From the NCBI GenBank assembly GCA_023128895.1, contig JAGMDC010000002.1:17368-81367 (forward strand): DNA of 64,000 nt, in the 5' to 3' direction. Within the stretch, counting starts at the first letter, position 1; the number at the start of each line of letters is the position of its first letter. The notes beneath the pieces are model-generated. The model was not told where the DNA came from and did no database searches. It saw nothing but the letters and a program-made list of their open reading frames with translations. Position numbers and translations under genes: made by a program. Of the stretch, positions 1-64,000 are shown in pieces. Origin of the DNA: Candidatus Parcubacteria bacterium (lineage in GTDB: Bacteria; Patescibacteriota; Minisyncoccia; Minisyncoccales; JAGMDC01).

Positions 1-59
1 AATTTGTTTCCACGGGGCTGAAGTTGTTTTTATATCTTCTTTCATAATATTTTAAAAAG

Positions 60-980
60 TTATTTATTGTGAGAAATATTATCTTTAAGCCAATCACCTA
101 TTAATTTCGCTAATTCAGTTTCGTAATTAGTGAACCAATGATCAGCGTTTATAAATATCTTAGTGCCGCAATTTTTTACATGCTTTTTGAGAGTTTGTAA
201 TTTTTCTTGAGGATTAGTTTGATATTCATCTTTTGAACCAGATATCGCTAATACCGGACAACCTATATTTTTTATCTCTTTCAATTCTCCGGAATAATCA
301 AATATTTTCCCTGAAGAACTTTTAGAATCGGAAACGCTCAAAAATGTTTTCGCGCTCAATAATGGATAAAATCTCATCCATTTTGGCACTGCTTTGCCGC
401 CTTTACCCTCTTTAACCATTTTCTTGGCAATATTTAATGCCTTTCTATATTTATTACCAAGCAACTTTTTCACAAAAGCAACATCATCTACTGGCGACAA
501 TTCAATTAGACTTTGTATTCTTTTATCTTTAGTTTTGAATTTAAAATAGGTGATTTTTTGACAACCAGTGCTGTGGCCTTGCAAAATTATATTTTTATAA
601 CCTTTTTTCTCTAAGAAATTTATAGCAGCGTTTATATCTATTATACAATCCTCGAATTTTTCTAAACTGCCTCCGATTCTTACATATTTAAATCCTAATT
701 CGCTCCTTTTAATAAAATCAGTTACAATACCAACACCCCTATTATTAAAAGATAAAAAGGCAAATCCCCTTGCGACTGCTTCTTTAGATATAAAATCTAC
801 AAACTTATTTTCATAAAAATTCCCAACCCAAGCATGTACATGAATTAAAACATTGGTAGTTTTTTTATCAGGTTCAAATAATAAACCATGCAATTCTAAC
901 CCATCCTTAGCAGTTATTCTTTGAAATGATATTTTCATATACTGTATTGTATCAAAAAACTGCTTTTTAGACAATTTCAA
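60..980 (-). CDS. alpha/beta-fold serine hydrolase
   Basis: 306-aa ORF. Nucleophile elbow G-x-S-x-G (LQGHSTGCQ) and a late NADHWF His. Size is typical of the fold. Confidence 0.6.
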   Translation of the reverse strand: MKLSKKQFFDTIQYMKISFQRITAKDGLELHGLLFEPDKKTTNVLIHVHAWVGNFYENKFVDFISKEAVARGFAFLSFNNRGVGIVTDFIKRSELGFKYVRIGGSLEKFEDCIIDINAAINFLEKKGYKNIILQGHSTGCQKITYFKFKTKDKRIQSLIELSPVDDVAFVKKLLGNKYRKALNIAKKMVKEGKGGKAVPKWMRFYPLLSAKTFLSVSDSKSSSGKIFDYSGELKEIKNIGCPVLAISGSKDEYQTNPQEKLQTLKKHVKNCGTKIFINADHWFTNYETELAKLIGDWLKDNISHNK

Positions 981-1010
981 ATTAAAAATTTTTGGTTTGC
1001 CATTAAAGCA

Positions 1011-1033
1011 AAAACAGAGGTATTATCCTCTGT
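1011..1033 (-). terminator. rho-independent terminator following repeat copy 1
   Basis: Minus sense reads CAGAGG-ATAATA-CCTCTG followed by a U-run. Confidence 0.6.
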
Positions 1034-1045
1034 TCGTACACAATG

Positions 1046-1262
1046 GCAGGACATAGTAAACAACATTAGAACCATTATCCAGCGCCAAACCAAGTACATC
1101 CACATCCCCGACCTCTCTCTACAAGTGTCGCAAGCGTCACAAGGGCAGATTTAGTTTATTGATTACTCCCCCACCCCTCCACTAACTATTTCTATAATTG
1201 CCCAGCGATAGACTTTTTATTCAAAATTCAAAAATTCGGAAACGTCCCCAATTTTTCCCTAA
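1046..1262. repeat. ~215-bp direct repeat, copy 1 (partner at 10183-10377)
   Basis: Aligns end to end with 10183-10377 (ggcaggacat...cgtccccaatttttccc). Most positions are identical, with one ~19-nt indel. Lies in the 3' flank of the Cas4-like gene. Confidence 0.85.
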
Positions 1263-1278
1263 AATAAAAAACCAAAAA

Positions 1279-2031
1279 TTATTTTTCGTATCCATTGCGC
1301 GCATACCACCAAGCGCAATGCTCGCACCCTTCACCCGATTTGGGTATTTCATCGCTTTCCAAGCATTCTTTAATTTCATTAATCGTGGGCTCAACCCATG
1401 AATCATTGCCAGTATAAGGGATAAGAGCAACATCAAACTCAATTTTCTTATCAAACGCCTTTTGGTCATATTTTCCAGTACAATAAACAAAATATCCAGT
1501 ATCAGAAACTTTTAACTCATTTCTGCGCAAAAGCCACTGATATACTTCTATTTGTCTTTTATATCCATCATGGTATTTGCTCTCATTGTCCAACTCTGCG
1601 ATTGGATTATTTCTCGCTGTCGCCTTATAATCAACAACAATATATTCATTATTGCCATTTATCCATAAATCATCAATCGCTCCAGAAACCAAAATTCCTG
1701 TCGGCTTGTGCAGATATTGAATTCCTTCAAAATTTTCCCGCCATTCATTAATTTTTTCGTGCGAGACAGGTTTAGCGTCAATTCCATATTCTTTCTGCAA
1801 TGGATGTTGCGTATCTTTTGCCCTATGAACATCAAACTCTTGTTTCAGCTGATAATCTACCGCGCTATTAATCATAAACGCTGGAATTGAAGGACGCTTT
1901 GTTCCCAATTTATTATCAATGTAAAAACAACGCGGACACTGCTTGAATAAATCAATTTTAGATCTACTCAATTTCCAATTATTTCCGCCATAATTCCATG
2001 ACGAACTCCTTTTTGGATTATATTCATTCAT
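1279..2031 (-). CDS. PD-(D/E)XK nuclease, Cas4/RecB-like with Cys cluster
   Basis: 250-aa ORF. N-terminal CPRC and C-terminal CEHC (four Cys, as in Cas4/AddB Fe-S nucleases). Core D...VVDYK motif. Confidence 0.55.
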   Translation of the reverse strand: MNEYNPKRSSSWNYGGNNWKLSRSKIDLFKQCPRCFYIDNKLGTKRPSIPAFMINSAVDYQLKQEFDVHRAKDTQHPLQKEYGIDAKPVSHEKINEWRENFEGIQYLHKPTGILVSGAIDDLWINGNNEYIVVDYKATARNNPIAELDNESKYHDGYKRQIEVYQWLLRRNELKVSDTGYFVYCTGKYDQKAFDKKIEFDVALIPYTGNDSWVEPTINEIKECLESDEIPKSGEGCEHCAWWYARNGYEK

Positions 2032-2073
2032 AATTATTGATTGTTAATTATTAATTTTTTGTGTTTTTTAATG

Positions 2074-4872
2074 CTACCACTCGAATATATCAACAATATT
2101 TTCAATTGCGCCCTTAATACGATCAATGATGCCTTGTCGTTCTAAAATTCTCGGCTGTTCTGGTAATAAATCGGCAATAGATTGTTCGCGAGGTAATTTT
2201 TGTGTATATAAATATTCACCTATTAAGTCTTCAAATTTATCTAATGGAATATTTTCATCTTGCGCAACGCTTTTTAAATGGTCAGAACGCTCATTTGCCC
2301 AAAATTCGCTAAATGCTTTTTCAACATCATCTGACCTTTTAATATTCGGGAGATTCTCTTCAATAAATTTCCTAATTAGATCTTTCTTCTTGCGAAGTTT
2401 TACATCTCGATTAAAAATGCTTAAAATCTCTTCTGTTTTCTTTTCTCGCACAGCATTGGAACTAATATTTTTAAGTCCCGCAATCAAAAGAATAATATAG
2501 TCAAAATTTATAATATCTCGCACAGTAAGTTCAAGTTCAAAATCAATTTGATCAAGAATTGATTCCACGCCGTTTTCATTGTTTTTACGCTCCTCATAAA
2601 TATCTAAATATTTACTTTGATAATCATAAAATTCTTGTTCTGATATGCCAAGCTCACTGAATGAAAATTCTGCAAATGTTTCAAGTGACGATTTGATATG
2701 AAGTAAATCACGAAATGTTTTTACGAATACAGCTTTCTCTTCTTCTCCCTGTAAGTCATCCACAGAAATTACTGTCGGCGTTTTTTTTCGTAATTCTGCC
2801 AGTTTATTCTCAAATTCTTTTTTCTGTTCTTCATACGGCTTTTTGAAAACAATCTCTTTTGCATTTTCATCGCCAAAAAGAGCCAACGCTTTATCGGTCG
2901 CTTCTTTTAGATTTCTAAATGAAATAATATTTCCGTGTGGCTTGTCGGAATTAAACAATCTATTCGTTCGTGAGTATGCTTGAATTAATCCATGATAACG
3001 TAAATTTTTATCTACATATAAGGTGTTCAATCGCGGGCTATCAAATCCTGTTAAAAACATATTTACCACCAGCACAAGATCAACCTCTTTATTTTTAATT
3101 CTTGTTTGTAAGTCTCTGTAATAATCATAGAAGCGATTAGTTGAAAAATTTGTTGAGTATTGTTTATTATAATCAATAATACAATTTTCTAAAAAATCCC
3201 GTGAATGTTGGTCTCCAGGTGTTCCTTCTCCCGCAAATATATCTACATCAAGCATGTCCGAACTTTCGTCTTCGTTTGCATGATAAGTAAAAATAGTCGC
3301 AATTTTAAAATCATCTGACCTTTTATTCTTAAACAAGCTATAATATTTTTTCAAAACTTCAATATTTGAAGTCGCAAATAAAGCATTGAACTTTCCATTT
3401 TTCGTTTTTCTTTTCCAATCTGCCAATATGTATTCTGTAATTTTATTAAGGCGGTCATCACTTTCAAGAACTTCTCTTTTATCAATGCCCTTAACAAGAG
3501 CGTCGGCAAAAATATCAGCACCCAATGTGTCTGGATCTTTTTGTGTGTATCGTCCAACATATTCCACAGCAAAGCCAAGCACATTGTTATCAGATATTGC
3601 GTGAGTAATGATATACTTATGCAAACACTCACAAAACACATCAGCAGTTGTCACTCCTCCAACATTATTTTCGGCAAAGATAGGAGTTCCTGTAAAGCCA
3701 AAAAGTTGCGCCTTTTTGAAAAAACCTTTAATTCGCGCATGAGTTTGTCCAAACTGACTACGATGACATTCATCAAATATAATAACTACTTTTTTATCCG
3801 TTAAATATTCAAATTGTTTGAGATATGATTCTCGCCCAATAGCAATATCAAGTTTTTGAATTGTCGTAACAATAAGCTTTCTATTTTTGTCTTTAAGCTG
3901 TTTTACAAGATTGCGAGTGTTGTCAGTGCCGTCCACCGAGCCCGCAGAAAACGAGTTAAATTCTTTTGTTGTTTGAATGTCTAAATCTTTTCTATCCACC
4001 ACAAAAAGCACTTTTTTTACTTCTGGAATGCGTGATAATCTCTGACTGGTTTTATATGAGGTTAAAGTTTTTCCTGAACCTGTGGTATGCCAAATATAGC
4101 CATTCTTGCTTGATTCACGCACTCGCTTTTCAATATTCCTTGCCGCATAATATTGATATGGTCTGAGTACCATCGGAATTTTTAATGACTCTGCCAACAC
4201 AATATATTCAGCAATCATTTCAGACACAGCGCATTTTTCTAAAAATGCATCCGCAAATTTATCCAGCTGAGTAATTTTATTGTTTTGTTCGTCAGTCCAA
4301 TAAAATGTTTGTTCAAATGACTGCCTTGGATTGTTTGAAAAATACTTTGTATCAACCCCATTTGAAATCACGAATATCTGCACATATTCAAAAAGTGTTC
4401 CCGTAAATGAATGTTTATGATATCGCTGAATCTGATTAAACGCTTCTTTCATCTCCACTCCTCGTCGTTTTAATTCAATCTGAACAAATGGCAAGCCGTT
4501 TATAAGCAAGGTTACATCATAACGATTTTCGTATCGTCCAACTTGTGTAATCTGTTGCGCGACTTGATATTCATTTTTGCACCATTGTTCCATGTTAAAA
4601 AATCGCACCCAAAAAGTGCTTTTATCATCACGAGCAAGGACAAATCTATCCCGTAAAGTTTTTGCTTTGTCAAAGCGATCGCCCCTATTTATATGATTTA
4701 ATACCTGCGCAAATTCAGCGTCAGAAAATTTTGTTTGATTAAATTTTTCAATCTGCGTCCGTAGATTTGCAACCATTGCGTCAGAATCTTTCAATGCAAC
4801 AACCGAAAACCCCAACCGTCCAAGTTGTTCAATTAATGTCTTTTCAAGTTGTTGTTCAGATTGATGGGACAT
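2074..4872 (-). CDS. hsdR: type I restriction enzyme R subunit
   Basis: 932 aa. SF2 motifs TGSGKT and DECH ([10 protein letters not shown]). Last gene of the hsd array. Confidence 0.9.
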
Positions 4873-4874
4873 AG

Positions 4875-6038
4875 TTATTTATTATCATTTACAATAAATT
4901 GCGCTCTCTCATAAAGTTCATCATATGTAATAATTTCAATATTTCTAGAGTCTCTCCTAAATAATTCAAAAGTTTTTATTTTTATTTTTTTCTCTAAATC
5001 ATTTGAGGCACTTTCTAATTCATTCCAATTTCCAATTATTAGAATAGTTTTTGAATCATACGGTTTTTGTCTAATTTCGTTTCCGCGATCATCGTGTAAG
5101 GTCTCAGTCTCTAATCTCACTTGACCGCTTGCTTTTTGTTCTAAAATTTGAGAAGTTGCATCTGTTAAATCATTAGATAATTTCCAAGAATTCGATCTAT
5201 TCTTTTTAAATCCAAAAATTTTAGTTTCTGGTTTTTTTAATTCTACAAAAGTTACAAACTTTTTATCTCCTAATAAAAAATCTCCGAAAACACGGTTTGA
5301 TCCATCTGCTTCTCCTCCAGTAACTTGAAATTCTTTTTGTAAAACGCCTTGAAATCTATAATCTAAACCATATCCAAAAATCCACGAATTTTTATTAAAA
5401 AAATATTGCCAAGCAACCTCATCTTTTATTTTGTCATTTTTAACTACATCTTTTTTATAATCATCCAAAAAGTTTTCATAAAGAAGTTTCCTAAAAATTT
5501 CCAACTGATATTTTCTATATCCTACAGCAACAATATCTTTATCGGTTATGTTTTGCTTTAAAGTCTCTTCTATCAATTTAATGTCAGGATTTTTATAAAA
5601 TATATTTTTCAGTCTTGATATATCAGCTTGTTCAATTCTCGATTTTTTGTCATCTGGAAATTGAAGCAATACTATTGAATCTAAAAAATCCCTTAATTCT
5701 TTTATTTCTTTACCGACAAAAGAAAAATACATTTTATGAGGAGATCCTGTCGCTTTGCTATATCTTTGTAGTGTGAGAACATAAATTTTATTATTTATTT
5801 CTAACACCTTAGCAAGTATTTCTTGTTTTCCACTATCAGTTATCCTTAGTTGTATTACGCCTTTTTCTTTTACATCACCAAGTATCTTTTCTGAGTTTAT
5901 AATTTTGCTTACATATCGCAACGGAATAATCTCACCATCTTGTGTTGTGTGCTCAATTCTTTTACTAATATAAACCTTACTAGTTTTTTTGTTTTGAATA
6001 TAATCAGTTTCTTTTTCCATATTTTTTACATTACACAA
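4875..6038 (-). CDS. Shedu-like (DUF4263-type) PD-(D/E)xK nuclease domain protein
   Basis: 387 aa. Overlaps the hsdS stop by 8 nt and ends 2 nt before the hsdR start. The C-terminal half has [19 protein letters not shown] (D...ELK) and a terminal [13 protein letters not shown], the pattern I recognise from SduA/DUF4263. The N-terminal ~200 aa are unassigned. Confidence 0.55.
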
Positions 6039-7242
6039 ATAACCCTTGCATCAGCCCTTTTTTCCATTGCTCGGCTTGGGTGATTTGTTGTTGTTTTGAA
6101 TTTATTAAATTATCTATTGAAGTCAAAAAATCTGCGATTTTTTGTTGTTCTTTATAAATTGGAAAAGGTATTTTTATTTTTGAATATTCAGAAATCCAAA
6201 AACGCTTATGTTCTTCACCAAGACCAAATCTAATCCGTTGCATTGTCAAGAAGATAAATCTAATATCTGAAACCTTTTCGCTTCTATTCTTTAAAATTTT
6301 CATTGCGGAAGACTTAACCTTGAAAGGAATATCTACAAATTTTTGTGCTGTAGTAAAATCATCAAAAATAATTACAGGTAATTTCTCGGCTTCAAAAATT
6401 CCCTCTTTTTCATTTGTATATCCAAGTATAAAAGTTTTACCAGCAGTCAAAACAGGGGTGTTGTAATTATTATTATATTCTGTACTTTCAACAATATAGT
6501 TTGTTGGCTGTTCATAATCTAAAACCTCCCCTAATTTCTTTTCCTCCCACTCTGAAAAATTATTTCCTTTGTTATCTTTGAAACGGATTTCTTGGGCAAA
6601 GATTTTTTGCATCATTTTTCTCTTATAAAATTCAAGATTCTCTTTTTGCGCGCAAAGATTTTCAATCCACTCGTCCACCGCCCCTAAAAACTCAGCGATT
6701 TTTTGTTGTTCTGGGAGAGCTGGAAAAATCACTGGACACCTCAAAATTTCATTTTTTCGTAAATTTGTTTGACTTACTCCATTATCAAATTTCAAAAAAT
6801 ATTTATTACGATTTATAATCCGTATCAAAAATTGACTTATTATTTCTTTTGACTTAATCCCGCCAATTCGTTGATTTAGAGTATAAGCGCTATCTTTATC
6901 AATCAAAAAACATTTACCGATTGCTTTACCTTTTGGGATATCGCTCATAACAATAGCAATATCATCTTTTTTTAATGGTGAAATTTGATTATCCGAATAT
7001 TTTTTTACTTTACCGTCTTGCGAGATAAATTTTGAATTTACAACAACATATTTTCCATTTGCTGAAATATCTTGTTCATGAGCCTTGCCATTCCAAAAAT
7101 TCGCAACCTCTCCCAACATCTTCTCCTCCCACTCACCAGAAAAACCCGCAAAACGAAGTTTCGATATTTTTTGAGATTTTGCCTGCCTGACGATAGGCAT
7201 GGATTGTTTGATCTTTGTTGGCATATTACCTATTAGTATCAA
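6031..7242 (-). CDS. hsdS: type I restriction enzyme S (specificity) subunit
   Basis: 403 aa. Two variable halves, each followed by a conserved helix: LPEQQKIAEFLGAVDEWI and YKEQQKIADFLTSIDNLI. The start codon is uncertain (M1/M7/M15). Confidence 0.85.
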   Translation of the reverse strand: MILIGNMPTKIKQSMPIVRQAKSQKISKLRFAGFSGEWEEKMLGEVANFWNGKAHEQDISANGKYVVVNSKFISQDGKVKKYSDNQISPLKKDDIAIVMSDIPKGKAIGKCFLIDKDSAYTLNQRIGGIKSKEIISQFLIRIINRNKYFLKFDNGVSQTNLRKNEILRCPVIFPALPEQQKIAEFLGAVDEWIENLCAQKENLEFYKRKMMQKIFAQEIRFKDNKGNNFSEWEEKKLGEVLDYEQPTNYIVESTEYNNNYNTPVLTAGKTFILGYTNEKEGIFEAEKLPVIIFDDFTTAQKFVDIPFKVKSSAMKILKNRSEKVSDIRFIFLTMQRIRFGLGEEHKRFWISEYSKIKIPFPIYKEQQKIADFLTSIDNLINSKQQQITQAEQWKKGLMQGLFV

Positions 7243-7303
7243 CTAAAATTACCTTTTCGTTTATACAAGTCAAATAGTGTAAACAAAAATATTAAAAAAA
7301 GGA

Positions 7304-7696
7304 TTAAAATAAATCCTTGTATTTATCATAATTTTCTTTAATCTTCTGCTTCCATTTTGCTGTTTCATTGCCATTACCCAAATCATTTTTATGATAGACC
7401 AAAAGGACATAAACCATTTTTATATCCTTTTGAACGGCAATAATACATCTATTGCCAGAACCCTTTCTTGATTGCTTTGTCCCAGTAATACGAAATTCAG
7501 TTTTGATTATCCTGATATTCTCGGTTTTAATAATCTCTTCAGCAATTGAAGTCTCAAGTAAAGAGTCAATTCTTTTTAACTCTTCATTTATAGCTTGCCA
7601 TGTTATATCCCAATCTTTTTTATATTTCTTCTTAAATTTTTTAATAAAGTGACGTTCAGCGAAGTGTTCCGCCATTACTGAATATTTAGTAGACAT
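7304..7696 (-). CDS. RelE/HigB/Gp49-like toxin candidate
   Basis: 130 aa. Overlaps the upstream antitoxin-like gene by 11 nt. SRKGSGNRCIIAV...VYVLLVYHKNDLGN resembles the GKSGG-R-x-I ... L-x-Y-x-K core of RelE-fold toxins. Confidence 0.5.
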   Translation of the reverse strand: MSTKYSVMAEHFAERHFIKKFKKKYKKDWDITWQAINEELKRIDSLLETSIAEEIIKTENIRIIKTEFRITGTKQSRKGSGNRCIIAVQKDIKMVYVLLVYHKNDLGNGNETAKWKQKIKENYDKYKDLF

Positions 7697-8369
7697 ATTC
7701 TGGATCTTCTTGAGTTATTAATTCATAAGGAATTATTTCATCAGGAGAGCAAATTTTATAAGGCAACTGATTGTGAGTAAAATGAACAATCTCATTTGTT
7801 TTTCTATCTTTCCATTTTCTTGCAATTTTGCCAATTAATTTCATTTCTTCTTTTGATATTTCTTTAAATGTTCTTTTTCGCGAACTTTCATTTTCTGAAA
7901 TTAAAAGCATTTCATTTTTATGATCAATAGATATTTTGCCCGACGCTTCTAATTCATCTATCGCCCTAAAATAGATATCTGGCACTGGTCCATATTTAAT
8001 ACGACGATATTGCATACCGCTCATACTATTCAAATGATCATAAAACCAAGCGAAATCTGCTAAATATAGCATTTTGGCAAGCTTAGTTTTTAATATTTTT
8101 CCGTCTACTGATGAACCTTTTCTAACGTACGCTAATATCATTTCTTTATATTTTTCATTATTTGGTTTTGCCCCACTCTCAACTTCTTCTAAAGAAATAC
8201 CAAGAATATTAGATAATTTCACCATCTGAGAAAAATTAAGTTCTGTTTTGCCTTGCTCAAAAGAAATATAAGAAGACCGAGAAATTCCTATTTTTTCAGC
8301 AATTTCTTCTTGGTTTAAAACTTTTTCTATTCTTATCTTTTTTATTAATTTAAAATATTGATTAATCAT
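7686..8369 (-). CDS. XRE-HTH plus Panacea (DUF4065/SocA-like) domain antitoxin candidate
   Basis: 227 aa. N-terminal HTH (LNQEEIAEKIGISRSSYISFEQGK). C-terminal KLAKMLYLADFAWFY...IKYGPVP is typical of DUF4065. Confidence 0.65.
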   Translation of the reverse strand: MINQYFKLIKKIRIEKVLNQEEIAEKIGISRSSYISFEQGKTELNFSQMVKLSNILGISLEEVESGAKPNNEKYKEMILAYVRKGSSVDGKILKTKLAKMLYLADFAWFYDHLNSMSGMQYRRIKYGPVPDIYFRAIDELEASGKISIDHKNEMLLISENESSRKRTFKEISKEEMKLIGKIARKWKDRKTNEIVHFTHNQLPYKICSPDEIIPYELITQEDPEYVY

Positions 8370-8446
8370 ATTTTTTAATTATATATTAACTATGTCAAAA
8401 AGTCAAACTTTTAATGTCATTTTTTAAGACATACAAATAATTTGGA

Positions 8447-10024
8447 TTAAAACGGTTTGTCTATTTTTAATTCCTTGCAAAATCCAGCAATCTTACTTTG
8501 TAAATTCTTTTCGTCTGTGTTCAGTCTTTTTAAATTCTTGGATACAGAATCAATATCAACTATTTTCTCCTCTTTAAATGTATCAACATATCGCGGAATA
8601 TTAAGATTGTATTCATTTTCCTTAATCTCATCTAAACTTGCTTTGTGAGAATATTTTTCAATTTCTTTGCGAGATTTATAAGTATCAAAAATTTTTGCAA
8701 TATTCTCATTAGTTAGCTTATTTTGATTTTTCCCTTTTTCAAATTCCTTTGAAGCGTCAATAAAAAGAATATCCTCATCATCACGACGGCATTTTTTAAA
8801 AACAAGCACTGTCGCAGGAATTGAAGTCCCATAAAAAAGATTTGAAGGCAAACCAATTACTGCGTCAAGATAATTTTGTTTTTCAATAATATATTTTCTG
8901 ATATGGCCTTCTGCTCCTGATCTAAATAGCGCTCCGTGGGGCAACACAACCGCCATAGTTCCGTTATCAGCCAGATGATAAAGCATATGAGTTACAAAAG
9001 CGTAATCTGCCGCGCTTTTTGGAGCAAGCCGTCCATATTGCGAAAAACGATCATCATGCGCAAGTTGAGGGTCGCTATCACTCTTCCATTTTGTCGCAAA
9101 TGGCGGATTAGCAACAAGCGCCTCTGCTTTAAGGTCTGCGTGCATATCTTCTGTTAGAGTGTCTCCATGGCGAATATCAAAATTATCAAAATGCACCCCG
9201 TGTAAAATCATATTCATTCGCGCGAGGTTGTAAGTAATTGGATTGAGTTCTTGCCCATAATAACTTGCCACTTCGGTAAAATCACCGATGCGAAGCAACA
9301 AAGAACCTGAACCGCAAGTCGGGTCATAAACTGATCTCACTCGTTTTTTATCTTGTGATACAATTTGAGCCATTAGTCGCGATACTTGAGCAGGAGTATA
9401 AAATTCTCCTCCCTTTTTACCAGATCCAGCAGCAAATTCACCAATCAGATATTCGTAAGCATCTCCGAGAAGATCACTCTTTGCGTCTTCAAGATTAAAA
9501 TCTATTCCGCTCAACAATACAAGGACTTCAACCACAACATCATTTTTTTGATTTTCACGAGAGCCAAGTTTTGTAGAAGTTAAATCAACATCATCAAACA
9601 ATCCTTTGAAATCATCCTCGCTGGCAGTTCCCATTGAAGTTTGCTCTATCGTATTAAGAACATTTTTAAGATTTTCAAGGATAAAGGTGTCTTGATTTTT
9701 AATATTACCTTTTCCTTTTTTGACAAGATAAGAAAATAATTCCGTTGGTTTTAAGAAAAAACCGAGATGACCAATGCAGCCAGCTTTTATCTGTTCTAAA
9801 TATTTTTTACCCTCTTTAGTGTTTTCTTTTATTTCCGCAAATTCAAAATCCTCTGAAGAAAGAAGTGTCTCGTCAACATAACGTGCAAGCTTCTCAGATA
9901 AATATTTGTAGAAAATAAAGCCAAGAATATAGTTTTTATACTCATCGGCGTTCATTTTGCCGCGAAGCGTATTTGCCACACCCCACAACTGCTTTTCTAA
10001 TAATTGTTTTTGTTCTTCAGACAT
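8447..10024 (-). CDS. hsdM: type I restriction enzyme M subunit (N6-adenine methyltransferase)
   Basis: 525 aa. Motif I is DPTCGSGSLL and motif IV is NPPF (LVANPPFATKW). Confidence 0.9.
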   Translation of the reverse strand: MSEEQKQLLEKQLWGVANTLRGKMNADEYKNYILGFIFYKYLSEKLARYVDETLLSSEDFEFAEIKENTKEGKKYLEQIKAGCIGHLGFFLKPTELFSYLVKKGKGNIKNQDTFILENLKNVLNTIEQTSMGTASEDDFKGLFDDVDLTSTKLGSRENQKNDVVVEVLVLLSGIDFNLEDAKSDLLGDAYEYLIGEFAAGSGKKGGEFYTPAQVSRLMAQIVSQDKKRVRSVYDPTCGSGSLLLRIGDFTEVASYYGQELNPITYNLARMNMILHGVHFDNFDIRHGDTLTEDMHADLKAEALVANPPFATKWKSDSDPQLAHDDRFSQYGRLAPKSAADYAFVTHMLYHLADNGTMAVVLPHGALFRSGAEGHIRKYIIEKQNYLDAVIGLPSNLFYGTSIPATVLVFKKCRRDDEDILFIDASKEFEKGKNQNKLTNENIAKIFDTYKSRKEIEKYSHKASLDEIKENEYNLNIPRYVDTFKEEKIVDIDSVSKNLKRLNTDEKNLQSKIAGFCKELKIDKPF

Positions 10025-10106
10025 ATATTTTTTAACTTTTTAGTTTTAAAATTTTTAATCTTTGTTTTACTCTACCGCGAACGCGGTTAAAATTCAAGGG
10101 AAAATC

Positions 10107-10137
10107 AAAAATTCGGAAGTTGAGCTTCCGAATTTTT
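10107..10137. terminator. bidirectional hairpin terminator between repeat copy 2 and hsdM
   Basis: AAAAATTCGGAAG-ttgag-CTTCCGAATTTTT: a 13-bp stem with A/T runs on both sides. Confidence 0.6.
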
Positions 10138-10182
10138 GGTTTATTCTTAATTCGTAATTCTTAATTCGTGATTCTGTTTTTG

Positions 10183-10377
10183 GCAGGACATCGTAAACAA
10201 CGTTAGAACCATTATCCAGCGCCAAACCAACCATATTTATATCCCCGACCTCTCCCCACAAGGGCAAATTTAGTTTATTGATTACTCCACCACCCCGCCA
10301 CTCACTATTTCTGAAATTGCCCAACGATAAACTTTTTATTCAAAACTCAAAAATCAGAAACGTCCCCAATTTTTCCC
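10183..10377. repeat. ~195-bp direct repeat, copy 2 (partner at 1046-1262)
   Basis: Same sequence family as 1046-1262. The TTG-start ORF 10094..10324 is not conserved in copy 1, which has an in-frame TAG. Confidence 0.85.
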
Positions 10378-10405
10378 CAATACATCCACCGCAACGCAAG
10401 TGAAT

Positions 10406-10436
10406 AAAAATTCAAGAGCGAAGCTCTTGAATTTTT
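10406..10436. terminator. hairpin terminator downstream of the OLD nuclease gene
   Basis: AAAAATTCAAGAGC-gaa-GCTCTTGAATTTTT. Confidence 0.6.
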
Positions 10437-10538
10437 ATTTATTCCTTAATCCTTAAATATTCAGATCTAAAAAACTCAGCGTCAAACCTGCGCGCTTCTT
10501 GGACATTTGATTTTTTTATAATTGAAATCTGCGACATA

Positions 10539-12134
10539 TTATTTTTTCGGCGTTTTGGTTAAAAATTTTAATATTTTACTAACAAATATTTTGAAGTCTT
10601 TATTTGGATCGGTAATCATTTCTTTAATTAAATTATAAGGAAAGCCATCACTATTTTTGTTATAACTGCCCCAGCTTTCAAGTTCTCCATTTGGAACAAT
10701 AAAAATTCCATATATTTCTAATTCTTTAATTATATTCTCTTTTGTTTTTTTTCCATTGACACCTGATAAATTTTCTAACATTATTTTTAAATCTTTTTCT
10801 CCGCCTAACGCTTTATAAATTTTTGGTAATTTCTGATTTTTTTTCTTACTAGTAATAACATCATTATCAAAAATAAAAACCGCTTTTAATTCTGAATCTA
10901 CAAGGAATTTAGCTACTTCTATCGCTCTGCTAGCACCGCCAACATCAGTAAAAACAATATCTTTTTTAGAAAGTTCTTTTCTAAAAATCTCTCCAACTGT
11001 ATTTTCATAAAAGCATCTATCATTTGGCCCCTCTACAAAAATAGTGCCATCATAAAATAATGATTGAAGATATTTCTGCTGTTTTGTAGCTGGCGTAATT
11101 TTATCATCGCTAACTGAAAATTTTTCAAGTGGAATAATTTTTTTATGATCTTTTACATAAAAAATGTCTACCTCAATTTTATCTTCTCTGTTATCTATTA
11201 GACCAGAAAGAAATGTTGCATCGTGAGTTGAAAGAAACAATTGTTTTTTGTTTTTTTTGACAAGATTTTTTAATTCTTTAGATATATTAATTTTTTGCTT
11301 TGGATGGATAAAAACCTCTGGTTCATCAATAAAGATTATTTTTGAATCTGGATTAAACAAAGAAAAAAACAATTTTGCTCCAGCTCTCATTCCATCGCCA
11401 ACTTTATCAATAGTAAAAACTCCTTTATCTTTTTTAATTTCTTCAGCTTCGTCAAAAGTTTTTACAGATAATTCTTTTATTGATTCGGGTTTCGTTTTAC
11501 TAGCAAGTATCTCAATTATTGCTCCTCGGTGACTTGAAAAAAATAAATGATAACCAAAACATTTGAAAAAAACTTTATCCAAAGATGTTCGAAAATTTTC
11601 ATTTCGCACAATGACATTAATAATATCATTTAAAGGATTCTTGGAGTCAGTCATAAGTCTTTCGCCTTCAAGACCAAGCCGTTGTCTAGTGTCTTCATAT
11701 CCAATAAATATTCTATGGGTAAAATAACGATTAGGTAATTGTATGTCTTCCGCCCCGCTTTTTTTGTTTTCGGACAATAAAACCAACTTTTTATATGCAT
11801 CTTCGGAATATATATCGCTATCGTTATGAGATTGGTATGTTCCGATATTATTTTTATTGTGACTTAAGGTATATTTTTTTATTTCTTCACCACGATCATT
11901 CACTTCAGTATTTTTTTTAATATATCTTAATAAAATAGAGGCCTCATCTGGTTCCAGATTACTATTCTCTAAACCGGTAACCCAATAAGATGTAGATGAA
12001 CTTCCCTGACAAAAAAATTCTCTAATTTCGTTCATTAATGTTGTTTTGCCAACACCATTTGGTCCAACAAAGACGTTAATATCTCCAAATTGAAGCGGTT
12101 TACCATTTTTAAATTTACTTTGAGTTATTTTCAT
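10539..12134 (-). CDS. OLD-family ATP-dependent nuclease (ABC ATPase plus Toprim)
   Basis: 531 aa. Walker A is GPNGVGKTT and Walker B-like is IIFIDEPEVFIHP. C-terminal Toprim with IFVEGPNDRCFY and FIFDNDV (E ... DxD). Confidence 0.7.
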   Translation of the reverse strand: MKITQSKFKNGKPLQFGDINVFVGPNGVGKTTLMNEIREFFCQGSSSTSYWVTGLENSNLEPDEASILLRYIKKNTEVNDRGEEIKKYTLSHNKNNIGTYQSHNDSDIYSEDAYKKLVLLSENKKSGAEDIQLPNRYFTHRIFIGYEDTRQRLGLEGERLMTDSKNPLNDIINVIVRNENFRTSLDKVFFKCFGYHLFFSSHRGAIIEILASKTKPESIKELSVKTFDEAEEIKKDKGVFTIDKVGDGMRAGAKLFFSLFNPDSKIIFIDEPEVFIHPKQKINISKELKNLVKKNKKQLFLSTHDATFLSGLIDNREDKIEVDIFYVKDHKKIIPLEKFSVSDDKITPATKQQKYLQSLFYDGTIFVEGPNDRCFYENTVGEIFRKELSKKDIVFTDVGGASRAIEVAKFLVDSELKAVFIFDNDVITSKKKNQKLPKIYKALGGEKDLKIMLENLSGVNGKKTKENIIKELEIYGIFIVPNGELESWGSYNKNSDGFPYNLIKEMITDPNKDFKIFVSKILKFLTKTPKK

Positions 12135-12285
12135 AATTTTATCTCCAAAAATTCAATTTATTTTCCTTCGCCCACTTTTAAATTGGATTGAGAATTTGAC
12201 TGCTATGGGGGTTGACAAATTATATCAACATGATAATCTCTTAATAAGTAGGCATTATTATTCATAATGTCTATTAAAACAAGCG

Positions 12286-13098
12286 TCACCCGTTGTGGGT
12301 CATGGCTTGTTTTTTCTTTTTAAAAAATTTTTCTGCGATAGATCTTCTGCTGTCAAAAATTGTAGCTCTTATTTTATCTCCTGACAAAACATAATTTCTT
12401 GTTTCAAAACCGAGTTTATTTCTAAAAAATGATTTTTTAATTTTTAATTTCTGATACATAAAATTAAGAAATTTTCTTTTATAGGTATTTTGCTCGCCTA
12501 CCAAGCCATACTGTTTTTTAAGGTCATATAATATTGAACCTAAAATTAAATCTGTTAATTGCAATAAATCAGAAGATTTAGAATCTATTTGACAAACTCC
12601 CGCAACTGCAAATTCTTGATAATGGTCATTAACAATACCCTTGATTGAATCTTCTAAATTCTCACCGTCAGGCGTAAAATAATCATCTGCCAATAAAATA
12701 ATAATCTCGTCAGGGTTTTTACCAATAATCAGCTTTAGTAAAACAATAGTAAAATTTCTGTATACTTTATATAAATTATTTTGATAATGCCCAGTAAAAT
12801 CAAGTTCATCTTTGTTTAAAATAATACAATTAAATTTAACATCTTCTGTTATAAAAATATTGAAAAATTCTCTTGCTACGTCAAACCTAATCTTTCTATT
12901 TAAATCAGCCCATTTTAGTTCCTCGCGATAATTATATTTATCCCTAATTTTTCTTATACGATTATATAATTTTTGCGGTTTTCCACATTTAATTATTCCT
13001 AAAGCAAAAAATTTATCTCTCCCGCTATGAATTAATCCTGTCTCGTCAAGAAAGCAAAAACAAGTTTTTATATTTTTAAAATGTTTATTTATTGGCAT
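12286..13098 (-). CDS. DUF3800 family protein
   Basis: 270 aa. N-terminal CFLDETG signature and distal LLQLTDLILG, as in DUF3800. Confidence 0.6.
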   Translation of the reverse strand: MPINKHFKNIKTCFCFLDETGLIHSGRDKFFALGIIKCGKPQKLYNRIRKIRDKYNYREELKWADLNRKIRFDVAREFFNIFITEDVKFNCIILNKDELDFTGHYQNNLYKVYRNFTIVLLKLIIGKNPDEIIILLADDYFTPDGENLEDSIKGIVNDHYQEFAVAGVCQIDSKSSDLLQLTDLILGSILYDLKKQYGLVGEQNTYKRKFLNFMYQKLKIKKSFFRNKLGFETRNYVLSGDKIRATIFDSRRSIAEKFFKKKKQAMTHNG

Positions 13099-13407
13099 AA
13101 AATTTTATTTTCATATTTTTATTTCATTACTTTTGGTTCCCACTCTATAATTGGCTTTGTCGCATTCCACCGCGCTTCGCCCGACAGTTCTGGTTTATAA
13201 CTTGGATCAATCATCAAACTATAAGCTCCTTTTGGGCAAATCATTACTCGCAACTTGGGCATAAAAGCGGAAAAAATTTTCGCATAATTTTTTAAATATT
13301 TTTTAAATACTGTGCTGATTTTTATTTTTTATTATAAATTCAATCCAGCCTGCTCTCGCTTTTTCGCCGCCACAATTTTTCGCGCCAGCAAAGCTGACGC
13401 GCCACTG

Positions 13408-13812
13408 TTATTGATTTTTTGGAAAAAGATATTCTACGGCAATTCGCAACATCAAATAAATTTGCGCAATGGTAACACTTACTAAAAGTCGGAAACTCCA
13501 TTCTTCTAATTTAAAATTTAGAAATGCTGTAGCCTGCAAAAAAGCAAATGAAAAAATTACGAAAGTTTCTATACCTAAAAATAAGAGTAAAACTTTTAAT
13601 ACTAATTTTTTAAGTTTTATGTCTTGTTCGATATCAACATTTTTTAATTTTTCTCTTTTCGCTAATTCATCTTTTATTTTTACAGGCTTTCGCCCTTCAA
13701 TCTGAAATCCACTAGAAGTTTTAAGTAACTCGTTCAGTGTCGCTTTGGAAAATACCGGAATTTCGCGAATCAATTCGGACCTGTCCTCGAATTGTTTTTT
13801 CTTTTTTTCCAT
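13408..13812 (-). CDS. small two-TM membrane protein
   Basis: 134 aa. Charged N-terminal half and two hydrophobic helices (LVLKVLLLFLGIETFVIFSFAFL; LLVSVTIAQIYLMLRIAV). Starts 4 nt after the peptidase gene stop. Confidence 0.5.
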   Translation of the reverse strand: MEKKKKQFEDRSELIREIPVFSKATLNELLKTSSGFQIEGRKPVKIKDELAKREKLKNVDIEQDIKLKKLVLKVLLLFLGIETFVIFSFAFLQATAFLNFKLEEWSFRLLVSVTIAQIYLMLRIAVEYLFPKNQ

Positions 13813-13816
13813 ATTT

Positions 13817-14344
13817 CTAAGTTACAAGCCCTAATCTGCTTAATCTTATAGACATTGCTTCGACTGAAACATTAAATACTTGCGAGCACCCTTCAATATC
13901 CTTTAATTTTTCCCAAGCCTTTCTAACTAAATCGGCGGGCATAAGAAACGAAGCGGCGAAATTGTTTGCTTCAATTTCCATCTTTGTTGATAAACCCTTA
14001 TCACGCCTATACAACATATTAACTTTATCCAACACATTATCACTATCAACAATCATCTCTTTTTTAATTTCGTCTGAGTGCAAAAAATAATGTCCAAGTT
14101 CATGAGCAATAGTAAAATTTCGTCTAGTTGGAGGTTTTGTTTTATTAACTAAAATTATAAAAATAGATTCTTTGGGGAAAAACACAATAACACCTGAAAC
14201 GGATCCAGGTAATTTCTCAGTCAGCAGAATTTTTAAATCTTTTTTATCCTTTTGAATATTTCCAAAAGGATAGGGAGATAAACCTTCGGGGTTATACTGC
14301 CTTGAAAGTTGTTCCGCGTAATTTTGAATTTTTTCTGTGTCCAT
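13817..14344 (-). CDS. ImmA/IrrE-family zinc metallopeptidase
   Basis: 175 aa. HEXXH motif HELGHYFLH in a COG2856/DUF955-like context. Confidence 0.7.
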   Translation of the reverse strand: MDTEKIQNYAEQLSRQYNPEGLSPYPFGNIQKDKKDLKILLTEKLPGSVSGVIVFFPKESIFIILVNKTKPPTRRNFTIAHELGHYFLHSDEIKKEMIVDSDNVLDKVNMLYRRDKGLSTKMEIEANNFAASFLMPADLVRKAWEKLKDIEGCSQVFNVSVEAMSIRLSRLGLVT

Positions 14345-14454
14345 AATTAAAAAAGTAATTTTTGTTGATTTATAAATGCTAAATTTCGAATATCAATTTT
14401 TTCAAATTTTCTTTATTCTTTATCTTTTATTCTTGATTCATAATTCTATTTCAG

Positions 14455-14597
14455 CAGGGGGCGCCAGGATTCGAAGAGTTGCCACGCAGCACTCGCCGCC
14501 TCGCTTCGCTCGGCGCGGTTCGGGAGGCGGGTTCTCCCCACAGCGCCACAGTTAAAACAAATTTAACGCACCTGTGGCGCGTCAAATTTGTATTTTG
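14455..14597. repeat. GC-rich tRNA-flanking element A with a duplicated tRNA-Trp 3' end
   Basis: 14455-14475 repeats the T-loop-to-3'-end of tRNA-Trp (14598-14617), differing by one extra G. It encloses ~120 nt of GC-rich sequence that starts gagttgcc, contains cctcgcttcgctcggcg and ends in a 9-bp hairpin. Homologous to 63261-63399. Confidence 0.8.
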
Positions 14598-14668
14598 CAG
14601 GGGCGCCAGGATTCGAACCCGGAACAAAAATTTTGGAGATTTCTATGATGCCATTTCACCACGCCCCC
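14598..14668 (-). tRNA. tRNA-Trp (CCA)
   Basis: Manual cloverleaf. Acceptor GGGGGCG/CGCCCCU, anticodon loop CUCCAAA, T-arm CCGGG-UUCGAAU-CCUGG, G73. Confidence 0.85.
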
Positions 14669-14695
14669 TTAATAGTAATTAGTTATCACTAATTT

Positions 14696-15154
14696 TTAAC
14701 TTTGAAACAATTTTTGCAGAACTTCACTAAATCCTGGCAATAATTCCAAATCTTTAACTTTCCCTAAATCTGCCCATTGATAATTTTGCGCTTCCCAGTC
14801 CAAAACTATTTTGTCTGTGTCAACTTCAACTAATACAGGATGAACAATCCATGTTTTCTCATATTTCGGTTCTTCCTGATGAAAAATTTCTCCTAAACGA
14901 ATAGACAAAATATGCTTTTCATCAATGCCTAATTCTTCTTTTATCTCTTGTCTAACTTTCTGCTCAAGACTTTTGTTATCGTCAAGAAATCCTGAAATGC
15001 CATTCCAGTATCCAGGATAAAAATTCAAATCTTTATTTCTCTGAACTATCAAAATTTTATCCTTAAATTTCAGAACACAATTGATTACCGGCGCCCATCG
15101 CGCGCTTGTATAATCAATCTGCCCTGGCTCTGCCTTAAATTTTGGATTTTCCAT
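14696..15154 (-). CDS. NUDIX hydrolase
   Basis: 152 aa. Nudix box GFLDDNKSLEQKVRQEIKEELGI. Confidence 0.8.
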   Translation of the reverse strand: MENPKFKAEPGQIDYTSARWAPVINCVLKFKDKILIVQRNKDLNFYPGYWNGISGFLDDNKSLEQKVRQEIKEELGIDEKHILSIRLGEIFHQEEPKYEKTWIVHPVLVEVDTDKIVLDWEAQNYQWADLGKVKDLELLPGFSEVLQKLFQS

Positions 15155-15198
15155 ATTTATTCTTTAACATTTGGGTTTTGAATTTTGGATTTATCTGA

Positions 15199-15363
15199 TT
15201 ATTTCTTCCCCTCCTTATGTAATGTATGTTTTCTGCACCATTTGCAGAATTTCTTCAATTCTAACTTCTCCTCAATCATTTTCTTTGTCTTGTGAGTAAA
15301 ATAATTTATTCTTTTGCACTCTTTGCACTGCAATTTTATTAATGGTTTCTTTTTTGTTGCCAT
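15199..15363 (-). CDS. rpmG: 50S ribosomal protein L33 (absent from the ORF track, under 60 aa)
   Basis: Hand translation gives MATKKKPLIKLQCKECKRINYFTHKTKKMIEEKLELKKFCKWCRKHTLHKEGKK. CxxC...CxxC zinc ribbon and the KHT-HKE tail are typical of L33. Confidence 0.85.
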   Translation of the reverse strand: MATKKKPLIKLQCKECKRINYFTHKTKKMIEEKLELKKFCKWCRKHTLHKEGKK

Positions 15364-15465
15364 GTTCCCTCGCTTCGCTCGGTCAAATTAAAAATTAAAA
15401 GTTAAAAGTTAAAAATGACAGAGCGAAAATCTTAAATTAAAATTATAAATATTTTTCGCAATGTG

Positions 15466-15540
15466 AGCCTGGAAGCGGAATCGAACCGCTGACCTCATTA
15501 TTACCAATAATGTGCTCTAACCTTCTGAGCTATCCAGGCC
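15466..15540 (-). tRNA. tRNA-Thr (GGU)
   Basis: Cloverleaf GGCCTGG...; anticodon arm CATTA-TTGGTAA-TAATG; T-arm AGCGG-TTCGATT-CCGCT. Confidence 0.85.
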
Positions 15541-16170
15541 TTATTCTAGTTCTACAAAAATTTTTTGATTGTCGCCGTCTAATTCTGTTTTCGTAATTTT
15601 GACACCCTGAATTTCTTTTATATTTTTAACATGTAAACCGCCGCATGGAATTGGAGGATAATCTTTTACCGCACACCAGCGAAAACCTTTTTTCTTTTCG
15701 TCCCAATAGGTTTTAATTTCAGCGCCGAGTTTTATATCAGTATTCGCCTGTTCAATCGCCTGCTGAATTACTTGCTCCTGAATTTCATTTTTGAAAACAA
15801 GATAAGCGTTTTTTGATTTTACTACCCCGGCAATAGCTCGCTGTTGAAACTTTGAATCAAACACCCCTGCGAGCAGATGCAAGGCGGAATGAAGTTTCAT
15901 AGCGTTTAACCTGTATTTCCAATCTAATTTCAATTTTACCTTATCCCCTACTTCAAATGGATTATTTTGGGGTATAATGTGCCAGACATCATCTCCTTGT
16001 TTTTGAGAGCCAGCGATTTTCACATCATCTATTTTTCCAAAATCCCCAGGTTCAGTATTTGTTTGCGGAATAAAAATTGTTTTATCCAACAAAATCTTAT
16101 TCCCTTCAACTTTTATAACTTCCGCGTCAATTTCTGTATTATATTGGTCTTGATAAAAAATTAATTCCAT
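15541..16170 (-). CDS. AlaX-like alanyl/threonyl-tRNA editing domain protein
   Basis: 209 aa. Zinc motifs HSALHLL and CGGLHV of the tRNA_SAD editing domain. Confidence 0.75.
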   Translation of the reverse strand: MELIFYQDQYNTEIDAEVIKVEGNKILLDKTIFIPQTNTEPGDFGKIDDVKIAGSQKQGDDVWHIIPQNNPFEVGDKVKLKLDWKYRLNAMKLHSALHLLAGVFDSKFQQRAIAGVVKSKNAYLVFKNEIQEQVIQQAIEQANTDIKLGAEIKTYWDEKKKGFRWCAVKDYPPIPCGGLHVKNIKEIQGVKITKTELDGDNQKIFVELE

Positions 16171-16225
16171 TATTCATTTTTTATTTTTAATTTTGATTTT
16201 GCGTAACGATATTCAAAATTTTATG

Positions 16226-16308
16226 TGGGTAGGGAGGGATTCGAACCCCCGAAGGCCGAAGCCAACTGGTTTACAGCCAGTTCCCTTTGTCCACTCAGGA
16301 ACCTACCC
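16226..16308 (-). tRNA. tRNA-Tyr (GUA), long variable arm
   Basis: Acceptor GGGTAGG/CCTACCC, anticodon arm ACTGG-CTGTAAA-CCAGT, variable arm TGGCTTCGGCC, T-loop TTCGAAT. Confidence 0.8.
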
Positions 16309-16346
16309 TAATATCTCATAAGACTACTTTATCACAAAAAAATGTT

Positions 16347-17036
16347 TTAATCAATGATTTTTTGGTGTTTTTCGCGCCATTCTTTGATTTTTTTGTGGTC
16401 CCCTGTCAATAAAACCTTTGGCACCCGCCAACTTACTCCTTTTTCAGGCGAAAAAACCTCTGGTCGGGTGTATTGCGGATATTCAATAAATCCCCTGCCG
16501 CCCCTGCCGCGGATTCGCGGAATCCGTTCGTCTAACAATTGCGGTTTGCCTATCACTCCGGGAATTAAGCGGGATATTGTTTCTATTACTGCCATTGTTG
16601 GTATTTCTCCGCCCATTAAATCATAATCGCCTATGGACAATTCTACATCTGCTACTTTGGATATTCTTTGGTCTATACCCTCGTATCTGCCGCAAAGCAA
16701 AATCAATTGGTCTAATTTGGAAAACTGATACGCCATTTTCTGGTCAAACTTCTCCCCGCGAGGCGTGAACAACACAATTTTTGATTTTTTCTTCTTTTTA
16801 GCAGACGATTTTTGCAAAACTTTTATTGCTTTGAACACCGGCTCCACTTTCATTACCATTCCAAATCCGCCGCCGTACGGCTTGTCGTCTAAAACCTTAT
16901 GTTTGCCTTCGCCGTATTTTCTCAAATTATGGACATTAATTGTAATAAGTTCATTTTTCTGGGCGCGCGCCAAAATACTCTCTTTGAAATAAGAGTCAAA
17001 AATATGAGGAAAAATTGTGATAATATCAAACCGCAT
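16347..17036 (-). CDS. trmD: tRNA (guanine37-N1)-methyltransferase
   Basis: MRFDIITIFP... start at M16 of the track ORF; the upstream part begins with TTG. YGGGFGMVMK motif. Confidence 0.9.
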   Translation of the reverse strand: MRFDIITIFPHIFDSYFKESILARAQKNELITINVHNLRKYGEGKHKVLDDKPYGGGFGMVMKVEPVFKAIKVLQKSSAKKKKKSKIVLFTPRGEKFDQKMAYQFSKLDQLILLCGRYEGIDQRISKVADVELSIGDYDLMGGEIPTMAVIETISRLIPGVIGKPQLLDERIPRIRGRGGRGFIEYPQYTRPEVFSPEKGVSWRVPKVLLTGDHKKIKEWREKHQKIID

Positions 17037-17112
17037 AAAATTAAAAACCGCACTATATTTCAATAATAGCACGGCTTTCAATAAACGTAAATTCCTTTAT
17101 TGAGTTCAGAAT

Positions 17113-17454
17113 TTACAGTTTGAGGTCCTCCAAATCTGTCTTAGCGCCTTCAGCGCTAGGCTTTTCTTCTGGTCCTCGAGTTGGTCTTGCTGGACCGCGG
17201 CCACCCTCTGGCTCCTCAATCTTCAAGTTAACCCGAGCGTGATTTTTAAGGCCGATAATCCGTACTAAATTTCTGATAGATCGAGCTGTAGAACCTTCTT
17301 TCCCTATAATCTGGCCCATATCTTCTGAGTGGATTCTAAGAGAAAGAAGAACGCCCATTTCGTCTACTTTCCTGTCAACTTTTACATCATCAGGATGGTC
17401 AACTAATGCTTTTACTACAAACTCAAGAAAATCCTTGTCTGTGTCTTTTGCCAT
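17113..17454 (-). CDS. KH-domain RNA-binding protein (YlqC-like)
   Basis: 113 aa. GxxG loop GKEGSTARSIRNLV. Conserved position between rpsP and trmD. Confidence 0.7.
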   Translation of the reverse strand: MAKDTDKDFLEFVVKALVDHPDDVKVDRKVDEMGVLLSLRIHSEDMGQIIGKEGSTARSIRNLVRIIGLKNHARVNLKIEEPEGGRGPARPTRGPEEKPSAEGAKTDLEDLKL

Positions 17455-17568
17455 AATCTTTTCAATAAATCAAATTTTATTCTTACTAAGTAGCGCGACC
17501 TTTTGATTCACTCTCAACGGAGGAACCCCTGCTACCATATTGGTATTATACTTTATTTACAATTTTTG

Positions 17569-17979
17569 TCAACTTTCCTTCTTTTCTTCTGATGGCTCAT
17601 CTTCTTTCGGTTCTTCTTTTGGTTCTTCTTTTGGTTCTTCTTTTGGTTCTTCTTTTGGTTCTTCTTTTGGTTCTTCTTTTGGTTCTTCTTTTGGTTCTTC
17701 TTCTTTTTTCTTGCTCTTGCCGTGCTTTGGTATTTTTTTGCCCTCTATTACCCCTTCTTTAACTAATAAATTATGAACGGTGTCAGAGGTTTGCGCGCCT
17801 TTGGAAATCCAGTATTTTATTCTTTCATCTTTTAATTTTTTTTCTTTTGTTATTGGATTGTAAAATCCTAAAATTTCCAAAAACCGCCCTGTTTTGGCAG
17901 AATTTCTTTTATCTGTTACTACAACGCGAAAAAACGCTTGATTTTTTTTGCCTGTTCTTAAAAAACGAATAACAATCAT
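17569..17979 (-). CDS. rpsP: 30S ribosomal protein S16 with a (PKEE)n C-terminal tail
   Basis: MIVIRFLRTGKKNQAFFRVVVTDKRNSAKTGRFLEILGFYNP is a canonical S16 core. The tail is about 8 PKEE repeats. Confidence 0.9.
   Translation of the reverse strand: MIVIRFLRTGKKNQAFFRVVVTDKRNSAKTGRFLEILGFYNPITKEKKLKDERIKYWISKGAQTSDTVHNLLVKEGVIEGKKIPKHGKSKKKEEEPKEEPKEEPKEEPKEEPKEEPKEEPKEEPKEDEPSEEKKES
17607..17703. repeat. 12-nt tandem repeat (ggttcttctttt) x ~8 inside rpsP
   Basis: Perfect tandem copies are visible in the sequence. They encode the PKEE repeats. Confidence 0.9.
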
Positions 17980-17981
17980 AA

Positions 17982-18683
17982 TTATTTCCAGCCCTTTGTT
18001 TTAAGGGCGTTTTTTGCCGCGTCTTCTTCAGCTTCCTGCTTGGAAGACCCCTTGCCTTCGGCTATCAATTCTTTGTCAAGAAATACTCCTATAGAAAAAT
18101 GTTTTTGATGATCCGGGCCTGTTTCTTTTATAACCTTATAATTCGGCGTAATGCTCGCTTTTTCCTGGGCTTTTTCCTGAAAACTGGATTTAGCGTCCTT
18201 GTACAGCCCAGCCTCAATAATATGGGGAAGCTTCTTCATTATATATTCTTTTATGAATTTTTGGCAAGTATTGTATCCTTGGTCCAGATAAAGCGCGCCT
18301 ATAAACGCTTCAATGGCGTCAGCCAAAATGAATTGCCGCGCTTTGCCGGTTTCTTTTTTTTCTCCCTGCGACAAAATTAGAAATTCGTTAAACCCGATTT
18401 CTTTCGCAACAAAAGAAAGCATTTTGGCGTTGACAAGAGCCGCGCGCCAGTTCGTTAACTCCCCTTCCGGCTTGTCGGGATATTTTTTATATAAGTCCTC
18501 TGTGACCACGAGTTCTAAAACCGCGTCTCCTAAAAATTCCAATCGCTCGTTATGGCCTAAATAAAAATTCGGGTTCTCGTTCAAATAGGACCTATGGATA
18601 AACGACTGCGTTAATAAATCCCTATTTTCAAATTTTATTTCTAATTTGTCTTCTAATGGAGAAAAATCTTTAATTTTATTCAT
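17982..18683 (-). CDS. rnc: ribonuclease III
   Basis: 233 aa. Signature ERLEFLGDAVL and a C-terminal dsRBD. Confidence 0.9.
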   Translation of the reverse strand: MNKIKDFSPLEDKLEIKFENRDLLTQSFIHRSYLNENPNFYLGHNERLEFLGDAVLELVVTEDLYKKYPDKPEGELTNWRAALVNAKMLSFVAKEIGFNEFLILSQGEKKETGKARQFILADAIEAFIGALYLDQGYNTCQKFIKEYIMKKLPHIIEAGLYKDAKSSFQEKAQEKASITPNYKVIKETGPDHQKHFSIGVFLDKELIAEGKGSSKQEAEEDAAKNALKTKGWK

Positions 18684-19108
18684 TATTTTTTTTCAATCTG
18701 TTTATATACCGTGCCGAGAACTCCGTTTATAAACTTCCCTGAATTTTCGCCGCTGAATGTTTTGGCTAACTCAATAGCTTCATTTATCGCTACTTTTGGC
18801 GGAACTTTATCCGGATCTGAATACAAAAGTTCAAAAAGCCCTATCCGCAGAACATTTCTGTCAACAATAGTAATTTGCTCTACCGGCCACTCAGGCGCGG
18901 CTTTTCCAATAATCTTGTCTAATTTGACTAAATTCTTGTTGACACCCTCAACTATTTCCCAAACCAGTTCAGTATTTTCCAGACCAGGCCCGAATTCCTC
19001 TATATTCCTTTCTGTAATTTCTTTCAAACTCTCTTTATCTTTGCCGTAAAAATCCCACTCGTAGAGCGTTTGCATTGCTATTGACCTTGATAAATGCCTA
19101 GAAGCCAT
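18683..19108 (-). CDS. nusB: transcription antitermination factor NusB
   Basis: 141 aa. [13 protein letters not shown] start and NusB-like helical repeats. Confidence 0.85.
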
Positions 19109-19112
19109 AAAT

Positions 19113-19400
19113 TCACTTTTTACTCAAACCTTCCATTGATAATGATTTTTCGCTTTTCTGCGTTTCCGCTTGTTTCGCGGCAATTTCTTTTTCTTTTAAT
19201 TTCTTTTCTTTTTTGTCTAATTTTTTCATTACGTCTATCACCATCTCCCCTTTATAATATCCGCAATTCCGGCAAACAGTATGAGGCGCAACTGGCTTCC
19301 CGCACTTGGGGCAATTGCCAAAAACAGGCGCTTTCAAAGATAAATGCGACCTGCGTTGATTTCTTCTTGATTTAGTTTTTCTTTGTTTCGGAACAGCCAT
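19113..19400 (-). CDS. rpmF: 50S ribosomal protein L32 with a Lys/Glu-rich C-terminal extension
   Basis: True start is [19 protein letters not shown] (M22 of the track ORF). Zinc ribbon CPKCG...CRNCG. Confidence 0.85.
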
Positions 19401-19498
19401 AGTCTGTTTTGTGTTTCTTGATATTAACAAATAAAAATCATTTTGGCAAGCGATTCTCCGCACGCCATTGCCTCTATTCCTATATAATAGATATTGGG

Positions 19499-19536
19499 GT
19501 CAACCCCCACACCTACGCGTAGGTGTGGGGGTTGAC
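19499..19536. promoter_or_regulatory. 38-bp perfect palindrome overlapping the -35 of the nikR-like promoter
   Basis: gtcaacccccacacctacg|cgtaggtgtgggggttgac. The right arm supplies GGGGG-TTGACA (19527-19537); -10 is TAAAAT about 18 nt downstream. Confidence 0.6.
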
Positions 19537-19596
19537 AAATTTTTAAAATGTATGTTAAAATAAAATCAGAATCTAAAAAAATTTTGGAAAAAAAGG

Positions 19597-20040
19597 GTGA
19601 TAAAAAAAATGGAAGAAGAAATAGAATTGAGCCGAATTGGGGTATCTTTACCCTCAAGTCTATTGAATAAGCTTGACGGAATATTAAGAGGGAGAGGATA
19701 TTCATCAAGGTCGGAAGGGATAAGAGACGCAATCAGAGCATATATTCTGGAATACGAATGGATGGAGCGCGAAGCGGGTGAAAAGGTAGGAATTATAACT
19801 TATCTTTATAGCCGCGACAATCACGGAGAAAAAGGAATAGGCGATAAACTTACGAATGCAAGGAATTCTTTCTCGGAAATAGTGATGTCAACCGAGCGCC
19901 TATTTTTGGAGAAAGGAAAGGTATTCGAGACAGTGAGACTAAAAGGTAAAGCAGAAAGTATGAAAAATCTGGCGGAAAGTATAATGAGTCTGAAGGGAGT
20001 AAAGTATGTGAAACTGGCCACAACGCACACAGATATATAA
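19597..20040 (+). CDS. NikR-like ribbon-helix-helix (CopG family) regulator
   Basis: 147 aa (GTG start; alternative ATG at 19609). RHH motif RIGVSLPSSLLNKLDGILRGRGYSSRSEGIRDAIRAYI plus an ACT-like C-terminal domain. The NikR metal-binding His cluster was not seen. Confidence 0.55.
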   Translation: MIKKMEEEIELSRIGVSLPSSLLNKLDGILRGRGYSSRSEGIRDAIRAYILEYEWMEREAGEKVGIITYLYSRDNHGEKGIGDKLTNARNSFSEIVMSTERLFLEKGKVFETVRLKGKAESMKNLAESIMSLKGVKYVKLATTHTDI

Positions 20041-20050
20041 AAATAAAAAA

Positions 20051-20078
20051 TGGGAGAATTTTCTCCCGATTTTTTTTA
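20051..20078 (+). terminator. terminator after the nikR-like gene
   Basis: GGGAGAA..TTCTCCC hairpin followed by a T-run. Confidence 0.55.
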
Positions 20079-20096
20079 TGAAAGTAGGTGCGGGGG

Positions 20097-20124
20097 TTGA
20101 CAAAAATACTAAAATTGCTAATAT
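20097..20124 (+). promoter_or_regulatory. strong sigma70-type promoter of the tRNA-like RNA
   Basis: GGGGG-TTGACA, 16-nt spacer, TGc-TAATAT (extended -10). Confidence 0.6.
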
Positions 20125-20236
20125 CCATAATGCGTATGTGCCTGCCATATCGCCCTTTGTCCCTGCCAGCAGACTCCGCGCTCGGGGGAGCGTCACCTCC
20201 TAATGACGAAATCATTTCCCCCGAGTGCCCATAAAC

Positions 20237-20308
20237 GGGCCTGTAGCACAGTGGTAATGCAACCGGAGTTGCACCCGGACAACGCAGGTTCGAATCCTGC
20301 CAGACCCA
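20237..20308 (+). ncRNA. tRNA-like RNA with a canonical elbow and acceptor but a non-canonical anticodon arm
   Basis: GGGCCTG/CAGACCC acceptor (C4-A69 mismatch). U8, A14, G18G19 and T-arm GCAGG-TTCGAAT-CCTGC are present. The anticodon region gives only a 4-bp CCGG/CCGG stem with an 8-nt loop AGTTGCAC, or alternatively a TGCAAC-CGGA-GTTGCA hairpin. Confidence 0.5.
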
Positions 20309-20372
20309 TTAGTTCTTATTATTTATATTTTCAGTCAGAGCCGATTCAGAACCGGGCATTTAGCGTTTAAGT

Positions 20373-20402
20373 GAGGGAATTTACATTTTTCCCTCTTTTT
20401 TC
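20373..20402 (+). terminator. terminator of the tRNA-like transcript
   Basis: GAGGGAA-tttacattt-TTCCCTC followed by TTTTTT. Confidence 0.6.
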
Positions 20403-20433
20403 TTTGGCAAAATTACTGTATTATTAAAATATA

Positions 20434-20898
20434 ATGGTAAAAGAATCAAAGAAACAATCAGAAAAACAAGCAAAGAAAAAAAGACAAGAAACAGCAATCC
20501 AGAAAATTGTTAATCATTATTTTTATACAAAAGGGTTAAGTTTGGAAGAACTCAAAAAAGACACAAAAAAGAAAAAAATAATTTACTCCAGATTTACGCG
20601 TCCGGCAAAACAACTTTTGGAATTAGCCGGCACCGTTACTAAAGCAAAAAAAGCCATTACAACTGTGTCGCGATGGGCAAAATCCAGGAATTTGGATTAC
20701 GCTATTGAAACAGTTTTCAAAAAATGGCTGGAACTGGACCGATTAAAACCCAAAGAAATTGTCAAAAAACCATTTTATCGCAACGATCCGATGGTGTGGT
20801 CAGAAGCAAAGAAAAAATGGTATGTTATTGACAAAGACGGCAGATGGCTGGAATTCGCGGATAAAAAATCAGAAATAAAGTGGAAAATCGTAAAGTAA
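20434..20898 (+). CDS. hypothetical lysine-rich protein
   Basis: 154-aa ORF with coding-like composition. No motif recognised. Confidence 0.4.
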   Translation: MVKESKKQSEKQAKKKRQETAIQKIVNHYFYTKGLSLEELKKDTKKKKIIYSRFTRPAKQLLELAGTVTKAKKAITTVSRWAKSRNLDYAIETVFKKWLELDRLKPKEIVKKPFYRNDPMVWSEAKKKWYVIDKDGRWLEFADKKSEIKWKIVK

Positions 20899-20929
20899 TT
20901 TTCGGAAGTCGGACTTCCGAAAATTAAAA

Positions 20930-22567
20930 TTACATCTTTGAAGGCGCGGAAATTCCCATTAGACCAAGGGAATTTTTTAATACAAACTGAACAGCCAATA
21001 TCAGGGCTGTTCTTGCTTGTGTGAGTTCTTTATTATCAGAAATAACAGGACAATCGCGATAAAATTGATGAAACGCTTCTGCCAAATCCAAAGCGTATTG
21101 CGGCAAACGCTGGACGCGATAGTCCTCTGCTGTGTCCCCCACAACTTCGGGAAATCTAATAACCTGCTTAATCAGGTTCAATTCGCTCGTATGTTCCAAT
21201 AATTCAAATTTTGCCTGCCCGCAATGCTTCGCATAGCGATGCGGGCGGGAACTTTTGTGTTTTGTGTTTTGTGTTTTCACTTTATTGAGTATGCTCTGTA
21301 TTCGCGCGTGAGCATACTGAACATAATAAACAGGATTTTTTTGGCTCTGCTCTTTCGCCAGTTCCAAATCAAATTCCATTTGCGTATTCAATGATTTCGC
21401 TAAATAAAAAAATCTTGCCGCGTCCAATCCGACTTCATCCACTAATTCTTCAAGACCCACAATTTGTCCTTTTCTTTTTGAAAGTTTTAATCCCCCTTTC
21501 AAGCGAACCACTTGAGCAATTAAAATATTAAGTTCTCCTTTGTATTCAAGCATTTTACTCGCGGCTTTCATTTTACCAATATGTCCCTGATGGTCCGCGC
21601 CCCAAATATCAATAATTTTCTTAAATCCCCTGTCAAACTTGTCTTTATGATAAGCTATGTCAGCAAGAAAATAAGTCGGCTCTCCGGTAGAACGCTTCAC
21701 GACCCAATCCTTGCTGTCGCCGAATTTCTTTGTTTTCAGCCATTGCGCGCACTCGCTTTCATAAATCAAATTCTTCTTTTTCAATAAATTATATGCTTTC
21801 TCTATTTTATTTTCCTTGTATAAATCCTGCTCAAAAACCCAATTCGTAATTTTTATTTTTAATTTTTTTAATATAAAATCCTTATTTTCTTTCTGGATAA
21901 TTTTACATAAAAAATATCCTGCCTGCGATTCGCTTTTCATATTTTCAATTTTGTGTTTTTGCTCTTTTATTATTGCTTTTAATTCGTCTGTTAAATATGC
22001 GGTTCCGCGGGACATCCCTGTTTTTCCCAGTTCTTTAATTTGATTGCTGTTCTTTGCGTTATTTACATAATATTCTCTCTCCACCTTATATCCTGCTTTT
22101 GCCAATACATTTGACAAACAATCGCCGAAGAACGCTCCCCTGCCCTGTCCAATATGCAAAGGCCCTGTAGGATTTCCTGATATAAACTCCACTTGCGTCT
22201 TTTTATTTTTTCCGATTTTCAAATCCCCAAATTTCTCCCCTTGCTCTAAAACCTGCTTAATTTGTTTTTGTAAATAAATTTTGGAAAGAAAAAAATTGAT
22301 AAACCCGGGCCTGGCAATCTCAATTTTTCCCAAAAATTGGCTATTGCTGTTTTGTAATTGCTCAACAATTATTTCTGCTGTTTCTATTGGATTTTTCTTT
22401 GTAATTCCCGCTATTTTCATAGCGATATTCGTGGAATAATCTCCTTGTTCCTTTTGCTCTGGCTTTTCAACCAAAATTGCCGAAATTTGAAATTTCGGCA
22501 ATTTTCTTTGCGATTGCGCGTTTTGAATCGCTTTTTCAATTAAATTTGTTATTTTCTCCCTAACCAT
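20930..22567 (-). CDS. argS: arginine--tRNA ligase
   Basis: 545 aa. ISGNPTGPLHIGQGRG (HIGH region) and a C-terminal DALR-type anticodon-binding region. Confidence 0.9.
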   Translation of the reverse strand: MVREKITNLIEKAIQNAQSQRKLPKFQISAILVEKPEQKEQGDYSTNIAMKIAGITKKNPIETAEIIVEQLQNSNSQFLGKIEIARPGFINFFLSKIYLQKQIKQVLEQGEKFGDLKIGKNKKTQVEFISGNPTGPLHIGQGRGAFFGDCLSNVLAKAGYKVEREYYVNNAKNSNQIKELGKTGMSRGTAYLTDELKAIIKEQKHKIENMKSESQAGYFLCKIIQKENKDFILKKLKIKITNWVFEQDLYKENKIEKAYNLLKKKNLIYESECAQWLKTKKFGDSKDWVVKRSTGEPTYFLADIAYHKDKFDRGFKKIIDIWGADHQGHIGKMKAASKMLEYKGELNILIAQVVRLKGGLKLSKRKGQIVGLEELVDEVGLDAARFFYLAKSLNTQMEFDLELAKEQSQKNPVYYVQYAHARIQSILNKVKTQNTKHKSSRPHRYAKHCGQAKFELLEHTSELNLIKQVIRFPEVVGDTAEDYRVQRLPQYALDLAEAFHQFYRDCPVISDNKELTQARTALILAVQFVLKNSLGLMGISAPSKM

Positions 22568-22633
22568 TATCCCATTTTACCTTATCCGCCTAAAAATAAA
22601 AAGAGGACAAAATGGATCGCCCTCATTAGCTCT

Positions 22634-23131
22634 TTAATGCATCCCTATTATTCGTATTTTAGGATATTGCTTAAACAACTTGTTTTTGTCCTCTGCTCTC
22701 TCCATTGTTGTGATACAGTAGAGTTCGTCAAAAGTATTATATCCAAGTTTCAAATAGTCATCGCCATTTATACTACACAAAACTCCGCCAATTGCAATCA
22801 CTGGTATCTCTACCACGGCATGAATTTTCTCTTGGATAAATAAACTCTGAATCCGCTCTTGTATTCTTTCTAAGACATCTCGGGAAACTTGCCTGCCTTC
22901 AAAATTTGTCTCCCTTCCCAGTGGTCCAAATTTATATCCTATCTTCCTAAACTTCATCTCTTGGCTAATCACTGTTCCTCCGCCCAGAATTACAACAACA
23001 TAATTTAGTTTTCCCTTTTTTTTAACGAACTCAAGACTTTTTTGGTGCTCGCTGAGGTCTCCTGAAACTTTTATTAATACATTTTTTGTTTTCTTTCCCA
23101 ATTTTCCTTCACCTTTTTTAGGATATTTCAT
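22634..23131 (-). CDS. hypothetical protein, possibly with an amino-acid-kinase-like fold
   Basis: 165 aa. VLIKVSGDL and ILGGGT strings recall AAK-family N-terminal motifs. This is a weak assignment. Confidence 0.3.
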   Translation of the reverse strand: MKYPKKGEGKLGKKTKNVLIKVSGDLSEHQKSLEFVKKKGKLNYVVVILGGGTVISQEMKFRKIGYKFGPLGRETNFEGRQVSRDVLERIQERIQSLFIQEKIHAVVEIPVIAIGGVLCSINGDDYLKLGYNTFDELYCITTMERAEDKNKLFKQYPKIRIIGMH

Positions 23132-23194
23132 AAACCATTATTTGTCAATTGAATTTGGAATTGCTACACTTAAAGTAGTTATGATAACAAAATT

Positions 23195-23644
23195 ATGCCT
23201 GAATTAGCAAAAAATAAAAAAGCGTATTTTGATTATGAAATTTTAGAGACCTTTGACGCAGGCCTGGTTTTAATTGGACAGGAAGTAAAATCCATTAAAA
23301 ACAAACATATTAGTTTGAAAGGTTCTTATGTGGTGCTCAAAGACAGCGAATTTTTTTTAATCGGCGCGACTGTGCCGCCGTATCAGCCGAAAAACGCGCC
23401 AAAGGACTATAAACAGGAAAGGAGCCGTAAATTATTGTTAAAAAAATCAGAAATCAATTATTTAATCGGAAAATCAAAGCAAAGAGGCTTGACTTTAATA
23501 CCCTTAAGGGTGTATACTAAGTCAGGAAGAATTAAACTGGAATTCGGAATCGCGAAAGGAAAGAAAAAATTTGACAAAAGAGAGACAATCAAAAAACGAG
23601 ATTTCCAACGCGAGAAACAGAGAATAATGAAAGAGAAAATATAG
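23195..23644 (+). CDS. smpB: SsrA-binding protein
   Basis: 149 aa. KKAYFDYEILETFDAGLVLIGQEVKSIK is typical SmpB. Confidence 0.9.
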   Translation: MPELAKNKKAYFDYEILETFDAGLVLIGQEVKSIKNKHISLKGSYVVLKDSEFFLIGATVPPYQPKNAPKDYKQERSRKLLLKKSEINYLIGKSKQRGLTLIPLRVYTKSGRIKLEFGIAKGKKKFDKRETIKKRDFQREKQRIMKEKI

Positions 23645-23806
23645 GGACTGTAGAACAATATTTTTCGTAGCGAGAGTTTCAAAATTTGAGGCAAATTTTT
23701 CAAATAATTTTTGAAACCTGTATGGAATACAAGTTGATAAAATTTTTGGGAAATTTTGACCAAATTTTGGAACTCGCAGTAGAAATGATATTGTCCTACA
23801 GTCCCT
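23643..23806. repeat. ~165-nt inverted-repeat (long-hairpin, MITE-like) element between smpB and ssrA
   Basis: Terminal arms agggactgtagaacaatat / atattgtcctacagtccct (19 nt, 1 mismatch). Imperfect pairing continues inward. Confidence 0.7.
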
Positions 23807-23811
23807 TAAAT

Positions 23812-24217
23812 GGGGATGCCGTAGCATAGATGGAAAAATTTTTAAGATACGCAGGTAGAGTATTCTTGAATCTCTTAAAACTTCAAGAAACAAAATAAGT
23901 GTCAACTTATTTTCCAAAGCTAAAACAGCTGTTGCCACTGCCTTTGGCGCTGGCTCAACTCAATTAGCTCCTGCTTACATTTAATTGTGAGCCATCTAAT
24001 TTGTTGATTCTCATTAGGCAAAACTTAGGTGTTATATTTTATGAGATAGATAGATTTTTTTGAGCCAAGGAAAATTTATTGAAATGATTTTGGCTCTGAG
24101 TTAAGAATGTTTTGTCCAATTTATAGTTCTTAATTTATAAATTTCAAGTTGGACTAAACCTGTAGATATATTTTATTGGATTTTTACCAGACACGGGGGC
24201 AGTACCCGTCATCTCCA
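23812..24217 (+). ncRNA. ssrA: tmRNA
   Basis: 5' GGGGATG pairs with 3' CATCTCC, including the G3-U70 wobble that marks alanylation identity. 3' end is GACACGGG-GGCAGTA-CCCGT-CATCTCC-A. Lies immediately downstream of smpB. An internal Ala-rich ORF ends in TAA, but the tag frame is not resolved. Confidence 0.7.
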
Positions 24218-24249
24218 CTGAATTAGATACTAGATATTTGTAACCAAAA

Positions 24250-24837
24250 ATGCGTTATACCAAGAAAAAAACTTTCTATAAAAGACCTTTAATCAATAAT
24301 TTTATAAGAGCGAGAGAAGTTCGCGTCATTGACAAAGATGGAAAAAATTTAGGTGTCTTGAAATTGAGCGATGCCTTAAGAATATCGCGGGAGCAAGATT
24401 TAGATTTAATTCAAATAACGGAAAAATTAGAAACACCTGTGTGCAAGATAATGAATTATGGAAAGTACCAATATTTTGAAAAAAAGCAACAAAAAAAATC
24501 AGACCAGAAAAAACAACAGGGAGGAGAAATGAAAGGAATACGGTTAGGATTTAATATTTCTCCTCATGACATGGAGACAAGAGCGAAACAGGCTGAAAAA
24601 TTCTTAAAGCAAGGAGACAGAGTAAGAATAGATTTAATTTTAAGAGGAAGGCAAAAAGCTCTGCAGGGCTTTGCGCGAGAAAAAATAAATAAATTTCTGG
24701 AAATTTTGGAAAAAACAATTCCATATAAAATTGAAAGAGAATTAAAAAAAGTCCCGCGCGGATTAACAATAATTATAGCGCAAGACCCAAAAGGCGTAAT
24801 AGATGATAATCATGAAAACAAGAAAAGCGATAACTAA
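24250..24837 (+). CDS. infC: translation initiation factor IF-3
   Basis: 195 aa. INNFIRAREVRVIDKDGKNLGV...PVCKIMNYGKYQY. Confidence 0.9.
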   Translation: MRYTKKKTFYKRPLINNFIRAREVRVIDKDGKNLGVLKLSDALRISREQDLDLIQITEKLETPVCKIMNYGKYQYFEKKQQKKSDQKKQQGGEMKGIRLGFNISPHDMETRAKQAEKFLKQGDRVRIDLILRGRQKALQGFAREKINKFLEILEKTIPYKIERELKKVPRGLTIIIAQDPKGVIDDNHENKKSDN

Positions 24838-25000
24838 ACGATTCAAAATAACTAAAACAGGCAAAATATTGAGAAGGCCCGTTGGACAAAACCATCTTCG
24901 GGCAAAAAAATCAGGAAAACAGAAAAGGCAATCCAGAAAATGGGTTGTTGTTTCTAAACCTGAATCAAAAAAAATTAAAAAATTATATGGTAAGAGTTAA
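24812..25000 (+). CDS. rpmI: 50S ribosomal protein L35
   Basis: MKTRKAITKRFKITKTGKILRR. The start could be 24803 or 24812. Follows infC-rpmI-rplT order. Confidence 0.85.
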   Translation: MKTRKAITKRFKITKTGKILRRPVGQNHLRAKKSGKQKRQSRKWVVVSKPESKKIKKLYGKS

Positions 25001-25334
25001 AAGAGGAGTCATCGCGCATAAGCGGAGAAAAAACCTGCTCAAACACGCTAAAGGTTTTATGTGGGGCAGAAAATCAAAATATAAAGCGGCTAAAGAAGCG
25101 CTGTTTCACGCGTGGGCTTACGCGTACAGAGACAGAAGAAGGAAAAAAAGGGATTTTAGGGCTTTGTGGCAAACTCAAATCAACGCTGCCAGCCGCGCGG
25201 AAGGAATGTCTTACAATAAGTTTATTGCTGGTTTGAAAAAACATAATATTGAATTGGATAGAAAAATCTTATCTGAACTTGCGAAAAAAGAACCCGAAAT
25301 TTTCAAAAAAATTGTTGAAAAAGCAAAATCGTAA
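24987..25334 (+). CDS. rplT: 50S ribosomal protein L20
   Basis: True start is MVRVKRGVIAHKRRKNLLKHAKGF (M36 of the track ORF). Confidence 0.9.
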   Translation: MVRVKRGVIAHKRRKNLLKHAKGFMWGRKSKYKAAKEALFHAWAYAYRDRRRKKRDFRALWQTQINAASRAEGMSYNKFIAGLKKHNIELDRKILSELAKKEPEIFKKIVEKAKS

Positions 25335-25346
25335 TAAATTAAGCGC

Positions 25347-25391
25347 AAAAAAAAAATAGACCCACTACACCGCAGTGGGATTATTTTTTTT
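25347..25391. terminator. bidirectional terminator after rplT
   Basis: A-run, CCCACT-acaccgc-AGTGGG, T-run. Confidence 0.65.
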
Positions 25392-25638
25392 ATATGGATT
25401 TGCTCTCCATGTATATCATAGACACTACTTCTATATCTGATTCTGGCATATTGTCTGACACATTAACGGCTTCGTCTATAGGGATACTAATCTCTCGCTC
25501 TATTCCCTCCTCATCAAAAGTAATTATTGCTTTTGATAAAGTCAGCTCTTTGGTCTCTTTTGTTTCCCCGCCATTGTTTCCATTGCAACCCCTATATCGC
25601 AGACGCACATCTTTTACTTCCATTCTATTTCCCGCCAT
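25390..25638 (-). CDS. hypothetical small acidic protein
   Basis: 82-aa ORF only. No motif recognised. Confidence 0.3.
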   Translation of the reverse strand: MAGNRMEVKDVRLRYRGCNGNNGGETKETKELTLSKAIITFDEEGIEREISIPIDEAVNVSDNMPESDIEVVSMIYMESKSI

Positions 25639-25706
25639 TTTTCCCCTCTTTTTTTATTTATAGTAGATACTTATTTAGTATAGCACTTTTTTAAAAAATA
25701 CAAAAA

Positions 25707-27455
25707 TCACCTGTGGAAAAGTTTTAGTATGCTGCTTAAAGATTGTGTGTTGAGAATATCTTTTTTCTCTGCCCAGCCGCGGCGCGCCTGCGCAATCCCT
25801 AACTCCATAAACTTCAAATGTGATATATTGTGCGCGTCAGAATTTATTACCATCTTTACGCCCATTTCTTTTGCGCGCCTAATATATTGGTCGTTCAAAT
25901 CTAATCTTCTCGGCTGTGCGTTTATTTCTAAAATTTTTCCAAATTCTTTTGCCGTTCTTAAAATTTTCTCAAAATCGCATTCATATCTGTCTCTTTTCTG
26001 CAAAATTCTTCCTGTCGGATGAGCAATAATATGAATATATGGATTCTTTATTGCTTTAATTATCCGTTCTGTCATTTGCTGCTTTGGCATTTTGAAATTT
26101 GAATGGATGCCGGCAATCGCGTAATCTAATTCTTTCAATGCTTTGTCGTTAATATCAATTGAGCCGTTATTCAGAATGTTTGTTTCAGCACCGTGTAAAA
26201 TTTGAAACTTGCCTGCCTGTCCGGTAGGCAGAAAACTTGAAACTTGAAACTTTTTATTAAGATTGTTGATTTCTTTGCGCTGTTGCGCCAGCCGTTTCTC
26301 GTCTAAACCATTGTCTATTTTCAAAAATTTGGTGTGCTCGGTAATGCCTAAATACTGATATCCCATTCTTATCGCTGTCCCCGCCATTTCCTCTATGGTG
26401 TTATTTCCATCTGACCAATTAGAATGGCAATGGAGGTCGCCTTTGATATTTCTATAAATAATAAGTTTGGGCAATTTCCCTTCTAAACTTGCTTTAATTT
26501 CTCCTTGATTTTCTCTAAGTTCCGGCTCTATCCAATCCATTCCTAAAATTCTATAAACCTCTTTCTCTGTTTTTCCGGCAATCATCTTCTGCCCTTGAAA
26601 AATACCATATTCATTAAGTTTTAACCCCTTTCCAATGGCAATTTTTCTCGTGGCAATATTATGCTCTTTGCAGCCGGTGAAATACTGCAAAGCAGAGCCA
26701 TAACTTTTTTCCCGCACCACCCGCAAGTCGCAGTCAAACCCCTGCTTCATCCGTATTGAGGAGCGGGTATTGCCTTTTGCCCAAATTTTTTCTACTCCCT
26801 GCATTGAAACAAAAAAATCCATAACTGGCTGCGGTTTCTTAGAAACAATCAAAATATCCACATCGCCGATTGTCTCTTTCATTCGACGCGTTGAACCAGC
26901 CACGTTTATTTGTTTGACCTCTTTCAGCGCTTTTAATTTTTTTAAAATTTCCTTAACTTGCGGCAGAATATCGCCAAGCAAAAACCTGCCTCTGCTCTTT
27001 TCCAAAAACGCGATGCCCTGTAAAATATTTTCTTCTGTTTTTTTTTGAAATCCCGGCAAGCCCCTGATTTTGTGTTTTTCCGCGGCTTTCTTCAAATCCT
27101 GAAGGTCTTTAATGTCCAAATGCTCATAAAGCGATTTTATTGTTTTAGGACCTATGCCTTCCACAGCAGTCAATTCTTCTATTTTCACAGGCATCTTTGC
27201 CTTTAATTTTTCATAATATCCTATTTTCCCTGTCTCAATATATTCTGCTATTTTCTTAGCAATATTTTTTCCAACCCCGGGAATTTTTTCCAGCGATTTT
27301 TGCCCGCCCTGCTTGTAAATCGCTTCTATGTCCTTTGCCATGTCGTCTAAAATAATCGCTGCTTTTTGATAAGCAAACGGCTTGAACTTTACTTCCTCCA
27401 TCTCTAAAAAATATCCTATCTCATATAATATTTGCGCAATTTCCTGATTTTTCAT
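25707..27455 (-). CDS. polX: family X DNA polymerase with a C-terminal PHP domain
   Basis: Likely start is MKNQEIAQILYEIG (M30). HhH repeats, IGDVDILIVS catalytic Asp pair, PHP motif HCHSNWSDG. Confidence 0.85.
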   Translation of the reverse strand: MKNQEIAQILYEIGYFLEMEEVKFKPFAYQKAAIILDDMAKDIEAIYKQGGQKSLEKIPGVGKNIAKKIAEYIETGKIGYYEKLKAKMPVKIEELTAVEGIGPKTIKSLYEHLDIKDLQDLKKAAEKHKIRGLPGFQKKTEENILQGIAFLEKSRGRFLLGDILPQVKEILKKLKALKEVKQINVAGSTRRMKETIGDVDILIVSKKPQPVMDFFVSMQGVEKIWAKGNTRSSIRMKQGFDCDLRVVREKSYGSALQYFTGCKEHNIATRKIAIGKGLKLNEYGIFQGQKMIAGKTEKEVYRILGMDWIEPELRENQGEIKASLEGKLPKLIIYRNIKGDLHCHSNWSDGNNTIEEMAGTAIRMGYQYLGITEHTKFLKIDNGLDEKRLAQQRKEINNLNKKFQVSSFLPTGQAGKFQILHGAETNILNNGSIDINDKALKELDYAIAGIHSNFKMPKQQMTERIIKAIKNPYIHIIAHPTGRILQKRDRYECDFEKILRTAKEFGKILEINAQPRRLDLNDQYIRRAKEMGVKMVINSDAHNISHLKFMELGIAQARRGWAEKKDILNTQSLSSILKLFHR

Positions 27456-27557
27456 AGTGTTGATTAATATTCCATTATATCCCAATATAAACAGAAACAC
27501 CAAATTAAAAAACGCCCGCAATGGGCGTTTTTTAATTTTCAATAACGAACCCTGATA

Positions 27558-27667
27558 TCTGGCGGCGACCTACTTTCGCGGAAAACCACTATCATCGGCC
27601 CTAATGGATTTCACTTCCGAGTTCGGAATGGGATCGGGTGGAACACCATCGGTATTACCGCCAAATA
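27558..27667 (-). rRNA. rrf: 5S rRNA
   Basis: Minus sense reads TTTGGCGGTAATACC...CCCATTCCGAACTCGGAAGTGAAA...GTAGGTCGCCGCCAGA. Flanked by an extended processing stem. Confidence 0.85.
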
Positions 27668-28081
27668 TCAGGGTTCTATGGTTATTAATTGCCAGCTAAA
27701 GGAGTTTTAATATGATTTATTAGTACTGCTCGGCTAAATGTTTTACAACACTTACACCTGCAGCCTATTAACCTCATCATCTTTGAGGAATCTATGAGTC
27801 CTGATCTTAGGATAGGCTTCGTGCTTAGATGCTTTCAGCTCTTATCCTTGCCCAACTTAGCTACCCAGCGATGCGCCTGGCGGCACAACTGGTACACCAG
27901 AGGTTAGTTCACTCCGATCCTCTCGTACTAGGAGCAAATTCCTTCAAGACTCGACGCCTGCGGTAGATAGGGACCGACCTGTCTTACGACGGTCTGAACC
28001 CAGCTCGCGTACCTTTTTAATTGGCGAACAGCCAAACCCTTGGGACCTTCTTCAGCCCCAGGATAAGATGAGCCGACATCG

Positions 28082-28353
28082 CAATCATCTATTATTACTA
28101 ATAGTTTGGACTATATCTTTACCCAGCCATAATTTTTACAAAACTATGATTGGGATTGGCGTATTATAATAGTTTGATTGACACTACTATCCCTCAACAT
28201 AATTGTTGAGAAGTCTCTACGGGGTCATTACCTAAAATAGGTAAGACTTCCCACGGTATTGTCCATTAGTTTATTATAATGGATTCCACCGTTATTAGCC
28301 AAATTTTTGGTACAGCATTACTGCTGTAGCACCCCGATTTGTCGGTAAATTTG
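28082..28353 (-). mobile_element. ORF-less group I intron at 23S position L2500 (E. coli numbering)
   Basis: Splits the conserved GGCACCU|CGAUGUCGG. The 5' exon ends in U and the insert ends in G. 272 nt. Core is paralogous to the second insert (gactatatctt.accc, acggggtc, acttcccacg). Confidence 0.7.
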
Positions 28354-28404
28354 AGGTGCCGAACAGAGCCGTTGATGTGGACTCGCGGGCTCTACCAGCC
28401 TGTT

Positions 28405-28683
28405 CATTCTAGATTAGAATAGACTATATCTTCACCCGCTAAAATCTTAATTTTAACGGGGACGGCGTATCAGCAAGGGTTTGCCTCGCTCTGCTTAGTT
28501 AAGCAAGTCGTTACGGGGTCAAGAAGAAAATTTAAAAAAATTTTCTTCCGACTTCCCACGATATTCCATTGAAAACCCCATTCATATTCAAAGGTTCATC
28601 GTTATAAGCCGTATTTTTTATCTGTCCTTACGGACAGAGGGGACAACAACCCTCTTACCGTTGTTGAACAACGGCGTGGGTCT
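28405..28683 (-). mobile_element. ORF-less group I intron at 23S position L2449
   Basis: Splits the conserved CCGGGGAU|AACAGGCUG. The 5' exon ends in U and the insert ends in G. 279 nt. No ORF. Confidence 0.7.
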
Positions 28684-30706
28684 ATCCCCGGGGTAACTTT
28701 TATCTGATAATCTTCCCCGATTCTATTAACCAGGGTCGGTTCACTAAGTTCTGCTTTCGCAACTGCTCGGCATATCCGCCTCGCAGTAAAGCCGGCTTAT
28801 GGCTTTGTCCGATCTTTCCGATTTCCATCCGGAAATAGCCGACCTTTAAGCGCCTCCGTTACTCTTTGGGAGGCTAGTGCCCCACTAAAACTGCCCAGCA
28901 CCCACTGTCCCCAATATAAAATCGGGTTAGAATCATCATTTTGAAAGACGGGTGTTTCATTGGCGACTCCGCTCGTTCCGAAAAACGAGTTTCAAAGTCT
29001 CCCCGCTACGCTACGCATCCAAAACAATAACCCAATGAGAACTTACAGTAAAGCTCCCGGGGTCTTTCCGTCTAGCCGCAGGTAACCGGCATCTTCACCG
29101 GTATTGCATTTTCACCGAGCACCTTGTTGAGACAGTTCCCAAGTCGTTAAGCCATTCATGCGGGCCGTTAATTAAACGGCAAGGGATTACGCTACCTTTG
29201 GACGATTATAGTTATCGCCGACGTTCACTGGCGCTTCAATCGCTCAGCCCGAGCACTCAATAAATTGAACGCTTGGACCGGCAACATTGACGTTCCAGCA
29301 CTGGTCAGGCCTCAGCCCCTATACATCCTGTTACCAGTTAGCAGGGACCTGTGTTTTTGATAAACAGTCGCTTGGGAGTCATTAGCTGCGCCCCAACCAT
29401 ACCGAAGCACGGTCAGGGAGGTCTTATTCCGAAGTTACGACCACTGATTTGCCGAGTTCCTTAACAAGGTTTCACTCGTTCACCTTAGCGCATTTACGCT
29501 TACCCACCTGTGTCGGTTTGCGGTACGGACCAAATACATAATTAGCTCCTAAAAAACTTTTCTTGGAAGCTTGCTCGTCTAAGTTCCCCTGCCCGAAAGC
29601 AGAGTTCCTGCTAATTCTTGGAAATCCTCAAATCAGCAACAGAAATCCGATAATCTGCTTAGATTACTAAACTTCGTCATTTTTTAGAATTACATATCTG
29701 GGGGCCGGAATATTAACCGGCTGTCCATCCCCCCTACAACTTCTTGCAGGAGGTTAGGCCCGCCTAACCCTTGGCTGATTACCATTGCCAAGGAAACCTT
29801 GGGTTTTCGGTGTCGCGCAAACTCTGCGCGATTGCGGTTACTCATGCCAACATTCTCACTCCTTATCGCTCCACTGTTCTTTACAAAACAGCTTCACAGC
29901 AATAAGGACGCTCCCCTACCACATCGTTGTCAAACAACGATGTTCTTATCTTCGGTATTGAGCTTAGCCCCGTTAAATCTTCGGTGCAAAACTCCTTAGT
30001 TAGTAAGCTATTACGCACTTTTTAAAAGATAGCTGCTTCTAAGCTAACTTCCTAACTATCAGAGGAATTTTACCTCCTTTCACACTTAGCTCAAATTTAG
30101 GGACCTTAGATAAAGATCTGGGCTGTTTCCCTTTTGACCATGGAGCTTAGCCCCCATAGTCTGACTCCTTATGTTAAAAATATGCCGGTATTCGGAGTTT
30201 AGTTAGAGAATCCGGATAAAATCCAAGAAACCCCATCTAGTGCTCTACCCCCAGCATCCAACATAAAGGCTAGCCCTAAAGCTATTTCGGGGAGAACCAG
30301 CTATTACCAAGCTCGATTAGCTTTTCACTTCTTACCACAGCTCATCCCAGAGTATTGCACGGCTCACGGGTTCGGGCTTCCCCGAGCACTTATTGAACGT
30401 AAACTTTCGCTTATGTTCACTAAGTGCTCGGTTCACCCTGGCCATGGCAAGCTCGCTTGGCTTCGGGTCTTACGCATACCACGAATCATTGCAAAGCAAT
30501 GAAATTCGCGCTTTTAACACTCGGTTTCCCTATGATTGTGTCCCAAAAGGACTTAATCTGCGATACGCGTAAAGTCGTTGGCTCGTTCTACAAAAAGCAC
30601 CCCATCACCCCCACACCTATTAAGCGTTTACGCTTAATAGGTGTGGGGGCTCTGAGTCATTGTAAGCAAAATGGTTTCAGGTTCTATTTCACCGCGATTA
30701 CCTCGC

Positions 30707-30747
<41 letters not shown>

Positions 30748-31457
30748 GATATCAAGTATTTAGCCTTGGCAGTATAGTTCTGCCTGCTTCCCTCAGGGCT
30801 TTCGTTTCCCGAGGTACTCAAGTATAGACACTAAAGCATATAATGATTTTCGCCTACCGGACTATTACCGTCTCTGGCAGTCCTTTCCAGGATCTTTTGG
30901 CTAATCATCAATTACTCTACTCTAATTAAATAGATGCGTCTAACTTACAACCACCAGCTGCGCCAAAAGGCGCGGCTGATTTTGGGCTGTTCCCTTTTCG
31001 CTCGCCGCTACTAAGGGAATGCGCCATTGTAAACAATGGCTTTGTTTTCTTTTCCTCCGCTTACTGAGATGTTTCACTTCAGCGGGTTTGCTCGCGCCGC
31101 AAGCGGCGCGTAACGCTGTTTTCACAGCGCTGGGTTTTCCCATTCGGACATCGCCGGGTCAAAGGTTGGTAACCACCTCACCGGCGCTTTTCGCAGGCAC
31201 CCCACGTCCTTCATCGCCTTGATATCCCAAGGCATCCACCATTTGCCCTTATTTTAATTACCTTTAGCTAGCAATTAATAACCACTATTTTAATTTTGTT
31301 CTCCATATTTAATTTACAATGTCCTTTCCTATCAAACAAATCAAACAAAAAATCGCTCCTGCAAGAAAGCGATTTTCTGGAAACAAAAATCCCAGAAATT
31401 TACCCGCTTTCTTTTGATATATTCAAAATGGTGTCTTTCTTAAACATTTCCATTTTT

Positions 31458-31485
31458 ATAATAGCAAATCTATACCCCTTGTCAA
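31458..31485 (-). promoter_or_regulatory. sigma70-type promoter for the 23S-5S unit
   Basis: Minus sense has TTGACA, a 16-nt spacer and TATTAT, about 190 nt upstream of the 23S 5' end. Confidence 0.6.
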
Positions 31486-31492
31486 GTATGCC

Positions 31493-31526
31493 AAAAAAAA
31501 TCATTCCGCCCCTTTTGGGGGCGGAA
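31493..31526 (-). terminator. terminator of the membrane-protein gene
   Basis: Minus sense has TTCCGCCCC-loop-GGGGCGGAA followed by a U-run. Confidence 0.7.
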
Positions 31527-31565
31527 CAATTTGCAAGTTCAAAAATTTTTAAACTCAAATGTTTG

Positions 31566-32246
31566 CTATTCGCTTTTTAGTTTGTTTTTCAAATCCTGCA
31601 AAATTTCTGCCGCGACGTCCCTGCCTCCCAAGCCAAACGCAAGACCAAAAGCAATAACAAAAAACGCTACTATTCCGCTAAACAGGGTTTGAACCATTAC
31701 ACGGGCAACTCCTAACTGATACAAAATCGTTAAAATAGCAAAAATCCAAATCGCCCATTTCGCTGCTGTGCCAACAAGCGCGGAATGGCTTATTTTCGCT
31801 TTTTCTATCCCGGCTACAATAATTTTTTCGGCAATGTCCGCCACAATAATCGCAATAACAAAAATTAAGGCAGCAACAAACACATTTGGAAGATAATTTA
31901 TAATTCCTTGCAAAAAATCGGCAAATTGAGGCAACCCTAAAATCTCTACAGCGGCTAATAAGGACACAATCACTAAAATCCATTTAACGATTGCTCCTAA
32001 AAATTCAGCGGGATTTACTGTGAGTTTAGCTTTAGTAAACGCTCTCTGCCAGTCTGTTTTCTCAAATAAATCATTGAATTTAAGCCGAGATAAAACCTCC
32101 GTCACCAATTTACCAACCCCCAAGGCAATAAACCAACCGACAACAAACACAATTATTGCCACAATTAAAGCAGGAATAAAAATTAAGAATCCCAGCCAAA
32201 GTTCAAACAAAGCGTCAATAGTTACTGAAGACCAATTTCCTATCAT
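31566..32246 (-). CDS. multi-pass membrane protein (TM-helix repeat, like the N-terminal region of MscS-type channels)
   Basis: 226 aa. Repeated hydrophobic helices with spacing like the conserved-TM-helix family. Confidence 0.45.
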   Translation of the reverse strand: MIGNWSSVTIDALFELWLGFLIFIPALIVAIIVFVVGWFIALGVGKLVTEVLSRLKFNDLFEKTDWQRAFTKAKLTVNPAEFLGAIVKWILVIVSLLAAVEILGLPQFADFLQGIINYLPNVFVAALIFVIAIIVADIAEKIIVAGIEKAKISHSALVGTAAKWAIWIFAILTILYQLGVARVMVQTLFSGIVAFFVIAFGLAFGLGGRDVAAEILQDLKNKLKSE

Positions 32247-32402
32247 AATAATAAATATAAATATTATAATTTTAATTTGGATTCGACCTTTGCCCCATAT
32301 GGCGGGGATAATAATAATTACTATATTATAGCAGAATTACAATAAAAAAAATCAGAGCTACCTGTGGATAACTCTAACCCTATTTTTTCATATTGTAAAA
32401 AA

Positions 32403-33215
32403 TTATTTGTTTGTTAATTCTATCACGGTAATTTCAGGGGCGCAATTAAATCTTATTGGCAAAGCAGTCATCCCGATTCCTCTGTTGACATACATATAAG
32501 CATTGTTAATTTCAAACAATCCGCTGGCGTATTTGCCGCGATTTTGAGTCGGCACCCAGAACGGCCTTAAAAATGGAATTTTAACCTGGCCTCCGTGCGT
32601 ATGGCCCGCAAGAATTAAATCCGCGCTCTCCCCTGCTTTCAAATCATTAATTATATCCGGCGAATGCGCCAACAAAATTTTAGCAGCATCTTCTTCCGCG
32701 TTGACCATTGCTTTTGTCAAATTATCTCTTCCAGTGTCCGGGTCATTAACTCCAATCAAGCAAATATATTCTTCTTTTTGAAATATTTTTCTGTTCTCGT
32801 TATTCAAAATAACAATCCCGGCTTTTTCCAATAATTTTTCAAGAGAATTAGGGTCATGGTTGCCCAAAACCCCAAAAATTCTTCCTTGATATCGCTTGCC
32901 CATTTCCTGCCAAAATTTTTCACAGGAAGCAATATCCTTAGTTAGGCTGTCAATAAAATCGCCTGTAATGAAAACAAAATCAGGATTTATTTGCTCTACG
33001 ATTTCTAAAACTCTTTTCTCTCTTTGCCCAAAGCCAAAAGAATGAAAATCGGTTAAATGAACTATTTTCGCATTGATAAACGCGTTAGGCAAGTTTTCTA
33101 TTTCAATATCTATCTTCTCAACCTGAATATTATTCGGCTCAAATAAAAAACAATACCACCCCAAAACCGCTAAAAATATTAAGACAGCAATTGTAATTAA
33201 AAACAATTTTTTCAT
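32403..33215 (-). CDS. membrane-anchored metallophosphoesterase
   Basis: 270 aa. DFH, GDF, GNHD and GHTHGG motifs. N-terminal TM helix. Confidence 0.8.
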   Translation of the reverse strand: MKKLFLITIAVLIFLAVLGWYCFLFEPNNIQVEKIDIEIENLPNAFINAKIVHLTDFHSFGFGQREKRVLEIVEQINPDFVFITGDFIDSLTKDIASCEKFWQEMGKRYQGRIFGVLGNHDPNSLEKLLEKAGIVILNNENRKIFQKEEYICLIGVNDPDTGRDNLTKAMVNAEEDAAKILLAHSPDIINDLKAGESADLILAGHTHGGQVKIPFLRPFWVPTQNRGKYASGLFEINNAYMYVNRGIGMTALPIRFNCAPEITVIELTNK

Positions 33216-34927
33216 TCTAATTCTTTTTTTATGTCTTTAATTTCTTTGCTAATAAATTTTTCAGAGGTATCTAATGCTTTTTGCAGTTTATCGCGAACCT
33301 CTTTTTCTCTCTTGCTCAACTTAGGTTTTTTATCAAAATATCTAACCTGGTTTTGTAATTCTTGGCTCAATGTTTTAAAAGCTATACGCAGAGTTTTCTC
33401 CGCATCTTTAGTTTCTTTGCTGATTCTTTTTCTCCAGCGAAAAATTCGATAACGAGCATAAAGAATAATAAATATTAAAACTATGATTAAAGCTACAAGA
33501 GTAATAATAACTGCTAAGCAAGCTATGACCATTTCGCCAAATTTTATTATGGACGGCAAAACAGCAGCTATAGTGATTTTTTCTGTTAAATTACTTTGAG
33601 CGCCTCTATAATCGGTAATCTTTGCCCAAACTTGATAAGTCCCTTTATCTAAACTTTTATCATAAATAAAAAGCCAGTTTCCTTCATCGCCTGTTTTTAC
33701 GTTATTTGCAACTGGCTCCTCTCCTTCTTTTTTGACAAAAACTGTAACAGAAACATTTGGGTATTGAGAGGTTCCTTTAATTGTTAAAATATCCCCTACT
33801 TGAACTGTTTGAGGAAAATCAGTAATAATTGGCAGTTCTATTGGCTCTATTGTAATATCGGCAGCAGCAGTTGTTAAATTACCAGCCATATCAAAAGCTT
33901 TTACAATTATAGTATGCCTTCCATGTGTTTGAACCGGCATTTTAAAAAAATCGCTTTCTACATCTGCCGCAGTAATTGGTACAGTATCTTTTTCATCGAT
34001 TTTCACTTCATAATAGTCAAGTCCAGAAGTAGAATCAGTGGTTCTAAAATCTAAAATAGGAGTAGGGTTAGTAGAATCTCCCTTATTATCTACTATGATT
34101 TCAAAAGGTTCCGGCGATTCAGTATCAATCAAAACTTTTCTATGAGTAATTCCTCCCCAGCCATATTTGTTCTTAAATCTAATATGGAAATACCAAATTC
34201 CATCATCTAATAATTCTTCAAGTTTCTTTTCCGCAATTGGAAAATCATAAAAAACAGAAGGAAGAGAAGCAGGTGTTTTATTTATTAATAGTTTTACTGC
34301 TGTAACATCTGAAGAAATTTTCCAAGAAAACTTTGGACTGTTATTGGAATACCACTTTTTTGAATTGGGGTGGGTAGTTGAAGAAATCACTGGCGCGGCT
34401 GGGACTTTTTTTGGAAATGAAGCTGGTTTAAAAGTATAAAATCCGCCATTCATATTGGCTAAAACATTTGTTCCTTTGCCGTCTGCCGCTAAAACTGAAC
34501 CCGAAGAAAAACTTACTTTGGCAGAAGCATTAGTTTTCGCTTTAAAAGTAATTGTAATAATAGTTCCTGAACTGCCGGTAAAATTATCAGGTGTTCCGCC
34601 GCCGAAAGATATATTTCCTGAAGAATTAGAGAAACTCGGTTCCCTGGTCCATAAGCTAAAAATTGAACCGCTTTTTGAAATTTTAACCATCTGAAGTTCC
34701 GCTGAATTAAAAATCAAAGTCCCTTCAGCGGCATTGATTGTTTCTCCTCCGCTATTTACTTTAACTTTCACCGGAAAAGTGCTCCCAATTGTATAAGTCC
34801 CGCTGGGAGGAGAGAGATAAAGCGAAGCCGCTGCCTGCGCTTCATTTGCTAAAACGCAAAATGCAAAAATCAAAACGCAAAATGACAATGTAAAATGTAA
34901 AATTATTTTTAATTTTTGATTTATCAT
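33212..34927 (-). CDS. cohesin-like domain surface protein with a C-terminal TM helix and coiled-coil tail
   Basis: 571 aa. Signal peptide, then ASLYLSPPSGTYTIGSTFPVKVKVNSGGETINAAEGTLIFN (cohesin-like beta module), Ig-like modules, and a TM helix near residue 480. Confidence 0.5.
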   Translation of the reverse strand: MINQKLKIILHFTLSFCVLIFAFCVLANEAQAAASLYLSPPSGTYTIGSTFPVKVKVNSGGETINAAEGTLIFNSAELQMVKISKSGSIFSLWTREPSFSNSSGNISFGGGTPDNFTGSSGTIITITFKAKTNASAKVSFSSGSVLAADGKGTNVLANMNGGFYTFKPASFPKKVPAAPVISSTTHPNSKKWYSNNSPKFSWKISSDVTAVKLLINKTPASLPSVFYDFPIAEKKLEELLDDGIWYFHIRFKNKYGWGGITHRKVLIDTESPEPFEIIVDNKGDSTNPTPILDFRTTDSTSGLDYYEVKIDEKDTVPITAADVESDFFKMPVQTHGRHTIIVKAFDMAGNLTTAAADITIEPIELPIITDFPQTVQVGDILTIKGTSQYPNVSVTVFVKKEGEEPVANNVKTGDEGNWLFIYDKSLDKGTYQVWAKITDYRGAQSNLTEKITIAAVLPSIIKFGEMVIACLAVIITLVALIIVLIFIILYARYRIFRWRKRISKETKDAEKTLRIAFKTLSQELQNQVRYFDKKPKLSKREKEVRDKLQKALDTSEKFISKEIKDIKKELE

Positions 34928-36432
34928 TTTAATTTTTTATATTTAATTTTTGATATTGCATACCAGCCAATTATCGCTAAACCAAGAATAATAAGGATTA
35001 TCTGATAAGGAAATGCTTTTTCCGGCATTTCTGGGACATATTCAGCAATTCTTTCATTGCCGGCTTTATCGACTGCTTTCGCTTTTATTATACTCTGAAG
35101 TGTCTGGTCTTCCAATAAATAAGGGCTTTCAGCTCTTTTCCATTCTCTCTCGCCCTCTTTAATTTCGTAGCAGTCAATACCTGCTTGTTTATCCAGGGAT
35201 TGAAAAACGATAAAATATTTTCCTTCAAATATTGATGTATCTTGAGCAATCTCTAAACTAAACTGTTCAGGAGCAGTAGAATCTATCATAACTCGATAAC
35301 TAACCCTTTCTGACCAAGCTTCATCTGATATTTTTTGTTTTAAAGTAAAATAATAAATTCCATCTTCCAACCCCTTATATTTCATATCCCCCATCCAGAT
35401 TAATTCTCCCTCTGGTTTGTCGGGAATCTCATCGGGCTCAGCCAAAGGGTCATGGCTTAAAAGATAACTATATTGAGCTTCTTTAATTAAATTCCAGCGA
35501 AGATGAAGGTTATTTGATTTGAACCATTTATTTTGGTCCGGATGAGTAGTTGAAGAAATAATGGGCAAGAATTCCGGCTTTTTTATAACTTGGCAGTTTG
35601 CCTCTAAAAAAGTCAAAGAATCTAATGTTCCCTTTCCGTCATTTAATAAAACTTGGCAGGTCTCTTCAAAATTAACTTTTGCTTTACTGATTTTTTTTCC
35701 TTTAAAAATAATCTTGCCAATTATCCCATCTCCATTGAATCCGCCTGGAACACCTCCAAGAAAAGATATTCTATTATTAGAAACAGTCGGCTCTTTTGGC
35801 CAAAGGGTTAAAATTGAACCTCCTTTAGCAATATCAACAACTTCTAAAAAATTTGAAGGGAATTTTAAATCTACTTTAACAGTATTTATTTCTTTACTCT
35901 CACTGTCTAACCGCATTTCAAGAATAAAAGAATCATCTTGATAAACAGTTTGGGATTGAGGCATCAAATACAAAAAGGCCGCTGAAGCAGACAAAGGGAT
36001 TAGAATATAGAAAATAGAAAATAGGGAAATAAAGAAAAACAGAATATGTAATTTAGGAACTAAGAGTTTCCGAACTGATTTTATAAGACCGTCAGTCATT
36101 TTGGAAACTTCTACTGTTAAAGATAGTATTTTTTGGTAATCTTGCGCAGACAAGTATCCAAGTTTATAAGAAACCTCAATCTGGCTTTCTAATTCAGCGA
36201 CAGAACTATAGGCAACATTATAGAATTGTAATTTTTCTTTTTTATGATTTCTTTTAAAACCTTCCGCAATATTTGAACTGATGGAGATTACCGCCCGCCT
36301 CATTTGATTAGTTAAACCATACAATTCAGAATGAGGAAATTTATTGGTAATTTTGTAAACTAAAACCGCCAAATTGGAACTCTTTTGCCATACATTTAAA
36401 TCTTTAAAAGATTGTAATTTTTTTATTTCCAT
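34924..36432 (-). CDS. four-helix-bundle (23S rRNA intervening-sequence protein family) domain fused in frame to a cohesin-like surface protein
   Basis: Residues 1-115 (DLNVWQKS...ISISSNIAEG...AELESQ) look like a complete 4-helix-bundle protein. They run without a stop into a signal-peptide-like segment and a paralogue of 33212..34927. An internal start at MTDGLIKSV is possible. Confidence 0.5.
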   Translation of the reverse strand: MEIKKLQSFKDLNVWQKSSNLAVLVYKITNKFPHSELYGLTNQMRRAVISISSNIAEGFKRNHKKEKLQFYNVAYSSVAELESQIEVSYKLGYLSAQDYQKILSLTVEVSKMTDGLIKSVRKLLVPKLHILFFFISLFSIFYILIPLSASAAFLYLMPQSQTVYQDDSFILEMRLDSESKEINTVKVDLKFPSNFLEVVDIAKGGSILTLWPKEPTVSNNRISFLGGVPGGFNGDGIIGKIIFKGKKISKAKVNFEETCQVLLNDGKGTLDSLTFLEANCQVIKKPEFLPIISSTTHPDQNKWFKSNNLHLRWNLIKEAQYSYLLSHDPLAEPDEIPDKPEGELIWMGDMKYKGLEDGIYYFTLKQKISDEAWSERVSYRVMIDSTAPEQFSLEIAQDTSIFEGKYFIVFQSLDKQAGIDCYEIKEGEREWKRAESPYLLEDQTLQSIIKAKAVDKAGNERIAEYVPEMPEKAFPYQIILIILGLAIIGWYAISKIKYKKLK

Positions 36433-36480
36433 ATTTTCCTAAATTCTATCCCCTAAATTCTATATTCTATCCCCTAAATT

Positions 36481-37449
36481 CTACTCGGTCCAGTGATAAA
36501 GCATAATGGAGAAATCAATAAGGTTTACTTTGCCATCAAAGTTAATATCCACGCAGGGATGTTTAATTTCTCTCGCCTCCCACCAATAAAGCATAATGGA
36601 AAAATCAATAAGGTTTACTTTGCCGTCGCAGTTTATATCAGCTCCGCAGCAAACAGCAGTTCCTTCAGGCAAAACATCAAAAGCCAAAGATTGAGAGAAT
36701 ATTGAAATTTCTCCTTTAGCAGAAAGTGCTTTTGACCTTGTTGTATGCCTTCCTTTTTCAATTATAGATGTATCAAAAGCATAAAGCCACCCCCCATCAT
36801 CATCGGCCTTAGTTTTTTTTAGAATTTCCCCTGAAGAATTAATAAAAACATTGACTTCGCTTTTAGGAGCAGTATAACCATAAATATTTAGAACTTCTCC
36901 CCTGGGTATTTTATTCGCGCTCAAATCAATAGTTGGCGGTAAAAATATCCCGGAAAAAGTAGTAGTAGTCCCTCTTGTTAAAGAAGCATTAAAGTTTAAT
37001 GTTAATGATTTTCTTCCTTCTTTATCTTCGGCCCAAACGCCAAAAGTCCAAATACCGGCAGGAACTCCGCTTAAAACTACTGAAAAGTTAGCTAAAGGAT
37101 CAGCAGTTACTGTTGAAGCTACTGTTCCATTTTTCAAAATAGTAACAAATGCACCTGGATAAGCCTTTCCTTTAAAAATAACAGTCGCATACTTTGAAGG
37201 AATCGTTGTTCCGCCGCCGCCGCCAGAAGGAGGAGGCGGAGTAGGAGGAGCCGTTTCTTCAACGGTTACGGAAATGCTTATGTTTTCTTGGATTGGATCA
37301 ATGGCTTGACTGGGCTGATAATTAAAAAATAAAAAGCAAATTATAATTAAGAACAAAAAAACGGCCCTAAACGTCATAAAAAGCCGCGGAAAATATTTTT
37401 TTCTTTTTTTAACTTTTATCTCTTTTTTTTGGTCTTTCAAAAAATTCAT
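36481..37449 (-). CDS. dockerin-repeat surface protein
   Basis: 322 aa. TM/signal, a Pro/Gly linker and an Ig-like module. C-terminal duplicated DINCDGKVNLIDFSIMLY / DINFDGKVNLIDFSIMLY (dockerin EF-hand-like repeats). Confidence 0.6.
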   Translation of the reverse strand: MNFLKDQKKEIKVKKRKKYFPRLFMTFRAVFLFLIIICFLFFNYQPSQAIDPIQENISISVTVEETAPPTPPPPSGGGGGTTIPSKYATVIFKGKAYPGAFVTILKNGTVASTVTADPLANFSVVLSGVPAGIWTFGVWAEDKEGRKSLTLNFNASLTRGTTTTFSGIFLPPTIDLSANKIPRGEVLNIYGYTAPKSEVNVFINSSGEILKKTKADDDGGWLYAFDTSIIEKGRHTTRSKALSAKGEISIFSQSLAFDVLPEGTAVCCGADINCDGKVNLIDFSIMLYWWEAREIKHPCVDINFDGKVNLIDFSIMLYHWTE

Positions 37450-37470
37450 TCATTTTTTATTGCTTCTTCT

Positions 37471-38430
37471 TTATTTGCCTTCTCCTTTGATTAATATCTT
37501 CATTGCCAATCTCCATCTTTTTCTGGTCTTATAAAAGAAGATTATAAACATCATTAACGCGACAAAAATTATCAAAGCCAATTTCCAAGGAAAAACCCAG
37601 AAAGTTAAAACCGATGAATTAAAAGAAATGTTGCTTGTGCCGTAACCTCCGACTAACACAGCGGTATAGCGTCCGGCTAACCACTTTTTATCCCAGGAGG
37701 CCTCAATTTTTCTGACTGCTCCCGGCATAATATTATTTTGAGGAAAAACAATATCAGCTGCTTTTTTGCCCCGCCAGTCGGTAATAACCACAAAGCCCCT
37801 GGGTCTAAGATGAACGGTTCCCCTATTCTCAAACCTGATGGTAAAATCCACCGGCCCTGTTTCTAAAAAAGAAGGGCAAGAAAAATCTTTGACAATTAAC
37901 TCTTCTCTAATTTCCCCTGAAACAGTTAGTAAAACCAGAGCTCCGACTTTTTGAGCTACCGTCGCTCCGGTAATTTTTTCCCCAATAACCCCGGCAGTAG
38001 AAGCTAAAATTGAGCCATAGTGTCCTCCCGGCTCAGCGTTTTCCGGAACATTTATAGTAAAATCAACAAATTTTTGCTCTTTTGACCCTAAAATAAAAGT
38101 TTCCGGCTCAGTTCTTATCCATCCGGCTAAAGAATAAGTTTCAGTTTCAGCCGGTTCAATTATAACCTGCCCCATCTCCCCGGTTGCCGTAAAATCCTCT
38201 ACTTCTATCTTTATTCCGATAGTACTATCAGTCGGATTATAAACCTTAAGCGTATTAGTTAAAACATCGCCGGAACTAGCCGTCAATTCAAAAGTCAAAG
38301 GAGAAATACCAATCCCTTTTTCCTGAGCAAAAACATCATTAGTAAAAATCAACGCTGCTGCTCCAATCCCAATTATTAAAATCAAGGATTTTATTCCTTT
38401 TGCCATAACAAAACCTAACCCTAACAGCAA
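37471..38430 (-). CDS. CscA-like (DUF916/DUF3324-type) membrane-anchored cell-surface protein
   Basis: 319 aa. Signal peptide, two beta-rich modules, C-terminal FWVFPWK plus a TM helix and a basic tail. Paralogue of 39727..40740. Confidence 0.4.
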   Translation of the reverse strand: MLLGLGFVMAKGIKSLILIIGIGAAALIFTNDVFAQEKGIGISPLTFELTASSGDVLTNTLKVYNPTDSTIGIKIEVEDFTATGEMGQVIIEPAETETYSLAGWIRTEPETFILGSKEQKFVDFTINVPENAEPGGHYGSILASTAGVIGEKITGATVAQKVGALVLLTVSGEIREELIVKDFSCPSFLETGPVDFTIRFENRGTVHLRPRGFVVITDWRGKKAADIVFPQNNIMPGAVRKIEASWDKKWLAGRYTAVLVGGYGTSNISFNSSVLTFWVFPWKLALIIFVALMMFIIFFYKTRKRWRLAMKILIKGEGK

Positions 38431-38467
38431 ACAAAATATTTAAAAACTTATTGCTTGCTGTTAATGA

Positions 38468-39559
38468 TTAGAGTGTCGGAGTACAAATGTAAATGATTGT
38501 TGTGGTATGCTCTCCGGGAGGCGTAACACCGGCAATCCCTACTTGATATCCTACCCGAATGCTTCCTGAGCCGCTAGTTGTCCCGTCGGCAGGGCCGTCA
38601 TGATAAGCAACCTCTAAAGGCGCAGTTGTAAACTTGGCCCATTTATCGCTAATAAATCTATCCGCTGTTCCTGCTAAGGTCGCATCATCAGTAGTATAAC
38701 CAAAATCCTCATCAGTCGTGCTTTCCGGGAAAACAGATGGCGTGTCGTTTGTACCAGCGTGGTCATCAATATCATGAGTTCCGTCTACTTGCAGTGTTTG
38801 GGTATATTCTGTGGTCACAGTATAGCCGCCGTCGGCATTAGTAGTTGTCTGTAAATCATGGGCGGCAATCTTATTAGTTGAGGTTGTAACTGTTCCAAAA
38901 GTAACAGCAGATGCGCTGGTGGTGGCTACATTAGTAGTCGCTGTATTTACGGTCTGGCCTGAAGCAACATTAGCAATTACAAAAGTTAAAGTTTCAGCCA
39001 CTGTAGCTGAAACCGAAACACCGGAAATAATGTAAACCAGTGCATCGCCGGAATCAGTAGTAGCATTAATACCAACAGTATAACTAGCCGAAGGTGTGGG
39101 ATTGGTAATCTTTGTTACGCCAGTGCCAAGAGTAATTACCTTTGCTCCAGCCGTTACCGTATCACCTGCACAGACCGTAAAGGTTACGTGTTTAGGACTA
39201 ACACTACTATAGGTCATTTCCACTTCATCACCCACCCCAGCACAGACAGATACCAAAGTAGCACCGCTGAAAGTCATATCGCCTACAACGAAAGCAGGAA
39301 TAGTCCAATCATCAGAATAGCTAATTTTTATGGTCTGGCCCGTAGTGACTGTATTCGTGGTCGTAAAATTAATCGTCTGTTTTGAATCTGTAGTCGGCCG
39401 TGAGTCGTCAAGGGTGCATTTCACGCTGGTCAAAGCCGCTGCGTCAGCGAGATTCGGAACAATTAAAAAACCTGTGGTTAAAAATAACAATCCTATAATC
39501 AGCAATGATACAATCTGAATCTTGCCGGACATTTTCGCTATGTTTATAATTTTTTTCAT
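38468..39559 (-). CDS. secreted Thr-rich protein sharing its C-terminal domain with the giant protein (WxL-like)
   Basis: 363 aa. Signal/TM start. The C-terminal ~170 aa align with the giant protein's C-terminus (LTF...TNADGGY...FGY...TTTIIYICTPTL against LSF...TATFGY...WGY...KTTIIYIVTPEF). Confidence 0.4.
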   Translation of the reverse strand: MKKIINIAKMSGKIQIVSLLIIGLLFLTTGFLIVPNLADAAALTSVKCTLDDSRPTTDSKQTINFTTTNTVTTGQTIKISYSDDWTIPAFVVGDMTFSGATLVSVCAGVGDEVEMTYSSVSPKHVTFTVCAGDTVTAGAKVITLGTGVTKITNPTPSASYTVGINATTDSGDALVYIISGVSVSATVAETLTFVIANVASGQTVNTATTNVATTSASAVTFGTVTTSTNKIAAHDLQTTTNADGGYTVTTEYTQTLQVDGTHDIDDHAGTNDTPSVFPESTTDEDFGYTTDDATLAGTADRFISDKWAKFTTAPLEVAYHDGPADGTTSGSGSIRVGYQVGIAGVTPPGEHTTTIIYICTPTL

Positions 39560-39593
39560 TTTTTCAAAAGATTTAATTATTTTTCGACCTTTA

Positions 39594-39662
39594 CCCTGTG
39601 AAATGCGCCTTCGGCGGCAACCGAAACACTCAATGCTTTGAGTACTCGGTTATTTCACGGGG
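39594..39662 (-). promoter_or_regulatory. structured 5' leader (three-way junction) upstream of 38468..39559
   Basis: Outer stem CCCGTGAAAT/ATTTCACAGGG encloses a long hairpin AACCGAGTACTCAA-AGCA-TTGAGTGTTTCGGTT and a short GC hairpin. Lies downstream of a TGg-TATAAT promoter (39684-39712). Confidence 0.4.
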
Positions 39663-39726
39663 TTAATTTTATTATATTTTTTTATTATACCAAAAAATAT
39701 TTATCCAGTAAACTGTGGACAACTGC

Positions 39727-40740
39727 TTAATTTCTGGCTTGCTGTTTTAGACCAAACAAAACTTTCCCTGCTGCCCAAATTCTCCTTCTTAAGATAATAA
39801 ACAACGCTCCTATCCAAAGGACAGCAATAATCGTTTTCCAGGGAAAGGCCCAAAACCTTATCTGCTCTACAATTGGCTGGTCACTGCCAGGCACATTCAA
39901 GACCATTATCGCTGTATGGGGACCGAAACGGAAATTGCGCTCAAAAAATGATTCATCCTGAAAAACTTTTACATTAATATTGCGGGTGCGGTTAGGCAGC
40001 AAAAATCTCTCAGGCAAATCGGCCCGGGCAATAGATTTGCCGAACATATTCTGAATATCCACAAATCCATTGGCTTTGAAGTGATAAATGCCTGTATTGT
40101 CCACCTTCGCGAAAAGCTCTTTTACAATATTCTCAAACACGCCGGCTTCCGCGAAAGGAAGAATTTTTTCTAACAATCCAATTGAATCAGCGTCTTTCAG
40201 CTCAAATAATTGGATATTTGCCTGGTATAACTCTCTGTCTCCGTCTAAACTCAAAATGGGTATCTTAATAAAAAACAAAACGCCCAGTTCCGGCAGCATT
40301 CTGGGGCCTTGTTCAGTAAAATAGTATTCCGGCACCACTGCTTGAAAGCGCATCATTACAAAATAGGAGCCCGGGGACACATCCGCTGGCGGCTCTATTT
40401 GAAAATTGATTTGCTTCTTTCCGTCCGGCTCAAGGATAAAATCCATATTCTCTTCTATCTGAAACCACTTCGCGGCATTGAGAGCAGGTTCAGCCATAAC
40501 AAACTCAATATCATCGGAATCCTCTTTTAAATCCCAGAGTGAAAGCTGAATATGGACCGGAAGGGCAACGCTTTTTGAGGTATTAAAAACAGCCAGATTA
40601 TCTTTATAAGAATCACCTGCCAAAATACTTAAATCAAAAAGGTTTTTGGTTGTGGCAAGCCCTATTTCAGTTGCTTGCGCGTTGCCGCCCAAAACCAGAA
40701 AAAAGACAATAATAAATGTAAGTATGGTAATTTGTTTCAT
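39727..40740 (-). CDS. CscA-like (DUF916/DUF3324-type) membrane-anchored cell-surface protein, copy 2
   Basis: 337 aa. Signal peptide; C-terminal FWAFPWK plus a TM helix and RRRIW. Its start overlaps the giant gene's stop by 1 nt. Confidence 0.4.
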   Translation of the reverse strand: MKQITILTFIIVFFLVLGGNAQATEIGLATTKNLFDLSILAGDSYKDNLAVFNTSKSVALPVHIQLSLWDLKEDSDDIEFVMAEPALNAAKWFQIEENMDFILEPDGKKQINFQIEPPADVSPGSYFVMMRFQAVVPEYYFTEQGPRMLPELGVLFFIKIPILSLDGDRELYQANIQLFELKDADSIGLLEKILPFAEAGVFENIVKELFAKVDNTGIYHFKANGFVDIQNMFGKSIARADLPERFLLPNRTRNINVKVFQDESFFERNFRFGPHTAIMVLNVPGSDQPIVEQIRFWAFPWKTIIAVLWIGALFIILRRRIWAAGKVLFGLKQQARN

Positions 40741-43700
40741 TAGAATTCTGGGGTAACGATGTATATAATGGTTGTTTTATAAGGACCGGCTGACTGGGTG
40801 GCTAAAACCGACGCCCTATAAGTAATTGTTGTCGCGTCATTGGTAACCGGGGCGGTTGATTTTGCCACAATATCACCCGGCGCCTGGCTTGAACCAACAA
40901 AACCGGCGTATTCATTCGCGGCAAACTGCGTCAGGTCTGCATCACCTGTATTATATCCCCAGCCGCATTGAGTATTATCAATGCAGGTTCCTGTCCAAAC
41001 CGTTGGAACAGCGTTTGTTCCTGCCCAATCAGATATAGTCACGGAAGAATAAGCAGTATGGCGCATATTGTCTGTTTCATAGGCAGTGAGATTATAGCCG
41101 AATGTCGCGGTTGTGCTTACGGTAAGAGTGGTCGTGGCAGTAGCGGTAAAGGTATTAACGCTGTTTAAATCAAGACTTTTAGAGGCAGCATCCAGGGTAA
41201 ATGACAAACTCGGGAAAAGCCAGCAAGAGCCATTATTGCCGCCATCGGTTGAGGTATTTTCCAGAGAGATATTTGTGCTTGAGCCAGCGCAGCCGGAATT
41301 TGATATATGGGCATAAGTAACATCCTCTGTCCCTTGGTGGTTTATAAGCCATTGGGTAGTAGTTGTAGAGTTAATAATAATCTGGTTGCTGTCAGCGCCT
41401 TGAATAAGGAAATTCCCGTTAATCTGGAAGGTTTTCGTTGCGGTAAACTTCAGGGTCTTACCCGCGGTCGTTGAGGTAAAGTTGTGAAAGGTAATGGCCG
41501 GGGTTCCAGAACCGTCCAATACAGAAATTCCTGTTGTATCAAAAGTTACGGTGCCTGAGTTTGCGGTAAATGTTCCGTTATTAGTAAAGTTGGCGGCAAC
41601 CCGGAAAGAAGCCGTGGAAGAAGCGGAAAATATTCCTTGGGAGGAAATGAGGATAGAACCGTTAATGTCAAATACACGGTCATTGGAAGTTTCATTGTCA
41701 AAGGTAATGGTCTGGGTTCCTGAATCCCCCAGGGTCAGGGTGCCTGAAATAATAATATCCCCTGTCCCGGCATTCGGGGTAATGGCGCGGGTGGCAGCCC
41801 CGTCTGAATTATTAAATTTCAAATTATTAAATGTCCAGTTGTTCGCGCCGGAGCTTGAGCCGAAAGTTTTATTGAGAGCCACTATCTGCTCAAATGTGCC
41901 GCTTGTTAAAGTCACTGTTCCTGCCCCTGTAATATTTCCTTTCGCCGTCACATTATTGGTTCCTGCCAAAGTGCCGCTGGTAACAGTAAGGTCGTTGCCA
42001 GATTCAATATCTACTCCCAAAGTAAAGGTGCCTGTGCCATTGATAATAAGATTATTAAAAGCATTAGAGCCGGTCATAGCGGCAGAGGCCAAGGCCGTTA
42101 CTCCTGAGCCGGAAGTGTACTCAACCGTTCCGGTTGATGCGGTAAAGGTGCCGCCGCGGGTCAATGGCGTGCCGGACCCGGTGAGCGTTAAGGTATTTGA
42201 GCCATTAGCTGAAAGGGTTTGACTAACATAAATATTGACGCTGGCAGCTTTGACTGAAGAACCAAGATTAATAACTAAGGTTGTGCCATTGATTTCCACT
42301 GCTCCTAAGTCATCAATAGCGGCGGCGTTAGTCCAGGTATATGGTCCAGTAGTGCCGTCAAAAATAAAAATGCCCGTGCCGCTGGTAAAATTACCATTAG
42401 CATTGATTGCCAAATTCTTGTCTAAATTAATATTATGAGCGCCCTGGCCAAGGGTTCCAAAATCAATTGTTAAATCGTTATTGACTTCAAGAGCCGAAGA
42501 TAAATTCCAAGTAGCAGTACCTGAAGTTTGACCAAAAGTAAGGTTATGGAAAGCCGAGCTGCCGTTTAAAGTTCCTGAAAGGGTTTTAGTGTCAGCAGCA
42601 GCGTCAAAGGTTACTGTGCCTGAACCGTGAGTGAACGCTCCGCTGTTTGTCCAACTGCCACCTATTGTAAAGGCGGCTGAAGGAGCGGCTGAGAAAGTGA
42701 CACCAGCGCCAATGCTGACATCATTGTTAATGTCTAAAATCCGATTATTAGTATTGTTGTCCACTGCCAGAGAAGTGCCGGTGTTAGTCAAAGTTAAATC
42801 ATTGGAAACAGTAAATGTGCCGGTATTGGTACCGTTAAAGGTAATAGTAGGGGTTCCCGCGCTGCTGTCAAAAATCAAGTTGTAAAAAATCCAATTATCG
42901 GCTCCTGCAATTTGAGGGCCAAAGCTCTTGCTTGTGCCAACGCTCTGCTTAAATGTATTGGTGGTGGTCATACTGATAACGCCGCAGCTTGCCCCGCATT
43001 TGACATCGCCGTTGGCTGTGACATTAGCGGTTCCGCTTGTGGTATTAAAAATTCCATTGGTCATTGTCAAATCTCCAATAATAGTCATTGTGTTGGTTAA
43101 AGGAGACCATTCGCCGCTAACGCCGCTAAAAATGACATTGGAAAAGGAAGAAGAACCAGCATTGACGGTATGGCCGGCGTCAACAGCGTCAAAGGTTACT
43201 GTGCCTGAACCGTGAGTGAACGCTCCGCTATTGGTCCAACTGCCACCTACTGTAAAGGCGGCTGAAGGAGCGGCTGAGAAAGTGACACCAGCGCCAATGC
43301 TGACATCATTGTTAATGTCTAAAATCCGATTATTAGTATTGTTGTCCACTGCCAGAGAAGTGCCGGTGTTAGTCAAAGTTAAATCATTGGAAACAGTAAA
43401 TGTGCCAGTATTGGTACCGTTGAATGTAATAGTAGGTGTTCCCGCGCTGCTGTCAAAAATCAAGTTGTAAAAAGTCCAATTATTGGCTCCAACAATTTGA
43501 GGGCCAAAGCTCTTGCTTGTGCCAACGCTCTGCTTAAATGTACTTGCGCTGGTCAAACTTATGGTGCCGCAGCTTGCTCCGCATTTGACATCGCCCTTTG
43601 CTGTAATGTCATTTGTGCCAGACAAAGTGCCGGCAGTCATAGTCAGGTCAACATCAATAATAGTACTGTCAGCAAAGGACCAGCCGCCGTTTGTCCCATT

Positions 43701-46700
43701 GAAAATTATGGTATCAAAGTTTTCGCCGCCGTCAGTAATCGTATGGCCTGTTGCTGTGGCCGTGAAAGTAGTGGTCTGGGGATTGGTCTTGTTAAAAGTG
43801 CCTTCATTGTAAAAATCGCCGCCAACAGAGAGGGCGTTGGCGCCCATAGTAAGAATGCCTGTCCCCTCAATATGGATATCTCCGTCAACATTAGTATCTG
43901 TGCCGTCATTGGACGGAGAGGTTGTCACAGTACCGCCCGGTTCAAATGTATCAGTTGTCCAGACATAGAGTTTCCTTGTGTCGCTAACCACTAAGTTATA
44001 TGTTCCTGAAAGGTCGGAAGTAAAACCAATTTGGGCGTCAGTGCATTCAATTCCGGTGGTAGTGCTGTTATTGTCGCAATCCGCTAAATTCGCGTTTGTC
44101 ACGCTGCCTGTATGCTCGTTGCGGATAATGACCCGATTCTGGTAGAGGTGAAGTCCTGTACAGTCGCCGCCGGTACAGCCATCGCCGTACTTAAGAACGA
44201 TTGTCCCCTTCTCGCCGCCAGTTGCTCCGTTAATCCAGATAGTTAGGACATCGCCAGCGCTCGGTGTTGTCGTAACGCTGATTGACCAATTGCCAGAAGC
44301 GTCAGTGCCGTTAGAATCCGAAAAAGCAACACCTGTGGTGGAATTGACAAGCTTTATAGCGCCGCCGCTGGTGTTGAGAGTATTGCTGCCCTCATCAGTA
44401 TAAGCTACGCCTGAAACAGTAATGCCAACGCCGAAATTCCAGTTTTCGTTATTGCCTCCATTATCATTTGTTCCGTCAGCAGCTTGAATTGTATCGCCTG
44501 AATTAGCATTAGAGTATGATACAGAAACATAAGAAATAGATTCAGTAGCCGCGGCGTTTAAATTCAAAAGCCATTGTGTAGTAGGTGCTGATGGGGCAAG
44601 AGTTAAAAGCTGGCCAGAAATGCCTGTCAAAGTCAAGGAACCTCCTGAAACAATTGTCTGGGTAATGGCAACGTCGCTTTCAAATGTAATAGTTCTGGCA
44701 GTAGAAGTAGTGATGGACAGGTCATACCATGAATTACTGCTGTTGATTGTCTGCGCGCCGGCGCCGTTAAAATTCACTGTCCCGCTGTTATGGGTAAAGG
44801 CATCGTTATTAGTCCAGTTGCCTGCTACGGCCAAAGAAGAAGGAGCAACAAATGTGTGAGTTCCTGTTCCGCTGCTAGTAATTAAAAAGTTTCCTCCAAC
44901 ATCAGTGTTCCCTCCGGAAGTATAGGTAACAGTGTTATTGTCAGAAACGTTTCCAATGGTCAGATTATTATATTTATTAGAACCTGTGAGAGCTGTAATT
45001 GTGGTGGCAGATGTTCCCTCATAAGCCACTGTTGAAGTTGAAGCAGTAAAAGTTCCTTTATTTGTAAAAGGCGTACCAGAGCCGGATAAAGTCCAGGTTT
45101 TAGAGCCGGCATTCAAAATATGGCTTGATTCAATAATAAGCAGATTGGAAACAGATATTGCGCCTGAATTTTGAGAGGCTGAAGTTCCTGAAGTGCTGCC
45201 ATCGCCAAAAGAGAGAGAAACAAATGTCCAAGCGTTGCTGCCGCCAAAATTACCGCTGCTGATGAGAGTAAAGATAGGCCTGAGAAAATCAGAAACGCTT
45301 TCTTCTCCTTTTCCTTTATGCACTCTTTGGGGAACTGATTTGTCAGATATCTGTCCGTCTCCTAATTGGCCGTTTCCAGCAACTCCCCAGCAATAGGCGT
45401 TGTCTGCGTTTGACCAAGCGCAGCCATGATAATAGCCCGCGATAATGGTTTTGATGTTGGTTAAATTGGTGTTGTCATGATCGCCAGTTACTGCCTCGCC
45501 TTTAAGAACCCTGACCGGAGTTGTTTTATCTAATGTTGTCTGTCCGTCTCCTAAGCGGCCGTTTGCAGGATATCCCCAGCAATAAGCATTGCCTGCGTTA
45601 GAAACAGCGCAGGTATGATGATAGCCCGTGCTAATGCTTTTCGCATTGGCAAGCCAGTCAGTATCGTAATCGCCTGATACTGCCTCTCCTTTATGAACTC
45701 TTTGGGGAACTGTTTTGTCAGTTTCTTGTCCGTCTCCTAAGCGGCCGTCTAAAGCATATCCCCAGCAATAAGCGTTGCCTGCATGTGAAACAGCGCAGGT
45801 ATGACGATAGTCCGCGCTAATGCTTTTCACATTGATAAGCCAGTCAGTATCGTAATCGCCTGATACTGCCTCTCCTTTATGCACTCTTTGGGGGATTGAT
45901 TTAATTGCTGTCTGTCCGTCCCCTAAGCGGCCATTTCCAGCATATCCCCAGCAATAAGCGTTGCCTGCATGTGAAACAGCGCAGCTATGATTAGCACCCG
46001 CGGCAATGCTTTGCACATTGGCAAGCCAATCAGTATCGAAATCGCCGGTTACTGCCTCTCCTTTATGCACTCTTTGGGGGGTTGTTTGCGGAGTTTCAGT
46101 TTCTTGTCCGTCTCCTAATTGGCCATATCCAGCATATCCCCAACAGTAAGCGTTGCTTGCGTTTGACACAGCGCAGGTATGGGCATTAGCCGTGCTAATG
46201 TTTTTCACATTGGCAAGCCAGTCAGCATCGTAATCGCCTGATGCCGCCTCTCCTTTATGCACTCTTTGGGGGACTGATTTGTCAGCTGTCTGTCCGTCTC
46301 CTAAACGGCCATCTGCACCATCTCCCCAACAGTAGATGTTATCTGCGTTGGAAACAGCGCAGGTATAACCATTACGAGCGCTAATGGTTTTGACGCTGGT
46401 TAAATTGATGCCATCATGATCACCGATTACTGCCTCTCCTTTAAGAACCCTGACCGGAGTTGTTTTATCTACTGTTGTCTGTCCGTCTCCTAAGCGGCCA
46501 TTTGCAGCCATTCCCCAGCAATATGCGTTGTTTGTGTTAGAAACAGCGCAGGTATGATGACCTCCGGCGCTAATGATTTTAATATTGTTGAAAAAATCAG
46601 CAACAGCAGTATCACTGGTCGCTGCCTCTCCTTTATGCGCTCTTTGGGGGATAGACTTATCAGTTGTTGTCTGTCCGTCTCCTAAGCGGCCGTTTCCAGC

Positions 46701-49700
46701 AACTCCCCAGCAATAGGCGTTGCCTGCGTTGGAAACAGCGCAGGTATGATGACCTCCGGCGCTAATGGGTTTAACATCGCCCAGCAAATCCATGTCAGCA
46801 ATATCACTGGCTGCCGCCTCTCCTTTAAGAGCCCTGACTGGAGTTGTATAGTCTCCAGATGTTTGACCATTCCCTAAGCGGCCATTGTCAGCAGCTCCCC
46901 AACAATAAGGATTGCCTGCATTGGAAACAGCGCAGGTATAACCATTACCCGCGTTAATGATTTTAATGTTGGCAAGATGAGTGCCGTCATAGTCGCCTGA
47001 TACCGCCTCTCCCTGGTGCACTCTTTGGGGGTCTGATTTGTCAACTTTCTGTCCGTCTCCTAATTGGCCATATAAAGCATCTCCCCAGCAATAAGTGTTG
47101 CCTGCGTTGGAAACGGCGCAGGTATGGTAACTTCCGGCGCTAATGCTTTTCACGTTGGCAAGCCAAGTCTCGGTGCTGTCATAATCGCCTGATACCGCCT
47201 CTCCTTTATGCACTCTTTGAGGGACTGATTTGTCATCTGCTATCTGTCCGTCTCCTAAGCGGCCATCTTCAGACTCTCCCCAACAATAAGCATTGCCCGC
47301 ATAGGAAACAGCGCAGGTATGGGATTTTCCGCTCTCATAGCCAGCTCCGGCACTAATGCTTTTAACGTTGGCAAGCCAGTCGGTATCAAAATCGCTTGAT
47401 GCCGCCTCTCCTTTATGAACTCTTTGTGGGACTGATTTGGTTTCTGCCTGGCCGTCTCCTAATTGGCCATATAAAGCATATCCCCAACAGTAAGCGTTGC
47501 CTGCATTGGAAACAGCGCAGGTGTGGTAATCTCCGGCACTAATGCTTTTCACATTGGCAAGCCAGTCAGTATCGAAATCGCCTGATGCCGCCTCTCCTTT
47601 ATGCACTCTTTGAGGGACTAATTTTTCAGTTGTCCCGCCGTCTCCTAACCGGCCATTTCCACCCTCTCCCCAGCAATAAGCATTGCCCGCATTGGAAACG
47701 GCGCAGGTATGGTAACCTCCGGCACTAATGCTTTTCACATTGGCAAGCCAGTCAGTATCGAAATCGCCTGATGCCGCCTCTCCTTTATGCACTCTTTGAG
47801 GAACAGATTTTTCAGTTGTCCCGCCGTCTCCTAAGCGGCCGTTTCCATCACTTCCCCAGCAATAAGCATTGCCCGCATTGGAAACGGCGCAGGTATGGTA
47901 AGCTCCGGCGCTAATGGTTTTAATGTTGGCGAGGTGGGTGCCGTCAGAAAAAGTAAGAATGCCGCTTCCATCAGCAGTTCCTCCTTTTACGGTAAGGTTG
48001 CTGGTATTGGACAAAGTGCCGGCCGTCATTGTAAGATTACCATTTATAATCGCAGAATCTGTGAAAGACCATCCGCCATTGGAACCGCTGAAGATGGCAT
48101 CTTCAAAAATGTTTTCTGTAATCTCAAAACCGGAAGCTGTGGCGGTAAAACTAGTATCTTGTCCTGAAGATTTAGAAAAGGTTCCGTAGTTTGTATAGTC
48201 CCCTCCTATAGAAAGCGCGTTAGCGCCCATAGAAAGAGCGGCGCCTGATTGAATTAAAAGGTCTCCGTTAACATTAGTATCTGTGCCGTCATTGGACGGA
48301 GAGGTTGTCACAGTACCGCCCGGTTCAAATGTATCAGTTGTCCAGATATAGAGTTTCCTGGTGTCGCTAACCACTAAGTTATATGTTCCTGAAAGGTCGG
48401 AAGTAAAACCAATTTCAGTGTCTTCACATTCAGTTCCGGTGGTAGTGGTGTCATTGTCGCAATCCGCTAAATCCGCGTTTGTCACATTAACGGTATGTTC
48501 ATTGCGAATAATAACCCGATTTTGGTAGAGATGAAGGCCTGTACAGTTGCCGCCGGCACAGCCATCGCCGTACTTGAACACAAGCGTGCCGTCGGCAGAT
48601 GCTCCGTCAATCCAGATAGTAAGGACATCGCCAGCGCTCGGTGTTGTCGTAACGCTGATTGACCAATTGCCGGAAGCGTCAGTGCCGTCAGAATCCGAGA
48701 AAGTATCGCCGGTAGTAGAATTGACAAGTTTGATAGCGCCGCCGCTGGTGTTGAGAGTATTGCTGCCCTCATCAGTATAAGCTACGCCTGAAACAATAAT
48801 GCCAACACCAGATGTAGTTAGCTTGGGATAATTAGTATAAGTGGTAAAAGAAACGCCGTCATCTTCTATCATCCGAAAGCAATAAGCAGTAGAATCTGGC
48901 GCTCCATTATTTTTAATTACCCAATCCCATTCTCCTTTACTGGTACTGGTAATCTCTGCTGGATTTGCCACCGAACAATTTTCCTCTTCATATGATTCAA
49001 GAGCATTACTTTGGGAATCAAGCAGCGAGGAAGTAATCGGATCTCCATCAGAGGGCGTGGTATTACTATTATCACCCTTCCATAGAGTAGCTTGAGTTGT
49101 GGTTGATTCCTGGCTTTCTGAAGTCCCAATTTCTGGTTCCGGGTAAGCATATTTTCTGACTTTGACCCAATCAGCCTGGAGGTGGTCTGTTATAGCTGGA
49201 GCAAAACCATGGGCTTGCAATAGAATAGGCGCGGTTGCGGTTGAACTCGGACAATAGCTTGAATATGTTTCCTTATGTATTAAAGTATCTCCTTGCCAAT
49301 ATTCAGCAAAATTCCCTCTGCTAAACATTTTTATTTCATACCATGTATCAAAAGCAATAATAAGATCACGGTTCACAGAGGTTCCACTTTTTTTCAGCTG
49401 AAAATATTTTCTTGCAACCTCCCAAGCAGGCGCATAGTTCACAAATTGATAAAGATAATTATCAGTATCTTTTAAACCAATAACTGTGTAATCGTTGTTT
49501 CCTGTTTTTATCTTTGCCTTTATCTCGGTAATGTTTCCAAAAGCAAAAGAGTTATTAGTAGTTATCTTGGCTTCGCTTGGATCTCCACTGTTATGAAGTT
49601 TAGCTAAACTATCTGCGACAGTGATGCTTCCATTTCCAACAGTGGCACTGGTCCATTTTGTTCCATTTATCGCGGCATCCGGGAAATCATCAAAGAAAAT

Positions 49701-52700
49701 AAAAGTATTGTCGCCATTGGAAGCGGAACCGATAGTGGAATGTTCGTAGTAAATATAAATATTTTGCAAAGAATCAAGATTGTCCTTAACTTCTACCCAG
49801 AAAGTAGCAGTCTGATTGGGAGTTGTACCTTCTGTTTTTTCCAGCCAATAATCCAGCAAAGTGGTCCCATTATCATCAGCAAATCTAACATCGTCAAAAT
49901 CAGGCTGGCAATTTCCTTCAAGGTGAAAATCATAATTGCTGGCTCCGTTTGATTCCCCTACTTTTATTTTTATTTGATAATCAGCTCCAGCTCCCGATGA
50001 GCCTGAAATCGGTATTTTTTTTCTATAAAGCCAATTAGTGTCATACCAACTGGTGCTGGTAATACTATCCATATCATACCAGGTCTCATCTCCTCCGCCG
50101 CAAGCTGCTCCTTGCATTTGGGCATACTGAAGTTTTAAAGACTGGGTCTGGGCAAGCAAATTCGCGCTTTGAACCTGATTGCTTATTCTGGCTCTTATTA
50201 TCTCGTTATCAGCCACTCCGCTAATTTCTATGTTTGGATCCGCTTTAGCGCTTCCTGGCTGGACATTATTAGCATTATCATACCAGCGATAAGTGGTTTG
50301 ATTAAAAGTGAGAACACTTATGGATTTGGAATTTTTATTATTATTCTCATTGCCCTCGGTAATATTGCCATCCCTGTCAATATGAACATAAATGTCATAA
50401 CTTCCTGAGCTCGTTGGTGTCCAGTTTACCTGGACTGTTTGAGTTATTCCAGAAATTAAATTAGTAATCTCTTGAGCTGAACCTATTTGATTGCCGGTTC
50501 CGTCAGGATCTCCATCATAGAATTTGACTAAAATTTCTGGCTCTTTGTAGGCGCGGAACCAACAATCCCTATAAGAATCCAGCGCGACCCAACCTGAACC
50601 TCCGTCCTGTGCTGCATTATTATCCGGGAAGTCTGAGCCAGTATCTACGTCTGCTGTCCAGCACCAGCAATTGGTAGTACTTGTTCCAGTGCCTTCAGCA
50701 ACAATCCAATATTTTGTTCCGTTGCTTAAGGTAGGAATAGTGGAAAATTCAAAATCATACCAGGTATAAGTAGCGGGACCGCTGGTGGGCTGGAATGTTG
50801 CCGTTGCTATAACATTACTGTCATCAGGCAAATTTCCGCTGTCTCCTTGAATCTTTATTGTCAAAGTGCCTGAAGTGCCGTAAGTTTTAAAATTTAAAGC
50901 CACTCTAGACAATCTAAAATCATATGAAGGAATAAAAGATTGAGCCGTATCTGTAGTTGAATATACATAATAACAGCCGCTTATAATAGCGCTATCATTT
51001 TCCTTATCCCAATGCTGGTCAGTAAAAATCTGACCATAATGACTTCCCCCGCTGTTTCGAACAGTAGCTGAGATAGCAATTTCCTCATTAGCTTCAGGAT
51101 TTTTATCACTAAAAACAATATCGCTTGAATTTAAATAAAAATCAGGAAGGATAGTAAGAGTAGTGGTTCCAGGAATTAGCACGGCAATATCTGGAGAAGC
51201 TGTCCCGCTTGATAGGGTAACATCGCTGGCAGGGGTAGTAATTTGAATCTCCAGGGTTTCACCATCAGCGGCTGATGAGCCAACATCTAAAACTACATAA
51301 ACACACATTGATTGAGTAGTAGAAATCGCCGCTGATGAACCGGTAAATGTTGAGGTACCATTAGCTCCGCTGAACCCATCCGTATCAGTCGAGCCAAATT
51401 GGGATTCAGATCCGCCATAGTCTTCACTCGCGCAATCATAGGGAGTTGTGGTATCAAATTCATAAAATATTTTAATATTGTCAAGATTAGTCTGGGCGTT
51501 AACCGTGCCTTGTTCAGTAATAGTAATACCGGTAACATTGCAAGACCCAATATGGTGCTTGATAACAAAAGTTCCCACACATTCATTAGTGCTTGGAACA
51601 GCCAAATCCGCAACCTGGGAACGAACTGTCGTAACCTCAACATCGCAATGAACCTTTACTTCCACATAGTCTGTTTTGAGAAGATTAGCCGTGTCGCCTG
51701 CTAAGTCTGCATGGGTAGCAACTAAATGAAGATAGCCGCTGGCGTCAATATAATTTGAAAAATCGGATGTATAGATTTTGGTAATTTCCTGGTCAGCTGT
51801 CTTATTAGCATGAGAGCCTACTACTTCCCAGCTAGGGGTACCACTAAAATTCCATATGTACAAATAAGATGTTTTGCTCACCGTATGTCCTTCCCATTTA
51901 ACCTCCATCTTATAAATGGTGCTGGAGCTTTCGGCAATATCGAATTTAAAGTGATGCGTGGCCGAATCAGACCTATCGCCATTGGTTTCATATCTGATAT
52001 CATTAGAAGATTCTATTTCTGTATAAGAAGTTACCTCTGTTTCATCTGTTATCGCTGGACCAGAAGCGGGAGGATGGGTTGCCTCGCTCATTTTTTTATA
52101 AAACCACTTATTGGTTCCTCCTCCACTGGTAAAATTATAAGTAGTGGTCGCATCCGAGGCAATCTGCCACTGCCTCGCCTCCTCAAAAATAGCTGTCTGA
52201 GGCCAGGCCTCGGTCAATTTTAATGGGCCTAATAAATAAAAATAAGGGCTAACATCAGGCGCGTCAAAGGTATATTCCAACTCATAGCTCTCCCCTGCTT
52301 TCCACTGAACATCCCAAACAATACTCTTTTCTTCTTGAACTATGGAGGTTGAACCTCCATAGTTCGTTTCTTCTATCTCAAAACTCGCTGGAATTTGTTC
52401 TATAACCTGCCCGGAAAAATCTTGATTCGCTTTGATTTTCAAAGTCATTTCATAATCCGCCAACGGGTAAATTCTGGTTGGCCCGACTCTTTCCACGTCA
52501 AAAGGCACAAGGTCGCGAGTTTCAAATTGGTCAGTAACTTCGTAGCCGTTATCAAGATTGGTTAATTTTATTTCATACACCCCTGTCCCGGCAATTTGGT
52601 AATAAGCAAAATAATCCGGTTTATCAATAACATTGTTTGGCCCGCATTCTTCTGACATTTGAACTTCCGGGCTGGTTACCCAGCCTTCGGGAGAAATAAT

Positions 52701-54632
52701 TTCTAATTTTAAATTCGCGTCGCAAATAGTATGGCCGTTATCCATAAGAGCCGCCATCTGCAAATAAGCTTCCTCTCCGGGTAAATAAATTGACTTGTTC
52801 GTATTTATCGCCAAAACTCCCCAGCTGAAATCTCTTTCAAGTTCCTGAACATTTCCTTGCTCCTCAATTCTTAAAATAATTTTATAGAGACCTGGTTTAA
52901 ATCCTTTCGGTTTTCTTATTTTTAACAAAAATTCGCCGTTGTTTTCTAAAACAAAATCAGGTAAAATTTCAAGAGTTTCTCCTTCTGAATTTATAACTCG
53001 GACAGATGTATTAATATTTTCCCAATAGTTAATAAGGTTTAAAGCTTCTCCAACCGAAGCTAAAAACCCTTCATTAATTTTTTTGTAATGAAACTGGAAT
53101 TCTGGTTCCTCATTTCCCTCAAAATCTTTTTTAAAAGTAAGCAAGGCAATTTCTGGCTCCTCAACCTTTTTTTCCTCTTCATAGATTGCCTCCAACCAAA
53201 TACTATCAAGATAAATTGATAATTCTTTTCCTTGAGGATTATTAGTTAAAGCAGTAAATTTTATTTTAAGCAGCTCAAAATTTTCCCAGTTAAGACTTGA
53301 AGGAAGTTCAAAATAGAAATACCCTGAATTTTGAGCATTGGAATATCCTTGATTTTGCTGAAGAGTAACTATGTTATTCCAATTTTCGCCATTTAAAGAC
53401 CAATCAATCAAGAGCTCGTCATCTTCTCCTTCTCGCCCCTGACTGGCAAAAGAAATACCAACTCTGGCTTCCTTAAGAGCTCCTATCCGTTCGGGCAGGA
53501 CAAAACCGGAATAAGTGACGCTTGACTGATTAAGAAAAATAGTTACTTCTTCATCTTTTACTTCCTCTTCTATTTTTTCTTCTATTTTTTCCTCGCCTTC
53601 TTCAAAAATCTCTCCATCAACTGTCGGAAGAATTATTTCTGGTTCTTCGTCCTCAAATTCCTCTTCCGTTTCCTCTTCCGTTTCCTCTTCCGTTTCCTCT
53701 TCCGTTTCCTCTTCCGTTTCCTCTTCTGCTGTTTCCTCTTCTGTTGTTTCCTCTTCTGTTGTTTCCTCTTCTGCTGTTTCCTCTTCTGCTGTTTCCTCTT
53801 CTGCTGTTTCCTCTTCTGCTGTTTCCTCTTCAGGTTCTCCAATTTCTTGTACCGTATCGCTCACCTCTTGCAACTCATCATTAGTAATTCCGGTTTCCAT
53901 TTCCTGGGCTGAAACCCAAGATAAAAAGGAAAATCTGGAAAAAAACTTTTGAAGAAAAGTCTGCTCTTCCAGCGGCATTTCCTCTTCAGTTGTTTCCTCT
54001 TCAGTTGTTTCCTCTTCAGTTGTTTCCTCTTCTGCTGTTTCCTCTTCTGCTGTTTCCTCTTCTGCTGTTTCCTCTTCTGCTGTTTCCTCTTCTGGCGGCA
54101 CAGTAAGGAAAGTAATTTCTTTAACATTTAAAAAACATGAATTTTCTGAATTAAATTCAGCCGGAAAGGATTCCTCGTCCAATTCTCGAATCAAAGCGTT
54201 TTGGCCATTCTGACAACTTACCTCGCCATCGCCAGTAGATAAATTTTCCTCCCAAACAGTAGGAAAAATTTCTATTTTTACTTCATTAGAAGGAATAGCA
54301 TAAATAACTAAAGCAGAAAAACCGGCAAAAAGAAATATAATGGCTGACAATGCATAACGAGGGCTTTTTAAAAAAATATCGGTTAACTTTTTATACCAAA
54401 AAATTCTTTGAGCCTTGGAATATTTGCTCAATTTCTTTTTTTTCTCTTTCTTGGTCTGATACTTAGCTATTGCTTCGCTGGTGGTAAACCAGTTCCTTCC
54501 CAAGGAAACCGCTTTGCCTTTTATCTTCCCTTTTCTAATTAAATATCCGATATAGTCCGGGGCATAGCCAGATATTTTGGCTGCCTCTTTGAGAGAAATA
54601 TATTTATTTTTATCTGTTTTCTTTTTTTTCAT
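40740..54632 (-). CDS. giant (4630-aa) membrane-anchored surface protein with HTH, TM helix, acidic repeats, DUF2341/LamG, 14 RCC1 repeats, beta-helix-like repeats and a WxL-like C-terminus
   Basis: Uninterrupted 13.9-kb ORF. N-terminal KYISLKEAAKISGYAPDYIGYLIRKGKIKG (HTH_17-like). TM helix ALSAIIFLFAGFSALVIYAI. (EETA)n arrays. WYDTNWLYRKKIPISG...DDVRFADDNGTTLLDYW...FWVEV (DUF2341). 14 copies of YHTCAV-x-NAGNAYCWG-x5-GRLGDG. Confidence 0.85.
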   Translation of the reverse strand: MKKKKTDKNKYISLKEAAKISGYAPDYIGYLIRKGKIKGKAVSLGRNWFTTSEAIAKYQTKKEKKKKLSKYSKAQRIFWYKKLTDIFLKSPRYALSAIIFLFAGFSALVIYAIPSNEVKIEIFPTVWEENLSTGDGEVSCQNGQNALIRELDEESFPAEFNSENSCFLNVKEITFLTVPPEEETAEEETAEEETAEEETAEEETTEEETTEEETTEEEMPLEEQTFLQKFFSRFSFLSWVSAQEMETGITNDELQEVSDTVQEIGEPEEETAEEETAEEETAEEETAEEETTEEETTEEETAEEETEEETEEETEEETEEETEEEFEDEEPEIILPTVDGEIFEEGEEKIEEKIEEEVKDEEVTIFLNQSSVTYSGFVLPERIGALKEARVGISFASQGREGEDDELLIDWSLNGENWNNIVTLQQNQGYSNAQNSGYFYFELPSSLNWENFELLKIKFTALTNNPQGKELSIYLDSIWLEAIYEEEKKVEEPEIALLTFKKDFEGNEEPEFQFHYKKINEGFLASVGEALNLINYWENINTSVRVINSEGETLEILPDFVLENNGEFLLKIRKPKGFKPGLYKIILRIEEQGNVQELERDFSWGVLAINTNKSIYLPGEEAYLQMAALMDNGHTICDANLKLEIISPEGWVTSPEVQMSEECGPNNVIDKPDYFAYYQIAGTGVYEIKLTNLDNGYEVTDQFETRDLVPFDVERVGPTRIYPLADYEMTLKIKANQDFSGQVIEQIPASFEIEETNYGGSTSIVQEEKSIVWDVQWKAGESYELEYTFDAPDVSPYFYLLGPLKLTEAWPQTAIFEEARQWQIASDATTTYNFTSGGGTNKWFYKKMSEATHPPASGPAITDETEVTSYTEIESSNDIRYETNGDRSDSATHHFKFDIAESSSTIYKMEVKWEGHTVSKTSYLYIWNFSGTPSWEVVGSHANKTADQEITKIYTSDFSNYIDASGYLHLVATHADLAGDTANLLKTDYVEVKVHCDVEVTTVRSQVADLAVPSTNECVGTFVIKHHIGSCNVTGITITEQGTVNAQTNLDNIKIFYEFDTTTPYDCASEDYGGSESQFGSTDTDGFSGANGTSTFTGSSAAISTTQSMCVYVVLDVGSSAADGETLEIQITTPASDVTLSSGTASPDIAVLIPGTTTLTILPDFYLNSSDIVFSDKNPEANEEIAISATVRNSGGSHYGQIFTDQHWDKENDSAIISGCYYVYSTTDTAQSFIPSYDFRLSRVALNFKTYGTSGTLTIKIQGDSGNLPDDSNVIATATFQPTSGPATYTWYDFEFSTIPTLSNGTKYWIVAEGTGTSTTNCWCWTADVDTGSDFPDNNAAQDGGSGWVALDSYRDCWFRAYKEPEILVKFYDGDPDGTGNQIGSAQEITNLISGITQTVQVNWTPTSSGSYDIYVHIDRDGNITEGNENNNKNSKSISVLTFNQTTYRWYDNANNVQPGSAKADPNIEISGVADNEIIRARISNQVQSANLLAQTQSLKLQYAQMQGAACGGGDETWYDMDSITSTSWYDTNWLYRKKIPISGSSGAGADYQIKIKVGESNGASNYDFHLEGNCQPDFDDVRFADDNGTTLLDYWLEKTEGTTPNQTATFWVEVKDNLDSLQNIYIYYEHSTIGSASNGDNTFIFFDDFPDAAINGTKWTSATVGNGSITVADSLAKLHNSGDPSEAKITTNNSFAFGNITEIKAKIKTGNNDYTVIGLKDTDNYLYQFVNYAPAWEVARKYFQLKKSGTSVNRDLIIAFDTWYEIKMFSRGNFAEYWQGDTLIHKETYSSYCPSSTATAPILLQAHGFAPAITDHLQADWVKVRKYAYPEPEIGTSESQESTTTQATLWKGDNSNTTPSDGDPITSSLLDSQSNALESYEEENCSVANPAEITSTSKGEWDWVIKNNGAPDSTAYCFRMIEDDGVSFTTYTNYPKLTTSGVGIIVSGVAYTDEGSNTLNTSGGAIKLVNSTTGDTFSDSDGTDASGNWSISVTTTPSAGDVLTIWIDGASADGTLVFKYGDGCAGGNCTGLHLYQNRVIIRNEHTVNVTNADLADCDNDTTTTGTECEDTEIGFTSDLSGTYNLVVSDTRKLYIWTTDTFEPGGTVTTSPSNDGTDTNVNGDLLIQSGAALSMGANALSIGGDYTNYGTFSKSSGQDTSFTATASGFEITENIFEDAIFSGSNGGWSFTDSAIINGNLTMTAGTLSNTSNLTVKGGTADGSGILTFSDGTHLANIKTISAGAYHTCAVSNAGNAYCWGSDGNGRLGDGGTTEKSVPQRVHKGEAASGDFDTDWLANVKSISAGGYHTCAVSNAGNAYCWGEGGNGRLGDGGTTEKLVPQRVHKGEAASGDFDTDWLANVKSISAGDYHTCAVSNAGNAYCWGYALYGQLGDGQAETKSVPQRVHKGEAASSDFDTDWLANVKSISAGAGYESGKSHTCAVSYAGNAYCWGESEDGRLGDGQIADDKSVPQRVHKGEAVSGDYDSTETWLANVKSISAGSYHTCAVSNAGNTYCWGDALYGQLGDGQKVDKSDPQRVHQGEAVSGDYDGTHLANIKIINAGNGYTCAVSNAGNPYCWGAADNGRLGNGQTSGDYTTPVRALKGEAAASDIADMDLLGDVKPISAGGHHTCAVSNAGNAYCWGVAGNGRLGDGQTTTDKSIPQRAHKGEAATSDTAVADFFNNIKIISAGGHHTCAVSNTNNAYCWGMAANGRLGDGQTTVDKTTPVRVLKGEAVIGDHDGINLTSVKTISARNGYTCAVSNADNIYCWGDGADGRLGDGQTADKSVPQRVHKGEAASGDYDADWLANVKNISTANAHTCAVSNASNAYCWGYAGYGQLGDGQETETPQTTPQRVHKGEAVTGDFDTDWLANVQSIAAGANHSCAVSHAGNAYCWGYAGNGRLGDGQTAIKSIPQRVHKGEAVSGDYDTDWLINVKSISADYRHTCAVSHAGNAYCWGYALDGRLGDGQETDKTVPQRVHKGEAVSGDYDTDWLANAKSISTGYHHTCAVSNAGNAYCWGYPANGRLGDGQTTLDKTTPVRVLKGEAVTGDHDNTNLTNIKTIIAGYYHGCAWSNADNAYCWGVAGNGQLGDGQISDKSVPQRVHKGKGEESVSDFLRPIFTLISSGNFGGSNAWTFVSLSFGDGSTSGTSASQNSGAISVSNLLIIESSHILNAGSKTWTLSGSGTPFTNKGTFTASTSTVAYEGTSATTITALTGSNKYNNLTIGNVSDNNTVTYTSGGNTDVGGNFLITSSGTGTHTFVAPSSLAVAGNWTNNDAFTHNSGTVNFNGAGAQTINSSNSWYDLSITTSTARTITFESDVAITQTIVSGGSLTLTGISGQLLTLAPSAPTTQWLLNLNAAATESISYVSVSYSNANSGDTIQAADGTNDNGGNNENWNFGVGITVSGVAYTDEGSNTLNTSGGAIKLVNSTTGVAFSDSNGTDASGNWSISVTTTPSAGDVLTIWINGATGGEKGTIVLKYGDGCTGGDCTGLHLYQNRVIIRNEHTGSVTNANLADCDNNSTTTGIECTDAQIGFTSDLSGTYNLVVSDTRKLYVWTTDTFEPGGTVTTSPSNDGTDTNVDGDIHIEGTGILTMGANALSVGGDFYNEGTFNKTNPQTTTFTATATGHTITDGGENFDTIIFNGTNGGWSFADSTIIDVDLTMTAGTLSGTNDITAKGDVKCGASCGTISLTSASTFKQSVGTSKSFGPQIVGANNWTFYNLIFDSSAGTPTITFNGTNTGTFTVSNDLTLTNTGTSLAVDNNTNNRILDINNDVSIGAGVTFSAAPSAAFTVGGSWTNSGAFTHGSGTVTFDAVDAGHTVNAGSSSFSNVIFSGVSGEWSPLTNTMTIIGDLTMTNGIFNTTSGTANVTANGDVKCGASCGVISMTTTNTFKQSVGTSKSFGPQIAGADNWIFYNLIFDSSAGTPTITFNGTNTGTFTVSNDLTLTNTGTSLAVDNNTNNRILDINNDVSIGAGVTFSAAPSAAFTIGGSWTNSGAFTHGSGTVTFDAAADTKTLSGTLNGSSAFHNLTFGQTSGTATWNLSSALEVNNDLTIDFGTLGQGAHNINLDKNLAINANGNFTSGTGIFIFDGTTGPYTWTNAAAIDDLGAVEINGTTLVINLGSSVKAASVNIYVSQTLSANGSNTLTLTGSGTPLTRGGTFTASTGTVEYTSGSGVTALASAAMTGSNAFNNLIINGTGTFTLGVDIESGNDLTVTSGTLAGTNNVTAKGNITGAGTVTLTSGTFEQIVALNKTFGSSSGANNWTFNNLKFNNSDGAATRAITPNAGTGDIIISGTLTLGDSGTQTITFDNETSNDRVFDINGSILISSQGIFSASSTASFRVAANFTNNGTFTANSGTVTFDTTGISVLDGSGTPAITFHNFTSTTAGKTLKFTATKTFQINGNFLIQGADSNQIIINSTTTTQWLINHQGTEDVTYAHISNSGCAGSSTNISLENTSTDGGNNGSCWLFPSLSFTLDAASKSLDLNSVNTFTATATTTLTVSTTATFGYNLTAYETDNMRHTAYSSVTISDWAGTNAVPTVWTGTCIDNTQCGWGYNTGDADLTQFAANEYAGFVGSSQAPGDIVAKSTAPVTNDATTITYRASVLATQSAGPYKTTIIYIVTPEF
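42600..43590. repeat. two near-identical ~585-bp tandem units inside the giant gene
   Basis: 42631-42885 and 43216-43470 are almost identical; the track antisense ORFs differ at 3 of 84 aa. Offset is 585 bp (195 aa). Confidence 0.9.
43880..44430. repeat. dispersed ~550-bp direct repeat, copy A (partner at 48260-48808)
   Basis: Encodes G-I-T/I-VSGVAYTDEGSNTLNTSGGAIKLVNSTTG...TDTFEPGGTVTTSPSNDGTDTNV in both copies. Offset is about 4378 bp. The two copies flank the RCC1 array. Confidence 0.85.
45300..47945 (-). repeat. array of 14 RCC1-type repeats
   Basis: 14 CWG-x4-5-G-[RQ]-LG-[DN]-G cores were counted in the translation. Period is about 50-60 aa. Confidence 0.85.
48260..48808. repeat. dispersed ~550-bp direct repeat, copy B
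   Basis: See 43880-44430. Confidence 0.85.
53650..53835. repeat. 12-nt tandem array encoding (EET[AET])n, array 2
   Basis: ttcctcttc[ct]g[ct]tg units are visible. Confidence 0.9.
53985..54095. repeat. 12-nt tandem array encoding (EET[AT])n, array 1
   Basis: Same unit as 53650-53835. Confidence 0.9.
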
Positions 54633-54761
54633 TTTTAAAATCTCGAGAAGAATCTCGAGAGCCGAGATTCTTAATTCTACCTATATTTTAACAGATTTTT
54701 AGAAAATTAGACATTGTGGATAAGTTAAGCCAATTTTATTCATCTGATTATTCCCATTATT

Positions 54762-54797
54762 AAAAATCCCCACACATTTTGTAAAATGTATGGGGAT
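54762..54797 (-). terminator. terminator after the ykgJ-like gene
   Basis: ~14-bp inverted repeat ATCCCCACACATTTT/AAAATGTATGGGGAT followed by a U-run in minus sense. Confidence 0.65.
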
Positions 54798-54823
54798 GTA
54801 AAAAAATTTTAAGAAAACAAACG

Positions 54824-55090
54824 CTAATCAAATCTAAACCCGCATTTATCGTTTGTAATACATTCAGATTTAGTTCTCGGATATTTTCTGCAATTCAGGG
54901 GTCTTATCAAATAAATAGAACAATAAGATTTTCCATCAGATTTGAATTTTAGAAAAGGGCATTGAATAGGCAGCCTGCAGCATTCGCCGCAATTAATGCA
55001 TTTTCCTTTCCTGTTTTTGGCAATGGGCAATACGGAACACAAAGTCCTTTTCATTTTCGCATACCATGTATTTTTCTTTTTGTCTACCAT
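54824..55090 (-). CDS. YkgJ-family CxxCxxCC cysteine-cluster protein
   Basis: 88 aa. CINCGECCRLP motif. Confidence 0.7.
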   Translation of the reverse strand: MVDKKKNTWYAKMKRTLCSVLPIAKNRKGKCINCGECCRLPIQCPFLKFKSDGKSYCSIYLIRPLNCRKYPRTKSECITNDKCGFRFD

Positions 55091-55126
55091 ATTTTTATTG
55101 ACAAACGAATTTTAATTATGGCAAAT

Positions 55127-55483
55127 TCATTTTTGTTCTTCTATGGAATTTTCTATTTCATCCATTTCTTTCATAATTGCCTGATAGAGTTTTTTCTTAT
55201 TTTCATTCCATGCTTGCGTTCGAGCAGCTTCAAAATTTTCATCTGCTGCTTTTCTATACCCTGCATCAAAATACAGACGTGCTCGCCGAAGATTAAATTG
55301 AATTGGCGCTTCAGGATCATCTGATTTTTCAACTTGTTTCTCTTGTTCGATTGTCCAACTAAGTAGAAGCTTTCTGGCTTCAGGGTCTTCTACTCCTTTT
55401 TCTTTGAGTAGTCGAATTAACTTTTGTTCGGGTTCCTCTTCTTTTTTAAATTCAAATGTTGGTAATTTTTCTCTCATTGTCAA
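55127..55483 (-). CDS. hypothetical acidic protein
   Basis: 118-aa ORF overlapping the upstream HAD gene by 4 nt. No motif recognised. Confidence 0.4.
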   Translation of the reverse strand: MTMREKLPTFEFKKEEEPEQKLIRLLKEKGVEDPEARKLLLSWTIEQEKQVEKSDDPEAPIQFNLRRARLYFDAGYRKAADENFEAARTQAWNENKKKLYQAIMKEMDEIENSIEEQK

Positions 55484-56142
55484 AATTTCTTTAATACTTC
55501 TATCAATTCACTTAGATTGTGGATTAAATAATCCGGCTCGGCCGCCCTTAATCTTGAAGTTGAATGATAACCCCTTGTGATTGCAATAGTCGTCAATCCA
55601 AACTTTTTGCCTATCTCTATTTCTTCGGGAGAATCGCCAATGATTAATGTTTCGCTTGGTTTATAATTATGCTTCTCTAAGTAATCCTTAAGCTTTTCTT
55701 TTTTATTACGTCTTTTCATTGAGCTATCCAATGCGGAATTAGCTAGCACTTCAAAGATATACTTATTTATTTTTAGTCGATTGAGCTGATTATTGATGCC
55801 TTTAATTGTATGATTGCTAAGGATAACTGATTTAATGGAGTGGTGACTGAGCCATTTTAGCAATAACTTTGCCCCTTGCCGTAATCTGCATTTGGCGGCT
55901 CTTAGTTCATAAAATGAATGGAAAACTTCGCCTAATTTCTGTGATTTTCTTTGTAATTCTTCTTTGTCGCATCCATGTTGAGTGTAAAAATCAATAGCTG
56001 GAATGATCATCGTATCTCTATATGTTTTAAGATCTACGGGTGTGCCGCCAAATATTTTTAATACATGATTATCTGCATCCATACAGGCACGAGTGTCGGA
56101 AAGTAATGTGCCATTCCAGTCGAATATAATTAACTTTTTCAT
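55480..56142 (-). CDS. HAD-superfamily hydrolase
   Basis: 220 aa. Motif I variant IIFDWNGTLL and motif IV IIGDSPEEIE. Confidence 0.75.
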   Translation of the reverse strand: MKKLIIFDWNGTLLSDTRACMDADNHVLKIFGGTPVDLKTYRDTMIIPAIDFYTQHGCDKEELQRKSQKLGEVFHSFYELRAAKCRLRQGAKLLLKWLSHHSIKSVILSNHTIKGINNQLNRLKINKYIFEVLANSALDSSMKRRNKKEKLKDYLEKHNYKPSETLIIGDSPEEIEIGKKFGLTTIAITRGYHSTSRLRAAEPDYLIHNLSELIEVLKKF

Positions 56143-56187
56143 AATGATATTTTACTTTTGATTTGAGTCGGCCAAAATCAATTTCAA

Positions 56188-56832
56188 TTAATGCCCGAGC
56201 GGCGGGATTTCAAGAACAAAAAGGGCACGCGGGAAAATTCCAAAAAGTTTAAACTTTTTTTGCTCAATAATTTTCAAATTAAATCTTTTAAAAATTGCTT
56301 GCCACTCGGAAGCCCTCTTAAAATTAAAAGGCATATTTTCTCGAGGAGGTCTAAAAAGTTGGAAAAGATTAAATAAAATATCTAAAAAAGATTGAAGTTT
56401 CTTTTGCCAAAAATTTTCATAGAGTTCCTCAAAAATAATCACTCTTGATTTACTAACCCTTATCGCTTCACCCAAAATCCTCTCCGGTTTATCACAATGA
56501 TGAAGAACAGAAATAAGCAAAGAAATATCAAAACTATGAGCAGCAAAGGGAATGGTTTTGCCGTCATATAAAACAAACGGCAAATTTATCTGATTAAAAT
56601 CAATCACATCAAGAAGAGTAATTTTGGCTTTTCTTTTTTTAGAAATATTTTTAGCGATAAAACCTCGCCCGGCTCCGATATCTAAAACCGTTGAACCAAA
56701 AGGAACAAAATTTTCAAAAAGAGCAGAATATTTCTTTGCTCTTCTTTCTCGTACTTTTTTAATAATTTTTTGAACAATTTTCATTTTGCCAATTTCTGCA
56801 TTTCTTCTTTGATAATTTTCCTTTCGTCCCAT
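56188..56832 (-). CDS. class I SAM-dependent methyltransferase
   Basis: VLDIGAGRGF motif I. Start taken at M105 (56832) or M121 (56784); the track's longer N-terminus runs through GC-rich non-coding sequence. Confidence 0.7.
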   Translation of the reverse strand: MGRKENYQRRNAEIGKMKIVQKIIKKVRERRAKKYSALFENFVPFGSTVLDIGAGRGFIAKNISKKRKAKITLLDVIDFNQINLPFVLYDGKTIPFAAHSFDISLLISVLHHCDKPERILGEAIRVSKSRVIIFEELYENFWQKKLQSFLDILFNLFQLFRPPRENMPFNFKRASEWQAIFKRFNLKIIEQKKFKLFGIFPRALFVLEIPPLGH

Positions 56833-57332
56833 GGGATTTTCTTTTCTCCAAGCACGCACATTCAGAATTCTCAGCCCTTGCCAGTAATAACAACCACATC
56901 GTTGGGCGGCGTAATGGCTCAACGGCAATGGCGGCGAAGCCTCCGACATACGACGCAAATCGCTTATGGTGGTGTTTATTAGACGAAGTCCGAACTTATT
57001 ACGAACAGAACCCCGACGCTGATTGATTGCCACAAAGCGATAATCCTGTCCAGCGTTTCCGCTCGCCTTCGCTTCGCTACGGCGAGCAAAACAGAAAAAT
57101 TTTCTAAACATTTTTTTAATCGCCCTCTCGCAAATTTTTTTCAATTTAATTAAAGAAAAGAAAATTTTTCTGTTTTGATATTCTGCTGTCGCAGAATTGC
57201 GGAAACGCTTTTCAATCCTTGACGCTCGGGCGGGGCGGGAAGAAAAAGGGGTGTGGGGAAAATGAATTCCCGCCCCGCCCTCGCTTTGGACGCCGACGGA
57301 ATTTATGCCAGCGTTAGCTGGCGCGCCGCTAT

Positions 57333-58238
57333 TTATTTTTCTTCTGCATTATCTACTCTTTGCCGGTTGCGTATATTTAATTTCAGATTGAATTTGTTGT
57401 TATACTGATAATCGTGCAGTTTTTCTATAAAGTTTATCTTTTTTTCAGCGAAATGATCTTTTGACGGAATAAGGAATTCTTTTATTTTTTTATCCAGCCA
57501 AGTAGAAAATTTCTCGCATGAAAACAAAATCAAAAAGAAAAGCAGAAGTAATGACAGGTTTGATAGTGAAAAATCTCCATACGCCCAGAGATGACCGAAA
57601 AAAATGGCGGACGGAAAAGTCACCAATAAAATGGCAAAAAGAATATTCTTCGAAATGTAGAAGTACTTGAAAAACGGCTCAATATTTTTCTTTTCATCTT
57701 TTGGCGGAGGATTCTCACCCTTACCATAATGATATTTGTCGATAGCCGTTTGAATTCGTTCATAACGAGCATCGGATAACCAAAACAAAAATTTCAACAC
57801 TCTATTAGCTAACTCGTTGAGTATGCGTTTGAAAAAGAGTCTATCAGAGAGATGATTTGCCACTAAAATCTCTACAAACTCATTCATTGTAAAACTTTTA
57901 CTTGATAGCTGGTGGTTAACTTTTTGGGTAGCGTTATCAAATGTAAATTCGCTAGCATCCGAAAAAAAATTTGTGACTTTTCTTTTGTATCCCTCTCTTT
58001 CGGTGATGATATAGCTGGTCTTTTCCCCCTCTTTTTCGGGTCGAGTCATTTCTACGGAATAAAAAAATCCGCGATCTAGGACAGCGATTTTGATAAACAT
58101 CCGCCTTCCATCCTTGAAATAGGGCGTATTTTTCGGATAAAAACGAATCAGAGAAAATCCCATTTCATTCTGAAATGCTGTAATTGACTCATCAGAGCCT
58201 TGGCGTGTATAAAGTTTTACGAATTCTTCGCTGTTCAT
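57333..58238 (-). CDS. membrane protein: ~190-aa soluble N-domain plus two TM helices
   Basis: 301 aa. TM helices ILFAILLVTFPSAIFFGHLW and LSLLLLFFLILFS. No recognised family. Confidence 0.45.
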   Translation of the reverse strand: MNSEEFVKLYTRQGSDESITAFQNEMGFSLIRFYPKNTPYFKDGRRMFIKIAVLDRGFFYSVEMTRPEKEGEKTSYIITEREGYKRKVTNFFSDASEFTFDNATQKVNHQLSSKSFTMNEFVEILVANHLSDRLFFKRILNELANRVLKFLFWLSDARYERIQTAIDKYHYGKGENPPPKDEKKNIEPFFKYFYISKNILFAILLVTFPSAIFFGHLWAYGDFSLSNLSLLLLFFLILFSCEKFSTWLDKKIKEFLIPSKDHFAEKKINFIEKLHDYQYNNKFNLKLNIRNRQRVDNAEEK

Positions 58239-58312
58239 AGGATTTTACGCTTTTAATATTCGCCCGATTTTTTTTCGGGGGGATTTCAAAATCAATAAGG
58301 GCGGTGGGTGGG

Positions 58313-59290
58313 TTAAGAATTATTTTTTAAACCTTCTTTTGAATCAATATCAATCTCTAAATTGCCAGTGGTTAATTTCTTTTTGTTAATCCAAACAAAA
58401 CCTTTGTTTGGGGTTATAACTGCAACATCCACTGGTCCACCAACACCAGGCATATCACCTGGATTGCCTTGGATACCATCAGAAAATCTTTGTATAGCCG
58501 AAGTAGTTTGAATCATTAAAACACAAAAATCAATAGCATCTTGCAAAGTCATCGTTCCCCATTGAATTACATACTCTAATCCTCTTAATTGTTTGTTTAT
58601 TTCTTCCTGTCCTAAATTTTGGGCACTAGTATTTACAAAAGGCAAATTTCCAATTCTGCCGTCAAATCCTAAAACAATTCTAGAAACAACATCAATTTGT
58701 CCTATCCAAGAAGCACCATATTCTTTGCCTTTTTCCTTGCTATCTCGCTTTTTTTGAATTTCTCCGGGAATATAACAGATATAAACTTCATGGCTTCCGT
58801 CTTTATTATATCCAGCAACTAAAAGATTTATCATGTCAACGCCACCAACCCCTTCTTTAACTTGGCCTTTCGTATCTTTAAATTTAAATTTAACAACATT
58901 ATTCTCAACTTTAGTTTCAATGACTTCTCCCCCTTGCCGCTGAATATCATTTTTAATCTGTTCGGGAAGATTTTTTAATTGTTCTCGATAATTATATTTT
59001 TTATCAAAAAGATAGTATAGTTTATCAGCTATATCTTTTACACTCAAATCTTTTACATCTACTTCATGCTTAAATTCATCAATAAACTTACTAATATTTT
59101 TCATTATTCCATTCTCTGGCAAGAATGCTAAACCCGTAATAGCAACCCCGACACGATCATTTATTTGAAATAATTTAGAGGCATTATCACTGCCGATTCG
59201 TGCCATTCCTTTATGGTTACGAAAAGATTGTCTGCTGTCCGCAGAAATAACAATGCCCTCTGGTGTTGTTGTGTTTAATACTAATGACAT
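58313..59290 (-). CDS. proteasome beta/HslV-like Ntn-hydrolase with a predicted Ser1 nucleophile
   Basis: 325 aa. After Met removal, SLVLNTTTPEGIVISAD aligns position for position with HslV TTIVSVRRNGHVVIAGD (Ser1, Asp17). A Lys follows in ASKLFQI. Also LLVAGYNKDGSHEVYICYIPGE (GxD..G..LY..dP.G block) and C-terminal PVDVAVITPNKGF. Confidence 0.55.
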   Translation of the reverse strand: MSLVLNTTTPEGIVISADSRQSFRNHKGMARIGSDNASKLFQINDRVGVAITGLAFLPENGIMKNISKFIDEFKHEVDVKDLSVKDIADKLYYLFDKKYNYREQLKNLPEQIKNDIQRQGGEVIETKVENNVVKFKFKDTKGQVKEGVGGVDMINLLVAGYNKDGSHEVYICYIPGEIQKKRDSKEKGKEYGASWIGQIDVVSRIVLGFDGRIGNLPFVNTSAQNLGQEEINKQLRGLEYVIQWGTMTLQDAIDFCVLMIQTTSAIQRFSDGIQGNPGDMPGVGGPVDVAVITPNKGFVWINKKKLTTGNLEIDIDSKEGLKNNS

Positions 59291-59291
59291 A

Positions 59292-60278
59292 TTATTTTGT
59301 TGAATTAATTATTAATTGTGGAAAATTATATAAAACATCTCTCACTAATGTTTTATCTGTACTTTGAAATGTTGTTTTCGTGATATCAACCAAGAAAAAA
59401 TATCTTAAATCATTTATATCACGATCAGTTTTTTTCGACCAAAAAAGTATTTCGCCATTTCCTTTTAATGCTCCGCCTGAGATTTGGAAATCTACATATT
59501 GCGACCAAGATTTTATTTGCTTTTTAAACTCCAAAATTAAGTTATCCACCTCGCTTGTGCTCAATGACGAATGAAATAATTTCATCTGTTGGTTATCACC
59601 TTCAGTAAAAGAAATATGTGAGGTGCTACCATATTCTTTCCCAAATTGAAAATAATTATCTGAGTCTACGCCAGACCAAACAATCTTATACGGAGAATTA
59701 TCATCGGGAATTATATAACCGCTTTGAGTTCCAGCACTAGGCATTACAGGAGATATTATCAAATAATTACATTGAGCCATAAATAATTTTCCCGTTGAAT
59801 TATATAGCTTATCGTAATTTGATTTATCGGCAACAAATTGAATATTAAGTTTAAGTTCATTTAGCGTAGTCCCGTTTTGATTCAATAAATTTATTAAACT
59901 ACTGCTATCAATTAAATTTTTTTCAAAATCTGAGATATCGCCTTGATGTATGATTATATTTGAAGGATTGCTCCACTGGAAAGAATGAGTCGTTTGTGGA
60001 AACATAAATTCAAGGTTTAACTGAATTTTACCAAAAAAACTTTTTTCCTGCTCTATTTCATTAATGGCTATTTGCTTTAACATTATTGCTCGTGCTCGCC
60101 TTGGCTCGCGTTCTAAGTAGCCTTTTTTTGCAATAGCATCTAACAAATCTTTAGCGGTCTGTTTTGAGGATACCCCTAATTTTTCAGCAAGCTCAAAAAG
60201 AGTGGGTATTTTCCCTACCTTTTGTCCCTCATATATGATTTTTACAGCTTCACGCTGGCGATCAGTTAACTTTTTCAT
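59292..60278 (-). CDS. LexA-type winged-HTH N-domain fused to an unknown ~250-aa C-domain
   Basis: MKKLTDRQREAVKIIYEGQKVGKIPTLFELAEKLGVSSKQTAKDLLDAIAKKGYLEREPRRARAIML aligns well with the LexA DNA-binding domain. No S24 Ser/Lys peptidase motifs follow. Confidence 0.55.
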   Translation of the reverse strand: MKKLTDRQREAVKIIYEGQKVGKIPTLFELAEKLGVSSKQTAKDLLDAIAKKGYLEREPRRARAIMLKQIAINEIEQEKSFFGKIQLNLEFMFPQTTHSFQWSNPSNIIIHQGDISDFEKNLIDSSSLINLLNQNGTTLNELKLNIQFVADKSNYDKLYNSTGKLFMAQCNYLIISPVMPSAGTQSGYIIPDDNSPYKIVWSGVDSDNYFQFGKEYGSTSHISFTEGDNQQMKLFHSSLSTSEVDNLILEFKKQIKSWSQYVDFQISGGALKGNGEILFWSKKTDRDINDLRYFFLVDITKTTFQSTDKTLVRDVLYNFPQLIINSTK

Positions 60279-60286
60279 ATGCCTCT

Positions 60287-60316
60287 ATTATATACCTTAC
60301 ATAAGTAAGGTGTCAA
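60287..60316 (-). promoter_or_regulatory. consensus promoter with a palindromic operator; near-leaderless start
   Basis: Minus sense has TTGACA, an 18-nt spacer containing CCTTAC-TTAT-GTAAGG, then TATAAT. The -10 ends 8 nt before the ATG at 60278. Confidence 0.6.
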
Positions 60317-60328
60317 GCCCTCAAACTA

Positions 60329-61111
60329 TTATTTTCCAGAAATGAATGATTTTATTCTATTATTAGCCAAATCAACATATTTTTTATCCTTTTCAATGCC
60401 TACCCAATTTCTACCAAGGGCTTTTGCGACAACTGCTGTTGTCCCGCTTCCCATAAATGGATCCAAAACTAAATCTCCTTTACTGCTGGCGGAAAGTAAA
60501 ACTTGTTGAATCAATTTAAGTGGTTTTTGTGTTGGATGTGCTTTTATTCCATTTTCATCTTTCAATCTTTCTTGCCCTCTACATAAACCAAAAACCCAAT
60601 CAGTATCTTTCATTTGCTTTCCACCATTCATTTTTTTCAAAAATTCATAATTAAAAGTATATTCTTTGGAATTTTTATTTTTTACAGACCAAATCAAGGT
60701 TTCGTGATTATTTGTGAATCTTCGTCCGTTAAGATTTGGTAGCGCGTCAATTTTAACCCAGATAACATCGTTCAAAAACCACAACCCCAAATCTTGCATA
60801 ATTTTTCCAACACGAAAAATATTGTGATACATACCTATAACCCAAAAAGTTCCCGTCGGTTTTAATATTCTTTGGCACTCTTTAATCCAATTTTTGGTAA
60901 AATTGTCGTAATCTTCATAACTTTCAAATTGATCCCATTCATCATCAACAGGGATAATTTCAGAACCGTCAGCCCTTTTCAATCTTTTGCCTTTTGGTAA
61001 TTGTAGATAATAAGGGGGATCTGCAAAAATTAAATCAACGGAATTATCAGAAAATTTTTTCATTTCCTCTATGCAATCGCCACATATTATTTCATTGATA
61101 AATTTTTGCAT
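60329..61111 (-). CDS. beta-class N6/N4 DNA methyltransferase
   Basis: 260 aa. Motif IV is FADPPYY (N-terminal) and motif I is DPFMGSGTT (C-terminal). Confidence 0.85.
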   Translation of the reverse strand: MQKFINEIICGDCIEEMKKFSDNSVDLIFADPPYYLQLPKGKRLKRADGSEIIPVDDEWDQFESYEDYDNFTKNWIKECQRILKPTGTFWVIGMYHNIFRVGKIMQDLGLWFLNDVIWVKIDALPNLNGRRFTNNHETLIWSVKNKNSKEYTFNYEFLKKMNGGKQMKDTDWVFGLCRGQERLKDENGIKAHPTQKPLKLIQQVLLSASSKGDLVLDPFMGSGTTAVVAKALGRNWVGIEKDKKYVDLANNRIKSFISGK

Positions 61112-61117
61112 AGAAAA

Positions 61118-62239
61118 TTAAAAATTGTAAACGATGAGATGCTCAACATCTCTGTTGTTTCTACCTTTAACATTGTAAAGGTATGTCTTTTCAAAACTAT
61201 CTATTTTTATACTTTTTTTGTTGTTGTATAAATTGTAGATAAAAGGAGTTTTTTTTATTATCAAAATAAAATTTGCTTTTGTTTTGTATAAACAATTTGC
61301 TAATCGTTCTTGGTCTTTCTTGTCAAAAGATTTTTTTTCGTAATCACTAAAATCTGTGTCGTATGGGGGGTCGAGGAAAACAAAATCTTTTTTTGAAACA
61401 TCATGGTTATTAAAAATCTTTTCAAAATCTTGATTTTTTATTATTGTATTTTTAAATAGATTTTTGACTTCATCACTGAAAATATAATCTACTTTGCTTC
61501 TGAAATCCTTTTTATTGTAGCCAATGCCACCATAGGGAATATTGAAATGTCCATTTGTATTAAAACGAAACATTGATCCATAACAAAATTCCCTAATAAA
61601 ATAATAATTTGCGATTTTTTTAGGCAAGCTAATTTTGTATTTGTTGCCATTAAAATTCATAACATCTCGAAAGTGCATATAAAACCCGCTTCTAAAAGCC
61701 GTTTCTATATTTTTTTGGAGATCGCCTTCTGGCAATTTTCCTCTTTGTTTTTCAATTTCCCTTGTTCTGTAAATTTTAGAAATTAAATTTAAACTAATTT
61801 GCTTTAGCAAATTTTGTTCATCTAAACAGAATTTATTGAGAAATAGCCCATTAAAATGATCTTCTTTTTTTTTCAGAATATCATTGATTCTTTTTGCCAA
61901 TTCTTTTTTATCAATTTCGGCTCTTTTATATTTCTCATATAAATTTACAATTTTATTTTCAAAGATTCCTATATATTTTGGAATCTTTTCCCAATTTATA
62001 ACATATTCATAAAGTTCTTTTTCAAATTTTTCTCGCTCGTTTTTATCTTTCAATAAATTATAAAAATCTGTTAATTCCTCGCAAATATCATTTATAATCG
62101 CTTTTTTTGGTTTTAACTGAAAAAAAATACCTCCGCCGCCAAAAAAAGGTTCAATATACCGCTCGTATGACGGGATTAAACCTTTTATGTGCGAAAATTC
62201 TTTTGTTTTGCCGCCGGGCCATTTAATAAGTGTTCGCAT
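61118..62239 (-). CDS. Dam-family (D12 class) DNA adenine methyltransferase
   Basis: 373 aa. KWPGGK, EPFFGGGG and FLDPPY motifs. Longer than typical Dam because of an internal insert. Confidence 0.8.
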   Translation of the reverse strand: MRTLIKWPGGKTKEFSHIKGLIPSYERYIEPFFGGGGIFFQLKPKKAIINDICEELTDFYNLLKDKNEREKFEKELYEYVINWEKIPKYIGIFENKIVNLYEKYKRAEIDKKELAKRINDILKKKEDHFNGLFLNKFCLDEQNLLKQISLNLISKIYRTREIEKQRGKLPEGDLQKNIETAFRSGFYMHFRDVMNFNGNKYKISLPKKIANYYFIREFCYGSMFRFNTNGHFNIPYGGIGYNKKDFRSKVDYIFSDEVKNLFKNTIIKNQDFEKIFNNHDVSKKDFVFLDPPYDTDFSDYEKKSFDKKDQERLANCLYKTKANFILIIKKTPFIYNLYNNKKSIKIDSFEKTYLYNVKGRNNRDVEHLIVYNF

Positions 62240-62248
62240 ATTTTAAAA

Positions 62249-63067
62249 TTAATCAAGATAAGTTTTTTTAATAGAATCTAACGCTTTTGTAATCATTCCT
62301 GCTTTTTCTTTGTATGCGCTCAAAACTACATGATATCCGTCATCTGATTTACACACAAAATCCCAAAAATCTTTTCCAATTAACAGCTCGTCATCGGCAA
62401 AAAATTGTCGTACTCTTTCCTGCTTCCATTCTTTACCTTCGCCATATCTGTTATAGGCGGTTGCAAAATGGATTATAATATTTTTATCTTTTGGTAATGT
62501 ATTTGATAAAATCACAAATTGTTCTAAAAGTGCCTCTTTTTCAGAGCGCGCTTTTTTATTATCTAAATCACCGCCAATTTTTAATTCAATTAAAAAATTA
62601 TCGCCTGTCTTTTTATCAATTAAATAATAATCGCTCTCGTGTCTTTTAGTTTTTAGTTTGTTGTCTTTTGGTTTTACTCTCAAAAATTGATAATCTTCAA
62701 TCGTCGGAGGTGTTATCTCTCGTCTTTTATATTTCTCAAGTAATTCAGCAATTCCTCTTGTTTGCTCAACGCCCAAAGGTCCCTCAACTCTTTTTTTGAC
62801 TTCGTAGGAAAAACCAGCGATGTTTATCGCCAATTTTTCAAGCATATTCCCTAATGAACTATCTAACGAGCGGACAAGGGAAGAATAATATTGAATATCT
62901 GATCCAAGCGCTGCTATAAAAACATTATGGATTTTCATATTAATTGTGCCGTTTGGATTATCTACTTCGCCCTCGTGGCGCGCTTGAAATCCTTCCGCAT
63001 AAGATTCAATCGCTGTATGAACAAGTGATCGGATTGCTTCTTTTTTGTCTAAAGTATTGTTTGTCAT
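62249..63067 (-). CDS. type II restriction endonuclease candidate (PD-(D/E)XK)
   Basis: 272 aa. HESDYYLID...FLIELKIGGDLDNKKA (D...ELK). Sits directly upstream of two MTase genes. Family uncertain (recalls TdeIII-like enzymes). Confidence 0.5.
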   Translation of the reverse strand: MTNNTLDKKEAIRSLVHTAIESYAEGFQARHEGEVDNPNGTINMKIHNVFIAALGSDIQYYSSLVRSLDSSLGNMLEKLAINIAGFSYEVKKRVEGPLGVEQTRGIAELLEKYKRREITPPTIEDYQFLRVKPKDNKLKTKRHESDYYLIDKKTGDNFLIELKIGGDLDNKKARSEKEALLEQFVILSNTLPKDKNIIIHFATAYNRYGEGKEWKQERVRQFFADDELLIGKDFWDFVCKSDDGYHVVLSAYKEKAGMITKALDSIKKTYLD

Positions 63068-63071
63068 ATTT

Positions 63072-63158
63072 TTATTTCATTAAGACATCAAGCGAAACAC
63101 CGAGCGCGTCCGCAATTTTTTTAACAGTATCAATAGTCGGGTTTGGTGTCGCTCCCGC
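63072..63158 (-). pseudogene. 3' remnant of an XRE-HTH (C-protein-like) gene truncated at tRNA-Ala
   Basis: Hand translation gives AGATPNPTIDTVKKIADALGVSLDVLMK*, preceded by an in-frame TAG 11 nt from the tRNA-Ala 3' end. Its stop lies 4 nt before the endonuclease ATG. Confidence 0.45.
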
Positions 63159-63172
63159 CTACATATCGCATT

Positions 63173-63248
63173 TGGTGGACCTGAGCGGATTCGAACCGCT
63201 GACCTCCTCGTTGCAAACGAGGCATTCTGCCAACTGAACTACAGGCCC
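63173..63248 (-). tRNA. tRNA-Ala (UGC), CCA encoded
   Basis: GGGCCTG/CAGGTCC acceptor with G3-U70. Anticodon arm CCTCG-TTTGCAA-CGAGG. T-loop TTCGAAT. ACCA end. Confidence 0.9.
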
Positions 63249-63260
63249 AAAATTATAAAA

Positions 63261-63399
63261 TGTGGGCGAGGAAGGAATCGGAGAGTTGCCCGAAGGCGGT
63301 GTTTCACCTCGCTTTGCTCGGCGAAACGCGGGGGGAGGTCCTCACCACACCACACCATACATAAAAATTTATGAACACCTGCAGTGTTCAAAGTTTTTA
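63261..63399. repeat. GC-rich tRNA-flanking element B with a duplicated tRNA-Ile 3' end
   Basis: 63261-63282 is identical (22 nt) to 63400-63421, the T-loop-to-3'-end of tRNA-Ile. The interior starts gagttgcc, contains cctcgctttgctcggcg and ends in the hairpin GAACAC-ctgca-GTGTTC. Homologous to 14455-14597. Confidence 0.8.
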
Positions 63400-63401
63400 T
63401 G

Positions 63402-63474
63402 TGGGCGAGGAAGGAATCGGACCTTCGACCTCTGCTTTATCAGAGCAGCGTTCTAACCACTGAACTACTCGCCC
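63402..63474 (-). tRNA. tRNA-Ile (GAU)
   Basis: GGGCGAG/CTCGCCC acceptor. Anticodon arm CTGCT-CTGATAA-AGCAG. T-arm GAAGG-TCCGATT-CCTTC. Confidence 0.85.
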
Positions 63475-63724
63475 AAATTACTACCTTCATTCTATCAAAA
63501 ACAAAAGACCTGTAAAGGTCGCTAGTAACAAAACGCGCCTAAAAGCGCGTTTTGTTATAAATATTTTCATTAGTTAGTTTTTTAGAGTTGTCCCGGATTG
63601 TCTTTTTAGTGTTCAATCAACACTATATAAGGTTGAAAATAGAATTCTCAATTTTCGACCTTAGTCAACGCTAAATTAAATCTTGAAGATTTATAAATAA
63701 ATCATTCAAAAATTTAATTTTAAT

Positions 63725-64000
63725 ATGTTATGATCCACGCACAGGTTCTCCTACGCGTGCCTTGTTACGACTTAGTCCTTCTTACTGAATCCACCTTAGA
63801 ACCTCGCAAGGAGGCGCTTCGGGTGTTCCCAGCTCGCTTGACTTGACGGGCAGTGAGTACAAGACTCAAGAACGTATTCATCGCCACATAGCTGATTGGC
63901 GATTACTAGCGATTCCGGCTTCATGAGGTCGAGTTTCAGACCTCAATCCGAACTGAGACCGGTTTTAAGGGATTAGCTCCGCATTACTGCTTGGCAACCC
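63725..64000 (-). rRNA. rrs: 16S rRNA, 3' portion (continues beyond the window)
   Basis: Minus sense reads ...AAGTCGTAACAAGG...GTAGGAGAACCTGTGCGTGGATCA. Upstream conserved blocks include GTACACACCGCCCGTCA-type sequence (cttgtactcactgcccgtcaag). The exact 3' end is uncertain. Confidence 0.9.

Follow-up and report, generated by a model that had tools for sequence, protein, structure and literature searches.

The 16S rRNA of a Parcubacteria bacterium has lost the CCUCC core of its anti-Shine-Dalgarno (anti-SD) sequence, a loss that is confirmed here by sequence comparison. The SD/anti-SD interaction is the textbook route of bacterial start-codon choice. The DNA analysed, referred to as the window, is a stretch of 64,000 nucleotides. 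It corresponds, in reverse complement, to positions 232-64231 of a metagenomic scaffold of 170 kb, which itself starts inside the 16S gene. The whole explanation put forward, which is considered likely, is that the anti-SD decayed by substitution and was left unreplaced, with translation starts that are free of SD and a minority of transcripts that are leaderless. A/T-biased substitutions would have turned CCUCCUUA into UAACAUAU and so erased the anti-SD with nothing put in its place, in a 16S rRNA that is otherwise normal and full-length.

The 3′ end of the 16S rRNA

At 63723-64000 on the minus strand, the Rfam family RF00177 SSU_rRNA_bacteria is matched with 235 bits over model positions 1244-1533, the match being cut by the window end; this is the 3′ part of the 16S rRNA gene. 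The remainder of the gene lies outside the window, on a source contig that itself begins just ~230 nt further on. The 16S rRNA ends in ...GUAGGAGAACCUGUGCGU-GGAUCA-UAACAUAU, where the usual bacterial form is GGAUCA-CCUCCUUA. Helix 45, CACGCGUAGGAGAACCUGUGCGU (63737-63759, minus strand), aligns to model positions 1499-1519 with the standard pairs, and its loop GGAGAACC retains the two adjacent A residues. On its 3′ side are the conserved GGAUCA (63731-63736, minus strand; TGATCC on the plus strand) and then UAACAUAU (63723-63730, minus strand), whose eight positions are homologous to the anti-SD segment CCUCCUUA in an ungapped model alignment. The last 14 positions of the model, GGAUcACCUCCUUu, are aligned with GGAUCAUAACAUAU without a gap by the Rfam covariance model, and UAACAUAU matches the canonical CCUCCUUA at C +4 and U +6 only. 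On this alignment the tail is homologous to CCUCCUUA and altered by substitution, with no deletion.

An earlier note on this DNA had claimed that the 16S tail lacks the CCUCC core, and alignment to the 16S covariance model, in which the tail is ungapped and CCUCC absent, bears this out. The tail had been transcribed correctly, and the span given for it, 63725-63745, covers GGAUCA together with parts of helix 45 and of the tail. The further claim that no CCUCC follows within ~200 nt also holds, as the nearest downstream CCUCC on the same strand is found 392 nt on, at 63338 to 63334, between tRNA-Ile (63401-63474) and tRNA-Ala (63173-63248). This CCUCC was considered as a displaced anti-SD and rejected. 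It lies past tRNA-Ile and outside the leader-trailer processing stem, and therefore cannot be part of the 16S rRNA.

Other assemblies of the organism carry the same tail. Over 130 nt, from AAGTCGTAACAAGG to the end of the tail, the window is identical to six further contigs assembled from other samples. These were found via the neighbouring HinfI-like gene and comprise the NCBI MAG GCA_030628815.1, three ENA assemblies, and two Logan assemblies. The 16S gene is complete in two of these seven assemblies, with scores of 1254-1290 bits, and GCA_030628815.1 contains it whole at 1290 bits; the full-length copy at 6976-9345 of contig L007, from the same organism, scores 1290 bits. The absence of the CCUCC core is thus established by the covariance-model alignment and by seven identical independent assemblies. 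As a control, 16S genes with the same helix-45 loop, GUAGGAGAACCUG, were taken from bacteria of many phyla; GGATCA is followed by CCTCCT in 121 of 121 (at most 3% exceptions at the 95% bound), and the altered tail is thus more than chance. This set includes just three CPR genomes and describes the general loop pattern rather than a census of Parcubacteria.

Shine-Dalgarno motifs at gene starts

[quoted passage not shown] Most of the starts inspected for the earlier note had been described as A/T-rich upstream and free of GGAGG, and this description is upheld by computing the SD-motif enrichment upstream of the predicted starts. An SD core (GGAG, GAGG or AGGA at -20 to -3) precedes 4 of 48 window genes and a 5-mer 2 of 48, while 3.9 ± 1.7 genes with a core are expected from dinucleotide shuffling of these upstream regions, and 15% of interior coding windows contain one. 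Starts were taken from database calls and a crude ORF rule, and the positional statistics therefore include some wrong starts. SD-using controls show a sensitivity of 41-58% with this crude start calling. Due to this low sensitivity, within-method comparisons were relied on and absolute SD frequencies were left unused.

As the start calls are crude, a test that is independent of picking the correct start was also used. Here an SD core is sought at any candidate start within the first 40 codons, with interior in-frame candidates as decoys. Genomes that keep the anti-SD have a core in 170 of 323 cases (53%), whereas 88 of 256 of their decoys do (34%; p = 1e-5); with true starts, 80-90% would be expected in this positive control. 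The window has no excess over its interior decoys (13/46, 28%, vs. 12/42, 29%), and the same is seen in twelve anti-SD-less related contigs (25/104, 24%, vs. 27/84, 32%). The window and the anti-SD-keeping controls differ in this test with p = 0.002. No SD enrichment is therefore found upstream of starts in the window, against shuffles or against decoys, or in the twelve related contigs, against decoys, by a method whose positive control does detect SD.

Duplex energies and start contexts were calculated for 57-58 genes from ~74 kb of the genome, combining database gene calls and ORF calls. A canonical tail would bind the regions at -25 to -1 with a mean of -2.97 kcal/mol, whereas its binding to random genomic 25-mers is stronger at -4.13 kcal/mol. 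Duplexes of ≤ -4.4 kcal/mol are formed by 22% of upstream regions vs. 41% of the random 25-mers.

Individual motifs close to start codons were noted at three ORFs. On L007, the 113-aa ORF at 3257-3598 (minus strand), which matches no Pfam family, is preceded by a perfect AAGGAGGTGA 6 nt before its ATG. This may reflect chance or a recently acquired gene and, without an anti-SD, no function is evident for the site. Another motif, TTGACAAATAATGRWTTT, lies directly before the ATG of two ORFs of unknown function that look unrelated, 22634-23131 (minus strand) in the window and 6262-6660 (plus strand) on L007.

Start contexts and probable leaderless transcripts

The regions around the starts are poor in G and C and have little structure. 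GC content is 21% at -30 to -1 and 28% in the first 10 codons, vs. 37% in gene interiors, and the folding energy of 40-nt segments is -1.4 kcal/mol at the start vs. -4 to -6 kcal/mol elsewhere. Positional base frequencies show no G-rich peak upstream of the starts. A is found at -3 in 67% of genes, while -1 is occupied by U in 65% and by G in 2% (p = 2e-7 against the upstream T frequency), and ATG makes up ~98% of starts. The related contigs have the same low GC, with U at -1 in 60% of starts.

SD-independent loading of the 30S subunit usually rests on low structure and A/U-richness, and A37 of the initiator tRNA can serve as pairing partner for a U at -1. In the proposed mechanism, translation would start without SD/anti-SD pairing, with the 30S subunit loading where the mRNA across the start codon is rich in A/U, poor in G/C, and unstructured. 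Start choice would rest on the AUG itself, aided by A at -3 and by U at -1, the latter of which may lengthen the pairing with A37 of the initiator tRNA. The ribosome may find the start in this way, possibly with a role for bS1.

It has also to be considered that most mRNAs could be leaderless, with 70S ribosomes starting on a 5′-terminal AUG so that both SD and anti-SD become needless. The operon at 60278 fits this, as a consensus sigma-70 promoter and the ATG are found together within 60276-60316 on the minus strand. TTGACA (60316-60311) is separated by an 18-nt spacer from TATAAT (60292-60287), and 8 nt lie between TATAAT and the ATG (60278-60276). All 12 of 12 consensus positions are matched, and this is the sole such TTGACA-18-TATAAT match in 54500-64000, where ~0.02 would be expected from base composition. 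The first gene of this operon encodes a LexA-DNA-binding-domain (Pfam) protein. The earlier note had described the operon as leaderless or nearly so owing to the short distance from the -10 box to the ATG, a distance confirmed here, and its mRNA is probably leaderless. Across 57 genes, -10-like hexamers end 5-9 nt before the ATG in 13, compared to 7.7 ± 2.6 when the -18 to -1 regions are shuffled (P = 0.034). The near-exclusive use of ATG would also suit leaderless initiation, as would the TATAAT seen 8-11 nt before an ATG in several relatives. However, the excess of -10-like hexamers is small and confounded by extreme A/T-richness, and position-specific base frequencies show no TANNNT peak at -12 to -7. 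Promoter-like sites overall are no commoner than in shuffles (33 vs. 34.9), and many genes within operons overlap or have very short spacers and must start internally. It is thus unlikely that most mRNAs of this organism are leaderless. Leaderless starts are likely for some genes but not for most and would be a minority mode at most. The preferred explanation, in which SD-free starts on unstructured A/U-rich leaders predominate, accommodates such a minority, with the 60278 operon as a probable example.

Tail variation among relatives

Related 16S genes were collected from metagenomes by searching for this helix 45 with GGATCA behind it and then a base other than C. The search gave 119 matches, about half of which have the Parcubacteria-type stem (CAY...RU), while the remainder are eukaryotic 18S-like sequences and bacteria with UCUCCUUU. 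As the scan selected for a non-C base after GGATCA, it shows how the tail varies and says nothing of how frequent the loss is. The stem type CAY..GUAGGRGAACCUG..RU is common to 57 related metagenomic 16S genes. [quoted passage not shown]

CCTCC is absent within 60 nt in all 57 distinct Parcubacteria-type trailers. Their positions +1 to +8 are nearly all A or T, with C at +4 in 20 trailers and T at +6/+7 in ~90%. The tails of the relatives form a graded series that runs through UCUCCUUU, UCACAUUU, UUACAUUU, UAACAUUU, UAACAUAU (the window), and UUUAAUUA. Three relatives (L161, L196, L150) have UCUCCUUU, a tail with one substitution that could still pair with GGAG. No SD is found upstream of the ORFs of these three, which form a small sample. 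Because relatives with UCUCCUUU are SD-less as well, SD use appears to have been given up first, which suggests that it was dropped before the tail decayed. The loss would then be clade-wide, with the idle tail drifting after SD use had been abandoned.

Altered tails were also seen outside this group. In a number of non-CPR bacterial 16S genes (L138, L144, L151, L166, L190 and others) the end reads GGAUCA-UCUCCUUUCUAUGGAG, with a C to U change at the first C. The tail of L152 has an insertion, GGAUCAUCACCUCC.

The pre-rRNA trailer

The tail is followed by an A/T-rich 3′ trailer of variable length, which reaches to a conserved box (63670-63722, minus strand; mean GC of 14%). The mature 16S 3′ end would lie within this trailer. 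Measured from GGATCA, the box is a median of 20 nt away in 54 relatives (range 14-61 nt), and this organism has the longest spacing, 61 nt. The box, GUUGAC (63664-63669), and a hairpin, UAAGGUCGAAAAUUGAGAAUUCUAUUUUCAACCUUA (63628-63663), together form a pre-rRNA trailer element (63628-63669, minus strand) that is found in 54 of 57 related trailers. Of the 11 pairs predicted for the hairpin by RNAalifold, 9 are preserved by compensatory changes. Among the relatives L137-L255 the box is GUCGAC-like, the hairpin has a GAGAAUUC apex, and both are located just 3′ of the 16S tail. The element is probably involved in pre-rRNA processing or in protein binding. No Rfam family matches it, and a low-threshold scan of the trailer and the tRNA spacer gave nothing convincing.

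Further downstream, CGGGACAACUCUAAAAAACUAA (63574-63595, minus strand) would provide the 3′ strand of a long leader-trailer stem around the pre-16S rRNA. It is complementary, with one G-U pair, to TTAGTTTTTTAGAGTTGTTCCG, which is located ~150 nt upstream of the 16S 5′ end (L007 ~6825-6846). This is presumably an RNase III processing stem. The stem motif CGGGRCAACTYTAAGAAACT recurs in relatives, and CGGGACAACUCUAAGAAACU comes after the hairpin; in this organism the latter motif is what pairs with the sequence upstream of the 16S gene to make up the leader-trailer stem.

The 150-nt spacer between tRNA-Ile and tRNA-Ala (63249-63400, minus strand) has a folding energy of -46.7 kcal/mol (z = -3.3) and no Rfam match. 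Within it, 63261-63283 repeats 23 nt of the tRNA-Ile 3′ end (63398-63420), and the spacer could be a tRNA remnant or a small RNA. Insertions also occur near the 16S 3′ end in relatives. L201 has a match to a group II intron domain at 2380-2950 (35.6 bits) close to the 3′ end, and the 16S gene of L196 has a gap of ~630 nt at ~1671-2303, again close to the 3′ end. Care is therefore needed when annotating the 3′ end in this clade.

Decay or replacement of the anti-SD

Instead of having decayed, the anti-SD could have been replaced, with the new tail UAACAUAUUA... pairing with a new A/U-rich upstream motif. Tail and upstream regions are both A/U-rich, so that some pairing is always possible, and ACAUU at +3 to +7 is common to several lineages. 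However, the real tail binds the regions at -25 to -1 with a mean of -2.31 kcal/mol, no better than random genomic 25-mers (-2.34 kcal/mol), and 95% of 200 shuffled tails bind the upstream regions at least as well as the 10-nt tail does. By these duplex energies against shuffled tails, no upstream motif complementary to the variant tail was detected, and replacement pairing was rejected on this test. The tails also differ in sequence and length among relatives while their start contexts are alike, and this variation leaves no conserved alternative tail with matching motifs that would make a co-evolved SD/anti-SD pair. Amin et al. (PMC6107228) likewise found no co-evolved SD/anti-SD variants in 128 taxa. 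A replacement is accordingly very improbable. Decay by substitution remains the preferred explanation, as a tail that drifts between conserved flanking elements points to loss of function and not to a replacement pairing.

It is hardly credible that the tail is an artefact or belongs to a non-functional copy, be it through misassembly at the end of a contig, through a pseudogene, or through an insertion that pushed the anti-SD downstream. In favour of such a view, the source contig starts within the 16S gene, insertions are frequent in CPR rRNA genes, with one of 876 nt and a LAGLIDADG ORF in this 16S gene, and a CCUCC is present 392 nt downstream. Against it, the sequence is identical in seven assemblies from different samples, two of them with a complete gene of 1254-1290 bits, each position of the tail has its counterpart in the canonical one, and the same state is found in 57 related sequences.

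The organism and its genome

By sequence, the organism is a member of the Parcubacteria (CPR) close to Nealsonbacteria. Its ArgRS has a match of 100% identity at NCBI, in a protein that is labelled Candidatus Parcubacteria bacterium, and the nearest named relatives of this ArgRS are from Nealsonbacteria and other Parcubacteria at ~61% identity. The rRNA genes also fit the CPR in that they are unlinked, the 16S gene is interrupted by an insertion with a LAGLIDADG ORF, and the 23S gene has a group I intron. The 876-nt insertion in the 16S gene (L007 7737-8612, 16S positions 762-1637) encodes a LAGLIDADG endonuclease (ORF 7890-8507) and is missing from all related 16S genes sampled. The 16S-tRNAIle-tRNAAla cluster and the 23S-5S genes (27557-31262, minus strand) are ~32 kb apart, with protein-coding genes between them on the same strand. 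The group I intron of the 23S gene is found at 28088-28363 (56.9 bits).

Further features of the window were recorded. A tRNA-like gene at 20237-20308 (plus strand) matches the Rfam tRNA family with 49.9 bits and is assigned no anticodon by ARAGORN; its anticodon arm has an apparent 4-bp stem and an 8-nt loop, AGUUGCAC, which contains UGC. A giant ORF of 4630 aa (40740-54632, minus strand) has a GC content of 42-48%, compared to 31-39% in the rest of the window, and its counterpart in other assemblies is cut or of different length. Defence and restriction genes are dense at 8447-13098 and at 60329-63067 (minus strand). They include HsdM, an OLD-family AAA/TOPRIM nuclease, DUF3800, a HinfI-like endonuclease, and two DNA methyltransferases, with the HinfI-like endonuclease and the two methyltransferases directly downstream of the rRNA-tRNA cluster.

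Relation to known anti-SD-less systems

Loss of the anti-SD is already on record for this group. In the work of Tsurumaki et al. 2022 (PMC9297842), the anti-SD motif is detected in only 48% of Parcubacteria 16S genes, and the lineages lacking it overlap with those without uL1. The present organism shares with these Parcubacteria the phylum-level group, the lack of CCUCCU, reduced ribosomes, and a small genome. Both of the traits tested are found in it, namely membership of the Parcubacteria/CPR and the absence of CCUCCU at the 16S 3′ end. With regard to the L1 stalk, the 23S segment is of normal length (241 nt vs. 250 nt), a finding that applies to the rRNA only, as rplK-rplA is outside the ~74 kb covered. 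In contrast to the present analysis, Tsurumaki et al. give the detection rate and the uL1 overlap and do not extend to start contexts, tail sequences, or trailer architecture. Among the papers searched, none with an analysis of start contexts in these Parcubacteria was found. The organism is thus a further well-documented case of a loss on record for about half of the Parcubacteria. The decay by substitution, the lack of a replacement, the trailer architecture, and the A(-3)/U(-1) context are new as far as found, yet expected.

Losses in other bacteria are similar in outcome. Amin et al. 2018 (PMC6107228) reported 128 of ~20,600 taxa without the motif, in which SD is generally absent. Anti-SD-less taxa (Amin 2018 PMC6107228; Lim 2012) include Chryseobacterium, Elizabethkingia, Riemerella, Blattabacterium, some Mycoplasma, and Carsonella. 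In these taxa too, CCUCCU has been lost together with SD, no compensating pairing has appeared, and the losses are clade-wise. They differ in belonging to other phyla and in being independent losses, and the CPR is not among the groups named in the survey. Nikolaeva et al. 2020 tied anti-SD loss to ribosome reduction in tiny genomes. In addition, Era, which binds GAUCACCUCC, has been lost in most CPR (review, PMC10582724).

The 3′ ends of eukaryotic 18S and mitochondrial small-subunit rRNAs (...GUAGGUGAACCUGCGGAAGGAUCAUUA) resemble that of the window (GGAUCAUAA...) in having helix 45 and GGAUCA with no CCUCC. They differ in that the tail here arises by base-by-base substitution and is followed by a long trailer of bacterial type, making the resemblance convergent. 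Cap-dependent scanning or a similar process is unsupported in the window organism.

A further comparison is with the SD-independent initiation of the Bacteroidetes type, where leaders are A-rich and the anti-SD, though retained, sees little use. Work on Flavobacterium johnsoniae is reportedly the basis of this picture. Similarities are the A-rich, G-poor, unstructured start regions, A at -3, and the near-exclusive use of AUG. However, most Bacteroidetes keep the CCUCC that is gone here, and the strong preference for U at -1 is not known to be a feature of Bacteroidetes.

Implications

The current picture of anti-SD loss is unchanged by these results, which add detail to a trait already on record. 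Clades in which the SD/anti-SD interaction has been erased reveal the minimal alternative for start selection. There are practical consequences for annotation: gene callers and start models that assume SD misplace starts in these genomes, and rule-based trimming or extension of 16S annotations gives a wrong 3′ end. The tail series CCUCCUUU, UCUCCUUU, UCACAUUU, UAACAUAU, beside processing elements that are conserved, would illustrate cleanly how a sequence decays neutrally once its function has been abandoned. This decay occurred in a group that is also without Era, a protein that binds the same sequence.

More tentatively, it is possible, though doubtful at present, that a deep clade of Parcubacteria uses a distinct and conserved non-SD start code, with SD abandoned before the anti-SD decayed. 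Such a code may consist of an unstructured A/U-rich landing zone with A(-3)/U(-1), read via extended pairing with the initiator tRNA. If true, this clade would be a natural model of 'Kozak-like' initiation that proceeds clade-wide without any rRNA-mRNA pairing.
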